64,000 bases of DNA from assembly GCA_964187785.1 (NCBI GenBank), contig OZ076409.1:7256001-7320000 (forward strand), in the 5' to 3' direction. This document shows positions 1-64,000 of the stretch, in pieces. A program made the position numbers and the translations under genes. The stretch is from Amphiscolops sp. MND2022. Lineage: Eukaryota. Positions within the stretch are counted from its first letter, which is position 1, and the number at the start of each line of letters is the position of its first letter. The notes under the pieces are model-generated. The model was not told the DNA's origin and made no database searches. It saw only the letters and a list, made by a program, of their open reading frames with translations.

Positions 1-2390
1 GTATATGTTGTTAGCCTTTCGATCAATTCTACCCATTCTCTCGAAATTCACACGCGTCTGGTTTTCAACAGTCGCCTCCATGCTGAGGTTTGATGTCATT
101 TAATAGCATTGTCTACCCATGAATTTGTTTCTGGGAAACTTTTTCCGCAGTGGTAAGTCCATTTGTGATCTTTTTCGTTTCTAATTTGGAATATCCACAG
201 CAAAGATTTTTAGCCGACGACATGGAATCTAGAGCAAGCCAGCAGAGCCGATGTAGTGGTATACGCCGCAGCTAGAGTTGGAATTAATTCACGCTGTGAA
301 ATTTCCGCTGCAGTTTCTATGGAAAGCACTACGTTGTTTTCACAAAATGTCCCAATCACAAACAGTGACAATCAGCGTGAATTATTTTCATCCCTGACCG
401 CATCGTTTGAAATTTCGAATACAGACTCGTATTTGTTCACGCGTTGACGCTTTCATTCTTTGTTTACGCGTTAATGCCTGTCATTTAAACAAGCATTATC
501 GCCTGGATGGCCAGCAGAAAGGTGCCTATTCATACAGCAGAAAATGAAAATTTGGTCCCATACAGCCGAATTCAAAATACTAGCTTTTAGTGCTCTTGCA
601 GCCAATATGTTGGATTTTGATTTATTTGAAAACGTTTGCATATTTTTTGTATGGCTCGGTCGCTTCGCTCCCTTCGCCAAGTAGCAACATTGAGGCATGG
701 CCATATGGCACGTCGCTCCGCTTCGCTTCGTTCCTGCATTTAGGGCACTAGGGGTATGTGAACATAGCTGACTACGTTATAATAATAATTCCGACAAAAT
801 TTGACACGCGTTTTCAGCTTAGTGAATTCAATTCGCTTTCAAGTTTCAGCCAATCAGATTTCAACATAAAGAAATATTCTGCTGTTTGAGACCAATTTTT
901 CATTTTCTGCTGTTTGGTACTTCGGCTGTTTGGGAATTCCCCAGCAGAAATTTATAGCCTATAAATTTCACACAAATACATTGCAATTATTTGGCTAACG
1001 TTCAATCAATCAATTGTAATTGTAAAAAACCAAAAATCAATTAATTGATTGTAAAAAATTGGCAATGGAATCTGTCGAATCAATTTTTGGCAACGCCTGA
1101 GCCCACCAGTCAAGACCGCTAAAGTCTGAAGTCGCCAATCAAAGCCGACTGGGTAATTGCCAATTCTTCACCCCCATCAAAATTCTCACTCTTATTGAAC
1201 ATTATTCAGTTTTTCCTGTTGAAACAACGGATTGACAAATTTCTTCATTAAGAAATTATTTTGTTCTCAAATGCCAAAACTAGCTTGTTAAGTTACAAAA
1301 TGTCAAACCTGACCTTACCAGTGGGTTTTTGATTCATTAAACATGTTCAATTAGGTTTAGTAAGTTGTGCGCAAAGTCTGCTCGCAAAGCAAGTTTGGGT
1401 GGCGCTTTTGTCTGGTGCATTTTTCTCTGTACACGCTAGAAAATTTAATCAAAAAACTTGTTTCAGTGCGTTTCCCCTAGAATATTTGCATTTTTAATGA
1501 TTGCTATCAAAAATACGAATCCCATTTATTTTTACTAATAACCCAGTTATGTCCCATCGAATTCTCAACAGTGGACCAATGGAAATCGAACATAATGCGG
1601 TGACAACGCATTGGTGTACATCCTACGTACAGCAAGTAGACCAATGGACCTTTCCGATGTAACAATTGGAACTTTTTTAAAGGTACAAATTTCAAAAAAA
1701 TCTAACTGGTACTGGTGTTCTTGGTAGTATTTTTTTACTATCAGTCTACGCTTCAGTTGACGCTTTTGAAAACTACTTTTTTGCAACGAGCGAGACTTTC
1801 ACAGTGACACATTTTTTTCAGAGTTATTTTGGATTCCGCACCAGATCTGCGAATCGATGGCCTAGTTGTTAAAGCGTTGAAGTAAAAAGCCGAGAGACGC
1901 AGGTTCAAAACGTCTCAAATGTGGTTGTGTTTCCGAAATAAACTACCGAAAACCTGTTTCCGGATGCAACCAAATTATAGTGATAAAATCTAAATATAAC
2001 GTCAAAATACTGGATATATTTTGTAGTCGGCGCATTTCATAAGGAAACGGACCTGATTATTGCAGTGATTAGTTTTATTCGTAAGACCACCTAATGTCTA
2101 TGCGAATGGTCCACTTTACGGAGTTTTTGTTCACGCCGCCAGACAGTTAGGGTGGGCGCTTCCTAAGCAGACTGACGTTGGTTCGATGTTTGCCTAGCAC
2201 TAAATATATTTGTTTTCAAACCCTTGGCGTGTCAAAGGATCTCCGAAAAAATCTATTTCACAGCATGTTCTTCGTTCCGTTTTTCTTGTGTTTCAACTTC
2301 CAAAAAGAGGTTTTTCAAGCTTCAAACGTCCCATCGTAAGGTTTTTAGGCACTGTACGATTTTAACAACTTTTTTCATCAATTGGGGTGT

Positions 2391-2788
2391 TTTTAGTCGG
2401 CGTGTTTTCTTTTGAAAAAAACCCGACTATTACAGTGACTATGCAACAGAATGTATGCGTAGTGGACACTTGTTACAGAACTACTAAACTACTGGACCGG
2501 CAACCAGAAACGCAACCAAAAAAGGCCCCCCTTTCATTTATTCCATTTTAACGTAAGATACAAAACCGGACGAGACTATAGGGTCCCCTCTTTGAATTTT
2601 TTTCCGGCACTGTGGGACTTTTTTTCGTCTTTTTTCTGCCTCCAAGGGGTCCCCCTTCAAATTTTTTGATGCTTTGCAACAGACTGGACTTCCAAAAAAC
2701 CCAAAGGGTCCCCCTTTTTACAATTTTAAAAACTTTGCGCTTTTTGAGCCTTCGATATAGCGCGGTTTTTAGACGTTCCCGTCTCGTT
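2391..2788 (+). mobile_element. Helentron/DINE-like non-autonomous element (family A); mirror ~32250-32647
   Basis: 5' TTTTAGTCGGCG subterminal repeat with nearby inverted CCGACTA; internal GGGTCCCCC units; 3' AGACG-TTCC-CGTCT stem-loop. Confidence 0.7.
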
Positions 2789-3023
2789 TGATGTTTGCAT
2801 TTAACTTGCATCTTTAAGAAGTCCGATTTGAGCCGTTTCCGGCTTGTTTTAAATTGAACCATTATAGTTTCAAACCTGTTGTATGCAAAAGTTTGCAAAA
2901 TTGGCACCTTGTAACTTAGGAACTGCTAACTTGCTGAACACATACATGACCTCATCGCCAGTGGTTAATCTTAAAATTCCTTCTTTTTCTCCATTGGTGC
3001 TGGTTGCCGAAAGATTTTCAGAA

Positions 3024-3517
3024 AACAACACGAGAACGTCTAAAGTCGGCGCTATATTTGAGGCTCAAAAAGCGCAAAACATTTTTATTGGGAAAAAAAT
3101 TTGAAATTTATGAAATTTTTTCTTTCGAAAAATGTCGCATAGTGTCGAAAAATGTAGAAGAGGGACACTTTTGGATTTTTTAACATAAATTTTGATGCAA
3201 AATATCAAAAAACTCGAAGGGTGGACCCATTGGGGACACTAAAAAATTTTCGATAAAAAATTGCACAGAGCCGGAAAAATTCAAAGGGGGGACCTTTAGG
3301 TACGTCCGGTTTTGTAGGTTTCCTTGAAAAAGTAAAAAATGAAAGAGGGGACCCTTTGGACTAAGTTTGCATCGGCCGGACTTGGCCTTAGGTGGTTTCA
3401 GGAATTTTTCTAAATAAAAAGTGGACCGATCAGTGTGAGGATTGTAGTCTGAAGAAAAAAAAGGTCACTGCTATAGTCGGACATTTTTCCTTAAAAGGAA
3501 AAGGCGCCGACTAAAAA
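3024..3517 (-). mobile_element. Helentron-like family A copy; mirror ~31543-32013
   Basis: Same termini in reverse orientation. Confidence 0.7.
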
Positions 3518-5134
3518 CACTGAACATAATTTGATTTCCATCAAATGTTTTTTGTAAACGTATCCCTGCCTGGCTTCAAACTTGGGGCTTTCTAAATTTT
3601 GCATTGACGTTAGTAAAAATATTTTTTTTTCTGTTTGCAGGCAAGGAAGCAACTGGTACCGAAAGAAACTCAAACTCCAGTAAGTAATTGGGATCATAGT
3701 CCTTCTTCAATTAATCTATCTTCAGTCACTTTTAATTTTTTTGATAAAAAACCTCTTTTTTATACGGAGTTTTTTCAGTTCCTGAAAAATGTTGAGCAAT
3801 TTTTTGTTTCAGCTGGAGGTGAAGCAGAAAACTTCTCTGTCTGGAATTATGACTGGCACACGCTTTGAGCTCCCGATTGACTACAAAACCCTCGAAAGTA
3901 ATCCAGTTTTATTTTCAACTTGGTTCTTTGATACAAAAAAAATTTTGAGTTCCAATCTGTTTGAGTTTCATATTCGCTATCCTCCCAATTTTGATGATGT
4001 GAACTTAGCTTGAACTTACTTCACTCAGTGAATATTTATGTTGTAATCTGACTGGCTGAAATTTGGAATTGCATTGAATTACTATGCTGAAAACGCGTGT
4101 CTGATTTTGTCGGAATTATTAGGAGTCGGAAAAATTTTCGACTACTTATGCAATAGTGTCGATTTTTTCTCCCGACCTTTCAATGAAAATTCAAATTTCT
4201 CATGAACTGTTCATACGATTTTCTATAATATTTAGCTCCATATGATTCGAACGAAATTTTCTACAGTCATTCTGCACCATATTAGAGATATTTTGCTTGG
4301 ATTAATACGTGTCGCACCAAAAAACATCAGCAAAAAACCAAATCGATTAGTTCGACCCATTATGGTAAGCAGCTGCACCAAAAAATCCAGAATAGATTCA
4401 TAGAATAATTTTCTCACCGCACTATCCGTATTTATAATTGCTGTCAAATTTCCTTTTTATTTTGTTTAAAGGAAAAAGGATCCTTTAAAGGAAAATCTTT
4501 TTAAAGGATCGATGTTTAAAGGAAAATAAAAAGGGACATCACTGACTTCGCTGATATTGTTCTTGAAATGTTTCCGATAACTCTCACCCAAATACTAAGC
4601 GCATTGTTTCGTAGGCCCAAAGTGAAATACCCTGTCCATTGAAAGCATGAAACTGATGAAATGGTCGAATTTTAGGAAAATATCCAATTTTTGGGTTCAC
4701 TTCTGGATTATTTCAGCCATGACACCCTGCCAGTATCTGGAAAACAGGTGTATGGTCAGCCAGAATCATCTTGATAGCTTCACTAGTCTCATCAGAGGGA
4801 CAAAACTCAAGTCTTTTCCGATCGAAGCACAAGTTAGTTAACTAATTTTCTCAATCCATAGAATAATTGGATAATTTTTTCTGATTACTATGTATCTGTT
4901 AACATAGGAAAAGTTATATTATGCCAAGTATTCCGTGGTTTTTTTTTCAAATTATTTATAACAACAATTTTTCACCTTAAACAGTTTTTCAACTGTTTAA
5001 TTTTTTTTCATTTTCAAAAAACTTTAAAGATTGTCAAACTTATAAAACACTTCCCTAGAAAAAACCTAAACAAAATCCTGAATATGTTCTCGAATTTCGA
5101 GGTGGTATTTTTCTGTATTTTTGCGCAACTTTTC

Positions 5135-5547
5135 GGATTCGGAAAAAACTTTCGACTACTCATGCAATCGTGTCGTTTTTTTCTCCCGACCTTTCAATGA
5201 TAATTTCAACTTTCTCAAACTGTCTATACGATTTTAATAAAATTTTGCACAGTCATTCTACACCCAAAGGGGCCCCTGTGTGCACAATGAAATCAAGTTC
5301 GTATGACTGGGATCTGAGAAAGATAGCAAAAGTTAGCCCAAAAATGGCCAAAAAACAACCATTTTTCGACTTTTTTTTCGATTTTCTCAAAACTCTCCAT
5401 TCGATTCGAACGAAATTTTCGACAGTCGTTCAGCATCATAATATGGTCCTATATGTGCAATTTCAATAAATTGGTATGACTGGGATTCGACCAAGTCAGA
5501 AGGAAAAAGACCTAGGCGACTCCTTTACCGCATATGAGGCTCTGGTT
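5135..5547 (+). repeat. Interspersed repeat family B (other copies ~4120-4300, ~8145-8445 and their mirrors)
   Basis: Shared CACAGTCATTCTACACCCAAAGGGGCCCCTG core and terminal GACTCC...CCGCATATGCGG hairpin. Confidence 0.65.
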
Positions 5548-6290
5548 TAATCTACTTTTCACAATTTTTTCAGAAATTTTTGTTAGTTTTTTATGCAAAT
5601 GCTTCATCATCATTTTTCCAAATGATCAAGTTCACAATACAGTAGGCAGTCGTTCTGTTGACTCCCAAAACTGGGTCAATTGAATAAAATCTTCACCAGT
5701 GAAAAAAAAGATGCGTCAAAACCCACTAGAAAAAAAAGATGCGTGAAAAAGAAGTTTTTTGTTCAGAAACATGATTGACTTACTTCATATGAGCTTCTCT
5801 GGGTCTTTTTTGTCATTTAATGACACTTTTTGGTATCTGTCTCCGGGCATTTCAAGATTTGATTTTTTTTTCGAGTGACTACGACTTGCTACGGAAATGA
5901 CGAATTTGAAGTGATTTGTCAAACTCTAATGTGAGCAACCGTTGAAAAAATCCGCGTTGATTTAGAAAGTTTTCACGTTGAACTTGAATTTTCTTGTGTT
6001 GAACTTGAATGTGAGAATGTTGAATTTGATTTGCAAGAGGTATATTTTCTTCTATAAGCACTCTCTGTTTAGCATTTGCAGACATTGATGGAGATTGTGT
6101 ATTTGGGCAAGAAAGGTTCTGTGCAGCTCCCAGAGCCCAATTTGATCGAAAACGTACTTCAGTTCGTTCACGCGCCCAAAGAGGAGGGTGAAATAGTCAC
6201 TCTGAACCTGTTTGCCGCAATATGTGCACTCATGGATCGATTGATTTTCGAAGGCACCACTCAGTGAGTATGAAATTTTGGCAGTCCTCA

Positions 6291-6811
6291 CCCAGTGTAA
6301 AAACTCTTGCAACTCTTGATAAGAATCTTGGATGTTCCTGAATTTCTTGGTAAGAATCTTGCCAAGATTCTTACCAAGAAATCCACGAATTTGCAAGATC
6401 TTGCAAGATCGTGCCAAGAAATGAACTAACAAAAGTGAATGAAAACAAACAAAAACCGACGCCAACTGCAGCTTGATCAGCGTACCTCTTATGCCGCAGC
6501 TTTTCGCGCTACCAACCAAGCTATCACGTTCTGAAATTCACTACTTTGTGTTGTCCTATATTCAATACTTCAAAGAATGATAGTGTAGCTGTAGTGCGAA
6601 CAACAACAAAATACTTGTAAACAAAATTGATGTTTGTTTTACAACTTCTTGACACTCTTGATAAGACTCTTACCAAGAATACTATCAAGAAATTCAAGAG
6701 GTTTGTGTGAAGCAAGAATAAACAAGATCTTATCAAGAGTTTCAAGAGTAAACGGGAATATGTAAGAATATGCAAGATCTTGGCAAGAGTTCCAAGAGTT
6801 TTTTCACTGGG
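6291..6811. mobile_element. CMC/CACTA(EnSpm)-type MITE, left arm only
   Basis: TIRs CCCAGTGTAAAAACTCTTG...CAAGAGTTTTTTCACTGGG, 2-bp TSD CA, many subterminal TCTTG/CAAGA repeats; absent at the mirrored site (~28775). Confidence 0.85.
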
Positions 6812-9800
6812 CACACCTTGATTTCGAAAATTAGTTTTCCCCAATTCACTTGAAATGTACTGCACATGACCGGGGTATAATTCTGTAATTTTGTCCAAAA
6901 AATACAGAAGTGTCATTGAAGATTATGACTCTGGTACCTGTTGATGACCAGAACTATATAAAAGTTAAACTTTTGAGAAAAAGAACCGTTATTCAAACCT
7001 TCAAATCTCTACCGATTGCAACACATTTATTTATAGGGGACATATAATTAGGGAATCACAACTTGCAGTTATGAAATAAACCAATATTTCGAAGACTTTG
7101 ATGTGGAATGTAAAAATATGCCAATGAATAAATAAACCCAGAACGCAGAGCTACATTATGTCACTGTAAATGGCAAAAATTGGCCAATGAAATTCTATTT
7201 ACTTCACGTTTTCAGATAACTAACAGAGACGGGTCATTTAAAAGCATTTCCACGCTTTTTAGACAAGGCTTTATAAAAAAATTTTCATCGAATTAAAAAC
7301 CAGGATATCGTTGTGGTTAGGGCTTACTATTGCAAAGTATGAGGCTCTCGGATGATTAATCTTTCGTAAAAAGTCAAGTAGTTAGCTGTGCTTTGAGGTT
7401 ATAAACAAAATTGATGTCTTGATAATATATTGATGGGGTCGCCGACTTATGTCGTTTCTATGAAACATTTTATTGGTCTCAAAATGCCGAAAAATCTCAA
7501 AAGTGACTTTTTAGTTGTGAACATTGTAACATAACTCTCAGAAAATTCTCCAAAAATTTTCCACTATTTTATGACCTTACAGTTCTAATGATTTTCATTT
7601 CGTTGCAGAAGATACAAAAAACTGGGACTCACGGGAAAATTCCAAGCCGAGCACCCTAAAGATTACATCGAAGTGGCAGATTTTTCCGGCGTGGAGAGTA
7701 AATTAGAAAAATTCAAAATTTCTCCTCAATTAGTCAAACTACTGATGTTGATTAAAAACCCCGGCGTCCATTGTCCTTTCCCGCTGATGGAAGAAATTCC
7801 CCAGAATTACACGTTTAACGACCTTTACAATGATTATCACGTGGTCTGTTTGCTGCCTTCCCGGACCAAAGAAGACCCAAAAGCGATAAAAGGAGTATCC
7901 ATGATTTCCCGGAAAGATACCCTTGGAAAATACTTTGGAAGCTAACGAACTAAAAATGTCACGCCTTGATTGATTGATTTCACAAATAAATTCTATTTTG
8001 ATGTGAACTAATTCATCATCCCACAACGACTAAATGTTTTCAAATTTCAGTTGATCTAAACCAAAAAGTAACAACAGATTAGATTTTTTGCTCTACCATT
8101 GAATTAAAATTTTACCATTGAAATAAAATTTTTACTATATGCACCCAGATCCGCATGCATGTGTGGTATAAAGGAGTCGGAAACGGATTGAAACATTGAA
8201 AAAACAAATTACGTACTTTACTGTCATTTGGTCATATTTGGACTAATTTTAGCTGTTTCTCAGATCCCAGTCACACGATTTTGATGTCATTGTGCACGCA
8301 GGGGCCCCTTTGGGTGTAGAATGACTGTGCTAAATTTTATCGAAATTGTATGGACAGTTTTCGAGAAATTTGAAATTTTCCTTGAAAGGTCTGGAGAAAA
8401 AGGCACGACTGCATAAGTCGTCGAAAATTGTTTCCAACTCCTGAAATCTGATCTGCTTGTTACAACAGGATCTCAAAAACCATTGTTGAAAACTGAACTT
8501 GAATACATAATGAAACCTGTCTCGCTACAAGTATTAGTTTAACGGAAATCTTGAAAGGCATGCTTTTTGTATTACCATTCTTAGTACGAATCGTAGCATC
8601 ACTGATATCTAACCTATCTGACAGTTGCTGCACGAATCTTTCAAGTGTCATCGATTTCGTATAACTATCATTACGATACATATGCCGCAACGAAGTAGCA
8701 AGATCTTGCTAGTTCGATTAACAGCCAATAAAAACGCGTTATTGGTTCAAAGACGCGTTACGTGTTTTGCTTGTTACACTGTGTGATTTGGCGTTACGCG
8801 TAGTGATCATCATACAGTAAATGACTACTTTACGCAATCACGCTGTATGTTTACCATGATGATATGACGATTGAGACAATCCCGAGGAATGTTATTCGAA
8901 CGAAAATTTGGCAATGCGGTGTGGATCAACTTGGTTTTTTTTAGTTAATTAAAGTCAAAATCTCTGAACTGCTAGTTCCACTGATTCACTACAAGACTGA
9001 ACTGATAAGATTACAATTTCCACTCTGAACAATATTCTAGCCTAATATCTAAGCAATAAGGCGCCCCTTAAGCACCGGGATATATCCCGGTAAAAATGTT
9101 ACTCATCAGCACGGGTTCGATCCAACGGGAGGCGGAAATATCGCCGTCGGAAATTTCGTCGTCGGAAATTTCGTCGTATCGATAAAAATTAACAGCGTTC
9201 GCGAAAAGAGCTTATTTGAATTATTCAATTATTCAATTATTAAAATAGAGATCTTAACAAGTTTAATTTTGACACCAAAACTGAGTCAAAGAGTTAATTG
9301 CATTCAATCAATTCATCAAGACGCTTCTCGAGCAATGGTATATTTTCAGTCCTGAACCATTGTACCGATGTATGGTGATTCACACCATACAAGCCATTTT
9401 AATTTATGACGGAGAAAATTTGCATTGTATTCGGAGCTTTACTATACAATTTAGGCTTGTCCCGGAGGTGAATTTTTGCTTTTTTTGTCAAAAAAATATC
9501 GAAAATTCCGGGGAATTTTTGCTTCAAGTGTCGAAACAAAATCGTGTTGGGAGGGGGTTAAGAAACATTGTGTATCTGCGGTGGGAGCGATGAGAAAGAT
9601 GGTCCGAAACTTTTTCTGTATCATTACTAAAAGTCAATAATAGCAATAATTGCACAATTACCGATAACTATTTAGGCAGACGCACTACCAATTGAGCCAT
9701 TGTACCTCAAATAGCAACTAGTATGGAGAATATGGAGCTTCGGCATATTTTGGAAAAAAAACGCAACACAGATTATAATTTTCCTCCCCTACACAATAAT

Positions 9801-10544
9801 TTGTGGGGGCGGAAAATAATAAGGGTCAAAGGGTCTTCCCGTTCAATTTTCCTCATTTTCACGTGATGTACGAAACTGAAACAGTAAAGAGTTCCCCTTT
9901 GTGTTTGTGGCAAAATTTTTTTTTTAATTTTTTGTATTCCAAAACGTTAAAAAATTCTCTGAACAAAAACAAATGTTTGCGCTTTATAAACAATTTGTGG
10001 TGAGGATGCTCTAAAGCAGCGTTTCAAGGAAACGTAGTAAAATCCTAACTTCCAGCTGAATGAAAAGGAGCGCCGATTTTTAACGATCAACTGAGTTTAT
10101 GATTTTGAACAAAAAGTTTCAAACAAGACGAACGTCCTAAGGCAGCGCCCCGCTCCAGATTCAAAACCGCCAAGTTTTTTAAATCTGCAAACACTTTTCT
10201 CTGAAAATTCTAGGACAAATGACAAAGTTATTTTTGTACAATAAGGATTTATATAATTTTTTGGGCTGAAAAAGCCTTTCTCTTGGCTCAAAACTTCAAA
10301 ACATTTAAACGCCAAAAACATCCAAACGGAAGACCCTTTTCTTCATCGTAATATCCTCATTTATGTGAACATTTAAAAATTTCAAAAGGTGAACCACAGG
10401 CTCTTTGGCTAGACAATTGTAAAAAAGACATTTCCGAGTAAAATCAGGCATCTCACAAAAGACTTGCACAGTATGAGTTGGGCACTCTTTCCTATGGAAA
10501 AGCGCAAGACTTGAGTTCTCGAAACTCACTGACATACCCACTGA

Positions 10545-11010
10545 TTTTGCAGTGCCAAGTATCTTGAAACTCTTGCCAAGAACTTTCATATTCTTGCACA
10601 CTCTTAAAAAAAACTTGATAAGATCTTGTTCAATGTTGCTTCACACAAACATTTCGAAGTTGCTAAAAGCAATCTTAGTGAGAATTTTATCAAGCGTCTC
10701 AAGAAAATAAATAAAACAAACTCGTAAAACAAACATTGTTCGCATTACCAGCTTCACTCTAATTCTTTGAAGTGGTGGTTATTTTGCAACACAAAGTATT
10801 GATTTCAGGATATGATTGCTTGGTGGGTAGCATGAGCGGCTGTGGCATAGGCCTATAATAGGTCCGACACTTAGCCGCAGTTGGCGACAGTTTTTGTTTC
10901 TTTTCATTCGCATATGTTAGCTCTTCTCTCGAATTTCTTGGCCAGGTCCTGCAAGATCCTATATATTCTTCGCGCTCTTTCTTATCAAGGTTTCCACTTA
11001 AATGCAAGAG
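10545..11010. mobile_element. Degenerate relative of the 6291-6811 MITE (mirror ~24600-25025)
   Basis: Shared TCTTG/CAAGA repeats and similar internal sequence in the opposite orientation; termini decayed. Confidence 0.55.
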
Positions 11011-11525
11011 TCTTTTGGAGAATTCCGATGATTTTGCATTTCACTGCATTCATTGCAGATACACTGCGTTCACTCTTGCATTTTTGCTTCGGACAAAACT
11101 TTTATTATACTTCGGATCGAAATTTGGGAAACTTTTGTTGCGGAGACTTTTTGTCTAATAAAAACATGAAAATTCATTCCGCATCGGAATTTCGCTTCGT
11201 GAACAGTTTCTTTACCTTTGTGGTATCCTAGTGGAGCTATCAATGAAAAATTGTTTTTTTTTCAATATTTTTAAATCATTTGAAACTTTTGGACGTGGGG
11301 TGAAAAAAGGTTTTTCGGGAAAACATTCCACCATGAAAACGAACCTACATTATAAAATCTGTTTCAGGAAACTAAATGCATCCTTTAGAAAACGACAACT
11401 ACTGAGAATTTTGGTGGAAATGGTATTCAACAGCCTCAGATATGTGTCTTTTGTATAGTTTTGTATAAAATTATGGGCCAGTTATTCATCAAGTCATCAA
11501 ATTCCTCGTCAAGTTTCAGTTTAGT

Positions 11526-14103
11526 TTACACGATGTGATATTTTGTAGGCACAAAGGGCATTTTTGTGACGACAGCTTCGTAGGTTTTATTCCTCACTTG
11601 CACTCCGAGTTTTGTGCCAACTTTGGCCACACTCGAGTGCACGTATGCCATGGCGATGTTCTGCTTCAAGCTGGGAGAGGGACACCCACTAATTCAAGTC
11701 AGGGATGTTAGAATATCACCACTGCAAAAATAAGTATCGACTGTTTTCGGACCTCCGCCTCCTCCTTACTAAACCGCAATATAGTTCGGATATAACGTCA
11801 AAAGTTCGGATATAGCGCTGTACTCCGGATATTCCGAGGGGGACTTCAATAAAATCGAAGGGGGACCATTGGAAGACAAAAAAAATCCGGAAAAAAATCT
11901 AACAGCGTCACAGAAATTGAAAAGGGGGCCCTTAGTCTCATCCGGCTTTGTATGTTACGTTTAAAAAGTAAAAACTGAAAAGGGGGACACTTAGATGCGT
12001 TCAGTGAAAATATATGTGGAAAAATATTTTGGGAAAATTTTCAGACTTACTTGGAGCTACACAAGCATACGTACAATTACGTCTACGATATGGACAATCA
12101 ATATTGTGATTTTTAATGAAATCTACGAAAAGTGGAGTGCAATTTCTTAATATTTCAAAAACTTTTCAATACAACAATTTCAGTACAAAATTTTCAAGCA
12201 ATTATGGTCTGAGATTCAACTTAATCAAAATAAACAAGCCGGGAACGGCATAAGTCGGAGCCACATCTAAGGCTCAAAAATAGCAAAAGGACATCAAAGT
12301 CTCGAGAGGAGTTTCGAAACACTTTCGAAAAACGCAGACGACTAAACTGGCGGGCCGGTGCACGCTAGCGCGGGCCCCTGGTGCGCTAAAGGGGGACCCT
12401 TTCCGATTTTTGAACATCCATTCTGTCGCAAAACATCAAAAAATTGAAGGGGACTCATTGACAGAAAAATTTCGAAAAAGTCTCACAATTCCGAAAAAAA
12501 ACTGAAAAGGGGACACTTTAGTATTTTTCGGCATCTATTCTGCCGCGAAACATCAAAAAATTGAGGGGGGCCGTTTGGAGAAAAAATTCAAAAAGTCTCA
12601 CATTGCCAAAAAACTGAAGGGGATCCTTTGTCTCGCCCGGTATGTACAATGTATCTTACGCTGAAAAAAAGGAACAATTATTTTAGTTGAACTCCCTGAA
12701 GTGGACCATTTGCCCCCTTGAAATTTTGTAGAACCTGTAGAACAATTTTTGTAAGTTCATGTGGATTGAAAAAAGTCACCATTATAGTCGCGTTTCACTT
12801 CATGAAGCGTCGACTAAAAATCTTGATAGAAATTTAAGAGATCTTTGGGCTTCAAAAATGAAGCCGTCGCGAGAATTACTTTTGCAGTAACTACTTTTTC
12901 AGTGAAAAAGAATTTTTTTCTATCAGAAGTATCTCAAACATCCCTGGTCACAGTGCCAACTTTGGAAGACCCTCCAGCATCCAGCACTGCGGCACCCTGT
13001 CTAGCCGGAACCCCCTCCACTACCATCCCCACTCGCTTTTTCTGCACTGTGCTCTTGTCCTCGATCTGTCTCAAGATGATATCCGAGCCCGGGAACCCTC
13101 CGAGACGTCTTCGGTTTTTGCCGATCAGCCACAACAACGAAGCTTCGTTCGGAGTCGTCGTTTCGTCGATGTCGTTGCCATACAGACAAAGACCTGCCTC
13201 GAGTCGCAAACTGTCACGTGCGGCTAAACCAGCCAATCGGCATTCAGTATTTTTGTCGCTCGTCAACAGCTCGCATAACTCGGCTGCTTTGTCGTTAGCA
13301 ACTTGTATTTCGACACCGTCCTCGCCAGTGTAGCCACATCTGGTAACTCTGACGTCACCAATGCCAGCGATTGTTGTCATCCGGGTTGTCATGAAGGGCA
13401 TGGCTTTCATGTCGAAATCCACAAGTGGTTGCAATAAGTTCATCATTTTTGGACCCTGCACCGCCAGCAAAGATTTCTGGATGATTTGGACAGTAACATC
13501 TTTGCCACATTCACGGAACTCCATCTCTTGATTATGTAACAATGTCAAGTCCTTTTCTGCACATCCTGCGTTGGACACGACGTAAATGTCATCATTGGTG
13601 ATTTTGTTTATAATAAGGTCATCCACAATGGTTCCTTGTTTCGTGGTAAAAACAGTCAAACTTCCGCAATTGGGTTTCAAACCCTCAACGTCGCAAACTG
13701 TCAAACTTTCCAAAAACGGAACTGCGTCCTTGCCTTTTACGGAAGTTTGCAACATATGGGACACGTCGAAAATAACAACATCACTTCTGCAGAACAAGTG
13801 TGAGTTAAGAACCCCGTCTTTGTATTGAACTGGCATCGAATACCCGGCAAACGGGACCATTTTGCCGCCATTTTGCACGTGGTAGTCGTAAAGGGCTGTC
13901 TTTTTCAGCTTACCCGGCTCAGAAACGATGCCTCTGAAGGAAGATTTAGTAGTTTTGAAGGATGTTTGGGAACTGAGAATAGTGCAGAATCGCTCGGCAG
14001 CTTTGTTTCGGCACATTGTTTTCAGAGCCATTTTGGTGGACAGAAAGCAAGTAGGAGCCGTTCTGAGATATGACCGCGTTGACCGTGTTTGCCAACAAAA
14101 CAT
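11526..14103 (-). CDS. AMT: Second copy of AMT, 2 exons: 14103-12944 and 11688-11526
   Basis: Mirror of the 21536-24114 gene; three amino-acid differences in exon 1 in the ORF track (G/S, L/M, G/E). Confidence 0.92.
12233..12820 (-). mobile_element. Helentron-like family A copy nested in the AMT intron; mirror 22820-23407
   Basis: AACAAGCCGGGAACGGC...GTCGACTAAAAA termini. Confidence 0.7.
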
Positions 14104-14531
14104 ATCACGACTAACATTATCATGTTCTGCACATTGGCCAACTTAGCATTGGCAAACCAAAAGCCGTGGTACTGTATGGTGAACTTAAAGTTCAACATTT
14201 GATTTTGAATTTATCGTAAATACATCTTCGGCTAAATTACAATACTGCCCCCAACGGAATTAATTATGAACTTTGATATAATGCAGATAACCACTGTGGG
14301 AATATATGGCAACATGAATATTAAAGGGTGCATGGAAACATGTACGTTAAAGAATGCATGTTTCAGGAGCTAAGTGAAGTGTTCAGATATTGCAGAACTT
14401 TTGAAATTATTACGTGTTGAAATCATTAGGTGTTTGGATAGCTGTATGAAGTATCTGGATCTGAAAATAATTGTAGAAGCGTAAAATTGTAGAAAAATAA
14501 TTTTGCAGAAACCAATATCAATGCAAACATT

Positions 14532-15001
14532 AAACAAGCCAGGACCGTATCTAAGGCTCAAAAATAGCAAAAGGACTTCAATATGTCAAAGTATTGGTGA
14601 GTTGGGGACTCTTTTATGAAAAAAAATTGGAAAAAAAGTCCCACAATGCCGAAAAAACTGAAAGAGAGAACCTTTTGGGGGTTTTCAACATCCATTTTGT
14701 CGCAAAATAGCAAAAAAATTGAAGGGGGACCCTTTGGGGAAAAAATTTTCCGGAAAAAAAGTCTCACAATGCCGAAAAAAACTGAAAGGGGGGACCCTTT
14801 GGTCTCGCCCGGTATGGTATGTTACGCGGGAAAACAGGAAAAGCCTTTTTGGTTCAGTTCGCTAGGCCAAGTATTATAGTGCAATAATATTTTGTAGAAC
14901 TTTTGCAGAACTATTTTGGTCAGTTCAGGTGGTCTTAAAAAAACACTGACGAAAAGCCATGACTATAGTCGACTCTTTTCCAAAGAAAAGCGCCGACTAA
15001 A
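14532..15001 (-). mobile_element. Helentron-like family A copy, left arm only
   Basis: Family termini present; the mirrored site at ~21100-21110 is an empty T-run. Confidence 0.75.
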
Positions 15002-16229
15002 AATACATGACGGTCAGAGACACCTCAGTAAACAATGTCATTTTTAGTCGGCGCGGCGGTCCAAAAACAGGAGTTCTTTATGGAAACGTCCTAGGCATAT
15101 TTCGAATCTGCGCATTTTGAGCCTTAGATATAGCGCCGACTTCAGACGTTCCCGTTTTGTTACATTCAAAGACGCTCAACTCAAAAAGCTTCTCTAAGTT
15201 TTGAGTTATCTTTCTGCTTGATCTTAAATATAATGAGTTTCTCGAAACACCAGAAACTCGTCCAAAACAAAAACATCGACATCCAGAAACTCGAAAACAT
15301 AGATCCCGCCTTGGTGTTTTTCACTCGAATATTTTTCCGCACTATGAGACTTTTTTTGAAGTTTTTTGGACTCCACCAAAAGGTCTCCCCTTCATTTGCT
15401 TCGATATTTTCTAACACAATGGATGTCAAAAAATTCCAAAGGATCCCCCCTTTTACATTTTTTGGCACTGTGACACTGTTCAAAAATCTCCCAGGGACCC
15501 TTTAATTTTGTTCATATTTTGCAACCAAATGGAGTTTCACAAAACCCAAAGGGTCCCCCTTTTACAATCAATTTTGAGCCTTGGATATAGCGCCGACTTT
15601 GGCCGTTACCGGTTTGTTTCATTTTTAATTCAGAAGGAAGGTTGTTCCACAGAGGAACAATTTTTTGAAGCTGTTGCTCAAGTAGCTGCTATTAGTCAGT
15701 GAGTCATGAACTAAGCGATTTGACCTGTTGAGTGCTTTAAGTTTTGCCGTTGTTATTACCTGATGTGGGAAGGCCGGTAAAATTTGTTTTGACATTTCCT
15801 GAAATAAAGAACAGCATTTAGTAAAAAAACACACTGGTAAATTTTTGTATTGTAACTTTAGATTTAAAATTCAAATTGAAAAAAATGATTCACTTGCCAA
15901 AACTACCTTTAAATTGGTTGCAGAAAAGAGTCAGTAAACCTCGAATCTCTTTTCACTTGTGCCTGGTAACCAATTGACGCTTTTCACTTAAAGTTTTTTT
16001 TCCGAAATTGTTTAAATATTGCGTCTTTAACTTATTATTGTTCCTGCTGAATTGAGTGAAATAATCTTTTCTGCATTGTTGAGATACAAAACATCTTAGT
16101 GTTTGTGCATTTCATTTTTACAAATTTTTCCAACAATTTCTAACTGACGCTACTAGATGCTGGTGGGAAAAGGAAAGTATTTACCACCTGGCCTAAAGGT
16201 TAGCCGGTGTTTCTGTGAATAGTGACTGA

Positions 16230-18050
16230 CATTGAGAATAACTTCTCGCCTTTCGTATCGAAAAACTTTTGTTCAAGCACTCCTAGTTGACTTTCACAGG
16301 CGTTATGTATAATGTGGGATCAGAAATAGTTAGGGCAATGATACAGAAGGATTCCTACGGTTTCAATACGTTCACTGGAGTTAGAGTAGGCGCAATACCA
16401 CGAAGTGAAAACCCAAAAAGTTTTTCCTGGCGTGCAGGTGAATGGAATATGGCGGACTTGACTCTCGGAGAAGGCTGGCCAAATGTTTTGGGTCAGAACT
16501 CGACTTGGCAAAGTGGTCCATTGTTTCCGAAATATGACAAGATGAAATGGTTTTTAGTACAAAAAATCTACAAATTGAGTAACCTCCCAGAGGTTGCTAC
16601 AAGTAAAGTGTGCCCATTGGAACATCTAGTTCGACTGTCATAGTGGATTATGATGTCACGAGATTATCGAGTTTGAGCGCTTTAGTGGGGACAGTGGCTC
16701 GAATTTTATCTTTGAAGAATAAAAGAGTCCCACATCTTTGTTGCGTGCCCCAGATGTCAAAACAAATTCAGGACGCAAGGGAGTTTACTATTCGTAAAAA
16801 GCAAATCACTATAGCAAGCGAATTCGCCTCCGCTGTGAAGCAGGTCAATTTGAAAATCTCGGAGCCTTTTTTGATGACAGATGAGTATTAATGGTAGGGC
16901 GTAGGACCAACGAAACAGTTCCAATATTTCCCAAATCACATCTTGGTGACTTGATTATAAAAGAGTTTGACGAGAAGGACACGGAGGCGTTCTTCTGACA
17001 GCTAATAAAGTCAAAACAAAAATCTGTAGGTTAATTTTGCTGAAGGTTCTGAAAAATTTCGGCAATTTTCTAGCTGTCGAATAAATAATAAAGATAAAGC
17101 TGGACCGTTATTGGGACCACATTCCGATGAACAACTGAATCCTTAATTCCCACTCACAAACATTTGCCTGGATCTTTTCCGTCGACTCGATTTGAAGCTT
17201 GAAAGACAATCAAAGCAGTCATATACAATTCTCTTTTTTCGTGGGTGGTGAATTTGGATGTTGTAACTGATTGTTCAACTGAAGAATTCCTACAAACATT
17301 CAAACGATTTGTAGCTTTGGGGGAATACCCTGAAGTTGTACATTCCAATTCAGGTACACAATTAGTAGGAGCAAACAAGCAGTTACAAGGGAATTTCAAG
17401 ATGCTAAGTCAATACGTTCTCGAAAATGAATTCGGCTTGAAGAGAGTCAGATGGAAACTTGCACCTGGTTGTGCTCCATGGCGACAAGCGTGTGCTGAAA
17501 ACGTGATCATTTCGGTGAAGAAATGTTTATCCTTCGCAGTAGGAGGTCAAGTTTTGACACTGATCGAGCTTCAGACTATTCTCTCTGAAACAGCAAATTT
17601 GCTAGATGCCGACCGAACAGCCGTCATCCATCACGCCTCTATGATAGCTTTTACTTGTCACCCAATAGTTTCCTGTTAGGGCGTTCAATGAACCAGCCAA
17701 TGGCTTTCCATTCAACCAATGATCAACGTAGATAGAATTCAGTTGAAAGTACTCTCAGTGCGTTTGGAACAAGTGGCAGCAATCATTTCTACCGCAAATG
17801 GCATATTACAAGAAATGACAGATACAACATCCTAACATACAGCCAGGTGACGTTGTTTTTACTGGACGATCAAAACCTATACATGGGTTGTAGAAACTGG
17901 GAATAGTCGAAAAAAGTATACCCCCATACTTAATTAGAGACATTGAAGTAGATGTTGTAGCGAAAAGATGGCTCATAAACATTGCTGTCTAGGCCCATTC
18001 AGAAATCGGTACTAATTGTACCAAAGAATGCGCATGTTTGATGCCCCCGG
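16230..18050 (+). pseudogene. BEL/Pao LTR-retrotransposon pol relic (RNase H end and integrase)
   Basis: NMADLT...WQSGPLF; integrase-like VNLDVVTDCSTEEFLQTFKRFVA...SNSGTQLVGA...APWRQACAE..IISVKKCL...ELQTILSETANLL; many stops and frameshifts. Confidence 0.8.
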
Positions 18051-18403
18051 AGTGTATCGTTCATTTTTATGAATGACTAAAATTTTGAGTAATGTTTCAA
18101 TGTAATTTCAATATTTCATTTAAAAATCCGCAAATAATGTAGCCTTTGATGATATGTCATTGTGACTTGTGACATTCGACCAATTTTTCCGAAAAGTCAA
18201 ATTAGTTGATGATGTTGATCCGATGTCAGCAATGTAGTGAGTGATATTTACGTTCTTATTTCCAAATTCCTATACCTTTTTGCGAGTTTCCGTTTTTGTT
18301 TAGGTTTAAACTCAAAGCAATTGAAGTTTTACAAATCACTGCTGTAACTCCTAGGAAGACTTCCCCAGTGGTACACTTTTCATTTTTAAGAAACCTTTTT
18401 CCA

Positions 18404-18603
18404 NNNNNNNNNNNNNNNNNNNNNNNNNNNNNNNNNNNNNNNNNNNNNNNNNNNNNNNNNNNNNNNNNNNNNNNNNNNNNNNNNNNNNNNNNNNNNNNNN
18501 NNNNNNNNNNNNNNNNNNNNNNNNNNNNNNNNNNNNNNNNNNNNNNNNNNNNNNNNNNNNNNNNNNNNNNNNNNNNNNNNNNNNNNNNNNNNNNNNNNNN
18601 NNN
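18404..18603. other. Assembly gap (200 N)
   Basis: Run of exactly 200 N, a round size typical of scaffolding joins. Confidence 0.99.
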
Positions 18604-18894
18604 ATATTTTTTTATCTTATACAGAGATTCTCTCAAATAATCTTGACAATTAGGTTGAAGATTATAAAAGTTACTTACCTTGATTTAGAATCAAAAGAAG
18701 ACTAAATAGGAAGAAGATTAGTAAGAAGACTTCGAGAATTCTTCAGCTAATTTAAAACTAAGACAAATCGGATTGGGATTATGAATTTCGATCAAGATTT
18801 CAAGAAAGGTATTCAATAGGAGCAGGTTTCAACTAAGATTTCAAGAAAGGAGCAGGCTGGTCAACTTGTATTGGCAGTAACTAATCACACACTG

Positions 18895-19168
18895 ACAAAA
18901 CGGTTTGTTTATTTTACTCTGTAATCGAACAATTTCAGTCACGTGACCAATGCATCGTTCTCTCAAACACAGAGAAGAGTGAGATTGGCGCCAGCCCGTT
19001 TATGACGGCGCGTTGCTATGGTTACCGGCACAAAACGGTTTGTTTATTTTACTCTGTAATCGAACAATTTCAGTCACGTGACCAATGCCTCGTTCTCTCA
19101 AACACAGAGAAGAATAAGATTGGCGCCAGCCCATTTATGACGGTCGGCGCGTTGCTATAGTTACCGAC
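18895..19168. repeat. Tandem duplication, 2 x ~135 bp
   Basis: Units begin ACAAAACGGTTTGTTTATTTTAC at 18895 and 19030. Confidence 0.9.
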
Positions 19169-20127
19169 ACATTAAATTAGCACAAATTATGAAGTCAATA
19201 TTGATGACTATGATTAATTCTCTCTGAAACTCTAAAATCTTCAAATACAATTATCACTCATGATTATCAAAACGAATTAGCTGACTGATAAATTTAATTA
19301 ATAATTCATTTATAATAAGAATTAATAATTAATAACAAGGAATAATTCCTTTTTTAAACACTTTTTTTAAAACCTTTACTTAATTTATGACAATCAATTT
19401 TAGATATAGTGTAAAGTATTTCCACAGTCCTTATTTTGAACAATGTTATTTTCAGACAAGGTTTGTTTTATTCGTTAAACTGGTAAAAAAGTCTTGAGCT
19501 ATCAAAACTTCTGACCTAAGTTGACTTCTGAAGTTAATATTGATGACGTTCTTACAAATCAATACAAACAGTGCATTCTCTTAAACACAGAGAAGAGTGG
19601 TAACTTGTTTTACAAAGTTCGGACAAAATGCAATTTTGACAACTGAATATTGACTAAAAATGGCGCTTTTCTTCATTGATAAAATAAGCATATAAAAACT
19701 TAATTACAACACGCAATCTAATTGTTACAAAAATTTAGCACAAATTATGAAGTGATGATAACATTTTTACAAATCAATACTATAATTAATATAATTAAAT
19801 ATTAATTTACAAGTTCTTCGAATCACTAGATTAATTGACATATGCTGAACCAAGTTCGCATTTACAAATTCTTTAAATCACTAGATCAATTGACATATGC
19901 TGAACCAGGTTTGATATGCAGATTGAACAAATTGACTAAATTTGATTGAACTAAAAATTTTTAAGTTTGAGATAATTAATTAATTAAAACATTTAAATAG
20001 GCCAAATCCAAATTATGTGTGTCATTCATTGAAGTGTCCTTGATGTGTGCTGATGGGCGATGAACCAGAAGGAATACAAATGGTCCTAAAACATAAATAT
20101 TGTAAGTGCTGAATAAACAAGGTGTGG

Positions 20128-20600
20128 TACATATTTCGCGATATCTTGCAGTGGAATCCACTGTTGAAAACAGCAGCTGTCAAAAACTGCGGAATTCGCT
20201 TGCACAACAGCGGAATCCACTGGTGCTGTTGCGGAATCCACTGGTGCTGTTGCGGAATCCGCTGTCGCAGCAGTGGATTCCACTGTTTTTTCCTCTACAT
20301 TACGAAAGCTTGTCCTTGGAATCCGCTGTTTTTATGCTGTGTAATATTATGTGACCCCGGATTCCGGTACAGCGATTGCGGAATACACTGTTGTCTAATA
20401 TAATAATATATGCCTCTGAATTCCACCAAAAATTCAATGTAAAGAGATTTGTCCCCGGAATCCAGAAAAAATCGCAAGCGGAATCCGCTGCACATGTTTT
20501 AAAGTGTGTCTTTGAAATCCGTCATTTTAAACAGCGGATTCCAGGTCTGGTAGGTGCTACCTGCGGTTAGCAGTCAATTCCGCAGTTTTCAAAAAGTGTA
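20128..20600. repeat. Element built from repeated (GC)GGAATCC/GGATTCC motifs, probable MITE
   Basis: Many GCGGAATCC-like motifs in both orientations, a 21-bp tandem at ~20210-20260, weak terminal inverted similarity. Confidence 0.5.
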
Positions 20601-21535
20601 GGGATATGCGTCGTAATGGGCTCAAAAAGCGCAGATTCGAAATATGCGTAGGACGTTTTCATCAAGAACTCCTGTTTTCGGACCTCCGGCTCCTCTTACA
20701 AAAACGCATTATAGTTCGGATAAAACGTCAAAAGTTCGGATATAGCGCTTAACTCCGAATATTACGGGGGTGGACTTCAATAAAATCGGAGGGGGGACCC
20801 TTTGAAGACAAAAAACGTTTTGTAAAAAAAGTCTCAGAGCGCCAAAAAAAATTGAAAGGGGCCCTTTAGTCTTATCCGGTTTTGTATGTTACGTTTAAAA
20901 AGTAAAAACTGAAGGTGGGACGCTTTGCCATAACTTACATGCGTTTCCCAGGCATTCGTTTAGCTGAACAAACTGAAAAATATTTCGTCGCTTCGAGTCT
21001 GTTTCACAAAAACTAGTGACTGTAATAGTCGGGCTCTTTTATTATTAAAAGCGCCGACTAAAAATGACATTGTTTACTGAGGTGTCTCTGACTGTCATGT
21101 ATTTTTTTATGTTTGCATTGATATTGGTTTCTGCAAAATTATTTTTCTACAATTTTACGCTTCTACAATTACCTTTTGATCCAGATACTTCATACAGCTA
21201 TCCGAACACTTAATGATTTCAACACGTATTAGTTTCAAAAGTTCTGCAATATCTGAACACTTCACTTAGCTCCTGAAACATGCATTCTTTAACGTACATG
21301 TTTCCATGCACCCTTTATTATTCATGTTGCCATATATTCCCACAGTGGTTATCTGCATTATATCAAAGTTCATAATTAATTCCGTTGGGGGCAGTATTGT
21401 AATTTAGCCGAAGATGTATTTACGATAAATTCAAAATCAAATGTTGAACTTTAAGTTCACCATACAGTACCGCGGCTTTTGGTTTGCCAATGCTAAGTTG
21501 GCCAATGTGCAGAACATGATAATGTTAGTCGTGAT

Positions 21536-24114
21536 ATGTTTTGTTGGCAAACACGGTCAACGCGGTCATATCTCAGAACGGCTCCTACTTGCTTTCTGTC
21601 CACCAAAATGGCTCTGAAAACAATGTGCCGAAACAAAGCTGCCGAGCGATTCTGCACTATTCTCAGTTCCCAAACATCCTTCAAAACTACTAAATCTTCC
21701 TTCAGAAGCATCGTTTCTGAGCCGGGTAAGCTGAAAAAGACAGCCCTTTACGACTACCACGTGCAAAATGGCGGCAAAATGGTCCCGTTTGCAGGGTATT
21801 CGATGCCAGTTCAATACAAAGACGGGGTTCTTAACTCACACTTGTTCTGCAGAAGTGATGTTGTTATTTTCGACGTGTCCCATATGTTGCAAACTTCCGT
21901 AAAAGGCAAGGACGCAGTTCCGTTTTTGGAAAGTTTGACAGTTTGCGACGTTGAGGGTTTGAAACCCAATTGCGGAAGTTTGACTGTTTTTACCACGAAA
22001 CAAGGAACCATTGTGGATGACCTTATTATCAACAAAATCACCAATGACGATATTTACGTCGTGTCCAACGCAGGATGTGCAGAAAAGGATTTGACAATGT
22101 TACATAATCAAGAGATGGAGTTCCGTGAATGTGGCAAAGATGTTACAGTCCAAATCATCCAGAAGTCTTTGCTGGCGGTGCAGGGTCCAAAAATGATGAA
22201 CTTATTGCAACCACTTGTGGATTTCGACATGAAAGCCATGCCCTTCATGACAACCCGGATGACAACAATCGCTGGCATTGGTGACGTCAGAGTTACCAGA
22301 TGTGGCTACACTGGCGAGGACGGTGTCGAAATACAAGTTGCTAACGACAAAGCAGCCGAGTTATGCGAGCTGTTGACGAGCGACAAAAATACTGAATGCC
22401 GATTGGCTGGTTTAGCCGCACGTGACAGTTTGCGACTCGAGGCAGGTCTTTGTCTGTATGGCAACGACATCGACGAAACGACGACTCCGAACGAAGCTTC
22501 GTTGTTGTGGCTGATCGGCAAAAACCGAAGACGTCTCGGAGGGTTCCCGGGCTCGGATATCATCTTGAGACAGATCGAGGACAAGAGCACAGTGCAGAAA
22601 AAGCGAGTGGGGATGGTAGTGGAGGGGGTTCCGGCTAGACAGGGTGCCGCAGTGCTGGATGCTGAAGGGTCTTCCAAAGTTGGCACTGTGACCAGGGATG
22701 TTTGAGATACTTCTGATAGAAAAAAAATTCTTTTTCACTGAAAAAGTAGTTACTGCAAAAGTAATTCTCCCGACGGCTTCATTTTTGAAGCCCAAAGATC
22801 TCTTAAATTTCTATCAAGATTTTTAGTCGACGCTTCATGAAGTGAAACGCGACTATAATGGTGACTTTTTTCAATCCACATGAACTTACAAAAATTGTTC
22901 TACAGGTTCTACAAAATTTCAAGGGGGCAAATGGTCCACTTCAGGGAGTTCAACTAAAATAATTGTTCCTTTTTTTCAGCGTAAGATACATTGTACATAC
23001 CGGGCGAGACAAAGGATCCCCTTCAGTTTTTTGGCAATGTGAGACTTTTTGAATTTTTTCTCCAAACGGCCCCCCTCAATTTTTTGATGTTTCGCGGCAG
23101 AATAGATGTCGAAAAATACTAAAGTGTCCCCTTTTCAGTTTTTTTTCGGAATTGTGAGACTTTTTCGAAATTTTTCTCTCAATGAGTCCCCTTCAATTTT
23201 TTGATGTTTTGCGACAGAATGGATGTTCAAAAATCGGAAAGGGTCCCCCTTTAGCGCACCAGGGGCCCGCGCTAGCGTGCACCGGCCCGCCAGTTTAGTC
23301 GTCTGCGTTTTTCGAAAGTGTTTCGAAACTCCTCTCGAGACTTTGATGTCCTTTTGCTATTTTTGAGCCTTAGATGTGGCTCCGACTTATGCCGTTCCCG
23401 GCTTGTTTATTTTGATTAAGTTGAATCTCAGACCATAATTGCTTGAAAATTTTGTACTGAAATTGTTGTATTGAAAAGTTTTTGAAATATTAAGAAATTG
23501 CACTCCACTTTTCGTAGATTTCATTAAAAATCACAATATTGATTGTCCATATCGTAGACGTAATTGTACGTATGCTTGTGTAGCTCCAAGTAAGTCTGAA
23601 AATTTTCCCAAAATATTTTTCCACATATATTTTCACTGAACGCATCTAAGTGTCCCCCTTTTCAGTTTTTACTTTTTAAACGTAACATACAAAGCCGGAT
23701 GAGACTAAGGGCTTCCTTTTCAATTTCTGTGACGCTGTTAGATTTTTTTCCGGATTTTTTTTGTCTTCCAATGGTCCCCCTTCGATTTTATTGAAGTCCC
23801 CCTCGGAATATCCGGAGTACAGCGCTATATCCGAACTTTTGACGTTATATCCGAACTATATTGCGGTTTAGTAAGGAGGAGGCGGAGGTCCGAAAACAGT
23901 CGATACTTATTTTTGCAGTGGTGATATTCTAACATCCCTGACTTGAATTAGTGGGTGTCCCTCTCCCAGCTTGAAGCAGAACATCGCCATGGCATACGTG
24001 CACTCGAGTGTGGCCAAAGTTGGCACAAAACTCGGAGTGCAAGTGAGGAATAAAACCTACGAAGCTGTCGTCACAAAAATGCCCTTTGTGCCTACAAAAT
24101 ATCACATCGTGTAA
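21536..24114 (+). CDS. AMT: Mitochondrial aminomethyltransferase (glycine cleavage T protein), 2 exons: 21536-22695 and 23952-24114, ~440 aa
   Basis: GCV-T motifs [44 protein letters not shown] and [20 protein letters not shown]. The missing C-terminus ([17 protein letters not shown]...[14 protein letters not shown]) lies 1.26 kb downstream and joins in phase 2. The N-terminus is R/S/T-rich and presequence-like. The donor site is non-canonical (see findings). Confidence 0.92.
22693..23940. mobile_element. hAT-like non-autonomous element forming the AMT intron (mirror copy 11700-12946)
   Basis: TIRs CAGGGATGTT (22693-22702) and AACATCCCTG (23931-23940). Flanked by 8-mers ACTGTGAC and ACTTGAAT in the positions expected of an 8-bp TSD. 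Contains nested Helentron-like repeats. Confidence 0.7.
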
Positions 24115-27100
24115 ACTAAACTGAAACTTGACGAGGAATTTGATGACTTGATGAATAACTGGCCCATAATTTTATACAAAACTATACAAAAGACACATAT
24201 CTGAGGCTGTTGAATACCATTTCCACCAAAATTCTCAGTAGTTGTCGTTTTCTAAAGGATGCATTTAGTTTCCTGAAACAGATTTTATAATGTAGGTTCG
24301 TTTTCATGGTGGAATGTTTTCCCGAAAAACCTTTTTTCACCCCACGTCCAAAAGTTTCAAATGATTTAAAAATATTGAAAAAAAAAACAATTTTTCATTG
24401 ATAGCTCCACTAGGATACCACAAAGGTAAAGAAACTGTTCACGAAGCGAAATTCCGATGCGGAATGAATTTTCATGTTTTTATTAGACAAAAAGTCTTAG
24501 CAACAAAAGTTTCCCAAATTTCGATCCGAAGTATAATAAAAGTTTTGTCCGAAGCAAAAATGCAAGAGTGAACGCAGTGTAAAAATCATCGGAATTCTCC
24601 AAAAGAATCTTGCATTTAAGTGGAAACCTTGATAAGAAAGAGCGCGAAGAATATATAGGATCTTGCAGGACCTGGCCAAGAAATTCGAGAGAAGAGCTAA
24701 CATATGTGAATGAAAAGAAACAAAAACTGTCGCCAACTGCGGCTTAGTGTCGGACCTATTATAGGCCTATGCCACAGCCGCTCATGCTACCCACCAAGCA
24801 ATCACATCCTGAAATCAATACTTTGTGTTGCAAAATAACCACCACTTCAAAGAATTAGAGGGAAGCTGGTAATGCGAACAATGTTTGTTTTACGAGTTCT
24901 TTATTTTCTTGAAACGCTTGATAAAATTCTCACTAAGATTCCTTTTAGCAACTTCGAGTGTTTTTTAAGAGTGTGCAAGAATATGAAAGTTCTTGGCAAG
25001 AGTTTCAAGATACTTGGCACTACGAAATCACCGGGTATGTCAGTGAGTTTCGAGAATTCAAGTCTTGCGCTTTTCCATAGGAAAGAGTGCCCAGCTCATA
25101 CTGTGCAAGTCTTTTGTCTTTTTTAACAAAAAGAAATGTCTTTTTTACAATTGTCTAGCCAAAGAGCCTGTGGTTCACCTTTTGAAATTTCTAAATGTTT
25201 ACATAAATGAGGATATTACGATGAAGAAAAGGGTCTTCCGTTTGGATGTTTTTGGCGTTTAAATGTTTTGAAGTTTTGAGCCAAGAGAAAGGCTTTTTCA
25301 GCCCAAAAAATTATATAAATCCTTATTGTACAAAAATAACTTTGTCATTTGTCCTAGAATTTTCAGAGAAAAGTGTTTGTAGATTTAAAAAACTTGGCGG
25401 TTTTGAATCTGGAGCGGGGCGCTGCCTTAGGACGTTCGTCTTGTTTGAAACTTTTTGTTCAAAATCATAAACTCAGTTGTTCGTTAAAAATCGGCGCTCC
25501 TTTTCATTCTGCTGGAAGTTAGGATTTTACTACGTTTCCTTGAAACGCTGCTTTAGAGCATCCTCACCACAAATTGGTTATAAAGCGCAAACATTTGTTT
25601 TTGTTCAGAGAATTTTTTAACGTTTTGGAATACAAAAAATTAAAAAAAATTTTTGCCACAAACACAAAGGGGAACTCTTTACTGTTTCAGTTTCGTACAT
25701 CACGTGAAAATGAGGAAAATTGAACGGGAAGACCCTTTGACCCTTATTATTTTCCGCCCCCACAAATTATTGTGTAGGGGAGGAAAATTATATTCTGTGT
25801 TGCGTTTTTTTTCCAAAATATGCCGAAGCTCCATATTCTCCATACTAGTTGCTATTTGAGGTACAATGGCTCAATTGGTAGTGCGTCTGCCTAAATAGTT
25901 ATCGGTAATTGTGCAATTATTGCTATTATTGACTTTTAGTAATGATACAGAAAAAGTTTCGGACCATCTTTCTCATCGCTCCCACCGCAGATACACAATG
26001 TTTCTTAACCCCCTCCCAACACGAATTTGTTTCGACACTTGAAGCAAAAATTCCCCGGAATTTTCGATATTTTTTTGACAAAAAAAGCAAAAATTCACCT
26101 CCGGGACAAGCCTAAATTGTATAGTAAAGCTCCGAATACAATGCAAATTTTCTCCGTCATAAATTAAAATGGCTTGTATGGTGTGAATCACCATACATCG
26201 GTACAATGGTTCAGGACTGAAAATATACCATTGCTCGAGAAGGGTCTTGATGAATTGATTGAATGCAATTAACTCTTTGACTCAGTTTTGGTGTCAAAAT
26301 TAAACTTGTTAAGATCTCTATTTTAATAATTGAATAATTGAATAATTCAAATAAGCTCTTTTCTCGAACGCTGTTAATTTTTATCAATACGACGAAATTT
26401 CCGACGACGAAATTTCCGACGACGAAATTTCCGACGGCGATATTTCCGCCTCCCGTTGGATCGAACCCGTGCTGATGAGTAACATTTTTACCGGGATATA
26501 TCCCGGTGCTTAAGGGGCGCCTTATTGCTTAGATATTAGGCTAGAATATTGTTCAGAGTGGAAATTGTAATCTTATCAGTTCAGTCTTGTAGTGAATCAG
26601 TGGAACTAGCAGTTCAGAGATTTTGACTTTAATTAACTAAAAAAACCCAAGTTGATCCACACCGCATTGCCAAATTTTCGTTCGAATAACATTCCTCGGG
26701 ATTGTCTCAATCGTCATATCATCATGGTAAACATACAGCGTGATTGCGTAAAGTAGTCATTTACTGTATGATGATCACTACGCGTAACGCCAAATCACAC
26801 TGTGTAACAAGCAAAACACGTAACGCGTCTTTGAACCAATAACGCGTTTTTATTGGCTGTTAATCGAACTAGCAAGATCTTGCTAGTTCGTTGCGGCATA
26901 TGTATCGTAATGATAGTTATACGAAATCGATGACACTTGAAAGATTCGTGCAGCAACTGTCAGATAGGTTAGATATCTGAGTGATGCTACGATTCGTACT
27001 AAGAATGGTAATACAAAAAGCATGCCTTTCAAGATTTCCGTGAAACTAATACTTGTAGCGAGACAGGTTTCATTATGTATTCAAGTTCAGTTTTCAACAA

Positions 27101-27637
27101 TGGTTTTTGAGATCCTGTTGTAACAAGCAGATCAGATTTCAGGAGTTGGAAACAATTTTCGACGACTTATGCAGTCGTGCCTTTTTCTCCAGACCTTTCA
27201 AGGAAAATTTCAAATTTCTCGAAAACTGTCCATACAATTTTGATAAAATTTAGCACAGTCATTCTACACCCAAAGGGGCCCCTGCGTGCACAATGACATC
27301 AAAATCGTGTGACTGGGATCTGAGAAACAGCTAAAATTAGTCCAAATATGACCAAATGACAGTAAAGTACGTAATTTGTTTTTTCAATGTTTTAATCCGT
27401 TTCCGACTCCTTTATACCACACATGCATGCGGATCTGGGTGCATATAGTAAAAATTTTATTTCAATGGTAAAATTTTAATTCAATGGTAGAGCAAAAAAT
27501 CTAATCTGTTGTTACTTTTTGGTTTAGATCAACTGAAATTTGAAAACATTTAGTCGTTGTGGGATGATGAATTAGTTCACATCAAAATAGAATTTATTTG
27601 TGAAATCAATCAATCAAGGCGTGACATTTTTAGTTCG

Positions 27638-30600
27638 TTAGCTTCCAAAGTATTTTCCAAGGGTATCTTTCCGGGAAATCATGGATACTCCTTTTATCGC
27701 TTTTGGGTCTTCTTTGGTCCGGGAAGGCAGCAAACAGACCACGTGATAATCATTGTAAAGGTCGTTAAACGTGTAATTCTGGGGAATTTCTTCCATCAGC
27801 GGGAAAGGACAATGGACGCCGGGGTTTTTAATCAACATCAGTAGTTTGACTAATTGAGGAGAAATTTTGAATTTTTCTAGTTTACTCTCCACGCCGGAAA
27901 AATCTGCCACTTCGATGTAATCTTTAGGGTGCTCGGCTTGGAATTTTCCCGTGAGTCCCAGTTTTTTGTATCTTCTGCAACGAAATGAAAATCATTAGAA
28001 CTGTAAGGTCATAAAATAGTGGAAAATTTTTGGAGAATTTTCTGAGAGTTATGTTACAATGTTCACAACTAAAAAGTCACTTTTGAGATTTTTCGGCATT
28101 TTGAGACCAATAAAATGTTTCATAGAAACGACATAAGTCGGCGACCCCATCAATATATTATTAAGACATCAATTTTGTTTATAACCTCAAAGCACAGCTA
28201 ACTACTTGACTTTTTACGAAAGATTAATCATCCGAGAGCCTCATACTTTGCAATAGTAAGCCCTAACCACAACGATATCCTGGTTTTTAATTCGATGAAA
28301 ATTTTTTTATAAAGCCTTGTCTAAAAAGCGTGGAAATGCTTTTAAATGACCCGTCTCTGTTAGTTATCTGAAAACGTGAAGTAAATAGAATTTCATTGGC
28401 CAATTTTTGCCATTTACAGTGACATAATGTAGCTCTGCGTTCTGGGTTTATTTATTCATTGGCATATTTTTACATTCCACATCAAAGTCTTCGAAATATT
28501 GGTTTATTTCATAACTGCAAGTTGTGATTCCCTAATTATATGTCCCCTATAAATAAATGTGTTGCAATCGGTAGAGATTTGAAGGTTTGAATAACGGTTC
28601 TTTTTCTCAAAAGTTTAACTTTTATATAGTTCTGGTCATCAACAGGTACCAGAGTCATAATCTTCAATGACACTTCTGTATTTTTTGGACAAAATTACAG
28701 AATTATACCCCGGTCATGTGCAGTACATTTCAAGTGAATTGGGGAAAACTAATTTTCGAAATCAAGGTGTGCTCATGAGGACTGCCAAAATTTCATACTC
28801 ACTGAGTGGTGCCTTCGAAAATCAATCGATCCATGAGTGCACATATTGCGGCAAACAGGTTCAGAGTGACTATTTCACCCTCCTCTTTAGGCGCGTGAAC
28901 GAACTGAAGGACGTTTTCGATCAAATTGGGCTCTGGGAGCTGCACAGAACCTTTCTTGCCCAAATACACAATCTCCATCAATGTCTGCAAATGCTAAACA
29001 GAGAGTGCTTATAGAGGAAAATATACCTCTTGCAAATCAAATTCAACATTCTCACATTCAAGTTCAACACAAGAAAATTCAAGTTCAACGTGAAAACTTT
29101 CTAAATCAACGCGGATTTTTTCAACGGTTGCTCACATTAGAGTTTGACAAATCACTTCAAATTCGTCATTTCCGTAGCAAGTCGTAGTCACTCGAAAAAA
29201 AATCAAATCTTGAAATGCCCGGAGACAGATACCAAAAAGTGTCATTAAATGACAAAAAAGACCCAGAGAAGCTCATATGAAGTAAGTCAATCATGTTTCT
29301 GAACAAAAAACTTCTTTTTCACGCATCTTTTTTTTTCTAGTGGGTTTTGACGCATCTTTTTTTTCACTGGTGAAGATTTTATTCAATTGACCCAGTTTTG
29401 GGAGTCAACAGAACGACTGCCTACTGTATTGTGAACTTGATCATTTGGAAAAATGATGATGAAGCATTTGCATAAAAAACGAACAAAAATTTCTGAAAAA
29501 ATTGTGAAAAGTAGATTAAACCAGAGCCGCATATGCGGTAAAGGAGTCGCCTAGGTCTTTTTCCTTCTGACTTGGTCGAATCCCAGTCATACCAATTTAT
29601 TGAAATTGCACATATAGGACCATATTATGATGCTGAACGACTGTCGAAAATTTCGTTCGAATCGAATGGAGAGTTTTGAGAAAATCGAAAAAAAGTCGAA
29701 AAATGGTTGTTTTTTGGCCATTTTTGGGCTAACTTTTGCTATCTTTCTCAGATCCCAGTCATACGAACTTGATTTCATTGTGCACACAGGGGCCCCTTTG
29801 GGTGTAGAATGACTGTGCAAAATTTTATTAAAATCGTATAGACAGTTTGAGAAAGTTGAAATTATCATTGAAAGGTCGGGAGAAAAAAACGACACGATTG
29901 CATGAGTAGTCGAAAGTTTTTTCCGAATCCGAAAAGTTGCGCAAAAATACAGAAAAATACCACCTCGAAATTCGAGAACATATTCAGGATTTTGTTTAGG
30001 TTTTTTCTAGGGAAGTGTTTTATAAGTTTGACAATCTTTAAAGTTTTTTGAAAATGAAAAAAAATTAAACAGTTGAAAAACTGTTTAAGGTGAAAAATTG
30101 TTGTTATAAATAATTTGAAAAAAAAAACCACGGAATAGTTGGCATAATATAACTTTTCCTGTTAACAGATACATAGCAATCAGAAAAAATTATCCAATTA
30201 TTCCATGGATTGAAAAAATTAGGTAACTAACTTGTGCTTCGATCGGAAAAGACTTGAGTTTTGTCCCTTTGATGAGATTAGTGAAGTTATCAAGATGATT
30301 CTGGCTGACCATACACCTGTTTTCCAGATACTGGCAGGGTGTCATGGCTGAAATAATCCAGAAGTGAACCCAAAAATTGGATATTTTCCTAAAATTCGAC
30401 CATTTCATCAGTTTCATGCTTTCAATGGACAGGGTATTTAACTTTGGGCCTACGAAACAATGCGCTTAGTATTTGGGTGAGATTTATCGGAAACATTTCA
30501 AGAACAATATCAGCGAAGTCAGTGATGTCCCTTTTTATTTTCCTTTAAACATCGATCCTTTAAAAAGATTTTCCTTTAAAGGATCCTTTTTCCTTTAAAC

Positions 30601-31423
30601 AAAATAAAAAGGAAATTTGACAGCAATTATAAATACGAATAGTGCGGTGAGAAAATTATTCTATGAATCTATTCTGGATTTTTTGGTGCAGCTGCTTACC
30701 ATAATGGGTCGAACTAATCGATTTGGTTTTTTGCTGATGTTTTTTGGTGCGACACGTATTAATCCAAGCAAAATATCTCTAATATGGTGCAGAATGACTG
30801 TAGAAAATTTCGTTCGAATCATTTGGAGCTAAATATTATAGAAAATCGTATGAACAGTTCATGAGAAATTTGAATTTTCATTGAAAGGTCGGGAGAAAAA
30901 ATCGACACTATTGCATAAGTAGTCGAAAATTTTTCCGACTCCTAATAATTCCGACAAAATCAGACACGCGTTTTCAGCATAGTAATTCAATGCAATTCCA
31001 AATTTCAGCCAGTCAGATTACAACATAAATATTCACTGAGTGAAGTAAGTTCAAGCTAAGTTCATATCATCAAAATTGGGAGGATAGCGAATATGAAACT
31101 CAAACAGATTGAAACTCAAAATTTTTTTGTATCAAAGAACCAAGTTGAAAATAAAACTGGATTACTTTCGAGGGTTTTGTAGTCAATCGGGAGCTCAAAG
31201 CGTGTGCCAGTCATAATTCCAGACAGAGAAGTTTTCTGCTTCACCTCCAGCTGAAACAAAAAATTGCTCAACATTTTTCAGGAACTGAAAAAACTCCGTA
31301 TAAAAAAGAAGTTTTTTATCAAAAAAAAGTAAAAGTGACTGAAGATAGATTAATTGTAGAAGGCTATGGGTCCCAATTACTAACTGGAGTTTGAGTTTCT
31401 TTCGGTACCAGTTGCTTCCTTGC
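27638..31423 (-). CDS. Mirror copy of the unknown multi-exon gene
   Basis: Same exon set. Has TTA (30441-30439) where the left copy has TGA. One internal exon still does not read through cleanly, so intactness is uncertain. Confidence 0.5.
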
Positions 31424-33938
31424 CTGCACAGAAAAAAAAATTTTTACTAACGTCAATGCAAAATTTAGAAAGCCCCAAGTTTGAAGCCAGGCAGGGATAC
31501 GTTTACAAAAAACATTTGATGGAAATCAAATTATGTTCAGTGTTTTTAGTCGGCGCCTTTTCCTTTTAAGGAAAAATGCCCGACTATAGCAGTGACCTTT
31601 TTTTTCTTCAGACTACAATCCTCACACTGATCGGTCCACTTTTTATTTAGGCCAAGTCCGGCCGATGCAAACTTAGTCCAAAGGGTCCCCTCTTTCATTT
31701 TTTACTTTTTCAAGGAAACCTACAAAACCGGACGTACCTAAAGGTCCCCCCTTTGAATTTTTCCGGCTCTGTGCAATTTTTTATCGAAAATTTTTTAGTG
31801 TCCCCAATGGGTCCACCCTTCGAGTTTTTTGATATTTTGCATCAAAATTTATGTTAAAAAATCCAAAAGTGTCCCTCTTCTACATTTTTCGACACTATGC
31901 GACATTTTTCGAAAGAAAAAATTTCATAAATTTCAAATTTTTTTCCCAATAAAAATGTTTTGCGCTTTTTGAGCCTCAAATATAGCGCCGACTTTAGACG
32001 TTCTCGTGTTGTTTTCTGAAAATCTTTCGGCAACCAGCACCAATGGAGAAAAAGAAGGAATTTTAAGATTAACCACTGGCGATGAGGTCATGTATGTGTT
32101 CAGCAAGTTAGCAGTTCCTAAGTTACAAGGTGCCAATTTTGCAAACTTTTGCATACAACAGGTTTGAAACTATAATGGTTCAATTTAAAACAAGCCGGAA
32201 ACGGCTCAAATCGGACTTCTTAAAGATGCAAGTTAAATGCAAACATCAAACGAGACGGGAACGTCTAAAAACCGCGCTATATCGAAGGCTCAAAAAGCGC
32301 AAAGTTTTTAAAATTGTAAAAAGGGGGACCCTTTGGGTTTTTTGGAAGTCCAGTCTGTTGCAAAGCATCAAAAAATTTGAAGGGGGACCCCTTGGAGGCA
32401 GAAAAAAGACGAAAAAAAGTCCCACAGTGCCGGAAAAAAATTCAAAGAGGGGACCCTATAGTCTCGTCCGGTTTTGTATCTTACGTTAAAATGGAATAAA
32501 TGAAAGGGGGGCCTTTTTTGGTTGCGTTTCTGGTTGCCGGTCCAGTAGTTTAGTAGTTCTGTAACAAGTGTCCACTACGCATACATTCTGTTGCATAGTC
32601 ACTGTAATAGTCGGGCTTTTTTCAAAAGAAAACACGCCGACTAAAAACACCCCAATTGATGAAAAAAGTTGTTAAAATCGTACAGTGCCTAAAAACCTTA
32701 CGATGGGACGTTTGAAGCTTGAAAAACCTCTTTTTGGAAGTTGAAACACAAGAAAAACGGAACGAAGAACATGCTGTGAAATAGATTTTTTCGGAGATCC
32801 TTTGACACGCCAAGGGTTTGAAAACAAATATATTTAGTGCTAGGCAAACATCGAACCAACGTCAGTCTGCTTAGGAAGCGCCCACCCTAACTGTCTGGCG
32901 GCGTGAACAAAAACTCCGTAAAGTGGACCATTCGCATAGACATTAGGTGGTCTTACGAATAAAACTAATCACTGCAATAATCAGGTCCGTTTCCTTATGA
33001 AATGCGCCGACTACAAAATATATCCAGTATTTTGACGTTATATTTAGATTTTATCACTATAATTTGGTTGCATCCGGAAACAGGTTTTCGGTAGTTTATT
33101 TCGGAAACACAACCACATTTGAGACGTTTTGAACCTGCGTCTCTCGGCTTTTTACTTCAACGCTTTAACAACTAGGCCATCGATTCGCAGATCTGGTGCG
33201 GAATCCAAAATAACTCTGAAAAAAATGTGTCACTGTGAAAGTCTCGCTCGTTGCAAAAAAGTAGTTTTCAAAAGCGTCAACTGAAGCGTAGACTGATAGT
33301 AAAAAAATACTACCAAGAACACCAGTACCAGTTAGATTTTTTTGAAATTTGTACCTTTAAAAAAAGTTCCAATTGTTACATCGGAAAGGTCCATTGGTCT
33401 ACTTGCTGTACGTAGGATGTACACCAATGCGTTGTCACCGCATTATGTTCGATTTCCATTGGTCCACTGTTGAGAATTCGATGGGACATAACTGGGTTAT
33501 TAGTAAAAATAAATGGGATTCGTATTTTTGATAGCAATCATTAAAAATGCAAATATTCTAGGGGAAACGCACTGAAACAAGTTTTTTGATTAAATTTTCT
33601 AGCGTGTACAGAGAAAAATGCACCAGACAAAAGCGCCACCCAAACTTGCTTTGCGAGCAGACTTTGCGCACCTCTTACTAAACCTAATTGAACATGTTTA
33701 ATGAATCAAAAACCCACTGGTAAGGTCAGGTTTGACATTTTGTAACTTAACAAGCTAGTTTTGGCATTTGAGAACAAAATAATTTCTTAATGAAGAAATT
33801 TGTCAATCCGTTGTTTCAACAGGAAAAACTGAATAATGTTCAATAAGAGTGAGAATTTTGATGGGGGTGAAGAATTGGCAATTACCCAGTCGGCTTTGAT
33901 TGGCGACTTCAGACTTTAGCGGTCTTGACTGGTGGGCT

Positions 33939-35895
33939 CAGGCGTTGCCAAAAATTGATTCGACAGATTCCATTGCCAATTTTTTACAATCAATTAATTG
34001 ATTTTTGGTTTTTTACAATTACAATTGATTGATTGAACGTTAGCCAAATAATTGCAATGTATTTGTGTGAAATTTATAGGCTATAAATTTCTGCTGGGGA
34101 ATTCCCAAACAGCCGAAGTACCAAACAGCAGAAAATGAAAAATTGGTCTCAAACAGCAGAATATTTCTTTATGTTGAAATCTGATTGGCTGAAATTTGAA
34201 AGCGAATTGAATTCACTAAGCTGAAAACGCGTGTCAAATTTTGTCGGAATTATTATTATAACGTAGTCAGCTATGTTCACATACCCCTAGTGCCCTAAAT
34301 GCAGGAACGAAGCGAAGCGGAGCGACGTGCCATATGGCCATGCCTCAATGTTGCTACTTGGCGAAGGGAGCGAAGCGACCGAGCCATACAAAAAATATGC
34401 AAACGTTTTCAAATAAATCAAAATCCAACATATTGGCTGCAAGAGCACTAAAAGCTAGTATTTTGAATTCGGCTGTATGGGACCAAATTTTCATTTTCTG
34501 CTGTATGAATAGGCACCTTTCTGCTGGCCATCCAGGCGATAATGCTTGTTTAAATGACAGGCATTAACGCGTAAACAAAGAATGAAAGCGTCAACGCGTG
34601 AACAAATACGAGTCTGTATTCGAAATTTCAAACGATGCGGTCAGGGATGAAAATAATTCACGCTGATTGTCACTGTTTGTGATTGGGACATTTTGTGAAA
34701 ACAACGTAGTGCTTTCCATAGAAACTGCAGCGGAAATTTCACAGCGTGAATTAATTCCAACTCTAGCTGCGGCGTATACCACTACATCGGCTCTGCTGGC
34801 TTGCTCTAGATTCCATGTCGTCGGCTAAAAATCTTTGCTGTGGATATTCCAAATTAGAAACGAAAAAGATCACAAATGGACTTACCACTGCGGAAAAAGT
34901 TTCCCAGAAACAAATTCATGGGTAGACAATGCTATTAAATGACATCAAACCTCAGCATGGAGGCGACTGTTGAAAACCAGACGCGTGTGAATTTCGAGAG
35001 AATGGGTAGAATTGATCGAAAGGCTAACAACATATACAGTTGGGTTAACTGGATTTGCACTTCGTTAAAACCATTCAGCCTTGTAGAAGGGAGACGCCTT
35101 GACACGCCTATGTACAAACCTGGAACCAAATTCTGTCAATTTGCTCGAAAAATACATGGACGTTATCACGGAAGAGGTCAAGGGTCAAATAAGAAAACTG
35201 TTACCCTCAAAGTTTGCAATTTGTTTGGATGGCTGGACAAAGAAACCTACATATTTCATAGGAACTTTGCGGCGTTTTAATTCGAGAGCAATAAATATGA
35301 AACAGCGTTGCTTGCGTTCGCCCCATTCTTGAAGAAAACTAATTTCACTGCCAAAGATCATAATGACCTATTACTTTGGTTTCTTGATCTTTACAGTAAA
35401 AACTTCGTGAATATAAAAGCAATTATTGGGGACAACGCGGAGATGAACAAGGCGTTTGGGAAATATTTTAACAAACCACTTATTGGTTGCGCGTCGCATA
35501 GGTTCAAACTGAGTCACTGAAATTACCATTGGTGAATCAAACTCAATCAAGTCCCTGCTCGGACAAAAATGTTGCTATTAGAATTCTAAAACGCCGGAAA
35601 CTTGAAACGCCAAAGAATGAGTCGCAATATTTGTGTACCAAATTCTTCTTGCCAACCTCTAATCTAGTCGAAAGATTTTTTAGATTTTCTGGATATGTCT
35701 CAGACAGGCGCTGAATCCTTCAAATTCGGAATCGCAGTTGTTCCTCAAATTGATCAAAAAGTACTAGGACAAAAAACTAGTTTGTCGTGCAATTAATTTC
35801 AATTAATATTTTTTGGCCCAGTTAATTGATTTATCGTTATATATAATTGCAATTAAATTATTTTTCGTTGCGCACATAATTTTTGATAACCCCTG
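33939..35895 (+). mobile_element. Decayed hAT DNA transposon (partial mirror at 1-1099)
   Basis: Imperfect TIRs CAGGCGTTGCCAAAAAT / ATTTTTGATAACCCCTG; 8-bp TSD GGTGGGCT/GGTGTGCT (7/8); internal transposase fragments. Confidence 0.85.
34860..35770 (+). pseudogene. Frameshifted, internally deleted hAT transposase
   Basis: Fragments across frames: NIYSWVNWI...PFSLVE, FAICLDGWT, AIIGDN, PLIGCASHRF (CxxH) and PTSNLVERFF (start of the C-terminal dimerisation domain). Confidence 0.85.
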
Positions 35896-37974
35896 GGTGT
35901 GCTTTCTACTGGGGCATTTTCGTCCGGTTACCGACCGGTTCAAGTTTTCAGATTGGCTTGCCCAGTTAGACACCAAGTTTTTTAGAATAACAGCTATTAT
36001 TAATCCAATTATTAATTATTCATAACAGTTAACGGTTCAGTGAAGTAGTCAAAAATCGAATCAAACTTACCAGTTTCTTTTTTCTAGCTGCCAATTCTTG
36101 GCTGAGGTTTTGCAAAATCTGAGGATACGAGATTGCTGGTATAAATAGGGATGAAAAGTCGAGAATTGTTTCAAACTTCATACCCAAAGCTTTAAATAAG
36201 TCAAGCTTGGGGAACTTGTTGTTTATTGATCCATTTTTTTCACCGACGACAAAACGGTTGAGGAAAAAAATTGCAAGATCAGAAGTTTCGATGCATCAAT
36301 GACATGAATGCATGCACAAAAAATTCATCGAAGTTGAAGCCTTTATTGAAACATGCAAAATTTCGCGGGAGTTTTTTCTTTAATTTCCTTGATGTTGCTC
36401 CGAAAACACGCCAAATTTTATAGAAATCCTAATAAAAAGCAGGAGAAATAGCATTGCATCGGGGAGGGAAATATTTAGCATTAATGATTCTCTCTGAAAC
36501 TCCCAAAATCATGCTAAAAGTGCTTGGTAGCCTTTGAAATCATATAAAAGGTTCAAGCCGTTTCAACTAGGGAAAATGACCGTTTTCGATCGATGACTCA
36601 TAATCATCAGTGACGTCTCATCCCTGGCAACAGTACCCGCAGCTGTTCGGGAAAAGGGGCCTTCCCGTTGACCACTTGTTCCAGAGTGGGCGTATCCACA
36701 GCCCGGATCAGCTTCTTGTGTCGATCCAGTGAATCCCTGCAAACAGCCAACTTGAGTGAGTTTCTGTTCACAATCAGGCAAGTAAAATACAGTCGAACTC
36801 GGATAAAAGAAATATTCGGATATAAGAAACGTTTTAACTCCTCTGCTTTGTCTACAAAATTCCCATGGCTTTTGCGCGAAGTACATACGATTGACAGAAC
36901 TATGTTAATTACGTTTTTCGACCGTCGGAACAAAGAAAACAGCTACAAAGGATGACAATAGCGTGCTTCAATAAAGCTGATTTGGCAAACCAGATGTTCA
37001 CTTAGTAAATGAAACTTCTTAGGCAAAATTAACGAGCTAGTGAGTGACGTCAACAATGAAATAATTCGAATCGGCTAAGTCAGAGTTGGTCTCCGAGAGC
37101 GAATTTTACTAAGTCCCACTTTTGGTCGGAAATATTCTAAGGTACACTATGAAAAACCAATGGTCATAAAATTGGAACCCCCCCAATGGTTTTTCTCATA
37201 GACTATTATTCGTAGAGACCTGAATTTTGGTTCACCTGAGCTGTTATGCTACGTGTTTATAAAAACGGAACCGAGCCCAGCCCCGGGCTATTAGCACCGG
37301 AAGTGACCTAGGTCAACCCCCCTACGAACTCGTCGACCAAGCACGGAATAAGTCATGTTATGTATGGAATTAGTAGCCGACAGGATATTAAGACGTTTGC
37401 GTATAATTTCGGAACCCTACGACGCACGTTGGAGGAGCACGGACCTAATGTAAAAAAAACCGGAATGTTATGTAAAAAACCACCAGATGACCTGAGGACT
37501 GAGGATCATGAAACTTACCTAAAAAGTTCACCTAGCAATCCTAAGTAATATACATAGAAGATATATTATTCGGTCCACCATGAGCGGAGTAATGTTTGTT
37601 TAAGGCACTCGGAACCGGACTCGCAGGCTCGACGGATAAATGACATTTGACTTGGCTTGTAATACCTCAAACGAACCGGAATATCGATTGTAGTTGAATA
37701 CTAACGAGAATGGATCCTTGTTTGTAACCCATGCGGGGGTCACCGCCTAAAGTAAACAAACCATACGCATAGCATGTAACTCGGGAGCCATTGACCCTAG
37801 GATGATATAGCTTGGCATGTAGCAACTTTGGATGAGGACAAACAACTTTAAGGTTACGGAAGGACCTCAAGGTCATTTTAGATGCAACCCATGAACAGCA
37901 ACCCCTGCCAAATTTCCACAATCTTCACATTTTAATTACATGGCTATAACTTGACTCGATGAACATGATTCAAG

Positions 37975-37976
<2 letters not shown>

Positions 37977-38032
<56 letters not shown>
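37977..38032. repeat. (CT)n microsatellite
   Basis: Direct observation. Confidence 0.97.
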
Positions 38033-38036
<4 letters not shown>

Positions 38037-38038
38037 GT

Positions 38039-38798
38039 AACAAGACGGGAACGTCTAAAGTGGGCGCTATATCTAAGGCTCAAGAAAGCGCTAAGTTTTT
38101 AAACTTGTAAAAGGGGGGACCCTTTCAGCTTTTTGAAAATCCAGTCTGTTGCAAAATATCAAAAAAATTGAATGAGACAATAAAAAAATTCGGAAATTTT
38201 TTTGAAAAAACTTTCGAAAAAACGAAAAATGAGAAATTTGGAACAGTCTCACAGTACCGAAAACTAGAGAGGGGGGACCCTTTGGGCTTTTTGAAACTTC
38301 AGTTTGCTGCAAAATATCAAAAAACTTGAAGGGGAACCGTTTGGCGACAAAAGAAAAATTTGAAAATTTTTTGAAAAAAATTCAAAAAAACGAAAAATGA
38401 GAATTTTGAAAGTCTCACAGTGCCGAAAAACTAGAAAGGAGGGACCCTTTGGGCTTTTTGAAACTTCAGTTTGCTGCAAAATATCAAAAAACTTGAAGGG
38501 GGGACCGTTTGGCGACAAAAGAAAATTCGAAAAAAAAGTCGCACAGTGCCGAAAAAAATTCAAAGGGGGGACCCTGTAGTCCCGTCCGGCTTTGTATCTT
38601 ACGTTAAAAATTGAGTACACGAAAGGGGGGACCCTTTGCAGTAACTCAGATGTGGTTCCGCTTGCCGGTTCAGTACTTTTAGTAGTTCTGTAAAAAGTGT
38701 CCACTACGCATACATTCTGTGGTCTGCGAAAAAAAAAGAAAAAAAAACTTGCCACTGTCATAGTCGGGCTCATTTTGATAAAATGCGCCGACTAAAAA
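38039..38798 (-). mobile_element. Helentron-like family A copy with internally repeated ~175 bp unit
   Basis: AACAAGACGGGAACGTCTAAAG...GCGCCGACTAAAAA. Confidence 0.75.
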
Positions 38799-39182
38799 TG
38801 GGAATATGATCTAACGGGAATAAGATCTTAAATTTCAAGACGGGGATAAGATCTAAAGCGAAAAAGATCTAAAATCACTAAAATTTAGATCTTATTCTTT
38901 AGATCCTATTCCCCCCTCCCAAAATAGATATGGCTCAGTTGCTGAAGGCGAAAAGGGCGGAAAATATCCCGGTGCTTAGCCTTATGCCGGTGATCTTATT
39001 TTCTCTGTAATAGTGAAGTTTCAAAATCTGATTGTACTGAGATTGACAGGACAGTTTAGCCATGCTTTATCATAAAATTCCTGCTCGCCACCTGGGAAGT
39101 TAGATATTGAAAGACACAGTAGCTTAGACTGATGATAATTTATGGAAAAAAGAGGAGACAATTTACATCTAAAATGGCTTAT

Positions 39183-39864
39183 TGTGAGAACTCTGACCTA
39201 GGGTCTCTCTTAGATCTCCTACAGATCGTGAATCCTTCTTTGCAATTTTTATTTTAGGCCCAGATACGCTTTCCCTGTTTTCCTGGCTATTCGGGGACGA
39301 ACTGGCCTCAGTGTCCCTGTGCCCAGCAGAGGACATTGAACTAGCAATGTTTTGGATTTCTGGAATGACTCTTTCATTTATAGCTGTTGTGACGGCTCTA
39401 TTTATTTGATTATGCATCATTGACATCATAGAATCCATTTCTTGAGACAATCTGAGATTAAACTCATTCGAGAAGGTTTCAAAGGAGTGTCTGATTTCAT
39501 TTTGTCTCAGTACATCATTTTCATGCTGATAATCTCTATATTCATTCTCTAGGTACGTGTGTGTATCAGCGTCCCCATGGGCCGACGACTGATCTATAGC
39601 TTCAGCTAATTCTCTTTCTATGGGATTATTATTGTTATTTCCCAGCATCACATCTAAGTTTTCAAAGTCGGACATCATGTCCATTTCCCTAGATTTTCTA
39701 GCTTTCGCTTTCTGGCGTCTAGTAGAAGGCATAAGAGATTATTGCAAGAGGTAAGAATTTAAATTAAGTTCTCAGGCTTGCAAATTCAGTGTGAGATTAC
39801 TAAGTATCAAGTAACAAGCATGTAGTAAGGTCAAACTTCTTGTTCCCCGGACTAAATGTCTCCG

Positions 39865-39906
<42 letters not shown>

Positions 39907-40716
39907 CAAACTACATGACACGCATAATATTGATCATCATATTCTAATAATAGCCTTAAGGGCTTTCTAAAAATAGCAACAGTTCTAAACCTAGTAACGG
40001 TTAACTAGTGACATCATCATACATCAAAAGGCCTTTCCCAACAGTTATTGTGGCGGGAAGACTGAAGGTCCATGCGGACAAGCAACGCCACATGTATGAA
40101 CGCAATAAACTACATGTATTTCAACATTTTCTAATTGCATGAAATATATCAAAGGCATTGATGGTGTACTATTAAACACAGATTACATGTCCTCTAAGGA
40201 CTAATAATTCACTAAATAAGACAATAAAGCACCGGTTATTATGCAATTCATAACACTTTCCAGCAAGCGCTTTTGATTTGATAAACGGCCTCAGCGTCCA
40301 ACCGACATGAGTGGACCGAGATATTATTGACTGGCGGCATATGGCCGTTCAGTCCCTTTAATCTAGCAGCATAATACAGCGCCGAATAAAGAAAGTACTG
40401 CACTGTGATTGGTTAGCGAGTTAATTGGACTGGTAGACCAAGGCGACAGGCGAGAAAACATTTGAACGCGTTTCCTCTACCTGTACGCCTTGGTGTCCAA
40501 TTTACTAGCAATGTACAAATTAGCGCCGGTATTACGTAATACTAAATCATCATTACATGATATTTTATATTCAGAATAACTAAATTACATGACTTTTGAG
40601 ATACAAATGCAGTTCATTTAAAAAGTTTCAATTTAAATGGATCGTGTTGGGTAAAGCTTTTTGATAGTTGTGGCAAATAGAGTACAAGTTGCCATCACAG
40701 GCGGACGCCTGGGACA
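39183..40716 (-). repeat. 3' LTR (1534 bp)
   Basis: About 10 substitutions relative to the 5' LTR counted by eye, plus (TA)20 versus (TA)8. Confidence 0.93.
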
Positions 40717-41463
40717 CTCCCCCTGGGATTAGCATGAAGCAGCCCACCTTCATTCCTTCTAAGAACGCCATTCTCCTGGCATTGAATTGTTCTGGGGACT
40801 CCCCTCGGACAGCCGTCTTGTGCATGTAGTCAATCACTGCTTCATCTTGAATCTGTTCTACAGATTTTCCGCAGATGAGGCAGTCTGCGCAGCCCGTGAT
40901 GTAGGGATTGTCGTCGCTAGGGCCTTTAAAGTGTATTCCACTTGGGCATTGTTGTTTATTACTAGTAGAGGGTTCTACCATTGCCCTCCAGTCGCCTGTA
41001 GGGTATTTATCCACAGCAGGGGGCGACATTGGTGTGTCCACCATTGGAATTAATTGGCTGCAAATATTAATCGGATGATCATTTTTGAGCCTTGGGTCCC
41101 TTGCGACTGGCCCTCTCCCCATCCCTAGATCAAAGTATCCAGCATCGAACATTGGTCCAGGGATGTATGAGAGCCTGGGGTCCCGGGACGATCTTCTCTC
41201 TGTTGGTTTGAACAGGAGGGCACCGGAATGCTTTCTGAGGCTAATAGGAGTTCCATTTGTCTTTCTACGCATTCCGCCAGTAAAGCCACTTCATCATCGT
41301 CGGACAGAGATTCTAGGTCGTCTACTGAAACGCTGCTCGCACATTCCATTTCATCATCACTGGATATGCAAATTATTCCGTCTCCCGGGGCTGCACCCTG
41401 AAAGTCTTCAGGGAAGTACTCGGGGGACTCTGAGTTGAAATGGCTTGATAGGAATTTGTCCAT
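40628..41463 (-). CDS. Extra sense ORF3 of the Gypsy element (~280 aa, split by a frameshift), unknown function
   Basis: Overlapping ORFs 41125-41463 and 40628-41272; acidic N-terminus, IICISSDDE, RDPRL twice, CADCLIC. Confidence 0.6.
40717..40724 (-). promoter_or_regulatory. Polypurine tract AGGGGGAG
   Basis: Directly precedes the TG of the 3' LTR on the minus strand. Confidence 0.8.
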
Positions 41464-42746
41464 AATTATATCTTTGCAATTTTCGGAGAGATTTCTTTTG
41501 AGAAGTTTTTTGAGTTTTATTTCAAATAGCCAACTGGTTGTTGTGAATGATTGTGGAACAATGGCGGTCTTCCCTTCCGTCGACTAGCGGGAGTTTTCGT
41601 CTCAGTTTCCCGGGGTTTTGCGTCTCCTAAGAAGGATAAATTTTCAACAACAAATTCCATCTTGGTAATATCTTTCATCTATCCGTCTTGCCTTCTTTGA
41701 TAACGCCGACAACGGCCTTGTTGGCTTACATCAGTTTTGCCAACACCTCCATATTAAGAGTGCCGCTTCAAGTGTTTATTAACACTCATCGAGCACTTAA
41801 AGGTTTCAAGAGGGTAAGCTATGGCAGTCAGCCACGCCGTCCCCCAGCAATCTTGATTAGCCAATAGGAATGGAGCATGTTTCTTTCTGAATAAAAATGG
41901 CTCCCCAAGGTCGTAAATCCATATAAGGACTAATGTAAAATGACCTTGAAATTAATGAAATCTTGGAAAATCATGAAATAATTTGTAAAATGGTACATTT
42001 TTGAAATAAATAAGTAATTGTAGATATCGCTGGCAGACTCCATCCACATAACACTGTAAAATGTAAATAATACCAAATTTGACACCAAACTGTATAGCCA
42101 CGAACTCCAATTTCGACACTTTGTCACATTGCCAATTCAGCTTTCAATTCTTTTACATTCGAATTCTTCTCTAGTTACTTTTTCTGTATTATCGCCAGTA
42201 TTTAATCATCTTTAGTCTTTTAGTCTTTGCGTCGTATTTATTTCCATTTCATTTGAAGTTTCCTTTTGTAATTTCTCTTTGTTATAACACCTCTGGATTT
42301 CTCGGGACAATCTAGGACAATCGACACTGAGTCCCTTTTGGCAAATTCACCCATATTCAACATTCTCTCCCTCTTTCAAAGAAGAATCTGCTTCTCTTGC
42401 CCAGCTGCTGCTGTGCAACCACTACTTCTGGTCCAAAATACTTCTCCTCGGCAGCCCGACTTCCAGGATTAACCATTCACCCGGCATCCGCAGTCTGCAC
42501 ACAGAACTTTTCTCCTTCAATTTAGTCCACACAGGTCAGTAGCGTCTCGAAGGGTTTTCATTTCTATCTTTGGTATTGAACTAATTTGAGGCTTGATCAG
42601 GGCTCTCATTTCATTCACGTACTTCCTGTCCCATAACTCAAGCATTCACTTGAGTTCAAATATCTACTTCCGGAAGATTTTTTAATGCGGCAATGGACTC
42701 TTTTTCAGGAAGTTCTCCGCTTGATTTTATCTCTTTCTATTTAGAC

Positions 42747-45700
42747 ATGTCGTCCGAGGAGCACAATGAAATCATTCCCGCTACCGCTACTGGGACTTTA
42801 ACAGAAGAAGAAGTTCCACAACAGCCCGAAGAAACAGTCGTCGACCAGACCGCCACTGCCATAAAGGACGCGGAGTCCAAGCAGCCTGATCCGCCGAAAG
42901 ACAGCTCATCTAAGACTGGTCCAACTTCCAGCGCTTCCACCGATGAGAGTATTTCAGCATACATTGAGCGTCAGTTGCAGAATCTAGGTTGTCAGGATAC
43001 TGGACTGGTCATCTCTTTCTTGCCACCCACTACATCTGCCGTCGTAAGCCATGCACCTGAGTCCAATACAGAGAAGGTTTCCGAGTCGGAGCCAATTCCC
43101 CAGGTCACGACTGGGTCACGAGACAAGGAGTCACCTGAGACTGAGATTGAACGGGGCAATGATGCCGTCAGCGAAGCTGGATTTTCCGTCACCAAGGCGG
43201 ATTACTTCCAAACAGATACCAGCGACGCTGAAGAACTGCTTGATAGTTCAGGTGCTGAGACCATCAAGGAACCTCCGTTCTTGATTGCACTGGATGCGCT
43301 AAGCTCCACTGGGACCGAAATCCATGAGAAGGCTAAACCATCAACCTCGGCTGAATTACCAAACATATCTTCCCCGAAGCTCTTTAGTCCCACCAGGCCT
43401 CTATCTGCCTCTGCTCGAACGCTCATAAATCAGCATTTCAATGAGACCAATCCGAGCATCCTCCCGGTAGGCCATGCGACTGTGGCCTTCAGTCAGGGGC
43501 AAGTTCATTCCATCTTGCGCGCCGTCTCCACAGAAACCATTACTTCTTCTCTACACCAGATGAAGAACATACTGGAAGAAGCGATCCGGGTGGGAATTCG
43601 CTCCCAAGGTACTCCTCAAGGATCCGGGAAACAGCGAATCAAGATCTTCCGTAAGCAGAGCGGCAGCCCTGGATCAGGTGCGGAAGACAGTGACGTTGGG
43701 ACTGAGGGGTACACTAGCGGAGCCCTCAGTTCGGAAGATGAGTTTGTCATCAATTCCCAAAGAACTGGCAAGGATCTGAACATCAATCCCCCTCCAAGCC
43801 CTCCAGATCAAAGTTCGACTTCAACGCCTGGACCATCATCTGCACAACAAGTCCCTAGTCCAGGATTCTGCTCAACCGACTATGAGCCCTTAGCCTCATT
43901 GACCACTGATCAAGCTTCCGCCTCAAGTCCACCTCGCAAACGTCGTCGGCTTCCTGGACGCACAGGCAAAATAATGAAAGAGGCCTATTTCAAAGGAATC
44001 CAGTGGACTCGCACATTCGTCACCGGCCCCCTCGACCCAGAGCACAATAAACATAAGTTCTACTGCCAAATATGCAAGACGAACGTTTCTATTTTTTCAA
44101 AAGGAGCCCGGGAGATCGTCCGCCATTTCCAGTGTGAGTCGCATTTCCGCAAGGATCAGCGCTGGAGATACGAACACTTAAAGAAGAAAGACAAGGTGAC
44201 TGGCCGGATTGTCCACGAAGTCAGAGGGAAGAAGGGCCAATTGCTGACTCCCTTAGAACTTGAGAGAGAGAAGCCCTTCTTCATGCAAGTTCCCTTGGTT
44301 GAAACTGGCAGCAGCAACCCCTTCTACGAGGATCACATGGCTGGCCTGGGCTCCATCGCTGGGCAGGAGGAGATCAGACTGTGCGTCCAAATCTCCATGG
44401 TTGCTCTCTTCACTCCTCGTTGTGGAGATCTAAACGTCCTTGAGTCGCTATGGTCACAGATTGGCACTGTAACCAACCATCAGAGTCTGTTCTCTCCTTA
44501 CGATTGGGGCTCCTCCAAACTGACAGTAAGTATTGGCGACTTCTAGCCTCAGGGTCCTTTAGCCCTAACGCAGCCTCGATGCATTTTCATCCTAGTTAAT
44601 TTTGTTTTAGACGATCTTTCATCACATCTTCCTCTGTGGTATCGCTGACATCGCGTACCAAGTCAGTGTCACGGGTCAGTACTCTCTGGAGTTTGAGATG
44701 CGAGGCACCTACAGCTTTGTTTCGATCCGATTCTGGAAGGGCGAATCCCTCAATGTCGTCCGCTTGCTACGATACCGGACTGCTTCAGAACCTGCTGCTG
44801 GTTTCCTGTTGGTACTTTCCCGTCTCTTGTCCGTCCTATCAACACAACCTCAGATTGTGAGCGTGTCTGGGTGTCCTGCAGAGGTGATTCCTCTTCTTGA
44901 ACGTTCTTGCCTCTTCCAAAAAGGGATTGAGTACCCCTTTCGATTTGATGCACTTTGTCTACCGGACTTGATGCACGAACGATGGGGCAGCGTGTTTGGC
45001 ACCATCAGTTTCTTCTCTCAGCTGAAGTTTCTGGTTGCGTTCTTGGACGGTTGCAGTGGACAGCCATGGGCCGCCCTAATGCCAGAATTCGTTAAGGTAA
45101 GGTCACTGTCCGTAAGACTGTAGGTCCAGCTTTGGATTGCTTCCAATGAACATGTTGATTGTAGGCCATGTCTACCTATCACCTGGAAATTGCCGCTGTG
45201 CCAGCCATATGTTCGGAACTGATTGCGAACTGGAAGTCTGTGCACCAGCACTTGACAAAGATTGCACCACCACAGGTCCACCAGGGGGTCAAAGGCAAGC
45301 CCCAAAGCCTCGAGTGGGAAATCATAGCTGATGATTTCTTCACCATCAAGCTGGAGTTCTTCGCACGAATTGTCCGCGATTGTTAGTATATTGGTCTTTT
45401 CCTCCTGTCCACGGACCTCATGGTCTCGGTTTCTCTTACCACTATTTGAGGCTCATGCGAGATATAGTAGATTGGCACGTTAGGTCTAATGGTGTCATAG
45501 GGACCCTTTAGGATGGTAATATTTTGTTTTCCAGACACCAAGAGCTTCGAGAGCCAGTTTGCACAGCGAAGGGATAGTGGCTTCTACACCTTCCGAGAGT
45601 TCCATACTTTCATCCGCAAGTTGGCAGGTCGAGCACTACTTCCCACACACGTGCCTGATATACTGGACGGAAGTCGCTGGGCGATTTGCAAGGACAGAAT

Positions 45701-46683
45701 TGGCGACAACTGTCTAATCGAGATTTCTTGAGTCGCTTGAAGCTCAAAGAAAATTTGGATGCCGCATGCCATGCTCGCGTCAAGAGAATTTATAGTGAGA
45801 AGCAACTGACACCTGAAGAGACGGAAACAGCAGCTGAGGCCATTCGGGACGATTTCGCCACTAAGGCCCGAGGTTACCTCGTCCATCTTTTGAAAGTCTT
45901 CCTTGCCGACATTAGCCTGAATGCTGGTATCGTAAGAGGCCTGGGCAGTTTCGATCCAGTAGCCCTCCTGAGTCTGCCGCTTGAGCAAGCCACATATTGT
46001 TTCTCCGCTCTGTACCGATCCTTTAGTTTGCGAGGCTGGTTAGAGAATTCCCCAGAGGCCGATGCCCGAGACGAGTACGTCGATTTCGTGGAGTACTTCC
46101 GTCAAGCCAACTCTGGAGTCAAGGATACCCCAGAGGTCTTCACCGACATGGTAGCCTTTCTGATTGGCATGCCTGAATTGAAGTTGCGGAAACATCTGTT
46201 CTACATTTTCCAGTTGAGTTGTCTGTGCCTGACTTCTAAGTTGCCAGAGCTCCCAGCCATCAAATTCCCTGGAGTTGATTGCAATGATCCCCGAAGTAGG
46301 CTTTTCGATGTCATCATGCCTGCACAGTCTTACCTAGCTAATGTGGCAAAGTCAGTGGCTGTGTGCACTACAGAAGCTTCCCTGGGTACATTCAAAGATC
46401 TGGAATTCCGATTCAGTACTGGCAACGTCCCAGGAGACCCTTGGACGCACGTAGACAGTTTCGGCAAAGCTAATCTGCATAAAACCTTAATTGCAGTTTA
46501 CAAAGCTCTGGGCAGGAGTGTCCGTCCTGACATCGAGTCCGCTTCCAATTCCTCGTCTAAAGAAGTGGGGAAACAACGTACGCTGTCCCCGGTAAAGGCA
46601 AGAAGGTTGGCTTTCGGGTAGCTAGTGAGACTGAAGCCACAAAGTCCAGTAATGGGAACGCTCCCGGAACTTCTAAATCTTAA
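42747..46683 (+). CDS. Antisense spliced accessory gene inside the Gypsy element; exons 42747-44525, 44611-45096, 45165-45381, 45535-46683; ~1,200 aa zinc-finger protein with two 1-nt frameshifts in the last exon
   Basis: GTAAGT, GTAAGG and GTTAGT donors with TTTTAG, TGTAG and TTCCAG acceptors join the ORFs in matching phases (0, 0, 1). NLS-like PPRKRRR; finger CQICKTNVSIFSKGAREIVRHFQCESH. Confidence 0.8.
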
Positions 46684-46918
46684 ATGTACAAAGAGTACAT
46701 TTGTTTCTAGACTGTACTTGTTGTAAACTGCTTTATATTTATTTCATCTGTTTGTTGTTTTGTTTGGGCGTGGCTTTGTATTATTCGCCACTAAGTCTTC
46801 TTTATTGTACATAATTATTTCGAGTAACAAAATAAGTCAGAAAGTCCCAAGTAAAAGATAAATGTCCTCATCGACCAATAGTCGAAATAAAGAGGGGACT
46901 AGTAATTCAAGTTTCTGG

Positions 46919-47901
46919 CTAGTATCTGTATTCATCAGTAAAGTTGGGGTTGGGGTTAGGTCGAAGGTTATATCTCCCTCCTCTAGGGCTAGAGTTTTCT
47001 TCAAAGCTTTCTTTTTCCGATATTCCGGGCACGGTAATATCTGCGCCTCTGTTTGAAACGCCTTCCGTATTTTTGAAATCATTAGTGACGTCATTTTCAT
47101 TGTCGTTCTCATATGGCGTTTCGTTCAGCGGGGACGATTCGTTACTGTTATTCTTCTTTGTTGGCCATATTTCATTCTCGGTGACGTCATCCTCGTTAAT
47201 TCGTTCGGAGCAGCTTTCATTTTCGCTTGCGCTGCTGCGTTCGTTTTCAATGACGTAATGGTCCGCACTGCCGTCCTCAGTGTCGGTCGGCCGGCGTGTG
47301 GCCACGTCGGTCCAATCTTCCTTTCTCGGTTCAAAGAAGTCGTACTCAAAATCCACTTCCCATGAGATGGAATACAAGTCGTCTTGTGGTATTACTATCT
47401 CATTGTCGGGCTGTAATTTTTCACCTTCATATTTGTCCTCTAAGGGGGCATTTGGTACGAATTTCTTTAATCTAATGCGATGTAGTATTTGTGTTTTATT
47501 AGTATTTAATCGACGCACAATATAATTGTCATTGGACAGTACTGTCTGAACGACAAAGGGGCCAATCCACCTGTATTCCCTGAATGGGATCTTTGATGCT
47601 TGACTGTCCGCTTTAGGTTGTAGAACAAAACAATAATCGTTTTCTTTAAGCGGAGCCGCTTTGGCCTTTCGGTCGTAGTAGTCCTTATACTTTAGGTAGG
47701 ACTGCGTTATGTTCTTTTTGGTCTGATCAATGAGGATTTGTGTCCGCTGTTGCACTTCTTCCGCAAAGTCTGTAGTTGGCATGAAATTTTTATTGGGATT
47801 GTTCCCCATTTTATGATCTAGGACGTTAAAAGGAATTCGGCCATGAAAGACTTTACTCGGTTCACATCCAATACTGGAGTGATATGTGGTATTATAGTTG
47901 A
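46919..47901 (-). pseudogene. Duplicated integrase C-terminus including the true pol end (acidic tail, ...RGGRYNLRPNP...)
   Basis: 47424-47901 repeats 48455-48932 and continues to a stop at 46919. Confidence 0.85.
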
Positions 47902-48445
47902 TTGCAATGATCCCCGAAGTAGGCTTTTCGATGTCATCATGCCTGCACAGTCTTACCTAGCTAATGTGGCAAATTCAGTGGCTGTGTGCACTACAGAAGC
48001 TTCCCTGGGTACATTCAAAGATCTGGAATTCCAATTCAGTACTGGCAACGTCCCAGGAGACCCTTGGACGCACGTAGACAGTTTCGGCAAAGCTAATCTG
48101 CATAAAACCTTAATTGCAGTTTACAAGGCTCTGGGCAGGAGTGTCCGTCCTGACATCGAGTCCGCTTCGAATTCCTCGTCTAAAGAAGTGGGGAAACAAC
48201 GTAAGCTGTCCCCGGGTAAAGGCAAGAAGGTTGGCTTTCGGGTAGCTAGTGAGACTGAAGCCACAAAGTCCAGTAATGTGAACGCTCCCGGAACTTCTAA
48301 ATCTTAAATGTACAAAGAGTACATTTGTTTCTAGACTGTACTTGTTGTAAACTGCTTTATATTTATTTCATCTGTTTGTTGTTTTGTTTGGGCGTGGCTT
48401 TGTATTATTCGCCACTAAGTCTTCTTTATTGTACATAATTATTTC
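47896..48445 (+). repeat. Duplicate of the antisense gene's 3' end (46273-46821)
   Basis: Near-identical sequence; retains the un-frameshifted C-terminus ...SPGKGKKVGFRVASETEATKSSNVNAPGTSKS*. Confidence 0.9.
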
Positions 48446-51400
48446 TAATATAATCCTTCATATTTGTCCTCTAAGGGGGCATTTGGTACGAATTTCTTTA
48501 TTCTAATGCGATGTAGTATTTGTGTTTTATTAGTATTTAATCGACGCACAATATAATTGTCATTGGACAGTACTGTCTGAACGACAAAGGGGCCAATCCA
48601 CCTGTATTCCCTGAATGGGATCTTTGATGCTTGACTGTCCGCTTTAGGTTGTAGAACAAAACAATAATCGTTTTCTTTAAGCGGAGCCGCTTTGGCCTTT
48701 CGGTCGTAGTAGTCCTTACACTTTAGGTAGGACTGCATTATGTTCTTTTTGGTCTGATCAATGAGGATTTGTGTCCGCTGTTGCACTTCTTCCGCAAAGT
48801 CTGTAGTTGGCATGAAATTTTTATTGGGATTGTTCCCCAATTTATGATCTAGGACGTTAAAAGGAATTCGGCCATGAAAGACTTTACTCGGTTCACATCC
48901 AATACTGGAGTGATATGTGGTATTATAGTTGAGTACTGCTAATGGCAGGTATTTATGCCATTGGCGTCGATACTCTCCTGAGGCCATTTTCAAATTGGTT
49001 TTGAGTGAGGCATGCGTCCTTTCCAGCTTGCCGATTGTTTGCGGGTGCTTTGTAGTTGCGCATTTGAGTGTTATGCCCAAAATTTGAGTTATCTCAGCTA
49101 TGATGGTCGATGTAAATGCGGACCCCTTGTCTGTGATTAGAGTTGTTGGCAAATATGAGTGTTTCGTCATTATGTCAATAATCACCTTGGCTACATTCGT
49201 GGCTGTTGCCTCAATTAGCGGGTAGGCGAATAGGTATCTTGAAAAGATATCAATAGCTGTCATCACTGTCTGGTATCCTCCACTAGTCGGTAGATTTGGT
49301 AGTAAGTCGATCTGCATGGCGTCTTCGGGACCTAGGTCCCACTCGGGCAAATTTAACAATTCTGGCGTGATTGTATTGTTAGGGACTCTTTTGTCTCTGG
49401 CACACGTCTCACAGCCTTCTACCCATTTTTTAACATGTTTGGCTATCCCAGGGTAGTAGTATTTTTGGCGAATTTCTTGTAACATTTTGGATATGCCCGG
49501 GTGTTTATGGGCCGTGCCATGTATTGCTTGCAGTAATTCTTTTAACAAGTGTTTGGGCAGTAATATCTGGTGGTGTTTAATTTGGCCTGTTTCGTCATAG
49601 TATTTCCTTGTGATAATTTCGTCTTTGAGGACTATTCGGTCTAGATTGTTCAAATAATGTCTATACCTAAGGTCCTGTTGGAGGATCTCCTCAGAGTATT
49701 CTTCATTCTGAATTTTTGCCTTTAATTGAAGTAATATCGGGTCTTTGGATTGCTCTAGCAGTATTTGATTAGTTCTACGGAGCTTCTGGGTGAAATTAGT
49801 AATTTCTTCGACGATATTTTCGGATATGGCATCAATTTGGATGACAGTCCTCGGGACTTTGAGTCCTGCTTTTGATTGTCGTTTTCGTTCCCAGATTTGT
49901 TCTTCCGTTTCATTATCTTCCTCAGTAAAGAACACTTGTTCCTCTTCGGACACACCGGCCGACTGCACGTTGACTTCAATAGGCTGTGTTTCAACGTCTG
50001 CACGAATTTTCAAAACTAACTTTTCGGTCGGTTCCATTTCCATACGGGACAAGTAGTCTGCCGCTGTATTATTCTTGCCTGGAATGTGGGCTATTATAAA
50101 GTTGAACTGGATGACGAAATCACAGGCATTCCATTATGGCGGCGGTATGATCTTGGTCTGGAAGAACCTTGTGACCGATTTGTTGTCTGTAAGGATAATT
50201 ACCGGTTTAGGTGTCCCCCAGAATATATGTCCGAATTCTTTAAATGCGAAATATATAGCGAGAAATTCTTTCGCATATATCGACATTTTGAGTTGGGAAG
50301 GAATAAAAGTTTTCGAGCCATAAGCAATAGGTGCATAGGATTTCTTGACTGAGGTGAATTTCTGGTTTGGATCGTCTTCAGTGAGTATAGCGTATCCTGC
50401 TGCTGTAAAACTGGCATCTGTCATCAGGACTAGCTGTCGATTCGGCAGTGGTTGCCTCAAGGCTAATTGGCTACACCGGTCCAGGTCTCTATTGATTTCG
50501 TTGAATTGTTCGATTAGCTCTGATGTGACTAAGACCTTCTCGTTCTTCTCAAGTAGTTGAAAGAAGGGAACCAATTTTTCTGATAGTCTCGGTATGTAGT
50601 TTCTGTAATAATTGAGGAATCCGAGGTATCTTTGCAAGGCTTTTTTGGATTTCGGGAATTTAGTTTTTTGTAGGAAGTTTGTGATACTTTCCTTTTGAGG
50701 CTTGACGCCCTCTGGGGTGATTGTTCTTCCCAGAAAGTCAATTTCTGTTGCGCCAAAATGACATTTGTGCCTTGTGAGTTTTAATACAGCCTCTCTTATG
50801 CATTCAAATGTGGCTCGGAGGTTTTTGATCAAATGTTCGGCATCATTTGCTGCTATGCCAATGTCGTCGACATATTGCGCACATTGGTCTGCCTTGATAA
50901 CGCGGTCCAAGTATTCCCTCATGGAGCTAGAGAAAGCCGACAGGGCTCTACTGAGTCCTTGGGCCAATCGTCTGTAAGCGAAAGTTCTGCTGGCAAAGTT
51001 GAAGGCCAGCATTTCAATAGACCTTTGGTCTGCCATTTGGAGGCAGTGGTACGCCTGTGAGCAATCAAGTTTGCAAAAAAGTTTCTTCCCGGCCATGTGT
51101 TGCGCAGCGTCCGTCAAGGTACTAACTGGGTGGTTGTTATTATTATAATCATCAGAAATCAACTTATTGATCTTCCTGAGGTCTACTAATAATCGTAGCT
51201 TCCCATTAGGCTTCTTTTGCGCGAAAATAGGACTGGCATATTTTGAGAACGGTAAAGTAGTTATAATACCGTATTTGTGGAGTAATGCCAGCTCAACTAG
51301 GATATCCTCTTTTAAATTTATCGGAGTCGGTAAGCTCTGGCTGTATGCGGGTGAGTCGTCCTTCGGGGTCAGTTTGACCGTGAACTCCTCGTTCATCCCA

Positions 51401-53052
51401 ATATCAAATCTATGACGTGCAAATATGTCATGAAATTCCACTAAGAGAGCTTCTATTTGTTTGATTTCATGCTGTTGTAGCATTGAGTCTTTCCAATCAA
51501 AATTACTGAGGAATTTTTGCCGAGATTCTTCATTTTCTTGAGGATTGAGGCTTTCTGCCTCTTGCAAATTTCGTAATTCTCTGAGTATTCGTTTTTGTAT
51601 TGGCGTGTGGGACGCTTCGTCCCCCGGGTTCTCAGGAGTTGGGAACCAATATTGTTCATATTGGTCGTTGTTCCTGTTGGCTTTCAGAAGGCTGCTAATA
51701 TATTGAACAGCATCTTCTTCATTTTCATTGAGGAGGTGCCATGTGGACACTGGGTCTATTGGCCTGACGTGTTTCATCTGCTCCGGCGTCATTACTGAGA
51801 AGTTGGCTATATGCATCCCCTTTTTGAGTTTGTAGGGTTGGTCAGTAAAATTATTAATGTGTATCCTCGTGGTCCCTTCATCGAGTGTAATTATGGCAGC
51901 GCAGAAGGTTATATCATTTTCTTCATTTAGATGTTCACTGGGCTGTAAAATCCCAGTGACAGCATTTTCTGCGTAAATTCTGGATTGAATGGAGATGATT
52001 GTACGGTCATTTGGCGGAATTGTGACATCCTCAGGGTTGAGGATGGGCTCCATGACGTTCGAGTATTTGTGGTCAGCCGTTTTCAATTGCATCGAGAAAA
52101 AGGGGAAGTTGAGTATGCCTTGGCGCATATCTAGGACTGTGTGATTTCTTTGTAAGAACATAAGTCCATTTATGGGGCTGGATAGTTTTTCCATCACAAT
52201 GAAGATCTCATGGAACTCAATGTCCCCTACTTCAAATTTCAATTCCACTGTGCTTTTGGGAGTCTCTAGGTCACCATTTGCGACCATGATTTGGAAAGAT
52301 GGGGCAGGTCCCTCTTTGACTATGGATTGAGGCGCTAATAGCCGTATTTTCCTGAGGTCTGCTTCTGGGATTGCGCTGGAGTGGGCCCCAGTGTCTATGA
52401 GTCCATCTAACGTTAGTTCTCCAAAGTCCATTGGAAAATATAACATCCGCCTTTTAATTTTAAGTCCAAGATAAGTGGAAAGAGGAACGTATGATGGTTC
52501 ACCTTGTTGTTCCACTAAAATATGCAAGAAGGCTGTTTCATCCAGAAGGCTATTGAGGTCTTGGTGATCTTCTTGCTCTGGAGTTTCCCCTATTTCTCCT
52601 GAGAGTACTTCAGAATTTGGTTGCCAAAGTTCAATGAGGGCCCTAGAGAGTTTGGTGTCCTCTATTTGGGGATCGTCCTCATCGTCTGTTGGGGGATAAT
52701 CTTCGTTCCGGAATTGGAGATTTCGTTTGTCATATAATTCATCATCCCAATACGGATCTTTGCCATACTCAGCGTCAATGTATTGAGGGTGGTAGTCTTC
52801 GACCAATGGTAAGGGACGGAATTGAGTCTCAAAGTCTTTAGTGTAGTCAGTTTCGTAAAATCGGTCTGGGCGATCGTTGTGTACTTGTTTATAGGTTTTG
52901 ATGCAGGCTTTCTCCATCTGTTGCTGCCAGACGACGGATGGGGTGCCTGTGGTATCCTTTATATAGTGTCGGAATGTTATAATTGGAGGGTCTGAAATGA
53001 CATACTGTCGAACCGACATATAGTCATGTATTTGGAGTCGTGGCAAAATTAG
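48445..53052 (-). pseudogene. pol: Pol (protease, dUTPase-like segment, RT, RNase H, integrase) with one in-frame TAA at 50136-50134
   Basis: Motifs LIDTGA; YVDD; TDAS/KEFLA/TDNK; HGTAHKHPG..CETC; QIDL/TDKG/LERTH; GPFVV. ORFs 50134-53046 and 48445-50052 are in the same frame. Confidence 0.93.
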
Positions 53053-54737
53053 TTTTTTGGATCTGTCTTTTTGATATTGGATTGGCTTGAGCTGGTGGTC
53101 GTCGTGTCACCTGGTGTTTTAGGTTTGCTTTCTGAAGTTGAGGCATTTGGATCTTTTTGCTCCGCTTGTAACCTCTTGGGACGCAGGTGGGCACCTGCGC
53201 CTTGCCAACATTTTTCAGTTGAATGGTTCTTTTTCCCGCATGTGTCACAAGGTGGGTAAGTAGGACGCTGTGGTTTTTTGCCATCTTTTTCCTCCATTTC
53301 TTTCTTTTTCTTGAGTTTAGGACAGCTTTTGTAAAAATGTCCGGTTGCCTTACAATAGGAGCATTGAGCGTCTTTGTTGGTGTTGATGCCGGTAGAGAGC
53401 AAGTTGCTTTGGTTTGTTGACGCCGAGGCCATAGTGGCCATTGGCAAGTCATCGGACTCTTCTAATGCATTAAGTTCTAGCTCTCTTTCAAGATGAGCGA
53501 CTATTTCTTCATACGTCCCGTTCTCCAACCGGGCCATGTTGACAGATCGTTTTAATTTTGGTGGAAGTTTCGCGTATAACAAACTGTCAATCATGCTTTT
53601 TGCATTTTTACCAAAAAATTTTTCAGCTCCTTGGTTCAGTTCTTCCAAGAAGTCCGGCAATTTCATGGTACTTGGGTCGAACGTCAGTCGATGCCATTTG
53701 TGTTTTGCCGTCGCTTGGGATTCCGGTTTAAGGTACTTTCTCCGGAATATGACCAGTACGTCTTCCAGAGTCTGACGGTTGATGGAGTTTATGTTCCTAA
53801 ATGTCTGTAATGCCCCTTTTCGTAGCAATGAATGGAAATGGTTGATTTTCATCTGTTCTGTCATTGCAGGTTGCATTTTGATCATCGTGTGGAACAAGTC
53901 CTCAAAAACCTCGAATTTTTCGCCTTTTCCGTCAAACGTCATTGGAGTTGTTTGGACAGGTCTGATGGTCATAGTTTGTGGTTTATTTTGCAAATTGACT
54001 AATACATCAGCCAATCTGTTGAACGGGTCCTGCTGTGGCTCTGGGACCTCGGGGTCTGGGGCTGGCAGAGTCGCGTCTAGAGAGACATTGTGGTTGGAAT
54101 GTTGCCTCTGGAGGTTCGGGATTGAGTGGATTCGTCCAGTCAGGAATTCAGGAATTTGCTGTTGGGTGTCAATAGCTCCTGTCACCATGTGAGAACTCTG
54201 ACCTAGGGTCTCTCTTAGATCTCCTAAAGATCGTGAATACTTCTTTGCAATTTTTATTTTAGGCCCAGACACGCTTTCCCTGTTTTCCTGGCTATTCGGG
54301 GACGAACTGGCCTCAGTGTCCCTGTGCCCAGCAGAGGACATGGAACTAGCAATGTTTTGGATTTCTGGAATGACTCTTTCATTTATAGCTGTTGTGACGG
54401 CTCTATTTATTTGATTATGCATCATTGACATCATAGAATCCATTTCTTGAGACAATCTGAGATTAAACTCATTCGAGAAGGTTTCAAAGGAGTGTCTGAT
54501 TTCATTTTGTCTCAGTACATCATTTTCATGCTGATAATCTCTATATTCATTCTCTAGGTACGTGTGTGTATCAGCGTCCCCATGGGCCGACGACTGATCT
54601 ATAGCTTCAGCTAATTCTCTTTCTATGGGATTATTATTGTTATTTCCCAGCATCACATCTAAGTTTTCAAAGTCGGACATCATGTCCATTTCCCTAGATT
54701 TTCTAGCCTTCGCTTTCTGGCGTCTAGTAGAAGGCAT
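53049..54737 (-). CDS. gag: Gag, 562 aa, two CCHC zinc knuckles
   Basis: Capsid-like region FDGKGEKFEVFED...KINHFHSLL; knuckles CSYCKATGHFYKSC and CDTCGKKNHSTEKC. Confidence 0.93.
   Translation of the reverse strand: MPSTRRQKAKARKSREMDMMSDFENLDVMLGNNNNNPIERELAEAIDQSSAHGDADTHTYLENEYRDYQHENDVLRQNEIRHSFETFSNEFNLRLSQEMDSMMSMMHNQINRAVTTAINERVIPEIQNIASSMSSAGHRDTEASSSPNSQENRESVSGPKIKIAKKYSRSLGDLRETLGQSSHMVTGAIDTQQQIPEFLTGRIHSIPNLQRQHSNHNVSLDATLPAPDPEVPEPQQDPFNRLADVLVNLQNKPQTMTIRPVQTTPMTFDGKGEKFEVFEDLFHTMIKMQPAMTEQMKINHFHSLLRKGALQTFRNINSINRQTLEDVLVIFRRKYLKPESQATAKHKWHRLTFDPSTMKLPDFLEELNQGAEKFFGKNAKSMIDSLLYAKLPPKLKRSVNMARLENGTYEEIVAHLERELELNALEESDDLPMATMASASTNQSNLLSTGINTNKDAQCSYCKATGHFYKSCPKLKKKKEMEEKDGKKPQRPTYPPCDTCGKKNHSTEKCWQGAGAHLRPKRLQAEQKDPNASTSESKPKTPGDTTTTSSSQSNIKKTDPKN
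53052..53058 (-). promoter_or_regulatory. -1 ribosomal frameshift slippery heptamer A AAA AAC
   Basis: Immediately before the gag TAA; pol is in the -1 frame. Confidence 0.8.
54176..54187 (-). promoter_or_regulatory. Primer-binding site TGGTGACAGGAG
   Basis: Starts with TGG immediately after the LTR's terminal CA; resembles the complement of a tRNA-Leu 3' end (tRNA identity is inference). Confidence 0.8.
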
Positions 54738-55697
54738 AAGAGATTATTGCAAGAGGTAAGAATTTAAATTAAGTTCTCAGGCTTGCAAATTCAGTGTGAG
54801 ATTACTCAGTATTAAGTAACAAGCATGTAGTAAGGTCAAACTTCTTGTTCCCCGGACTAAATGTCTCCGCTATATATATATATATAACAAACTACATGAC
54901 ACGCATACTATTGATCATCATATTCTAATAATAGCCTTAAGGGCTTTCTAAAAATAGCAACAGTTCTAAACATAGTAACGGTTAACTAGTGACATCATCA
55001 TACATCAAAAGGCCTTTCCCAACAGTTATTGTGGCGGGAAGACTGAAGGTCCATGCGGACAAGCAACGCCACATGTATGAACGCAATAAACTACATGTAT
55101 TTCAACATTTTCTAATTGCATGAAATATATCAAAGGCATTGATGGTGTACTATTAAACACAGATTACATGTCCTCTAAGGACTAATAATTCACTAAATAA
55201 GACAATAAAGCACCGGTTATTATGCAATTCATAACACTTTCCAGCAAGCGCTTTTGATTTGATAAACGGCCTCAGCGTCCAACCGACATGAGTGGACCGA
55301 GATATTATTGACTGGCGGCATATGGCCGTTCAGTCCCTTTAATCTAACAGCATAATACAGCGCCGAATAAAGAAAGTACTGCACTGTGATTGGTTAGCGA
55401 GTTAATTGGACTGGTAGACCAAGGCGACAGGCGAGAAAACATTTGAACGCGTTTCCTCTACCTGTACGCCTTGGTGTCCAATTTACTAGCAATGTACAAA
55501 TTAGCGCCGGTATTACGTAATACTAAATCATCATTACATGATATTTTATATTCAGAATAACTAAATTACATGACTTTTGAGATACAAATGCAGTTCATTT
55601 AAAAAGTTTCAATTTAAATGGATCGTGTTGGGTAAAGCTTTTTGATAGTTGTGGCAAATAGAGTACAAGTTGCCATCACAGGCGGACGCCTGGGACA
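54188..55697 (-). repeat. 5' LTR (1510 bp)
   Basis: Direct repeat of 39183-40716; minus strand reads TGTCCC...CTCACA; contains (TA)8. Confidence 0.93.
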
Positions 55698-56095
55698 CTT
55701 ATGAATGGAACAATTTCACATATAGAGTGATATCTAAAAACTACACCTGTTCACAAGTTTAAAAAAAGCAAAACCGATTGAGCATTAGGACGATTAACGA
55801 AAGCGAAGCAAAATTGAGACATGAAATGTTATTTTTGATATGAAATTAACTCACTGGAAATCTTCTGGTGCTTCTTGTTGGGAAATCGAAAATCCAAAGT
55901 CCGTCTAAACAATCAGAAAAGACTTCGAAAAGGAAAAATTTGCCTGGCATTGCATTGGCAGTATTTTCTTTAAACAACAAATGTTTGAAAGTTTGATGTA
56001 TTTCGTATATTCAACGATATAAATGATAAGTGAAACAACTAAAATAAATCTAAAATGGGGATGATTGACAGAACTTATGAATTACATACAGTTGA

Positions 56096-56289
56096 AATGC
56101 TAAAACTTTTATGATGAAGCCAGGCTCAAAGTTTGTTTTACATACCCACTCATGTAAGAGATCAAAGAGTTCCTCCTTTGAAAATTTTCATCACTGTGAG
56201 ATTCTTCAGATTACATCGAAATACCCTTGAGGTTATATAAAACACTCTGAGCTGTTTGAGCCTTGCTTCATCATAAAAGTTTTAGCATT
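56096..56289. repeat. 35-bp inverted repeat pair enclosing ~125 bp
   Basis: AATGCTAAAACTTTTATGATGAAGCCAGGCTCAAA versus its reverse complement at 56255-56289 (one mismatch). Confidence 0.85.
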
Positions 56290-56290
56290 A

Positions 56291-56471
56291 TTTTTTCGGC
56301 ACTGTGCGACTGTTTCCAAAAAAACTTTTTTCATTCCACCAAAGGGTCCCACTTTGGTTTTGTGATGACTTTAGTTGACAAAAGATAAAGCTTTCACAAA
56401 ACCAAAGTGGCACCCTTTGGTGGAATGAAAAAAAAGTTTTTTTTGGAAACAGTCGCACAGTTCCGAAAAAA
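56291..56471. repeat. Fold-back palindrome, ~75 bp arms
   Basis: TTTTTTCGGCACTGTGCGACTGTTTCC...TTTTGTGA / TCACAAAA...GGAAACAGTCGCACAGTTCCGAAAAAA. Confidence 0.85.
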
Positions 56472-56655
56472 CACCAGAAGGGGAAGCCAAAGCGCTAACC
56501 ACATGCTAATTGCCATTTCTGCCGCCCTAGCCGCTTACATCGCATTGGTGTGTTTTGAAAAAATGACTTTAATAGTCTGACAATTTCAGTACCAGCTAAA
56601 AGCATTGGCCCAAAACTCACGCTACATTGAGGAAAAAGCCAAGACAAAAGTAACA

Positions 56656-57354
56656 TTTTTAGTTGGCGCGTTTTCCTTTTATGGAAAAAAGCCCGACTAA
56701 TACAGTGGCAAGTTTTTTCTTGCTTTTTTTCGTCAGATAACAGAATGCGTAGTGGACACTTCTTTTTACAGAACTACTAAACTACTGGAAAAGCAACCGG
56801 AAACGCATATAAGTTAGTGCAAAGTGTCCCCCTTTGATTTACTCCACTTTTAACATAAGATACAAAACGGGGTAAGACTATAGGTTCCTCCCTTTGAATT
56901 TTTTTCTGCAATGTGCAACTTTTTTCGAAATTTTTTCGTGAGACTTTTTGTCTCCAATGGATCCCCCTTCAAGTTTTTTGATAGTATGCGGCAAACTTAA
57001 GTTTCAAAAAGCCCAAAGGGTCTCCCCTTTTGAAACTATTTCAAAATTCTCATTTTTCGTTTTTTTTCGAAAACTTAATAACGTCTCCAAAGGGTCCCCC
57101 TTCAATTTTTTTTGATATTTTGCAATAAACTGAATCCTCAAAAAGCCCAGAGGTCCCCCTTTTACAATGTTAAAAACTTTTTTTGTTAATCGCAAAACCG
57201 CAGTTTTTGAAATCGATATTTAGCTGAAAAACTCTTTCTTCAAACTATTAATGGTTAGATTGCAAGTATGTTTTAAAATACCTTCATTCAATTTCTGCAA
57301 GGATTCACTTTTTGCCTTAGATATAGCGTCGACTTTAGACGTTCCCGTCTTGTT
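56656..57354 (+). mobile_element. Helentron-like family A copy
   Basis: TTTTTAGTTGGCGC...GACTTTAGACGTTCCCGTCTTGTT. Confidence 0.75.
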
Positions 57355-58490
57355 TCAACCTACAAAGTGTGTGTGTGTGTGCGTGTGGGGGGGTAATGGG
57401 GAACATTTTGATTGCGATTTCAGGACATGATAGATTAAATACTTGAGAGCTTACCGATATTTCGCTGCACATGTTTTCGGAGAAACAAGGAGATGTGGGC
57501 TGAACCTTCACCAACTGACTCAAGCTTCTCATTGGCTGCAACTTTTGGGCTTCTTTGTCCTCAAGCGTTCTGAGAAAACACAACCTCACATTCAAGTCAG
57601 TAGATTGTAACGATCACCTATCAAGTCTGAAGATTCGAAATTTTTTTCGAAAATTTCGTTCAAGGGACTAGATGCCCTCCCCTGAAAAGTAATAATCCGC
57701 TGGGGGATAGCGTGTCTTTATTCAAGGACCTATCCACAGAATCAAAGAGGATTTGAAAGAGACCCCATCCCGAACGAGACTACTCCGAAGAATCGCGGCA
57801 GATGTCAGAAAAGAACTCATTTTCTACCAACACGAACTGAACTTTCTTCTTTATTCAAAACGGCGCTTTTATTAGCAAATCGCCACAAGATGTAGTGATT
57901 ACCCAAAATGAGTCAATCAGCTTGACCAAGCATCCGTGCTTGTGTCCCCGGCTAATTGCTGCCTCAGAAGTGCTAATTATGCAGTAAATTACATATTTTG
58001 TTGTGATAATAGCTCGTGAGCTACTTGTTTCAATTTCCTCAGTGACTACAGAAAAACACGATCTTTCCTTTTCCACCTCCATTTTTTAAAGGCTATCTAA
58101 GCGTTGGTTCCGAAGAAAAAGCGCAATTCGCGTTACTGATAGCAATTACAGACTGGAACAGGCCGACGTGGCCATGGGCGCCTGTCCCGGGCAAATGCCC
58201 ATGCCATGTCTTCCTCCCACTCTTATGGCAACGGTGACAATGGTGAGAGCTTGTCGCTACATGGAGAACTCATTTATGGCGAGGGGGATCGCTTCGAAGT
58301 GCTTCCCTTGATGGTTTTAAAAAAGCCGACCCTCTGGTGATTGACGCCAAGTACGACCCGACTCTGATGAAAAGAAGAAAAAGCAGAGTTTTTCCACGTT
58401 TTTACCCTGTGTGTGTCATTGAAGGCTTCGTGCCTGGTGGTAAAAGGTAAATTTCGCAAAAAGCGCTGTATGTTGAGATTTTGAAGCCCT

Positions 58491-58963
58491 TTTTTAGTCG
58501 GCGCGTTTTCCTTTTAAGGAAAAATGCCCGACTATAGCAGTGACCTTTTTTTTTTCTTCAGACTACAATCCTCACACTGATCGGTCCACTTTTTACAATT
58601 CTGCGCAGAGCACCTGAGGCCAAGTCCGCCCAAGGCAAACGTACTCCAAAGGGTCCCCCCTATCATTTTTTACTTTTTCAAGGAAAATACAAAACCTTTG
58701 GATTTTTTTCGGATCTGTGCGACTTTTTTTCGAAAATTTTTTTATGTCCCCAAAGGGTCCCCCCTTTGAGTTTTTTGATATTTTGCAACGGAATGTTTGT
58801 TAATAAATCCAGAAGGGCACCCCCTTTTACATTTTTCGGCACTATGTGACTTCTTTTGAAAGAAAATTTTTTTTTCAAAAATTTCAATTTTTTTTCCAAA
58901 AAAAGTGTTTTAAGCTTTTTGAGCCTTAGATATGGCGCCGACTTTAGACGTTCTCGTCTTGTT
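58491..58963 (+). mobile_element. Helentron-like family A copy
   Basis: TTTTTAGTCGGCGC...GCGCCGACTTTAGACGTTCTCGTCTTGTT. Confidence 0.75.
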
Positions 58964-61103
58964 GTAGTTAACAGGTATTAGTCGAAATAGCCAACCCTCT
59001 TAACGGGTCGCTCACTAGAATTGGTCTAGCAAGCCGTTGGAAGGCCGCTAGGGGTGTTAACAGGTGTTTTTTAGCCTTTTTCAGCTTTTTATTACCAATG
59101 AAGCGAGTGTTGAGAAGAGGACGAGCCTTGCTCAGATATATCTTACAACCTGCCGGAACGGAGTTATACGACTCACCAATCCCATTTCTCGTACAAGCAA
59201 CCTAGAGGAACGAAATTTAGTGGAGACGTACTACAAACACTAACGTATCTAATGATGTAACCCGTTTGTTTCTGGCTGTTCTGGATGACGAGCAAAAAGA
59301 ACGAAAAAATGTGACTCATCAATCCGGGTTGTATAAAATCTTTGAGTCAGGAAAAAAATTATTTTGGTTGCTCAAAAATTTATGTACAATCCCTTGCCAA
59401 TCTTTTTACGAGCCTTCTGTAGCTAGGTTTGTGCTTTTGCACCTATTTTGCGCGAAAAAAGTGCGTTTTTTCATTACTTTCGACGAAAAGTGCCAAATTT
59501 GGCAATTTTGAGGCGAAACACCTCCATGAGCGCGAGCGCTCTTGGTGCTAGCCACACACCTGCAGAAATTAAATAAGAGTAGCTCAGAACTCTAACGAGT
59601 TCGCAAAAACACGTCGAACTACTCAAAGTTGCACAAAAGAGCACGTGTAAATTTGTGAGGAAAAACCCCGTTTTTGCAAAATCTAGCATTTTTGACACTC
59701 TGATTCAGTGGGGGAACTAGTATAGGAGCTTTCGAATACCCCCGCGTGATAGCAAATGGGTTGGGGTACACTTGCCGGTACCCAACGCTATTCATTTTAG
59801 TAATTATAGTCACTATCTTTTGAAAAAAGTTACGAAAACTGTGATTTAGAGGTTTCTCTATAGTGTTCTTAGAGAAAACCTGAATTGACTATTGACGGAC
59901 ACTTTTACGCTAAGAAAAGCCCACGGGCTATTGTTTTCCGTTTGTTCAAAAAATTTTACGGTCTACAGTGAAGACCGAATGACAAAATACCTTTTCAGTG
60001 CAGAGAAAAGTTAAAAAACGCACTGAAAAACACCATTTTTCCCATAATCTGGACTGTCTCTGAACTAGAGTTGGGTCATCGATTCCTGAACCCTAGCCAA
60101 AAGGTGGTTGCATTTTCATAACCACCATTAGAAATAACGCCAGTGCCGAAAATTTGGTGGACGTAGCATTCACCAAAATCGAGAAAAGTTCTCTGACGTT
60201 TCAACCTCAGGGAACCACAAAACTGCCGAAATAATCCAAAATTACCGGACTGTCGATGCCTTGTATTTAATGGGTACACCTAATTGAAGGTTTAACCCAG
60301 TGCTACGAATAGTGGGGCAACACGTTGGTCCCACTTTACCCGCCGTATCACTTTCTGAGGTGACCTTCTTTGTCGATTTCTGAAAAAAGTAATCTAAAAC
60401 CGTATTTTTTCGTGAGTGCTGTCCAGGTAAGGTCAAAATCTCAAATAAGCGTCCGCGCTTTCACTTGATGGTTTTATTGGCATTATACGCACTCACCGGC
60501 TCTAACCAACAAGTTTCGCGTCAATTATACGGTACTTGATGAGAAAATAAAAGAAACGTGCCACACAAAAAGGTGTGCAAAAGGGCTAATTTTTCAAAAT
60601 TTTCCTGAGTGACCCAAACGCCGTAATTGAAAAGCGAGGTCAAATTGCTGCCCATCTCTGCAATCTGCACCAAATACTGCATTGTTCTGCAAGTTTAGGC
60701 CCTCGGACTTTTTTCATTATGGCACAATCTTGAAATAAGCGTGAAAATCAGTGCATTTTGGTGACCAAGGGCAACGCACGTCCGAGTCGACCTGAATCTC
60801 GAAATAAAAACTTTACTTTGAATCTGATTTCGCTACAGCATAGTGCACCTACCACAGGGTTAGGTGGTCACTTTTCAAGTGTTTCCGACGATTACGCATT
60901 GCGCACGAAGCATCTTAGTACTTTTTAAAGAAACCTAAAAAACCCAGAAATCGTCGAAAAACCCGACTGTGCGCAACTTAGCCGTTCCGAAAGCCCCAAA
61001 CGCACGGTTTCCGACCTCACACAACGGTATCAACACGCTGCATAAGTTTCACGTCAATACGACTCTTAGATCGATTTTTGACTTTTCAGAGACGTGCTAA
61101 ATC

Positions 61104-64000
61104 ATGAGGACTAGTAGTTTACGCAACCTTTGGAACTCTATAACAAGGACGTTAAGTCGCTCGAACACCCGGCGGCGCTTCAATCTTTCGAGAGGGGGGA
61201 GGGAGACTGCCCTGCAACACGCCAAAGTACAAAAAAACCAGAGCCGACAGCATGCGAGACAAATCTCAGTGCAATATCGGACCTAACCTCAGACACCAGA
61301 GAAGAAGATTGGCCGACTGATGACAGTTTTGTTATGGAACCCAATTTTTCAGACCCTATGTCAGACAACGCATCAGACAAGTATCAGACCAAAGCGGTCG
61401 CCAGAACTGTCGATGATATCGGGGGATCAGCGGACGAGACAGGAAGTCAAGCCCACACTTCCAAATGGTTTCAAGAGTTATCCAATGCCGCTATACCCTT
61501 TGGCACAGACCACACCGGAGCATGGCCCAACTCCAACAGAACAAACGACGAAGCAGTGGAAATAAGCTGCCTGAATGCGACGGGGCAATTCAAAGCTCCA
61601 AATGTGACAAGCGAAGAACCCGCATACACAGCAGAGGTACTCCAGCAGATGTCATGCATTGGGGCCATGAACTATGCCAGGGCGCGTTTGCAAGAGGCTA
61701 CCGCTTCCCGACCATCAGGGAAGAGCAAACAAGTACGGCTTCCAGCTCTACTAGCGCAGACTGGCATCACAGGACCGCATGGTGACTCGCGCTCATCCTC
61801 ACCTTCATCAAAAGTTGCGTCAGCTCGATCTTCGGCATACAGGGCCGTGCACGAAGCAGCGAAGGCGCGCAAGGCGCTACTAGATGCCCAAATTGGTGTG
61901 AAGCAAAATGCTTCCCAACTGTCTGACCGCAAGGCAAGATGCGATAAAGAGCATCAGGCAATTGTAGAAGAGATTGAAGCTGTGCAAAGCGAGCTACGGA
62001 CATCAACTGAACGACAGGCGCAAGGACAGGATGTTCAAGCTGCACGCATGGACGCCATGAGCTATCGAATGGCTGAAATGAAAGATATGATAGCCCAGAG
62101 AGAGGTACGTATGGAAGCCCAAATGCAGGAGGTATGCTCGCAAATACAAGCGATGGGCACCATGCTGAAGAATGTCCAACCTCAACCAGCGCCAGCAAGC
62201 AGCACTATCAAAGAACTGCTGCAAGACACTGACCTATCCCTGTCGAAGCCCATGAAGAGTGTCTCGCTCAAACCAACGGAGAATGTAATCACCGCAGCAA
62301 ACCCCTCTGGTTCCAAACAACACCTGGCGAGATATACACCCCTACCTCAACCTCTGACTCCAAATAGAGAGGCTGTATCGACATCGACAAGGCTAATCCC
62401 CCCGGTATCGACGAAGCTTATCCCGCCTATAACAGCATCTCACGAAGAAGAGCCAACGTGCGAGGCGATAACCATCAAAACTTCGAGCATGGGTATCACG
62501 GGCCTGTGAGAGCCCACACGCACCAACGAACTAACTGAAGTCACAAGTACCTTCCAAACAGCAAACGCGACTTTGGGAGAATCAACTGCAGAATTCCAAA
62601 CCGCGGACAATGGGTTGCCCCCGGGCAACCCGCGCGCCAGCAGCACCCGACGCAGAGAAGTGATCATCCCTGAAAACACCGATGAATCTGTCAAATCAAC
62701 GCGAGGAAGCAGTGTTCCACCACCAGCTATCACTGAAGAAGCGCATAAATCACCGGAGCAACTCAGGTTCACCGAGGTAATATCAAAGGCCATGTCCAAA
62801 GAACTGGCGCCACTAATTGCCAATCGATATCAAACCAGGGTCCGCCCTACGGTAAATAAAGGCACTAAAGATGGCACCGTCGATGGGTGGCTCCCCGTGA
62901 TGAAACGATTCCTAGAAAGGGTGCACGCCAAAACCCCCGAAAATCGACAAAGCATAAGCTATCATCGACCATCTGGAAGGAGAAGCAAGAAATTACATAA
63001 TCAATAAATCTGAACCTGAACGAGATGAACCCGACAAGGTATTCGCCATCCTGGCCAGCAGGTTCGGAACCGGTGGAAACCGCATGCATGTCCGACAAAC
63101 CTTCATGTCCCGTAGCCAGCAGGAAAAAGAAGATTGGATGCAGTTCTTGGACGCATTGGAAGGTCTACGCACCCAAGGCTTCCCGGACGAGCCCATCACT
63201 ACACGCCGTTATGAAATCCTGCAACGTTTTATAGATGGAGTCAGTGACCCAACTCTGCGACAAGAACTGGCTGTGGTGTACGCCGCGGAAAGTTATCTGA
63301 CTGAACCGCCCACCGTGGAATCTTTGAGGTTCACTACGCGACAATTGCAGCGGCATCGTCCCACAACAACGAAGCCCTATGACCCCAGGTATGCAATGAG
63401 ATCAAGGCCTCATCCCTTCGTGCCAGGAAAATTGGTTCATCCGGCACCAGGCTTACCGCAAAATGTGCTGCCTCCAAACCAGGGACAACGTGAGGTAAAG
63501 CCCCAGATTGCCCCAGCAGGTCCAGCATCGCTAAAACAGGCTCCCGCACCCCAGCAACCAGCGAGGGTGGTTCCCCAAGGAGCATGCTTCAACTGTGGAC
63601 TACCCGGTCACTTTGCAATGTGGCCTCTGCGTGTTCTGGCCCCGTATTTTGTGTCAACTGTGGTATGACCGAGCATTCAGCGTCGCAATGCCAAAATGTT
63701 CCTGTGCACGAGGACTTGGCCTACAGCCTCTGGACTGAACAGCCACCTGCTCCTCAGACGATGAGTGATAGTGAAATGGTTCTCATGCTACGTCCAGCCG
63801 AAGCCGCCCACGTGGCGACGCCCCTTACCGTCACATGCGGCAAAATCCAAATCCAGACGAATCCAGAGCCCACCACTTTTGACCCTTTGGGACGCACGAT
63901 CATGTCTGCTCGACTATTATTGGCAATTGAGAGAGAGACGCGCCCAGGACTCACGCTAGACGCCTTGATCGATGAGATGACCACAAACGAGAACTGCCGG
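61104..64000 (+). pseudogene. Frameshifted gag region of a second, unrelated Gypsy-like retrotransposon (continues beyond the window)
   Basis: Long disordered/coiled-coil N-region; capsid-like GTVDGWL...IIDHLEGEARNYI...LASRFG...FLDALEGLR...LQRFIDGV; knuckles CFNCGLPGH and CVNCGMTEHSASQC. Confidence 0.8.

Follow-up and report, generated by a model that had tools for sequence, protein, structure and literature searches.

A probable hAT-like DNA transposon turned GG-AG intron in the aminomethyltransferase gene of an acoel

The origin of new animal introns is a long-standing question, and the Acoela serve as a proxy for early bilaterians. In maize, Ds elements inserted in exons are said by Wessler and co-workers to be spliceable in an imprecise manner. 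In well-studied animals, splicing hardly ever accepts a G at intron position +2. Among 222,263 human introns, 32 GG donors have been counted (PMC5714493). Transposon-made introns are documented mostly in protists according to the main text of a survey of introners (Gozashti et al., 2022; PMC9860276), in which animals are represented by two groups only and acoels, Xenacoelomorpha and Hofstenia are absent. Introners of Micromonas, Aureococcus and other lineages are gained without a scar, the element giving one splice site and the target region the other, as stated in the relevant passages (Gozashti et al., 2022, PMC9860276; PMC11282704).

In Fritillaria borealis (Henriet et al., 2019, via bioRxiv 10.1101/2025.08.15.670264 and PMC11282704), secondary accounts describe non-autonomous DNA transposons or MITEs lying in exons and removed as introns, with splice sites that coincide with the terminal inverted repeats and with lineage-specific positions. 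The copepod Eurytemora affinis (Robertson, 2017; PMC5714493) has introns with G[A/G] donors, an obligate exonic AG and an A at +3; they are needed for full-length conserved proteins, occupy species-specific positions and occur beside an ordinary U1 5' end. Nonconventional introns of euglenids, as summarised in a passage of PMC11282704, show non-canonical borders, CAG/CTG inverted repeats near their ends and duplication-like repeats at the junction. Finally, the maize elements Ds1 and Ds-like 4 have a terminus (C/T)AGGGATG and make an 8-bp target duplication, according to the section of Du et al. (2011; PMC3260210) on these elements. These traits have their likely counterparts in the insertion presented here, the 8-bp duplication by its length. 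For acoels, the literature text searched yielded no account of introns that are non-canonical or stem from transposons; the available text of the Praesagittifera genome paper reports no introns made solely of transposable elements, and that of the Symsagittifera paper likewise none of the present type.

The interrupted AMT gene and its two copies

The window, that is, the whole 64,000-nt stretch of DNA analysed, holds an acoel gene for the aminomethyltransferase of glycine cleavage (AMT), in which both the folate-binding GCV_T domain and the GCV_T_C barrel are present and which has no intron besides a 1256-nt insert splitting it at 22695/23952 (Table 1). Exon 2 covers positions 34-79 of the 80 of the GCV_T_C profile (Pfam), which places the insertion inside the C-terminal barrel domain; a Pfam scan of just the final 45-48 residues of exon 1 gave no match. 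Without splicing, the exon 1 frame runs into RDV and a stop codon (TGA 22703-22705). The final CAG of exon 1 (22693-22695) doubles as the first three bases of the left inverted repeat. The preliminary description held that the conserved reading is regained only by joining 22695 to 23952, and coordinates and alignment bear this out: ACCAG/TGGG is the only join that restores VTSGCPSP. In the alignment, all six full-length relatives read VTSG[C/S]PSP without a gap at the junction, so exactly 1256 nt have to be removed, and the joined gene gives a 416-residue protein collinear with the proteins of the relatives. The join slides over three registers with identical mRNA (AG..TT, GG..TA and GG..AG), while a fourth (CA..AT) turns ACC into the synonymous ACT; none of the four has canonical splice ends.

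Table 1. Coordinates of the features discussed, numbered from the first letter of the window
Feature	Position	Strand	Remarks
Palindrome	1..35037	.	Arms 1-14537 and 21102-35037, 98.2-98.9% identical
Second AMT copy	11526..14031	-	Exon 1 12944-14031, intron 11689-12943 (1255 nt), exon 2 11526-11688
AMT exon 1	21608..22695	+	362 codons + 2 nt; ORF; Pfam GCV_T (PF01571) 1.4e-79
Left terminal inverted repeat CAGGGATGTTTGA	22693..22705	+	Contains the inferred donor CAG/GGATGT
Inferred AMT intron GG...AG, 1256 nt	22696..23951	+	Sole removal giving ungapped VTSGCPSP
Two tandem copies of 15-nt subterminal motif (ACTGAAAAAGTAGTT, ACTGCAAAAGTAATT)	22737..22766	+	
Nested repeat A, 590 nt	22819..23408	+	Full-length copy of a discrete high-copy element; sharp termini, unrelated flanks elsewhere
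Nested repeat B, 253 nt	23648..23900	+	Sharp family-typical termini
Inverted copy of 15-nt subterminal motif near right end	23905..23919	-	
Right terminal inverted repeat TCTAACATCCCTG	23928..23940	+	Inner part overlaps TTCTAAC
11-nt spacer ACTTGAATTAG	23941..23951	+	Presumed decayed 8-bp target-site duplication + displaced exonic YAG, now acceptor; length argument only
AMT exon 2	23952..24114	+	1 nt + 53 codons + TAA; Pfam GCV_T_C (PF08669) 1.2e-13

AMT exon 1 is 66% identical to the AMT of Symsagittifera roscoffensis and 83% to that of another relative. A comparison with relatives had been proposed at the outset, and the ORFs of three of them (83%, 73% and 69% identical) continue unbroken across the insertion site, which points to an ancestor that was intronless at this position. 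GCV_T_C is one contiguous domain in both of the relatives' proteins scanned with Pfam; these proteins are probably plain ORF calls, judging from internal-Met starts and a W-rich tail in one.

The preliminary description had also named a functional AMT elsewhere as a finding that would speak against it; a genome-wide search returned two matches, both of them the copies in the window, and thus no further AMT gene. GLDC, the partner enzyme of AMT, is present in the genome, and its splice sites are GT at 7/7 donors and AG at 6/6 acceptors. No other intron-bearing gene was found in the window, the 28 long ORFs of which yielded nothing beyond retrotransposon domains and weak matches; a scan of 20000-25000 for Rfam families and tRNAs gave one sub-threshold miRNA match and no tRNA.

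The second copy lies in a region (11440-14238, minus strand) that is 99.4% identical to the first. Its 416-codon ORF is intact, it has the same GG and inverted repeat, and its exon 2 shows no difference over 163 nt. The automatic ORF call of this copy ends at RDV. Both copies are arms of a palindrome whose non-palindromic spacer holds a 200-N gap (18404-18603), and since the 14.5-kb arm extends to the first base of the window, 14.5 kb is a lower bound. Because of this arrangement the two copies may be two haplotypes, and the initial statement that both gene copies share the insertion holds for the insertion rather than for the number of genes.

The insert harbors two unrelated repeats that are old. 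Repeat A has a median identity of 77% to 19 other full-length copies, which are 81% identical among themselves; for repeat B the values are 83% (14 other copies) and 83%, and a further copy of it lies inverted at 20672-20925. Despite these nested repeats, both AMT reading frames are intact. When only substitutions were simulated, at 0.10 per site, 0.7% of the runs left the ORF open, and the exons of the two copies differ by seven synonymous and three non-synonymous changes (binomial P 1.8e-3 against 22.5% synonymous at random). Old nested repeats and intact frames together argue for a real intron and against a fresh knock-out, although the element might in principle have jumped as a composite that already held the repeats, in which case the argument from age falls. 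The introns of the two copies differ at 6 of 1256 positions, whereas a 466-nt stretch farther upstream has 9 differences; this low intron divergence hints at recombination, and some of the synonymous differences may predate the insertion.

Ends of the insert and matching introns in dynein genes

The left and right repeats pair at 12/13 positions, the outer 10 perfectly, and the right one lies 11 nt before the acceptor, as had been noticed from the outset. For the 40-nt junction windows, 0.055% of shuffles contained a perfect run of at least 10, as did 0.26% of the window pairs sampled at equal spacing. The chance of the repeat is put at about 3e-4 to 3e-3, and the inverted repeat is non-random. 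As RNA, the duplex reaches -27.0 kcal/mol against -14.8 +/- 3.3 for shuffles (z ~ -3.7; 1/1000 shuffles as low). By the definition of a hAT terminus that we used (short inverted repeats starting (C/T)AGGGATG or YARNG), the AMT repeat qualifies: its first 8 nt (CAGGGATG) are the Ac/Ds terminus (C/T)AGGGATGAAA as given in the section on termini of PMC3260210. The same section gives 8 bp as the length of the Ac/Ds target-site duplication, and the 1256 nt removed exceed the 1248 nt bounded by the repeats by 8 nt. The candidate duplications, ACTGTGAC and ACTTGAAT, are identical at 4/8 positions, with P(>=4 of 8) ~0.11; the length fits and the sequence is no longer recognisable. The 11-nt spacer contains the first AG past the right repeat. 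The preliminary description had called the element a hAT and had read these 11 nt as an 8-bp duplication plus the original CAG; the 8-nt terminus, the spacer length and the 8-nt excess agree with it, while the sequence does not confirm the duplication.

Additionally, the 15-nt subterminal motif has nine matches in the window, six of them within the two intron copies, and the pattern was derived from those sites; short subterminal repeats at both ends, as in Ac/Ds-like hAT elements, are present here, as weak evidence given a motif defined from its own sites. The hAT dimerisation domain (PF05699) has at least 150 genome matches over the Pfam cut-off, among 2215 candidates, none of which is linked to the AMT terminus; in hAT copies that look intact, open frames reach up to 697 codons. 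The termini are the basis for placing the element putatively among the hAT elements, and a hAT transposase would have been its mover. Apart from the nested repeats, the two AMT copies were all that searches retrieved, whether run with the entire element or with its left (130 nt) or right (81 nt) end, and the 126-nt left and 40-nt right ends had no further genome match. Words of the repeat are not enriched genome-wide either: with up to 3 mismatches, a 21-mer had 64 matches where its control had 400; the 13-mer had 47 against 70 and the 11-mer 556 against 1112. The recurrent near-match of the 21-mer lies in the interior of an unrelated repeat. The family of the element is small, three bounded elements being known (AMT and the dynein introns J and H presented below).

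The intron begins GGATGTTT, and its donor CAG/GGATGT is complementary to the U1 5' end at 7/9 positions, compared with 5-7/9 for the seven GLDC donors and 3-4/9 for nearby GT sites. The G at +2 (22697) is mirrored by C 23936 in the other arm, which makes GG an original part of the element rather than the product of a recent change from GT. The branch-point-like TTCTAAC (23927-23933) overlaps the right repeat, at the coordinates first reported, and its candidate branch A (23932) lies 19 nt before the acceptor. Among the 20 U1 5' ends read of 23 matches, none carries a base pairing with G at +2, so a compensating U1 variant was not found. From these signals in the DNA, we infer splicing of the RNA exactly at AG/GG...AG, with the spliceosome as the remover of the insert and 23932 as its branch site.

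Three other candidates were rejected. A U12-type (minor) intron has the consensus /[AG]TATCCTT at the 5' end and a TCCTTAAC branch site, which the start of the AMT intron and TTCTAAC do not fit. SL trans-splicing at the AMT acceptor would leave exon 2 alone, with neither a start nor a function. For somatic excision of the insert from DNA there is neither precedent nor evidence.

Independent cases came from a sample taken blind, namely 50 dynein AAA_6 exon pairs, one of which proved not to be an intron. Among the remaining 49 introns, 45 are GT-AG (43 by script and two read by eye), one is GC-AG, one is unresolved and two, J and H, have the architecture of AMT: exon CAG, G[G/A]ATG at the intron start, the same 10-mer in inverted orientation at the opposite end, 9-13 nt, and AG. 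The junctions were read from stretches of 25-161 nt and from one of 1674 nt; that of J is G000:C11 6167177/6165236 on the minus strand and that of H is G000:C6 66020624/66022934. They start with exon-CAG/GAATGCTT and exon-CAG/GGATGTTG and end with AACATCCCTG + 13 nt + AG and AACAATCGCTG + 9 nt + AG, respectively; the AACATCCCTG of the AMT right repeat thus recurs 13 nt before the acceptor of J. Their joins give QLSNQHHYDYG and GGGPAGPAGTGKTET, which match paralogs that are uninterrupted at these sites or canonically spliced elsewhere, and the position is lineage-specific at all three sites (AMT, J and H). All six arms share CAGGGATGTT with 0-2 changes each. Beyond this 10-mer, the arms of J and of H agree within each intron, as expected of true terminal repeats of sub-families. 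Inside J and AMT, nothing is shared beyond the 11-nt end and the common repeats A and B. Two cases in 49 introns exceed what would be expected of a family this small.

The three introns have an exonic AG at -2/-1 and an A at +3 (CAG/GGA, CAG/GAA and CAG/GGA), and G[G/A]...AG with this exonic AG is the only register common to them; all three thereby conform to the rule given for functional GA/GG donors of Eurytemora affinis (PMC5714493). As in introners, the donor follows the CAG of the repeat in all three, and the first AG beyond the right repeat, at a distance of 9-13 nt, serves as acceptor; the other introner hallmark, many introns alike throughout, is not seen among AMT, J and H. The spacers measure 11 (AMT), 13 (J) and 9 nt (H), so that a division into 8 + 3 fits AMT only, and J and H only with later indels; by sequence, no clear target-site repeat was found in any of them. 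In J, the displaced exonic CAG now stands at the acceptor position. The earlier model of a CAG swap recurs in J and H, with the amendment that the original AMT triplet may have been TAG and not CAG (both synonymous).

Proposed origin and competing explanations

In our judgement, the whole is probably explained by a hAT-like transposon turned spliceosomal intron in AMT. A non-autonomous hAT-like DNA transposon of ~400 bp with Ac/Ds-like ends would have landed in the single AMT coding exon directly 5' of an exonic YAG, and its first three bases (CAG) would have replaced the displaced exonic triplet. GGATGT would serve as the 5' splice site, pairing with U1 at 7/9 positions despite the G at +2; the inner TCTAAC of the right repeat, the mirror of GTTWGA, would supply the branch point; and the displaced host YAG, as the first AG past the right repeat, would become the acceptor. 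Since the element and the duplication would be removed together, the protein would stay unchanged. Later uptake of the two unrelated repeats would have brought the intron to 1256 nt, and the same element type would have yielded at least two more introns, in dynein heavy-chain genes. The transposon origin of the insert and its reading as a transposon turned GG-donor intron, already put forward in the preliminary description, are supported at the level of sequence by the inverted repeat, the Ac/Ds terminus, the nested repeats and introns J and H.

A bolder version, which we hold to be conceivable and rather doubtful, is that the major spliceosome accepts G[G/A] and that the element is a low-copy hAT-like 'introner' in which pairing of the ends is selected, since it brings the weak donor to the branch region and thereby offsets the U1 mismatch at +2. 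If this were true, the mirror symmetry of the ends would encode the donor on one side and the branch site on the other, the symmetry of terminal repeats would be a general route to ready-spliced DNA transposons, and a transposon origin would be on offer for the GA/GG introns of copepods and tunicates.

The foremost rival, which is unlikely, is that the insert is removed from RNA by something other than spliceosomal chemistry of the G...AG kind, the paired repeats aligning the ends for another register or machinery. The strong repeat duplex is in line with it and would keep snRNAs away from both the donor and the branch site; the repeats still pair at 12/13, 11/13 and ~12/13 positions in the three introns, unlike the flanking duplications, which have decayed; the register is ambiguous in every one of the three; and euglenids and Fritillaria offer precedents in the passages of PMC11282704 on them. 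However, a single register is common to all three introns, and each of them has the exonic AG, the A at +3, a good U1 match, a yAAC at a distance of 18-21 nt from the acceptor and the use of the next AG; these shared signals are what a spliceosome would need and thus argue against another machinery. Moreover, 46 of the 49 sampled dynein introns, two of them read by eye, are GT-AG or GC-AG.

Somewhat less likely again is a gene-disrupting allele, with AMT truncated at TGA 22703-22705 and non-functional or dispensable. The donor is indeed non-canonical, the ORF call of the second copy stops where such an allele would, and between the copies the intron shows less divergence than the exon upstream of it, which would suit a young allele. 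Yet the insertion is in both copies or haplotypes and no other AMT gene exists in the genome, GLDC has been kept, and exon 2 is intact, identical in both copies and shares ~45/53 residues (counted by eye) with the 83% relative, about like the rest of the protein. The old nested repeats and the decayed duplication speak for a long residence, during which a neutral ORF would have closed, and two dynein genes would need equally precise, frame-restoring breakage.

We give slightly less credence still to the use of canonical sites by a protein that tolerates a deletion. GT 22669 could be joined to the strong acceptor TCTCCCAG at 23969 with the loss of 15 residues, or GT 22700 to AG 23976 or 23979, where RD replaces 9-10 residues; both options are GT-AG and in frame, and a good pyrimidine tract precedes the 23969 acceptor. 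In J as well, a GT at +13 gives an in-frame canonical alternative that adds 4 residues. These AMT donors, however, are complementary to U1 at 3 and 4/9 positions versus 7/9 for the GG site, the segment that would be lost is, in all aligned relatives, better conserved than any other part of the barrel domain and is perfectly kept here, and in H the GT that lies within the repeat differs in phase from the acceptor. Finally, an ordinary old intron with coincidentally complementary ends and a recent GT to GG donor mutation is very improbable, for although CAG/GTATGT is an ideal donor one base from the present one, the repeat is hardly a chance product, its +2 G has a mirror base in the other arm, two unrelated dynein introns are bounded by the same 10-mer and the ORFs of relatives have no intron.

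Relation to known systems

At the AMT locus the whole path from an intronless ancestor through an Ac/Ds-like insertion to an exon end and an acceptor would be legible in one gene, and transposon-driven intron gain would be placed in the Acoela. The three junctions (AMT, J and H) are open to direct check. Gene predictors that require GT or GC donors truncate such genes, and the ORF call ending in RDV is an example.

Among the systems compared, the introners described in the main text of PMC9860276 come in many near-identical copies with canonical GT/GC-AG ends, whereas here ~10-13 nt per end are shared in three cases. With respect to maize Ac/Ds, for which the portion of PMC3260210 on short Ds elements (~400 bp) states that only terminal and a few subterminal repeats are shared and the rest is filler or later insertions, the AMT element differs in having TTT rather than AAA after position 8 and in its animal host, and it was identified from its termini. 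Euglenid introns, in the same passage of PMC11282704, pair at +4..+6 with -8..-6 and require neither an AG nor a branch site, whereas in AMT the CAG is exonic and all spliceosomal signals are present. In Fritillaria, as secondarily reported, GT-AG makes up less than 10% of introns, and AG-AC and AG-AT are the commonest types; in the acoel, which is no tunicate, GT-AG accounts for 45 of the 49 introns sampled, while the odd ones fit G[G/A]-AG and form a tiny family. The introns of Eurytemora affinis differ in frequency, making up ~12% of introns (PMC5714493) against 2 of 49 in the dynein sample, and PMC5714493 describes no transposon ends for them, unlike those seen in the acoel introns; G[G/A] donors, otherwise unexplained in one copepod and some tunicates, would here be tied to the ends of a transposon.

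The AMT junction and its two copies

The assembly holding the window is eukaryotic and spans 1.07 Gb. The gene under study encodes aminomethyltransferase (AMT, the glycine-cleavage T protein), whose closest named protein is that of the acoel Symsagittifera roscoffensis (66% identity), with another relative at 83% identity. Read-through of its first exon yields RDV and then a stop (TGA, 22703-22705). The preliminary description held that the conserved reading needs a join of 22695 to 23952, and this was borne out by alignment with six full-length relatives: the 14-residue junction stretch is continuous and gap-free, so exactly 1256 nt (22696-23951) must be missing from any functional message. 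Three registers of the join, GG..AG, GG..TA and AG..TT, give identical mRNA, and none is canonical.

The second copy was rightly said to share the insertion. Both copies lie in palindrome arms (1-14537 and 21102-35037, 98.2-98.9% identical), one of which extends to window base 1, and the non-palindromic spacer includes a 200-N scaffold gap (18404-18603). Instead of paralogs, the copies may represent two haplotypes joined in head-to-head orientation, a true palindrome being the alternative; in either case the insertion is present twice. A functional AMT elsewhere, raised beforehand as a contrary possibility, was not found in the assembly, whose two matches are both window copies, with no third gene. 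Elsewhere in the window, the minus strand at 46900-54750 is LTR-retrotransposon-like, with long open frames and protease, dUTPase, reverse transcriptase, RNase H and integrase domains (Pfam); direct repeats were noted at 39183-40718 and 54188-55699 (97.5% identical).

Features of the AMT gene, its insert and the unusual dynein introns (slash, exon-intron junction)
Feature	Location	Strand	Length (nt)	Details
AMT exon 1 (one long exon)	21608-22695	+		Pfam GCV_T, 1.4e-79
AMT exon 2 (remainder)	23952-24114	+		GCV_T_C, profile positions 34-79 of 80
Second AMT copy	11440-14238	-		99.4% identical; same insertion, same GG, same repeat
Insert part 1, unique left end			126	
Insert part 2, repeat A	22819-23408		590	
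Insert part 3, unique middle			239	
Insert part 4, repeat B	23648-23900		253	
Insert part 5, unique right end			40	
Dynein intron J	G000:C11	-	1940	GTCCAATCAG/GAATGCTTAT ... ATAAACATCCCTG + 13 nt + CAG/CACCAT
Dynein intron H	G000:C6		2309	GCCGGACCAG/GGATGTTGAAAT ... CCTTCAACAATCGCTG + 9 nt + AAG/CCGGTA
Third dynein intron (loci L136, L137, L172, L173)	G000:C7 65115866-65116615		750	...AATCCAG/CTACATGTTCC ... GGCTTGTTGTAG/GTTACC

Anatomy and origin of the insert

As first described, the intron begins inside a terminal inverted repeat whose partner ends 11 nt before the acceptor. The left arm (22693-22705, CAGGGATGTTTGA) and the right arm (23928-23940, TCTAACATCCCTG) match at 12 of 13 positions, with the outer ten perfect. 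By chance, 0.03-0.06% of shuffles of the 40-nt windows at both AMT junctions contain a match of this kind, as do 0.2-0.3% of same-spacing window pairs elsewhere in the window, and the RNA duplex of the arms (-27 kcal/mol) was matched by one shuffle in 1000. The branch-point-like TTCTAAC also lies where it had been placed, at 23927-23933, overlapping the right arm.

Five parts, two of them unrelated nested repeats, A and B, were distinguished in the repeat-bounded 1248 nt by comparison with other genomic loci. The termini of A and B are sharp and recur at dozens of loci elsewhere whose flanks are unrelated; both are later passengers, which leaves an original element of about 405 nt. A 15-nt motif at the element ends occurs as two tandem copies on the left and one inverted copy on the right. 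Repeat A (~590 nt) has fixed ends, starting TTTTTAGTCGGCGC... and finishing ...GCCGTTCCCGGCTTGTT with a hairpin-like 3' end, and contains 117-nt tandem units. This highly abundant element lies at about ten further window sites (e.g. 2575-2717, 14604-14942 and 38111-38610) and at loci L003-L030, and occurs in all three non-GT dynein/AMT introns examined. A canonical dynein intron (donor TTC/GTTAGT; G000:C1 15528630-15528700, L219) also contains the 5' end of another copy, starting ~40 nt in, a further sign that it frequently resides in introns.

Concerning a hAT-like origin, the terminal repeat begins with 8 nt identical to the Ac/Ds terminus (C/T)AGGGATGAAA; Ac/Ds insertion creates 8-bp target duplications (PMC3260210). 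The proposed duplication holds in length, the removed length exceeding the element by exactly 8 nt, but not in sequence, the flanks ACTGTGAC and ACTTGAAT agreeing at four of eight positions. At least 150 genome matches to the hAT dimerisation domain score above the Pfam threshold, and some of them lie in open frames 600-700 codons long. The unique element ends match nothing else in the genome, a 21-mer (≤3 mismatches) matches only an unrelated repeat, and the 13-mer (47 vs 70 in the control) and 11-mer (556 vs 1112) of the terminal repeat show no genome-wide excess; these results counted against a living element family.

Age, constraint and the predicted GG donor

Several lines point to a long residence of the insert in a working gene. 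Nested repeats A and B have median identities of 77% to 19 other copies and 83% to 14 other copies, respectively. Since this divergence is like that among those copies, both may have inserted at a depth of about 0.1 substitutions per site, an estimate that assumes a star-like family history and uses best matches as the compared copies. A neutral 1251-nt ORF stayed open over that distance in <1% of substitution-only simulations, and both AMT copies encode intact 416-residue proteins. The copies differ by seven synonymous and three non-synonymous changes (random expectation 22.5% synonymous, P = 1.8e-3), which suggests purifying selection, and GLDC, the partner enzyme, is present with well-formed exons. 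Alternatively, A and B could have been in place before the composite transposed. The intron differs less between copies (6/1256) than an upstream exon stretch (9/466), suggesting recombination, so some exon differences may predate the insertion.

The suggested comparison with relatives showed that in three (83%, 73% and 69% identical) AMT calls run uninterrupted across the site, which points to an intron gain in this lineage in an otherwise intronless gene. These calls are ORF-like, with internal-Met starts and, in one, a W-rich read-through tail; GCV_T_C is unbroken in the two scanned with Pfam. The tailed call (P0002, 83% identical) runs past the expected stop with five W in ~50 residues, as if TGA were called Trp; the tail probably arose as an artefact of gene prediction on a eukaryotic contig of low GC content.

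G 22697 pairs with C 23936 of the right arm, which makes GG an original feature of the element; the reading of a donor recently mutated from GT to GG was rejected, as such a change would have broken the repeat. The donor CAG/GGATGT is complementary to the canonical U1 5' end at seven of nine positions, equalling the best of seven GLDC donors (5-7), whereas nearby canonical GT sites reach 3-4. The U1 5' end was read in 20 of 23 genome matches (loci L090-L109); the majority are ordinary ATACTTACCTG, and none of the 20 would base pair with G at +2. Three have ATACTAACCTG, a sequence expected to pair with GTTAGT donors, and two others have ATATTTAAACCTG. At +3 of 50 GT donors (loci L085-L216), T is commonest (21), followed by A (18), C (8) and G (3), and the commonest donor form is GTTAGT-like. 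As GTTAGT is the reverse complement of the branch consensus ACTAAC, an inverted repeat with a donor motif also bears a branch motif.

Dynein introns, proposed mechanism and known systems

GLDC and dynein junctions were read to learn the splicing of this genome. GLDC donors are GT (7/7) and acceptors AG (6/6). Among 50 adjacent AAA_6-domain exon pairs from ~16 dynein genes, one is an in-frame loop; the remaining 49 introns comprise 45 GT-AG (43 by script, two by eye in an extended window), one GC-AG, one without a G*-AG solution, and two (J and H) that have no canonical solution and are built like the AMT intron. Joined, J reads ...QLSNQHHYDYGMR, spaced as in two uninterrupted paralogs (QLTKQVHYDFGLR and QLSKQDHYDFGLR), and H reads ...GGGPAGPAGTGKTET, like a paralog with canonical splicing (GGSPAGPAGTGKTET). 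AMT and J, whose interiors are otherwise unrelated, have the identical 11-mer AACATCCCTGA. Within each intron the similarity of the arms extends past the common ten bases (TTWGA.ATA for AMT, TTAT for J, GTTGAA for H), so they are best read as real terminal repeats of sub-families, not convergent signals. AG/G[G/A]A...AG is the only register workable for all three, which also share a yAAC within the right arm, 18-21 nt before the acceptor, and an acceptor that is the first AG past that arm. Further introns of this build, for which a genome-wide search had been suggested, turned up in the blind sample; two in 49 is many for a family without genome-wide enrichment of its terminal words. Decayed ends in most members, a preference for dynein genes or a lucky sample would each account for this. 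The G000:C7 intron allows CT..AG, GC..TA or AG..GT; in its sole GT-AG alternative, ATC takes the place of the G conserved in NPGY. At its 5' end this intron is similar to the CAG..ATGTT terminus, and its 3' end consists of the repeat A terminus followed by GTAG.

We propose that the end CAG-GGATGTT of a hAT-like element would act as a near-consensus 5' splice site, and its mirror AACATCC-CTG, preceded by TCT, ATA or TTC, would give a branch-like yAAC. On landing just upstream of an exonic NAG, the element CAG would stand in for the host triplet and the host AG would become the acceptor, element and duplication being removed without a scar. This swap, already put forward in the preliminary description, is visible in J, where the displaced exonic CAG serves as acceptor. 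Use of G at +2 by the spliceosome is the inferred step, for which arm pairing could be helpful or merely inherited. Structure-guided or otherwise unconventional removal, favoured by arms better preserved than the flanking duplications, seems unlikely. Slightly less probable is a null AMT allele, hard to reconcile with the evidence on age and with restoration of the frame in three introns, and a shade below it stands canonical splicing with a 10-15-residue deletion, which would use poor donors and lose the best-conserved part of the barrel domain. An old ordinary intron is very improbable, being contradicted by the inverted repeat, the mirrored G and the relatives.

Transposon-made introns with splice sites in terminal repeats are described for Fritillaria, Micromonas and dinoflagellates (PMC11282704, PMC9860276, bioRxiv 10.1101/2025.08.15.670264), and GA/GG donors are known from the copepod Eurytemora affinis (PMC5714493); for acoels no report of either was found in the accessible literature, passages of acoel genome papers included. 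About 12% of E. affinis introns start with GA or GG, every one preceded by exonic AG and almost all carrying A at +3 (PMC5714493). The AMT donor fits this rule, and U1 in the copepod, like the 20 5' ends read here, offers no base pairing to G at +2. What is new here is best described as G[G/A] donors that stem from an Ac/Ds-like terminus, in a new phylum-level lineage and an otherwise canonical genome.

Follow-up and report, generated by a model that had tools for sequence, protein, structure and literature searches.

A conserved, intron-containing antisense gene for a predicted zinc-finger protein in a Ty3/Gypsy retrotransposon of Amphiscolops sp.

This locus of Amphiscolops sp. MND2022 raised the question of why an LTR retrotransposon contained an intron-bearing gene on the strand opposite gag and pol, whether that gene belonged to the element, and what its product might do. 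The window, which is the whole 64,000-nucleotide stretch that was analysed (contig OZ076409.1, positions 7,256,001 to 7,320,000), contained a 16.5-kb element on the minus strand (39183–55697) with a 5-bp target-site duplication. The positions given below are those of the window, and the features are collected in Table 1.

The element and its antisense gene

The element was assigned to Ty3/Gypsy by its TG..CA LTRs with a target-site duplication, by the order of protease, reverse transcriptase (RT), RNase H, and integrase, and by a primer binding site (PBS) and a polypurine tract. The two LTRs differed by 10 mismatches in 1510 aligned bases and by a single 24-base indel. The PBS-like sequence TGGTGACAGGA, at the inner edge of the 5' LTR on the minus strand, was assigned by position. 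In the Pfam search, the open reading frame at 50134–53106 contained Asp_protease_2 (226–315), RVT_1 (631–796), and RT_RNaseH (888–985), and the frame at 48445–50133 contained Integrase_H2C2 and rve. No Rfam match was found in the whole window. The genome also contained at least 21 nuclear-receptor DNA-binding domains.

The antisense gene was located on the plus strand between the integrase and the 3' LTR, tail-to-tail with pol. A sense extra frame, ORF3, was located on its other side, head-to-head with it. Of the 25 copies that aligned well, 22 had ORF3 as a single unbroken frame; it was frameshifted in the window copy and was kept in a diverged family (L038). The pN/pS of ORF3 was 0.34. The region between the two divergent starts, which from its geometry may contain an internal promoter, showed 4% divergence over 41584–42692 between distant copies.

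Table 1. Positions of the features of the window copy
Feature	Position	Strand	Remark
Target-site duplication CTTAT, left	39178–39182		Identical 5 bases flank both LTRs on the outside
3' LTR, 1534 bp, TG..CA	39183–40716	-	Contains a duplicate of the first ~185 gag-frame codons (ORF 39169–39738)
ORF3, sense extra ORF, ~278 codons	40628–41463	-	Runs past the polypurine tract and reaches into the 3' LTR
Polypurine tract adjoining the 3' LTR	40717–40729	-	Read from sequence
Region between divergent ORF3 and antisense-gene starts, 1.2 kb	41464–42692		Candidate internal promoter
Exon 1, 611 codons	42693–44525	+	Disordered S/T/P/E-rich half, PPRKRRR, C2H2 finger
Intron 1, 85 nt, GT..AG	44526–44610	+	Junction collinear with intron-less relative P0120
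Exon 2, 162 codons	44611–45096	+	Predicted beta-beta-beta-alpha-beta-alpha stretch
Intron 2, 68 nt, GT..AG	45097–45164	+	Diverged L032 has an intron at the same site
Exon 3, 217 nt, ends in phase 1	45165–45381	+	Splice sites and frame
Intron 3, 153 nt, GT..AG	45382–45534	+	Junction collinear with intron-less P0154, P0224, and P0169
Exon 4, all-helical C-terminal domain (predicted)	45535–46683	+	Stop codon 46681–46683
AATAAA, candidate poly(A) signal of antisense mRNA	46885–46890	+	In the 235-bp spacer; read from sequence
Integrase C-terminal part	46919–47901	-	Separated from the remaining pol by the rearrangement
Private rearrangement, 1,031 bp, inserted into the integrase gene	47896–48932		Absent from 29 other copies
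Pol (protease, RT, RNase H, integrase)	48445–53106	-	In-frame stop 50131–50133
Gag frame with two zinc knuckles, 564 codons from stop to stop	53049–54743	-	First ~185 codons inside the 5' LTR
PBS-like sequence, starts TGG, adjoining the 5' LTR	54170–54187	-	Read from sequence
5' LTR, 1510 bp, TG..CA	54188–55697	-	LTR alignment
Target-site duplication CTTAT, right	55698–55702		Partner of the left CTTAT

The predicted product of the intact, spliced frame was composed of 1,228 residues. Its first 430 residues were rich in Ser, Thr, Pro, and Glu (42% in total) and were followed by a single C2H2 finger at residues 458–484 (44064–44144) with the spacing C-x2-C-x16-H-x5-H. The basic motif PPRKRRR was found at residue 413 (43929–43949). 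In the AlphaFold2 models, the finger was predicted with pLDDT values of 80–96, and the C-terminal core, which consisted entirely of helices, with values of 84–97. Intron-less relatives confirmed two of the three junctions, those of introns 1 and 3; for intron 2, no intron-less relative was seen among the relatives compared. The more likely start is ATG 42693, rather than ATG 42747, because the motif MDxFxGSxPxxFIxFxL after it was kept in relatives of 47–60% identity.

Much of the first-pass annotation agreed with this structure. The Gypsy element bounded by a target-site duplication, the position of the antisense gene between pol and the 3' LTR, the canonical GT..AG ends at each of the three junctions, the S/T/P/E-rich N-terminus, and the PPRKRRR motif were all found as described. 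The finger was likewise present, with 16 residues in its central spacing and not the 17 that had been counted, and the start had been placed at 42747, which is the less likely of the two ATG codons. The exons had also been described as joining in matching phase; in the window, reading from exon 3 into exon 4 met a stop after residue 910. The frame of exon 4 was broken because single bases were missing after 45668 and after 46590, both of which were present in 29 of 29 other copies.

The window copy carried further defects. In the private rearrangement, the 3' end of the antisense gene was present a second time (47896–48445), together with a repeated 478 bp of integrase (48455–48932). At the site of the in-frame pol stop, the reading frame was open in the relatives L031 and L032. 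The window copy is dead, and the antisense protein cannot be made from it.

Copies, selection and divergence

The antisense gene was present in 32 of 32 genomic copies examined, which were located on many chromosomes, and the genome search gave at least 39 matches at 93–100% identity (36 scored of 2105 first-look candidates). The same integrase sequence was found at the 3' end of the gene in all 30 copies compared, the window included, and 24 of the 30 were collinear with the window over 41100–47901. A scored gene place was located within 9 kb of 25 of the 40 pol places. Two exceptions, picked for the lack of a scored gene match near pol, both carried the gene with internal deletions, and their pol was 99% identical to that of the window, which fits either action of the product in trans or its dispensability. 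In the diverged families L031 and L032, in which pol was 76–84% identical (16–24% diverged), the gene was also arranged tail-to-tail with integrase. These observations support the antisense gene as an integral, inherited part of the Gypsy element.

The GT-AG ends of all three introns were kept in 30 of 30 copies, which is weak evidence alone among copies that are 95–99% identical. The spliced frame was open over 1,227–1,229 codons in 12 of the 30 copies, and the median pairwise dN/dS of these 12 was 0.16 (66 pairs). In the disordered half the pooled pN/pS was 0.25, in the remainder it was 0.13, and the integrase C-terminus of these copies gave 0.24. The 1,228-residue frame is maintained by purifying selection.

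At synonymous sites, the antisense gene was 2–3 times as diverged as its introns and flanking sequence. Between families, dS climbed from RT to integrase to the antisense gene, in a gradient computed without the RT comparison between the window and L032. Because of this raised synonymous divergence and this gradient, the gene region may have a partly separate, recombinant history. The excess also means that the fast divergence of the protein is not readable as an arms race. Two mutational causes were considered. ADAR-type editing of sense/antisense duplexes found little support in the near balance of A/G and C/T differences in the exons (92 and 110 shared sites, respectively), and CpG decay was rejected, with a non-CpG variability of 0.088 in exons versus 0.103 in non-coding sequence.

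Relatives of the protein were numerous. Exon 1 had at least 148 relatives at 47–99% identity, and exon 4 gave 403 clusters at 50% identity, with conservation at the protein level down to 29% identity. In the same genome, a search for a diverged C-terminal domain scored 105 of 7559 candidates, and 92 of the 105 had no stop. No Pfam domain was found among the 176 relatives listed, and a weak search of annotated proteins of 1,093–3,120 residues for a full-length relative scored none. As judged from these comparisons, the protein family is large and belongs to no known family.

Origin and role of the product

The gene is probably an accessory gene of a 'complex' Ty3/Gypsy lineage in an animal genome. 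The RNA that is reverse transcribed is the opposite strand, and the introns of the antisense gene stay unspliced in this template. The introns are copied into each new insertion because the gene is antisense to the reverse-transcribed RNA. Transcription would start from a promoter of its own, either in the 1.2-kb region common to the gene and the head-to-head ORF3 or in the 3' LTR, and the transcript would be spliced and then polyadenylated in the 235-bp spacer ahead of the pol stop. The predicted product would combine PPRKRRR, one C2H2 finger, an acidic disordered half of 430 residues, and an orphan alpha/beta and all-helical C-terminal region. It would probably be nuclear and bind nucleic acid or chromatin, acting in trans on the copies of the family. 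The likeliest role would be control of the element's own transcription or protection from host silencing. The product may plausibly serve as a nuclear DNA-binding accessory factor; the case for nuclear import and nucleic-acid binding rests on a short basic motif and one finger below the Pfam threshold.

The first-pass annotation had noticed a likeness to hAT transposases, and this origin was compared at the levels of sequence, profile, and fold. The product would then derive from a hAT-type DNA transposase, captured by an ancestral Gypsy element, and would have lost its catalytic activity; this is unlikely. The corresponding mapping of its parts, in which the finger is BED-like, exon 2 is the first half of the RNase H-like core, and exon 4 is the helical insertion and C-terminal region, is doubtful to a similar degree. 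For the part from the finger to exon 2, the nearest named clusters in language-model features were CGGBP1-like, zf-BED, zf-C2H2_12/SPIN-DOC, and FAM200-ZBED5_RNase-like, and nine of the ten best family-bearing hits were in one clan. The scores of these hAT-type clusters, 0.82–0.86, were below the 0.9 bar of the tool, so that they provide a lead only. Residues 676–749 of the P0120 model were arranged as beta-beta-beta-alpha-beta-alpha, which is the order of elements at the start of the RNase H-like fold. The folded region, of about 740 residues, was in a range comparable to the hAT frames of the same genome (597–697 codons).

The remaining comparisons did not support the likeness. Pfam searches, which covered eight window pieces, 12 relatives, and three finger segments (the last with E values up to 10), gave no zf-BED, zf-C2H2_12, hAT dimerisation, or other transposase family. 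In particular, zf-BED and zf-C2H2_12 were absent at E ≤ 10 from the three finger segments and at E ≤ 1 from 20 longer pieces, and the finger matched only sub-threshold fragments of C2H2 or zinc-ribbon families (best 16.7–21.5 bits against a cut-off of 27). The hAT dimerisation domain PF05699 was not found in exon 4 or the other scanned pieces and was found 150 times elsewhere in the same genome. With hhalign, the comparison with a shallow profile of five intact hAT transposases from this genome gave probabilities of 0.3% for profile A2 of the protein (E value 0.21) and 0.15% for its profile A1 (E value 0.4). No significant match to PDB sequence profiles was obtained with A1 or A2; the match of A1 to Taq polymerase (E value 0.9 and worse) and that of A2 to TBP over the disordered part (E value 0.1) were regarded as chance.

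The fold comparisons speak neither for nor against a transposase origin. No Foldseek match in the PDB reached E ≤ 0.001, and no transposase was present among the matches listed. The best E value was 0.63 for the C-terminal model and 0.019 for the P0120 model, which has middling confidence in exon 2 (pLDDT 56–79) and ends in mid-domain. The matches of the latter to Tdp2, EndoMS, NurA, and RNase HI were insignificant (E values 0.02–0.1, TM-score by query ≤ 0.09). VIA gave no significant match for the structure models, the best match to viral structures in BFVD had an E value of 0.022, and the clusters that the ESM Atlas returned for exon 4 were all unnamed, scoring 0.90 with low recognition. Around the gene, only imperfect inverted pairs of 12–21 nt were present, at chance level, with no terminal inverted repeat and no target duplication of its own, as had been noted at first sight.

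Another unlikely explanation is a passenger, namely a gene of host or foreign origin that was transduced at some time in the past and has since been carried without benefit to the element. The deletion copies with their nearly identical pol are compatible with such a passenger, as is a protein without a recognisable tie to the retrotransposition machinery. A useless 4 kb should decay, yet the pN/pS of both parts of the gene was below or near that of the integrase C-terminus, and the gene was kept across the families with diverged pol. The search above 1,092 residues, which would have taken in a host gene annotated at full length, scored no protein; this is weak evidence in the same direction.

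It is very unlikely that the antisense RNA, and not the protein, is what matters, with double-stranded RNA and small RNAs adjusting the activity of the element. This possibility was raised for plants in the consulted part of a review of antisense ORFs (PMC7264820), and the convergent layout with pol would permit overlap of the transcripts. A role of the RNA only leaves the open 1,228-codon frames, the low dN/dS, and the conservation across the 403 clusters unexplained; RNA and protein roles are compatible with each other. Finally, a one-off nested insertion of a mobile element, or an assembly artefact limited to the window, for which the private rearrangement adjoining the gene might speak, is ruled out for practical purposes by the gene at the same place in every copy examined, by the lack of inverted repeats or a duplication belonging to the gene, and by the layout common to L031 and L032.

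Comparison with known antisense and accessory genes

The accessory gene proposed here has counterparts in plants. Antisense ORFs of plant Ty3/Gypsy elements are described for gene23 of maize Grande, rice RIRE2, Silene Retand, and Phaseolus PvRetro13 in the consulted sections of the review (PMC7264820). These plant ORFs share with the present gene an antisense placement in the interval from pol to the 3' LTR, occurrence in most or all copies of a family, and a lack of database similarity (PMC7264820). For Grande, an upstream promoter of its own was shown and the gene23 product was nuclear, and no function is assigned to plant and fungal antisense ORFs in those sections (PMC7264820). The review separates antisense ORFs of this type (aORF-3R) from transduced genes, which occur in one or a few copies (PMC7264820); the present gene was antisense between pol and the 3' LTR in all 32 copies and in two diverged families. 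By description, it is set apart from the plant genes by its animal host, its much larger product of 1,228 residues, its four exons, and its C2H2 finger. Neither 'intron' nor 'animal' appears as a word in the consulted sections of the review (PMC7264820). The brtn gene of Boty-like Gypsy elements in Botrytis cinerea is likewise a protein-coding antisense gene between pol and the 3' LTR (PMC7264820). These elements, unlike the present one, are fungal chromoviruses.

A resemblance to HBZ of HTLV-1 was also apparent, in that a protein, here a predicted one, is coded opposite gag-pol near the 3' end. The HBZ mRNA is spliced and the HBZ protein is nuclear. The antisense transcript that gives rise to HBZ initiates in the 3' LTR, and the protein acts on transcription factors, according to the portion of the source consulted (PMC3736048). 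Unlike HBZ, the present product had no bZIP or other common domain in Pfam, and the element had no env. A wider proposal can be put forward tentatively. A whole clade of animal Gypsy retrotransposons may be 'complex' in the way of retroviruses, each element adding to gag and pol both a sense ORF3 and an antisense gene that is spliced and transcribed on its own. The product of that gene, a nuclear zinc-finger protein of undescribed fold, would control the chromatin or transcription of the element itself or counter host silencing. Such an HBZ-like strategy would be of independent origin in invertebrates and would have diversified into hundreds of sequence clusters.

The hAT-derived proteins ZBED, CGGBP1, FAM200, and GTF2IRD2-like were the nearest named language-model clusters for the part from the finger to exon 2, and by eye they share with the product a single N-terminal C-x2-C...H...H finger after W-x2-F. 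In contrast to them, the product had no Pfam, profile–profile, or fold support and no dimerisation domain. The Gypsy-type element Cer1 of C. elegans codes for CERV, an accessory protein for nuclear export of genomic RNA in the part of the source consulted (PMC10309623). CERV resembles the product as an accessory protein of an animal LTR element, a comparison by description only, and its closer analogue may be the sense ORF3 rather than the antisense gene. In the literature search, no conserved, spliced antisense gene coding for a protein came up for any animal Gypsy element.

Extra genes are a route by which simple LTR retrotransposons turn virus-like, and antisense ones are little known. The antisense layout guards introns against loss in reverse transcription. 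For annotation, a large orphan protein family is flagged in these 403 clusters. The family provides test material with many young copies, of which 12 of 30 are open, with strong purifying selection, hundreds of diverged relatives, and natural deletion derivatives, and it would permit a direct test of whether a retrotransposon codes for its own nuclear regulator or anti-silencing factor.

Host element and state of the window copy

The element that carries the antisense gene is a Ty3/Gypsy retrotransposon of 16.5 kb. Both LTRs started with TG and ended with CA, and the five bases CTTAT were located on either side of the LTR-bounded element. A primer-binding-like site beginning with TGG followed one LTR on the minus strand, where a purine run also preceded the other. 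The Pfam domains of pol were ordered as protease, RVT_1, RT_RNaseH, Integrase_H2C2, and rve on the same strand. Pairwise alignment of the LTRs gave 10 mismatches in 1510 aligned bases and one 24-base indel, and this high identity indicates a young element. The family to which it belongs looks recently active. The host is an animal: in its 1.07-Gb genome, at least 21 matches to the DNA-binding domain of nuclear receptors were found, and this domain occurs in metazoans only.

Features of the element and of the surrounding window
Feature	Position	Strand	Remarks
LTRs	39183-40716 and 54188-55697	minus-strand element	direct repeats and pairwise alignment
gag frame	53049-54743	minus	
Start of gag inside LTR	39169-39738, 54188-54743	minus	first ~185 codons; 3' LTR thus holds a duplicate coding piece
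dUTPase-like weak match	~51786-52035	minus	between protease and RT
ORF3	40628-41463	minus	~278 codons; crosses polypurine tract into 3' LTR
Aminomethyltransferase ORFs (glycine-cleavage T protein)	12934-14142 (-), 21497-22705 (+)	inverted	two, near-identical, 402 codons stop to stop, intron-free, ~7 kb apart; Pfam GCV_T, E 2e-79
N run	~18340-18600		masked or unresolved bases
Dispersed repeats, 86-121 nt	31749-32381, 38085-38497, 57061-58963		GGGGGACCCTTTGGG-like core; both sides of element
Short ORFs	34939-35332	plus	resemble a hAT transposase fragment by eye (DGW motif); no Pfam match
Start of another retroelement	61118-64000	plus	long ORFs, gag-like zinc knuckle, no Pfam match; leaves window

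The dUTPase-like match covered residues 358–440 of the ORF at 50134–53106, with an E value of 2.4e-4 and a score of 21.3 bits, below the cut-off of 22. An LTR-borne ORF homologous to the start of gag was also present in a stretch from a diverged family (L038, 715–1449).

The first-pass annotation had described the four exons of the antisense gene as joining in phase, which did not hold for the window copy. Compared with all 29 other copies, it lacked one base each after positions 45668 and 46590, and translation from exon 3 consequently stops after residue 910. A private 1,031-bp rearrangement, which duplicates the 3' end of the antisense gene and 478 bp of integrase, was located inside the integrase gene. 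Furthermore, pol contained an in-frame stop at 50131–50133, and ORF3 was frameshifted. Together, these lesions make the window element a dead copy.

ORF3, the third ORF on the sense strand, was unbroken in 22 of 25 copies, with a pN/pS of 0.34, and was kept in the diverged family (L038, 2673–3498). It combined an acidic N-part with a Cys-rich one, its start was head-to-head with that of the antisense gene, and a Pfam scan of it gave no match.

Structure, linkage, and selection of the antisense gene

The ATG at 42693 is the likely start of the antisense gene; the motif downstream of it was conserved in relatives of 47–60% identity. Exon 1 encoded a 430-residue stretch with 42% S/T/P/E, a basic motif, PPRKRRR, at residue 413, and a single C-x2-C-x16-H-x5-H finger (residues 458–484). 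The exon boundaries stood as originally placed, with GT and AG at each intron on the plus strand, and these dinucleotides were retained at the three introns in 30 of 30 copies. At the sequence level, junction 1 was confirmed by P0120, a natural intron-less relative (47% identical) in which one ORF was collinear from exon 1 into exon 2, and junction 3 by three relatives, P0154, P0224, and P0169, whose ORFs were collinear from exon 3 into exon 4. Intron 2 occurred at the same place in one diverged family, and its intron-less form was not seen among the relatives examined.

A genome DNA search with 42600–46700 gave 39 matches of 93–100% identity (36 scored of 2105 first-look candidates). The same integrase sequence adjoined the 3' end of the gene in all 30 fetched loci. 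Twenty-four of these loci were collinear with the window over 41100–47901, and the remaining six contained deletions or rearrangements. The reverse search, which started from pol, found 40 places; at 25 of these, a gene match had been scored no more than 9 kb away in the expected direction, and at one other the distance was 9.6 kb. Two of the 14 remaining places (L039 and L040, with pol 99% identical to that of the window) were fetched. Both contained the gene, shortened internally by ~1.25 kb and 0.63 kb, equivalent to window positions 43374–44622 and 44125–44755. Inverted repeats around the gene were limited to chance-level 12–21-mer pairs, in line with the first reading that it has no TIR of its own. 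The gene is therefore no one-off insertion, the outcome that the first reading had named as refuting its view.

An uninterrupted spliced frame of 1,227–1,229 codons was found in 12 of 30 copies. Among these 12 open copies (66 pairs), the median dN/dS by the Nei–Gojobori method was 0.16, with a range of 0.09–0.89. Pooled pN/pS was 0.25 in the disordered half and 0.13 in the rest of the protein; in these copies, the integrase C-terminus gave 0.24. The antisense gene is very probably an integral, selected accessory gene of the element.

The pooled pS of the gene was 0.075–0.094, with pairwise dS up to 0.15. This synonymous divergence, measured over 42693–46683, was 2–3 times that of the non-coding DNA in and around the gene (0.03–0.05 for the introns, the intergenic stretch at 41584–42692, and the spacer at 46684–46918), and pS was twice that of the integrase C-terminus (0.044). 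CpG content did not account for the difference. Between the two diverged families, L031 and L032, dS increased along the element: it was 0.51 for RT-RNase H, 0.96 for integrase, and saturated for the antisense gene. These patterns imply one of two things, namely strong constraint on the non-coding parts, or recombination that gave the 3' portion of the element a partly separate history. On either reading, it would be premature to take the rapid divergence of the protein as a sign of an arms race.

Relatives and origin of the protein

With the finger region of exon 1 as the query, 148 of 707 candidate proteins matched at E ≤ 0.001 (47–99% identity), and all those listed came from ENA, without a name or Pfam domain. 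Exon 2 matched 28 proteins. For exon 4, the matches formed 403 clusters at 50% identity, and 67 of these clusters had E ≤ 1e-30. The relatives found were exon-sized ORFs, none longer than 1,092 residues. Within the genome of the window, a diverged C-terminal domain gave 7559 first-look candidates; all 105 that were scored matched, 92 without an internal stop. In both of the diverged copies fetched, neither fully intact, the antisense gene was tail-to-tail with a Gypsy integrase, and one also had ORF3 and the LTR-borne gag start upstream. Their pol was 76–84% identical to that of the window, and the antisense protein 29–46%. The shared arrangement indicates that the layout of gag, pol, antisense gene, and ORF3 is ancestral to a clade of elements.

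No piece of the antisense protein reached the threshold of any Pfam family, and PDB sequence profiles gave chance-level matches only. In AlphaFold2 models built with family alignments, the C-terminal domain was all-helical, with a mean pLDDT of 73.4 and a core of 84–97. In the model of P0120, the finger was confidently predicted (pLDDT 80–96). The N-terminal half of this model contained a small helical domain, and the exon 2 part a beta-beta-beta-alpha-beta-alpha stretch (pLDDT 56–79). Searches with Foldseek against PDB and BFVD, and with VIA against 48,161 chains, gave no match above noise.

A derivation from hAT transposases, as first suggested, is improbable. Profile–profile comparison with five intact hAT transposases of the same genome (597–697 codons) gave probabilities of 0.3% and 0.15%. 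The sole pointer to hAT was the ESM Atlas feature search with the finger-to-exon-2 region, in which the nearest named clusters were hAT-type N-terminal pieces at 0.82–0.86, below the bar of 0.9. A transposase origin is therefore an unsupported lead, and the family was treated as an orphan.

Known antisense genes and a possible role

The plant Gypsy elements Grande, RIRE2, Retand, and PvRetro13 and Boty of Botrytis (brtn) are known to carry extra antisense ORFs located between pol and the 3' LTR, none with an assigned function; the review of these ORFs uses neither the word "intron" nor the word "animal" (PMC7264820). HBZ and similar retroviral antisense proteins follow the same logic as the present gene (PMC3736048), and CERV of Cer1 indicates that animal LTR elements can bear accessory proteins (PMC10309623). 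Full-text searches of the literature outside subscription journals and Repbase retrieved no animal Gypsy element whose antisense protein gene is both conserved and spliced.

Only the minus-strand RNA of the element is reverse-transcribed, so that plus-strand introns stay in the template and are inherited. Transcription of the antisense gene would start either in the 3' LTR or in the 1.2-kb region that the gene and ORF3 share head-to-head, and polyadenylation would follow the AATAAA at 46885. The product would enter the nucleus through its basic motif, bind nucleic acid through the finger, and act in trans on the family of the element; the natural deletion copies, whose pol is 99% identical to that of the window, are compatible with trans action. 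As a tentatively favoured role, the protein may regulate the transcription or chromatin state of its own element, or antagonize host silencing.
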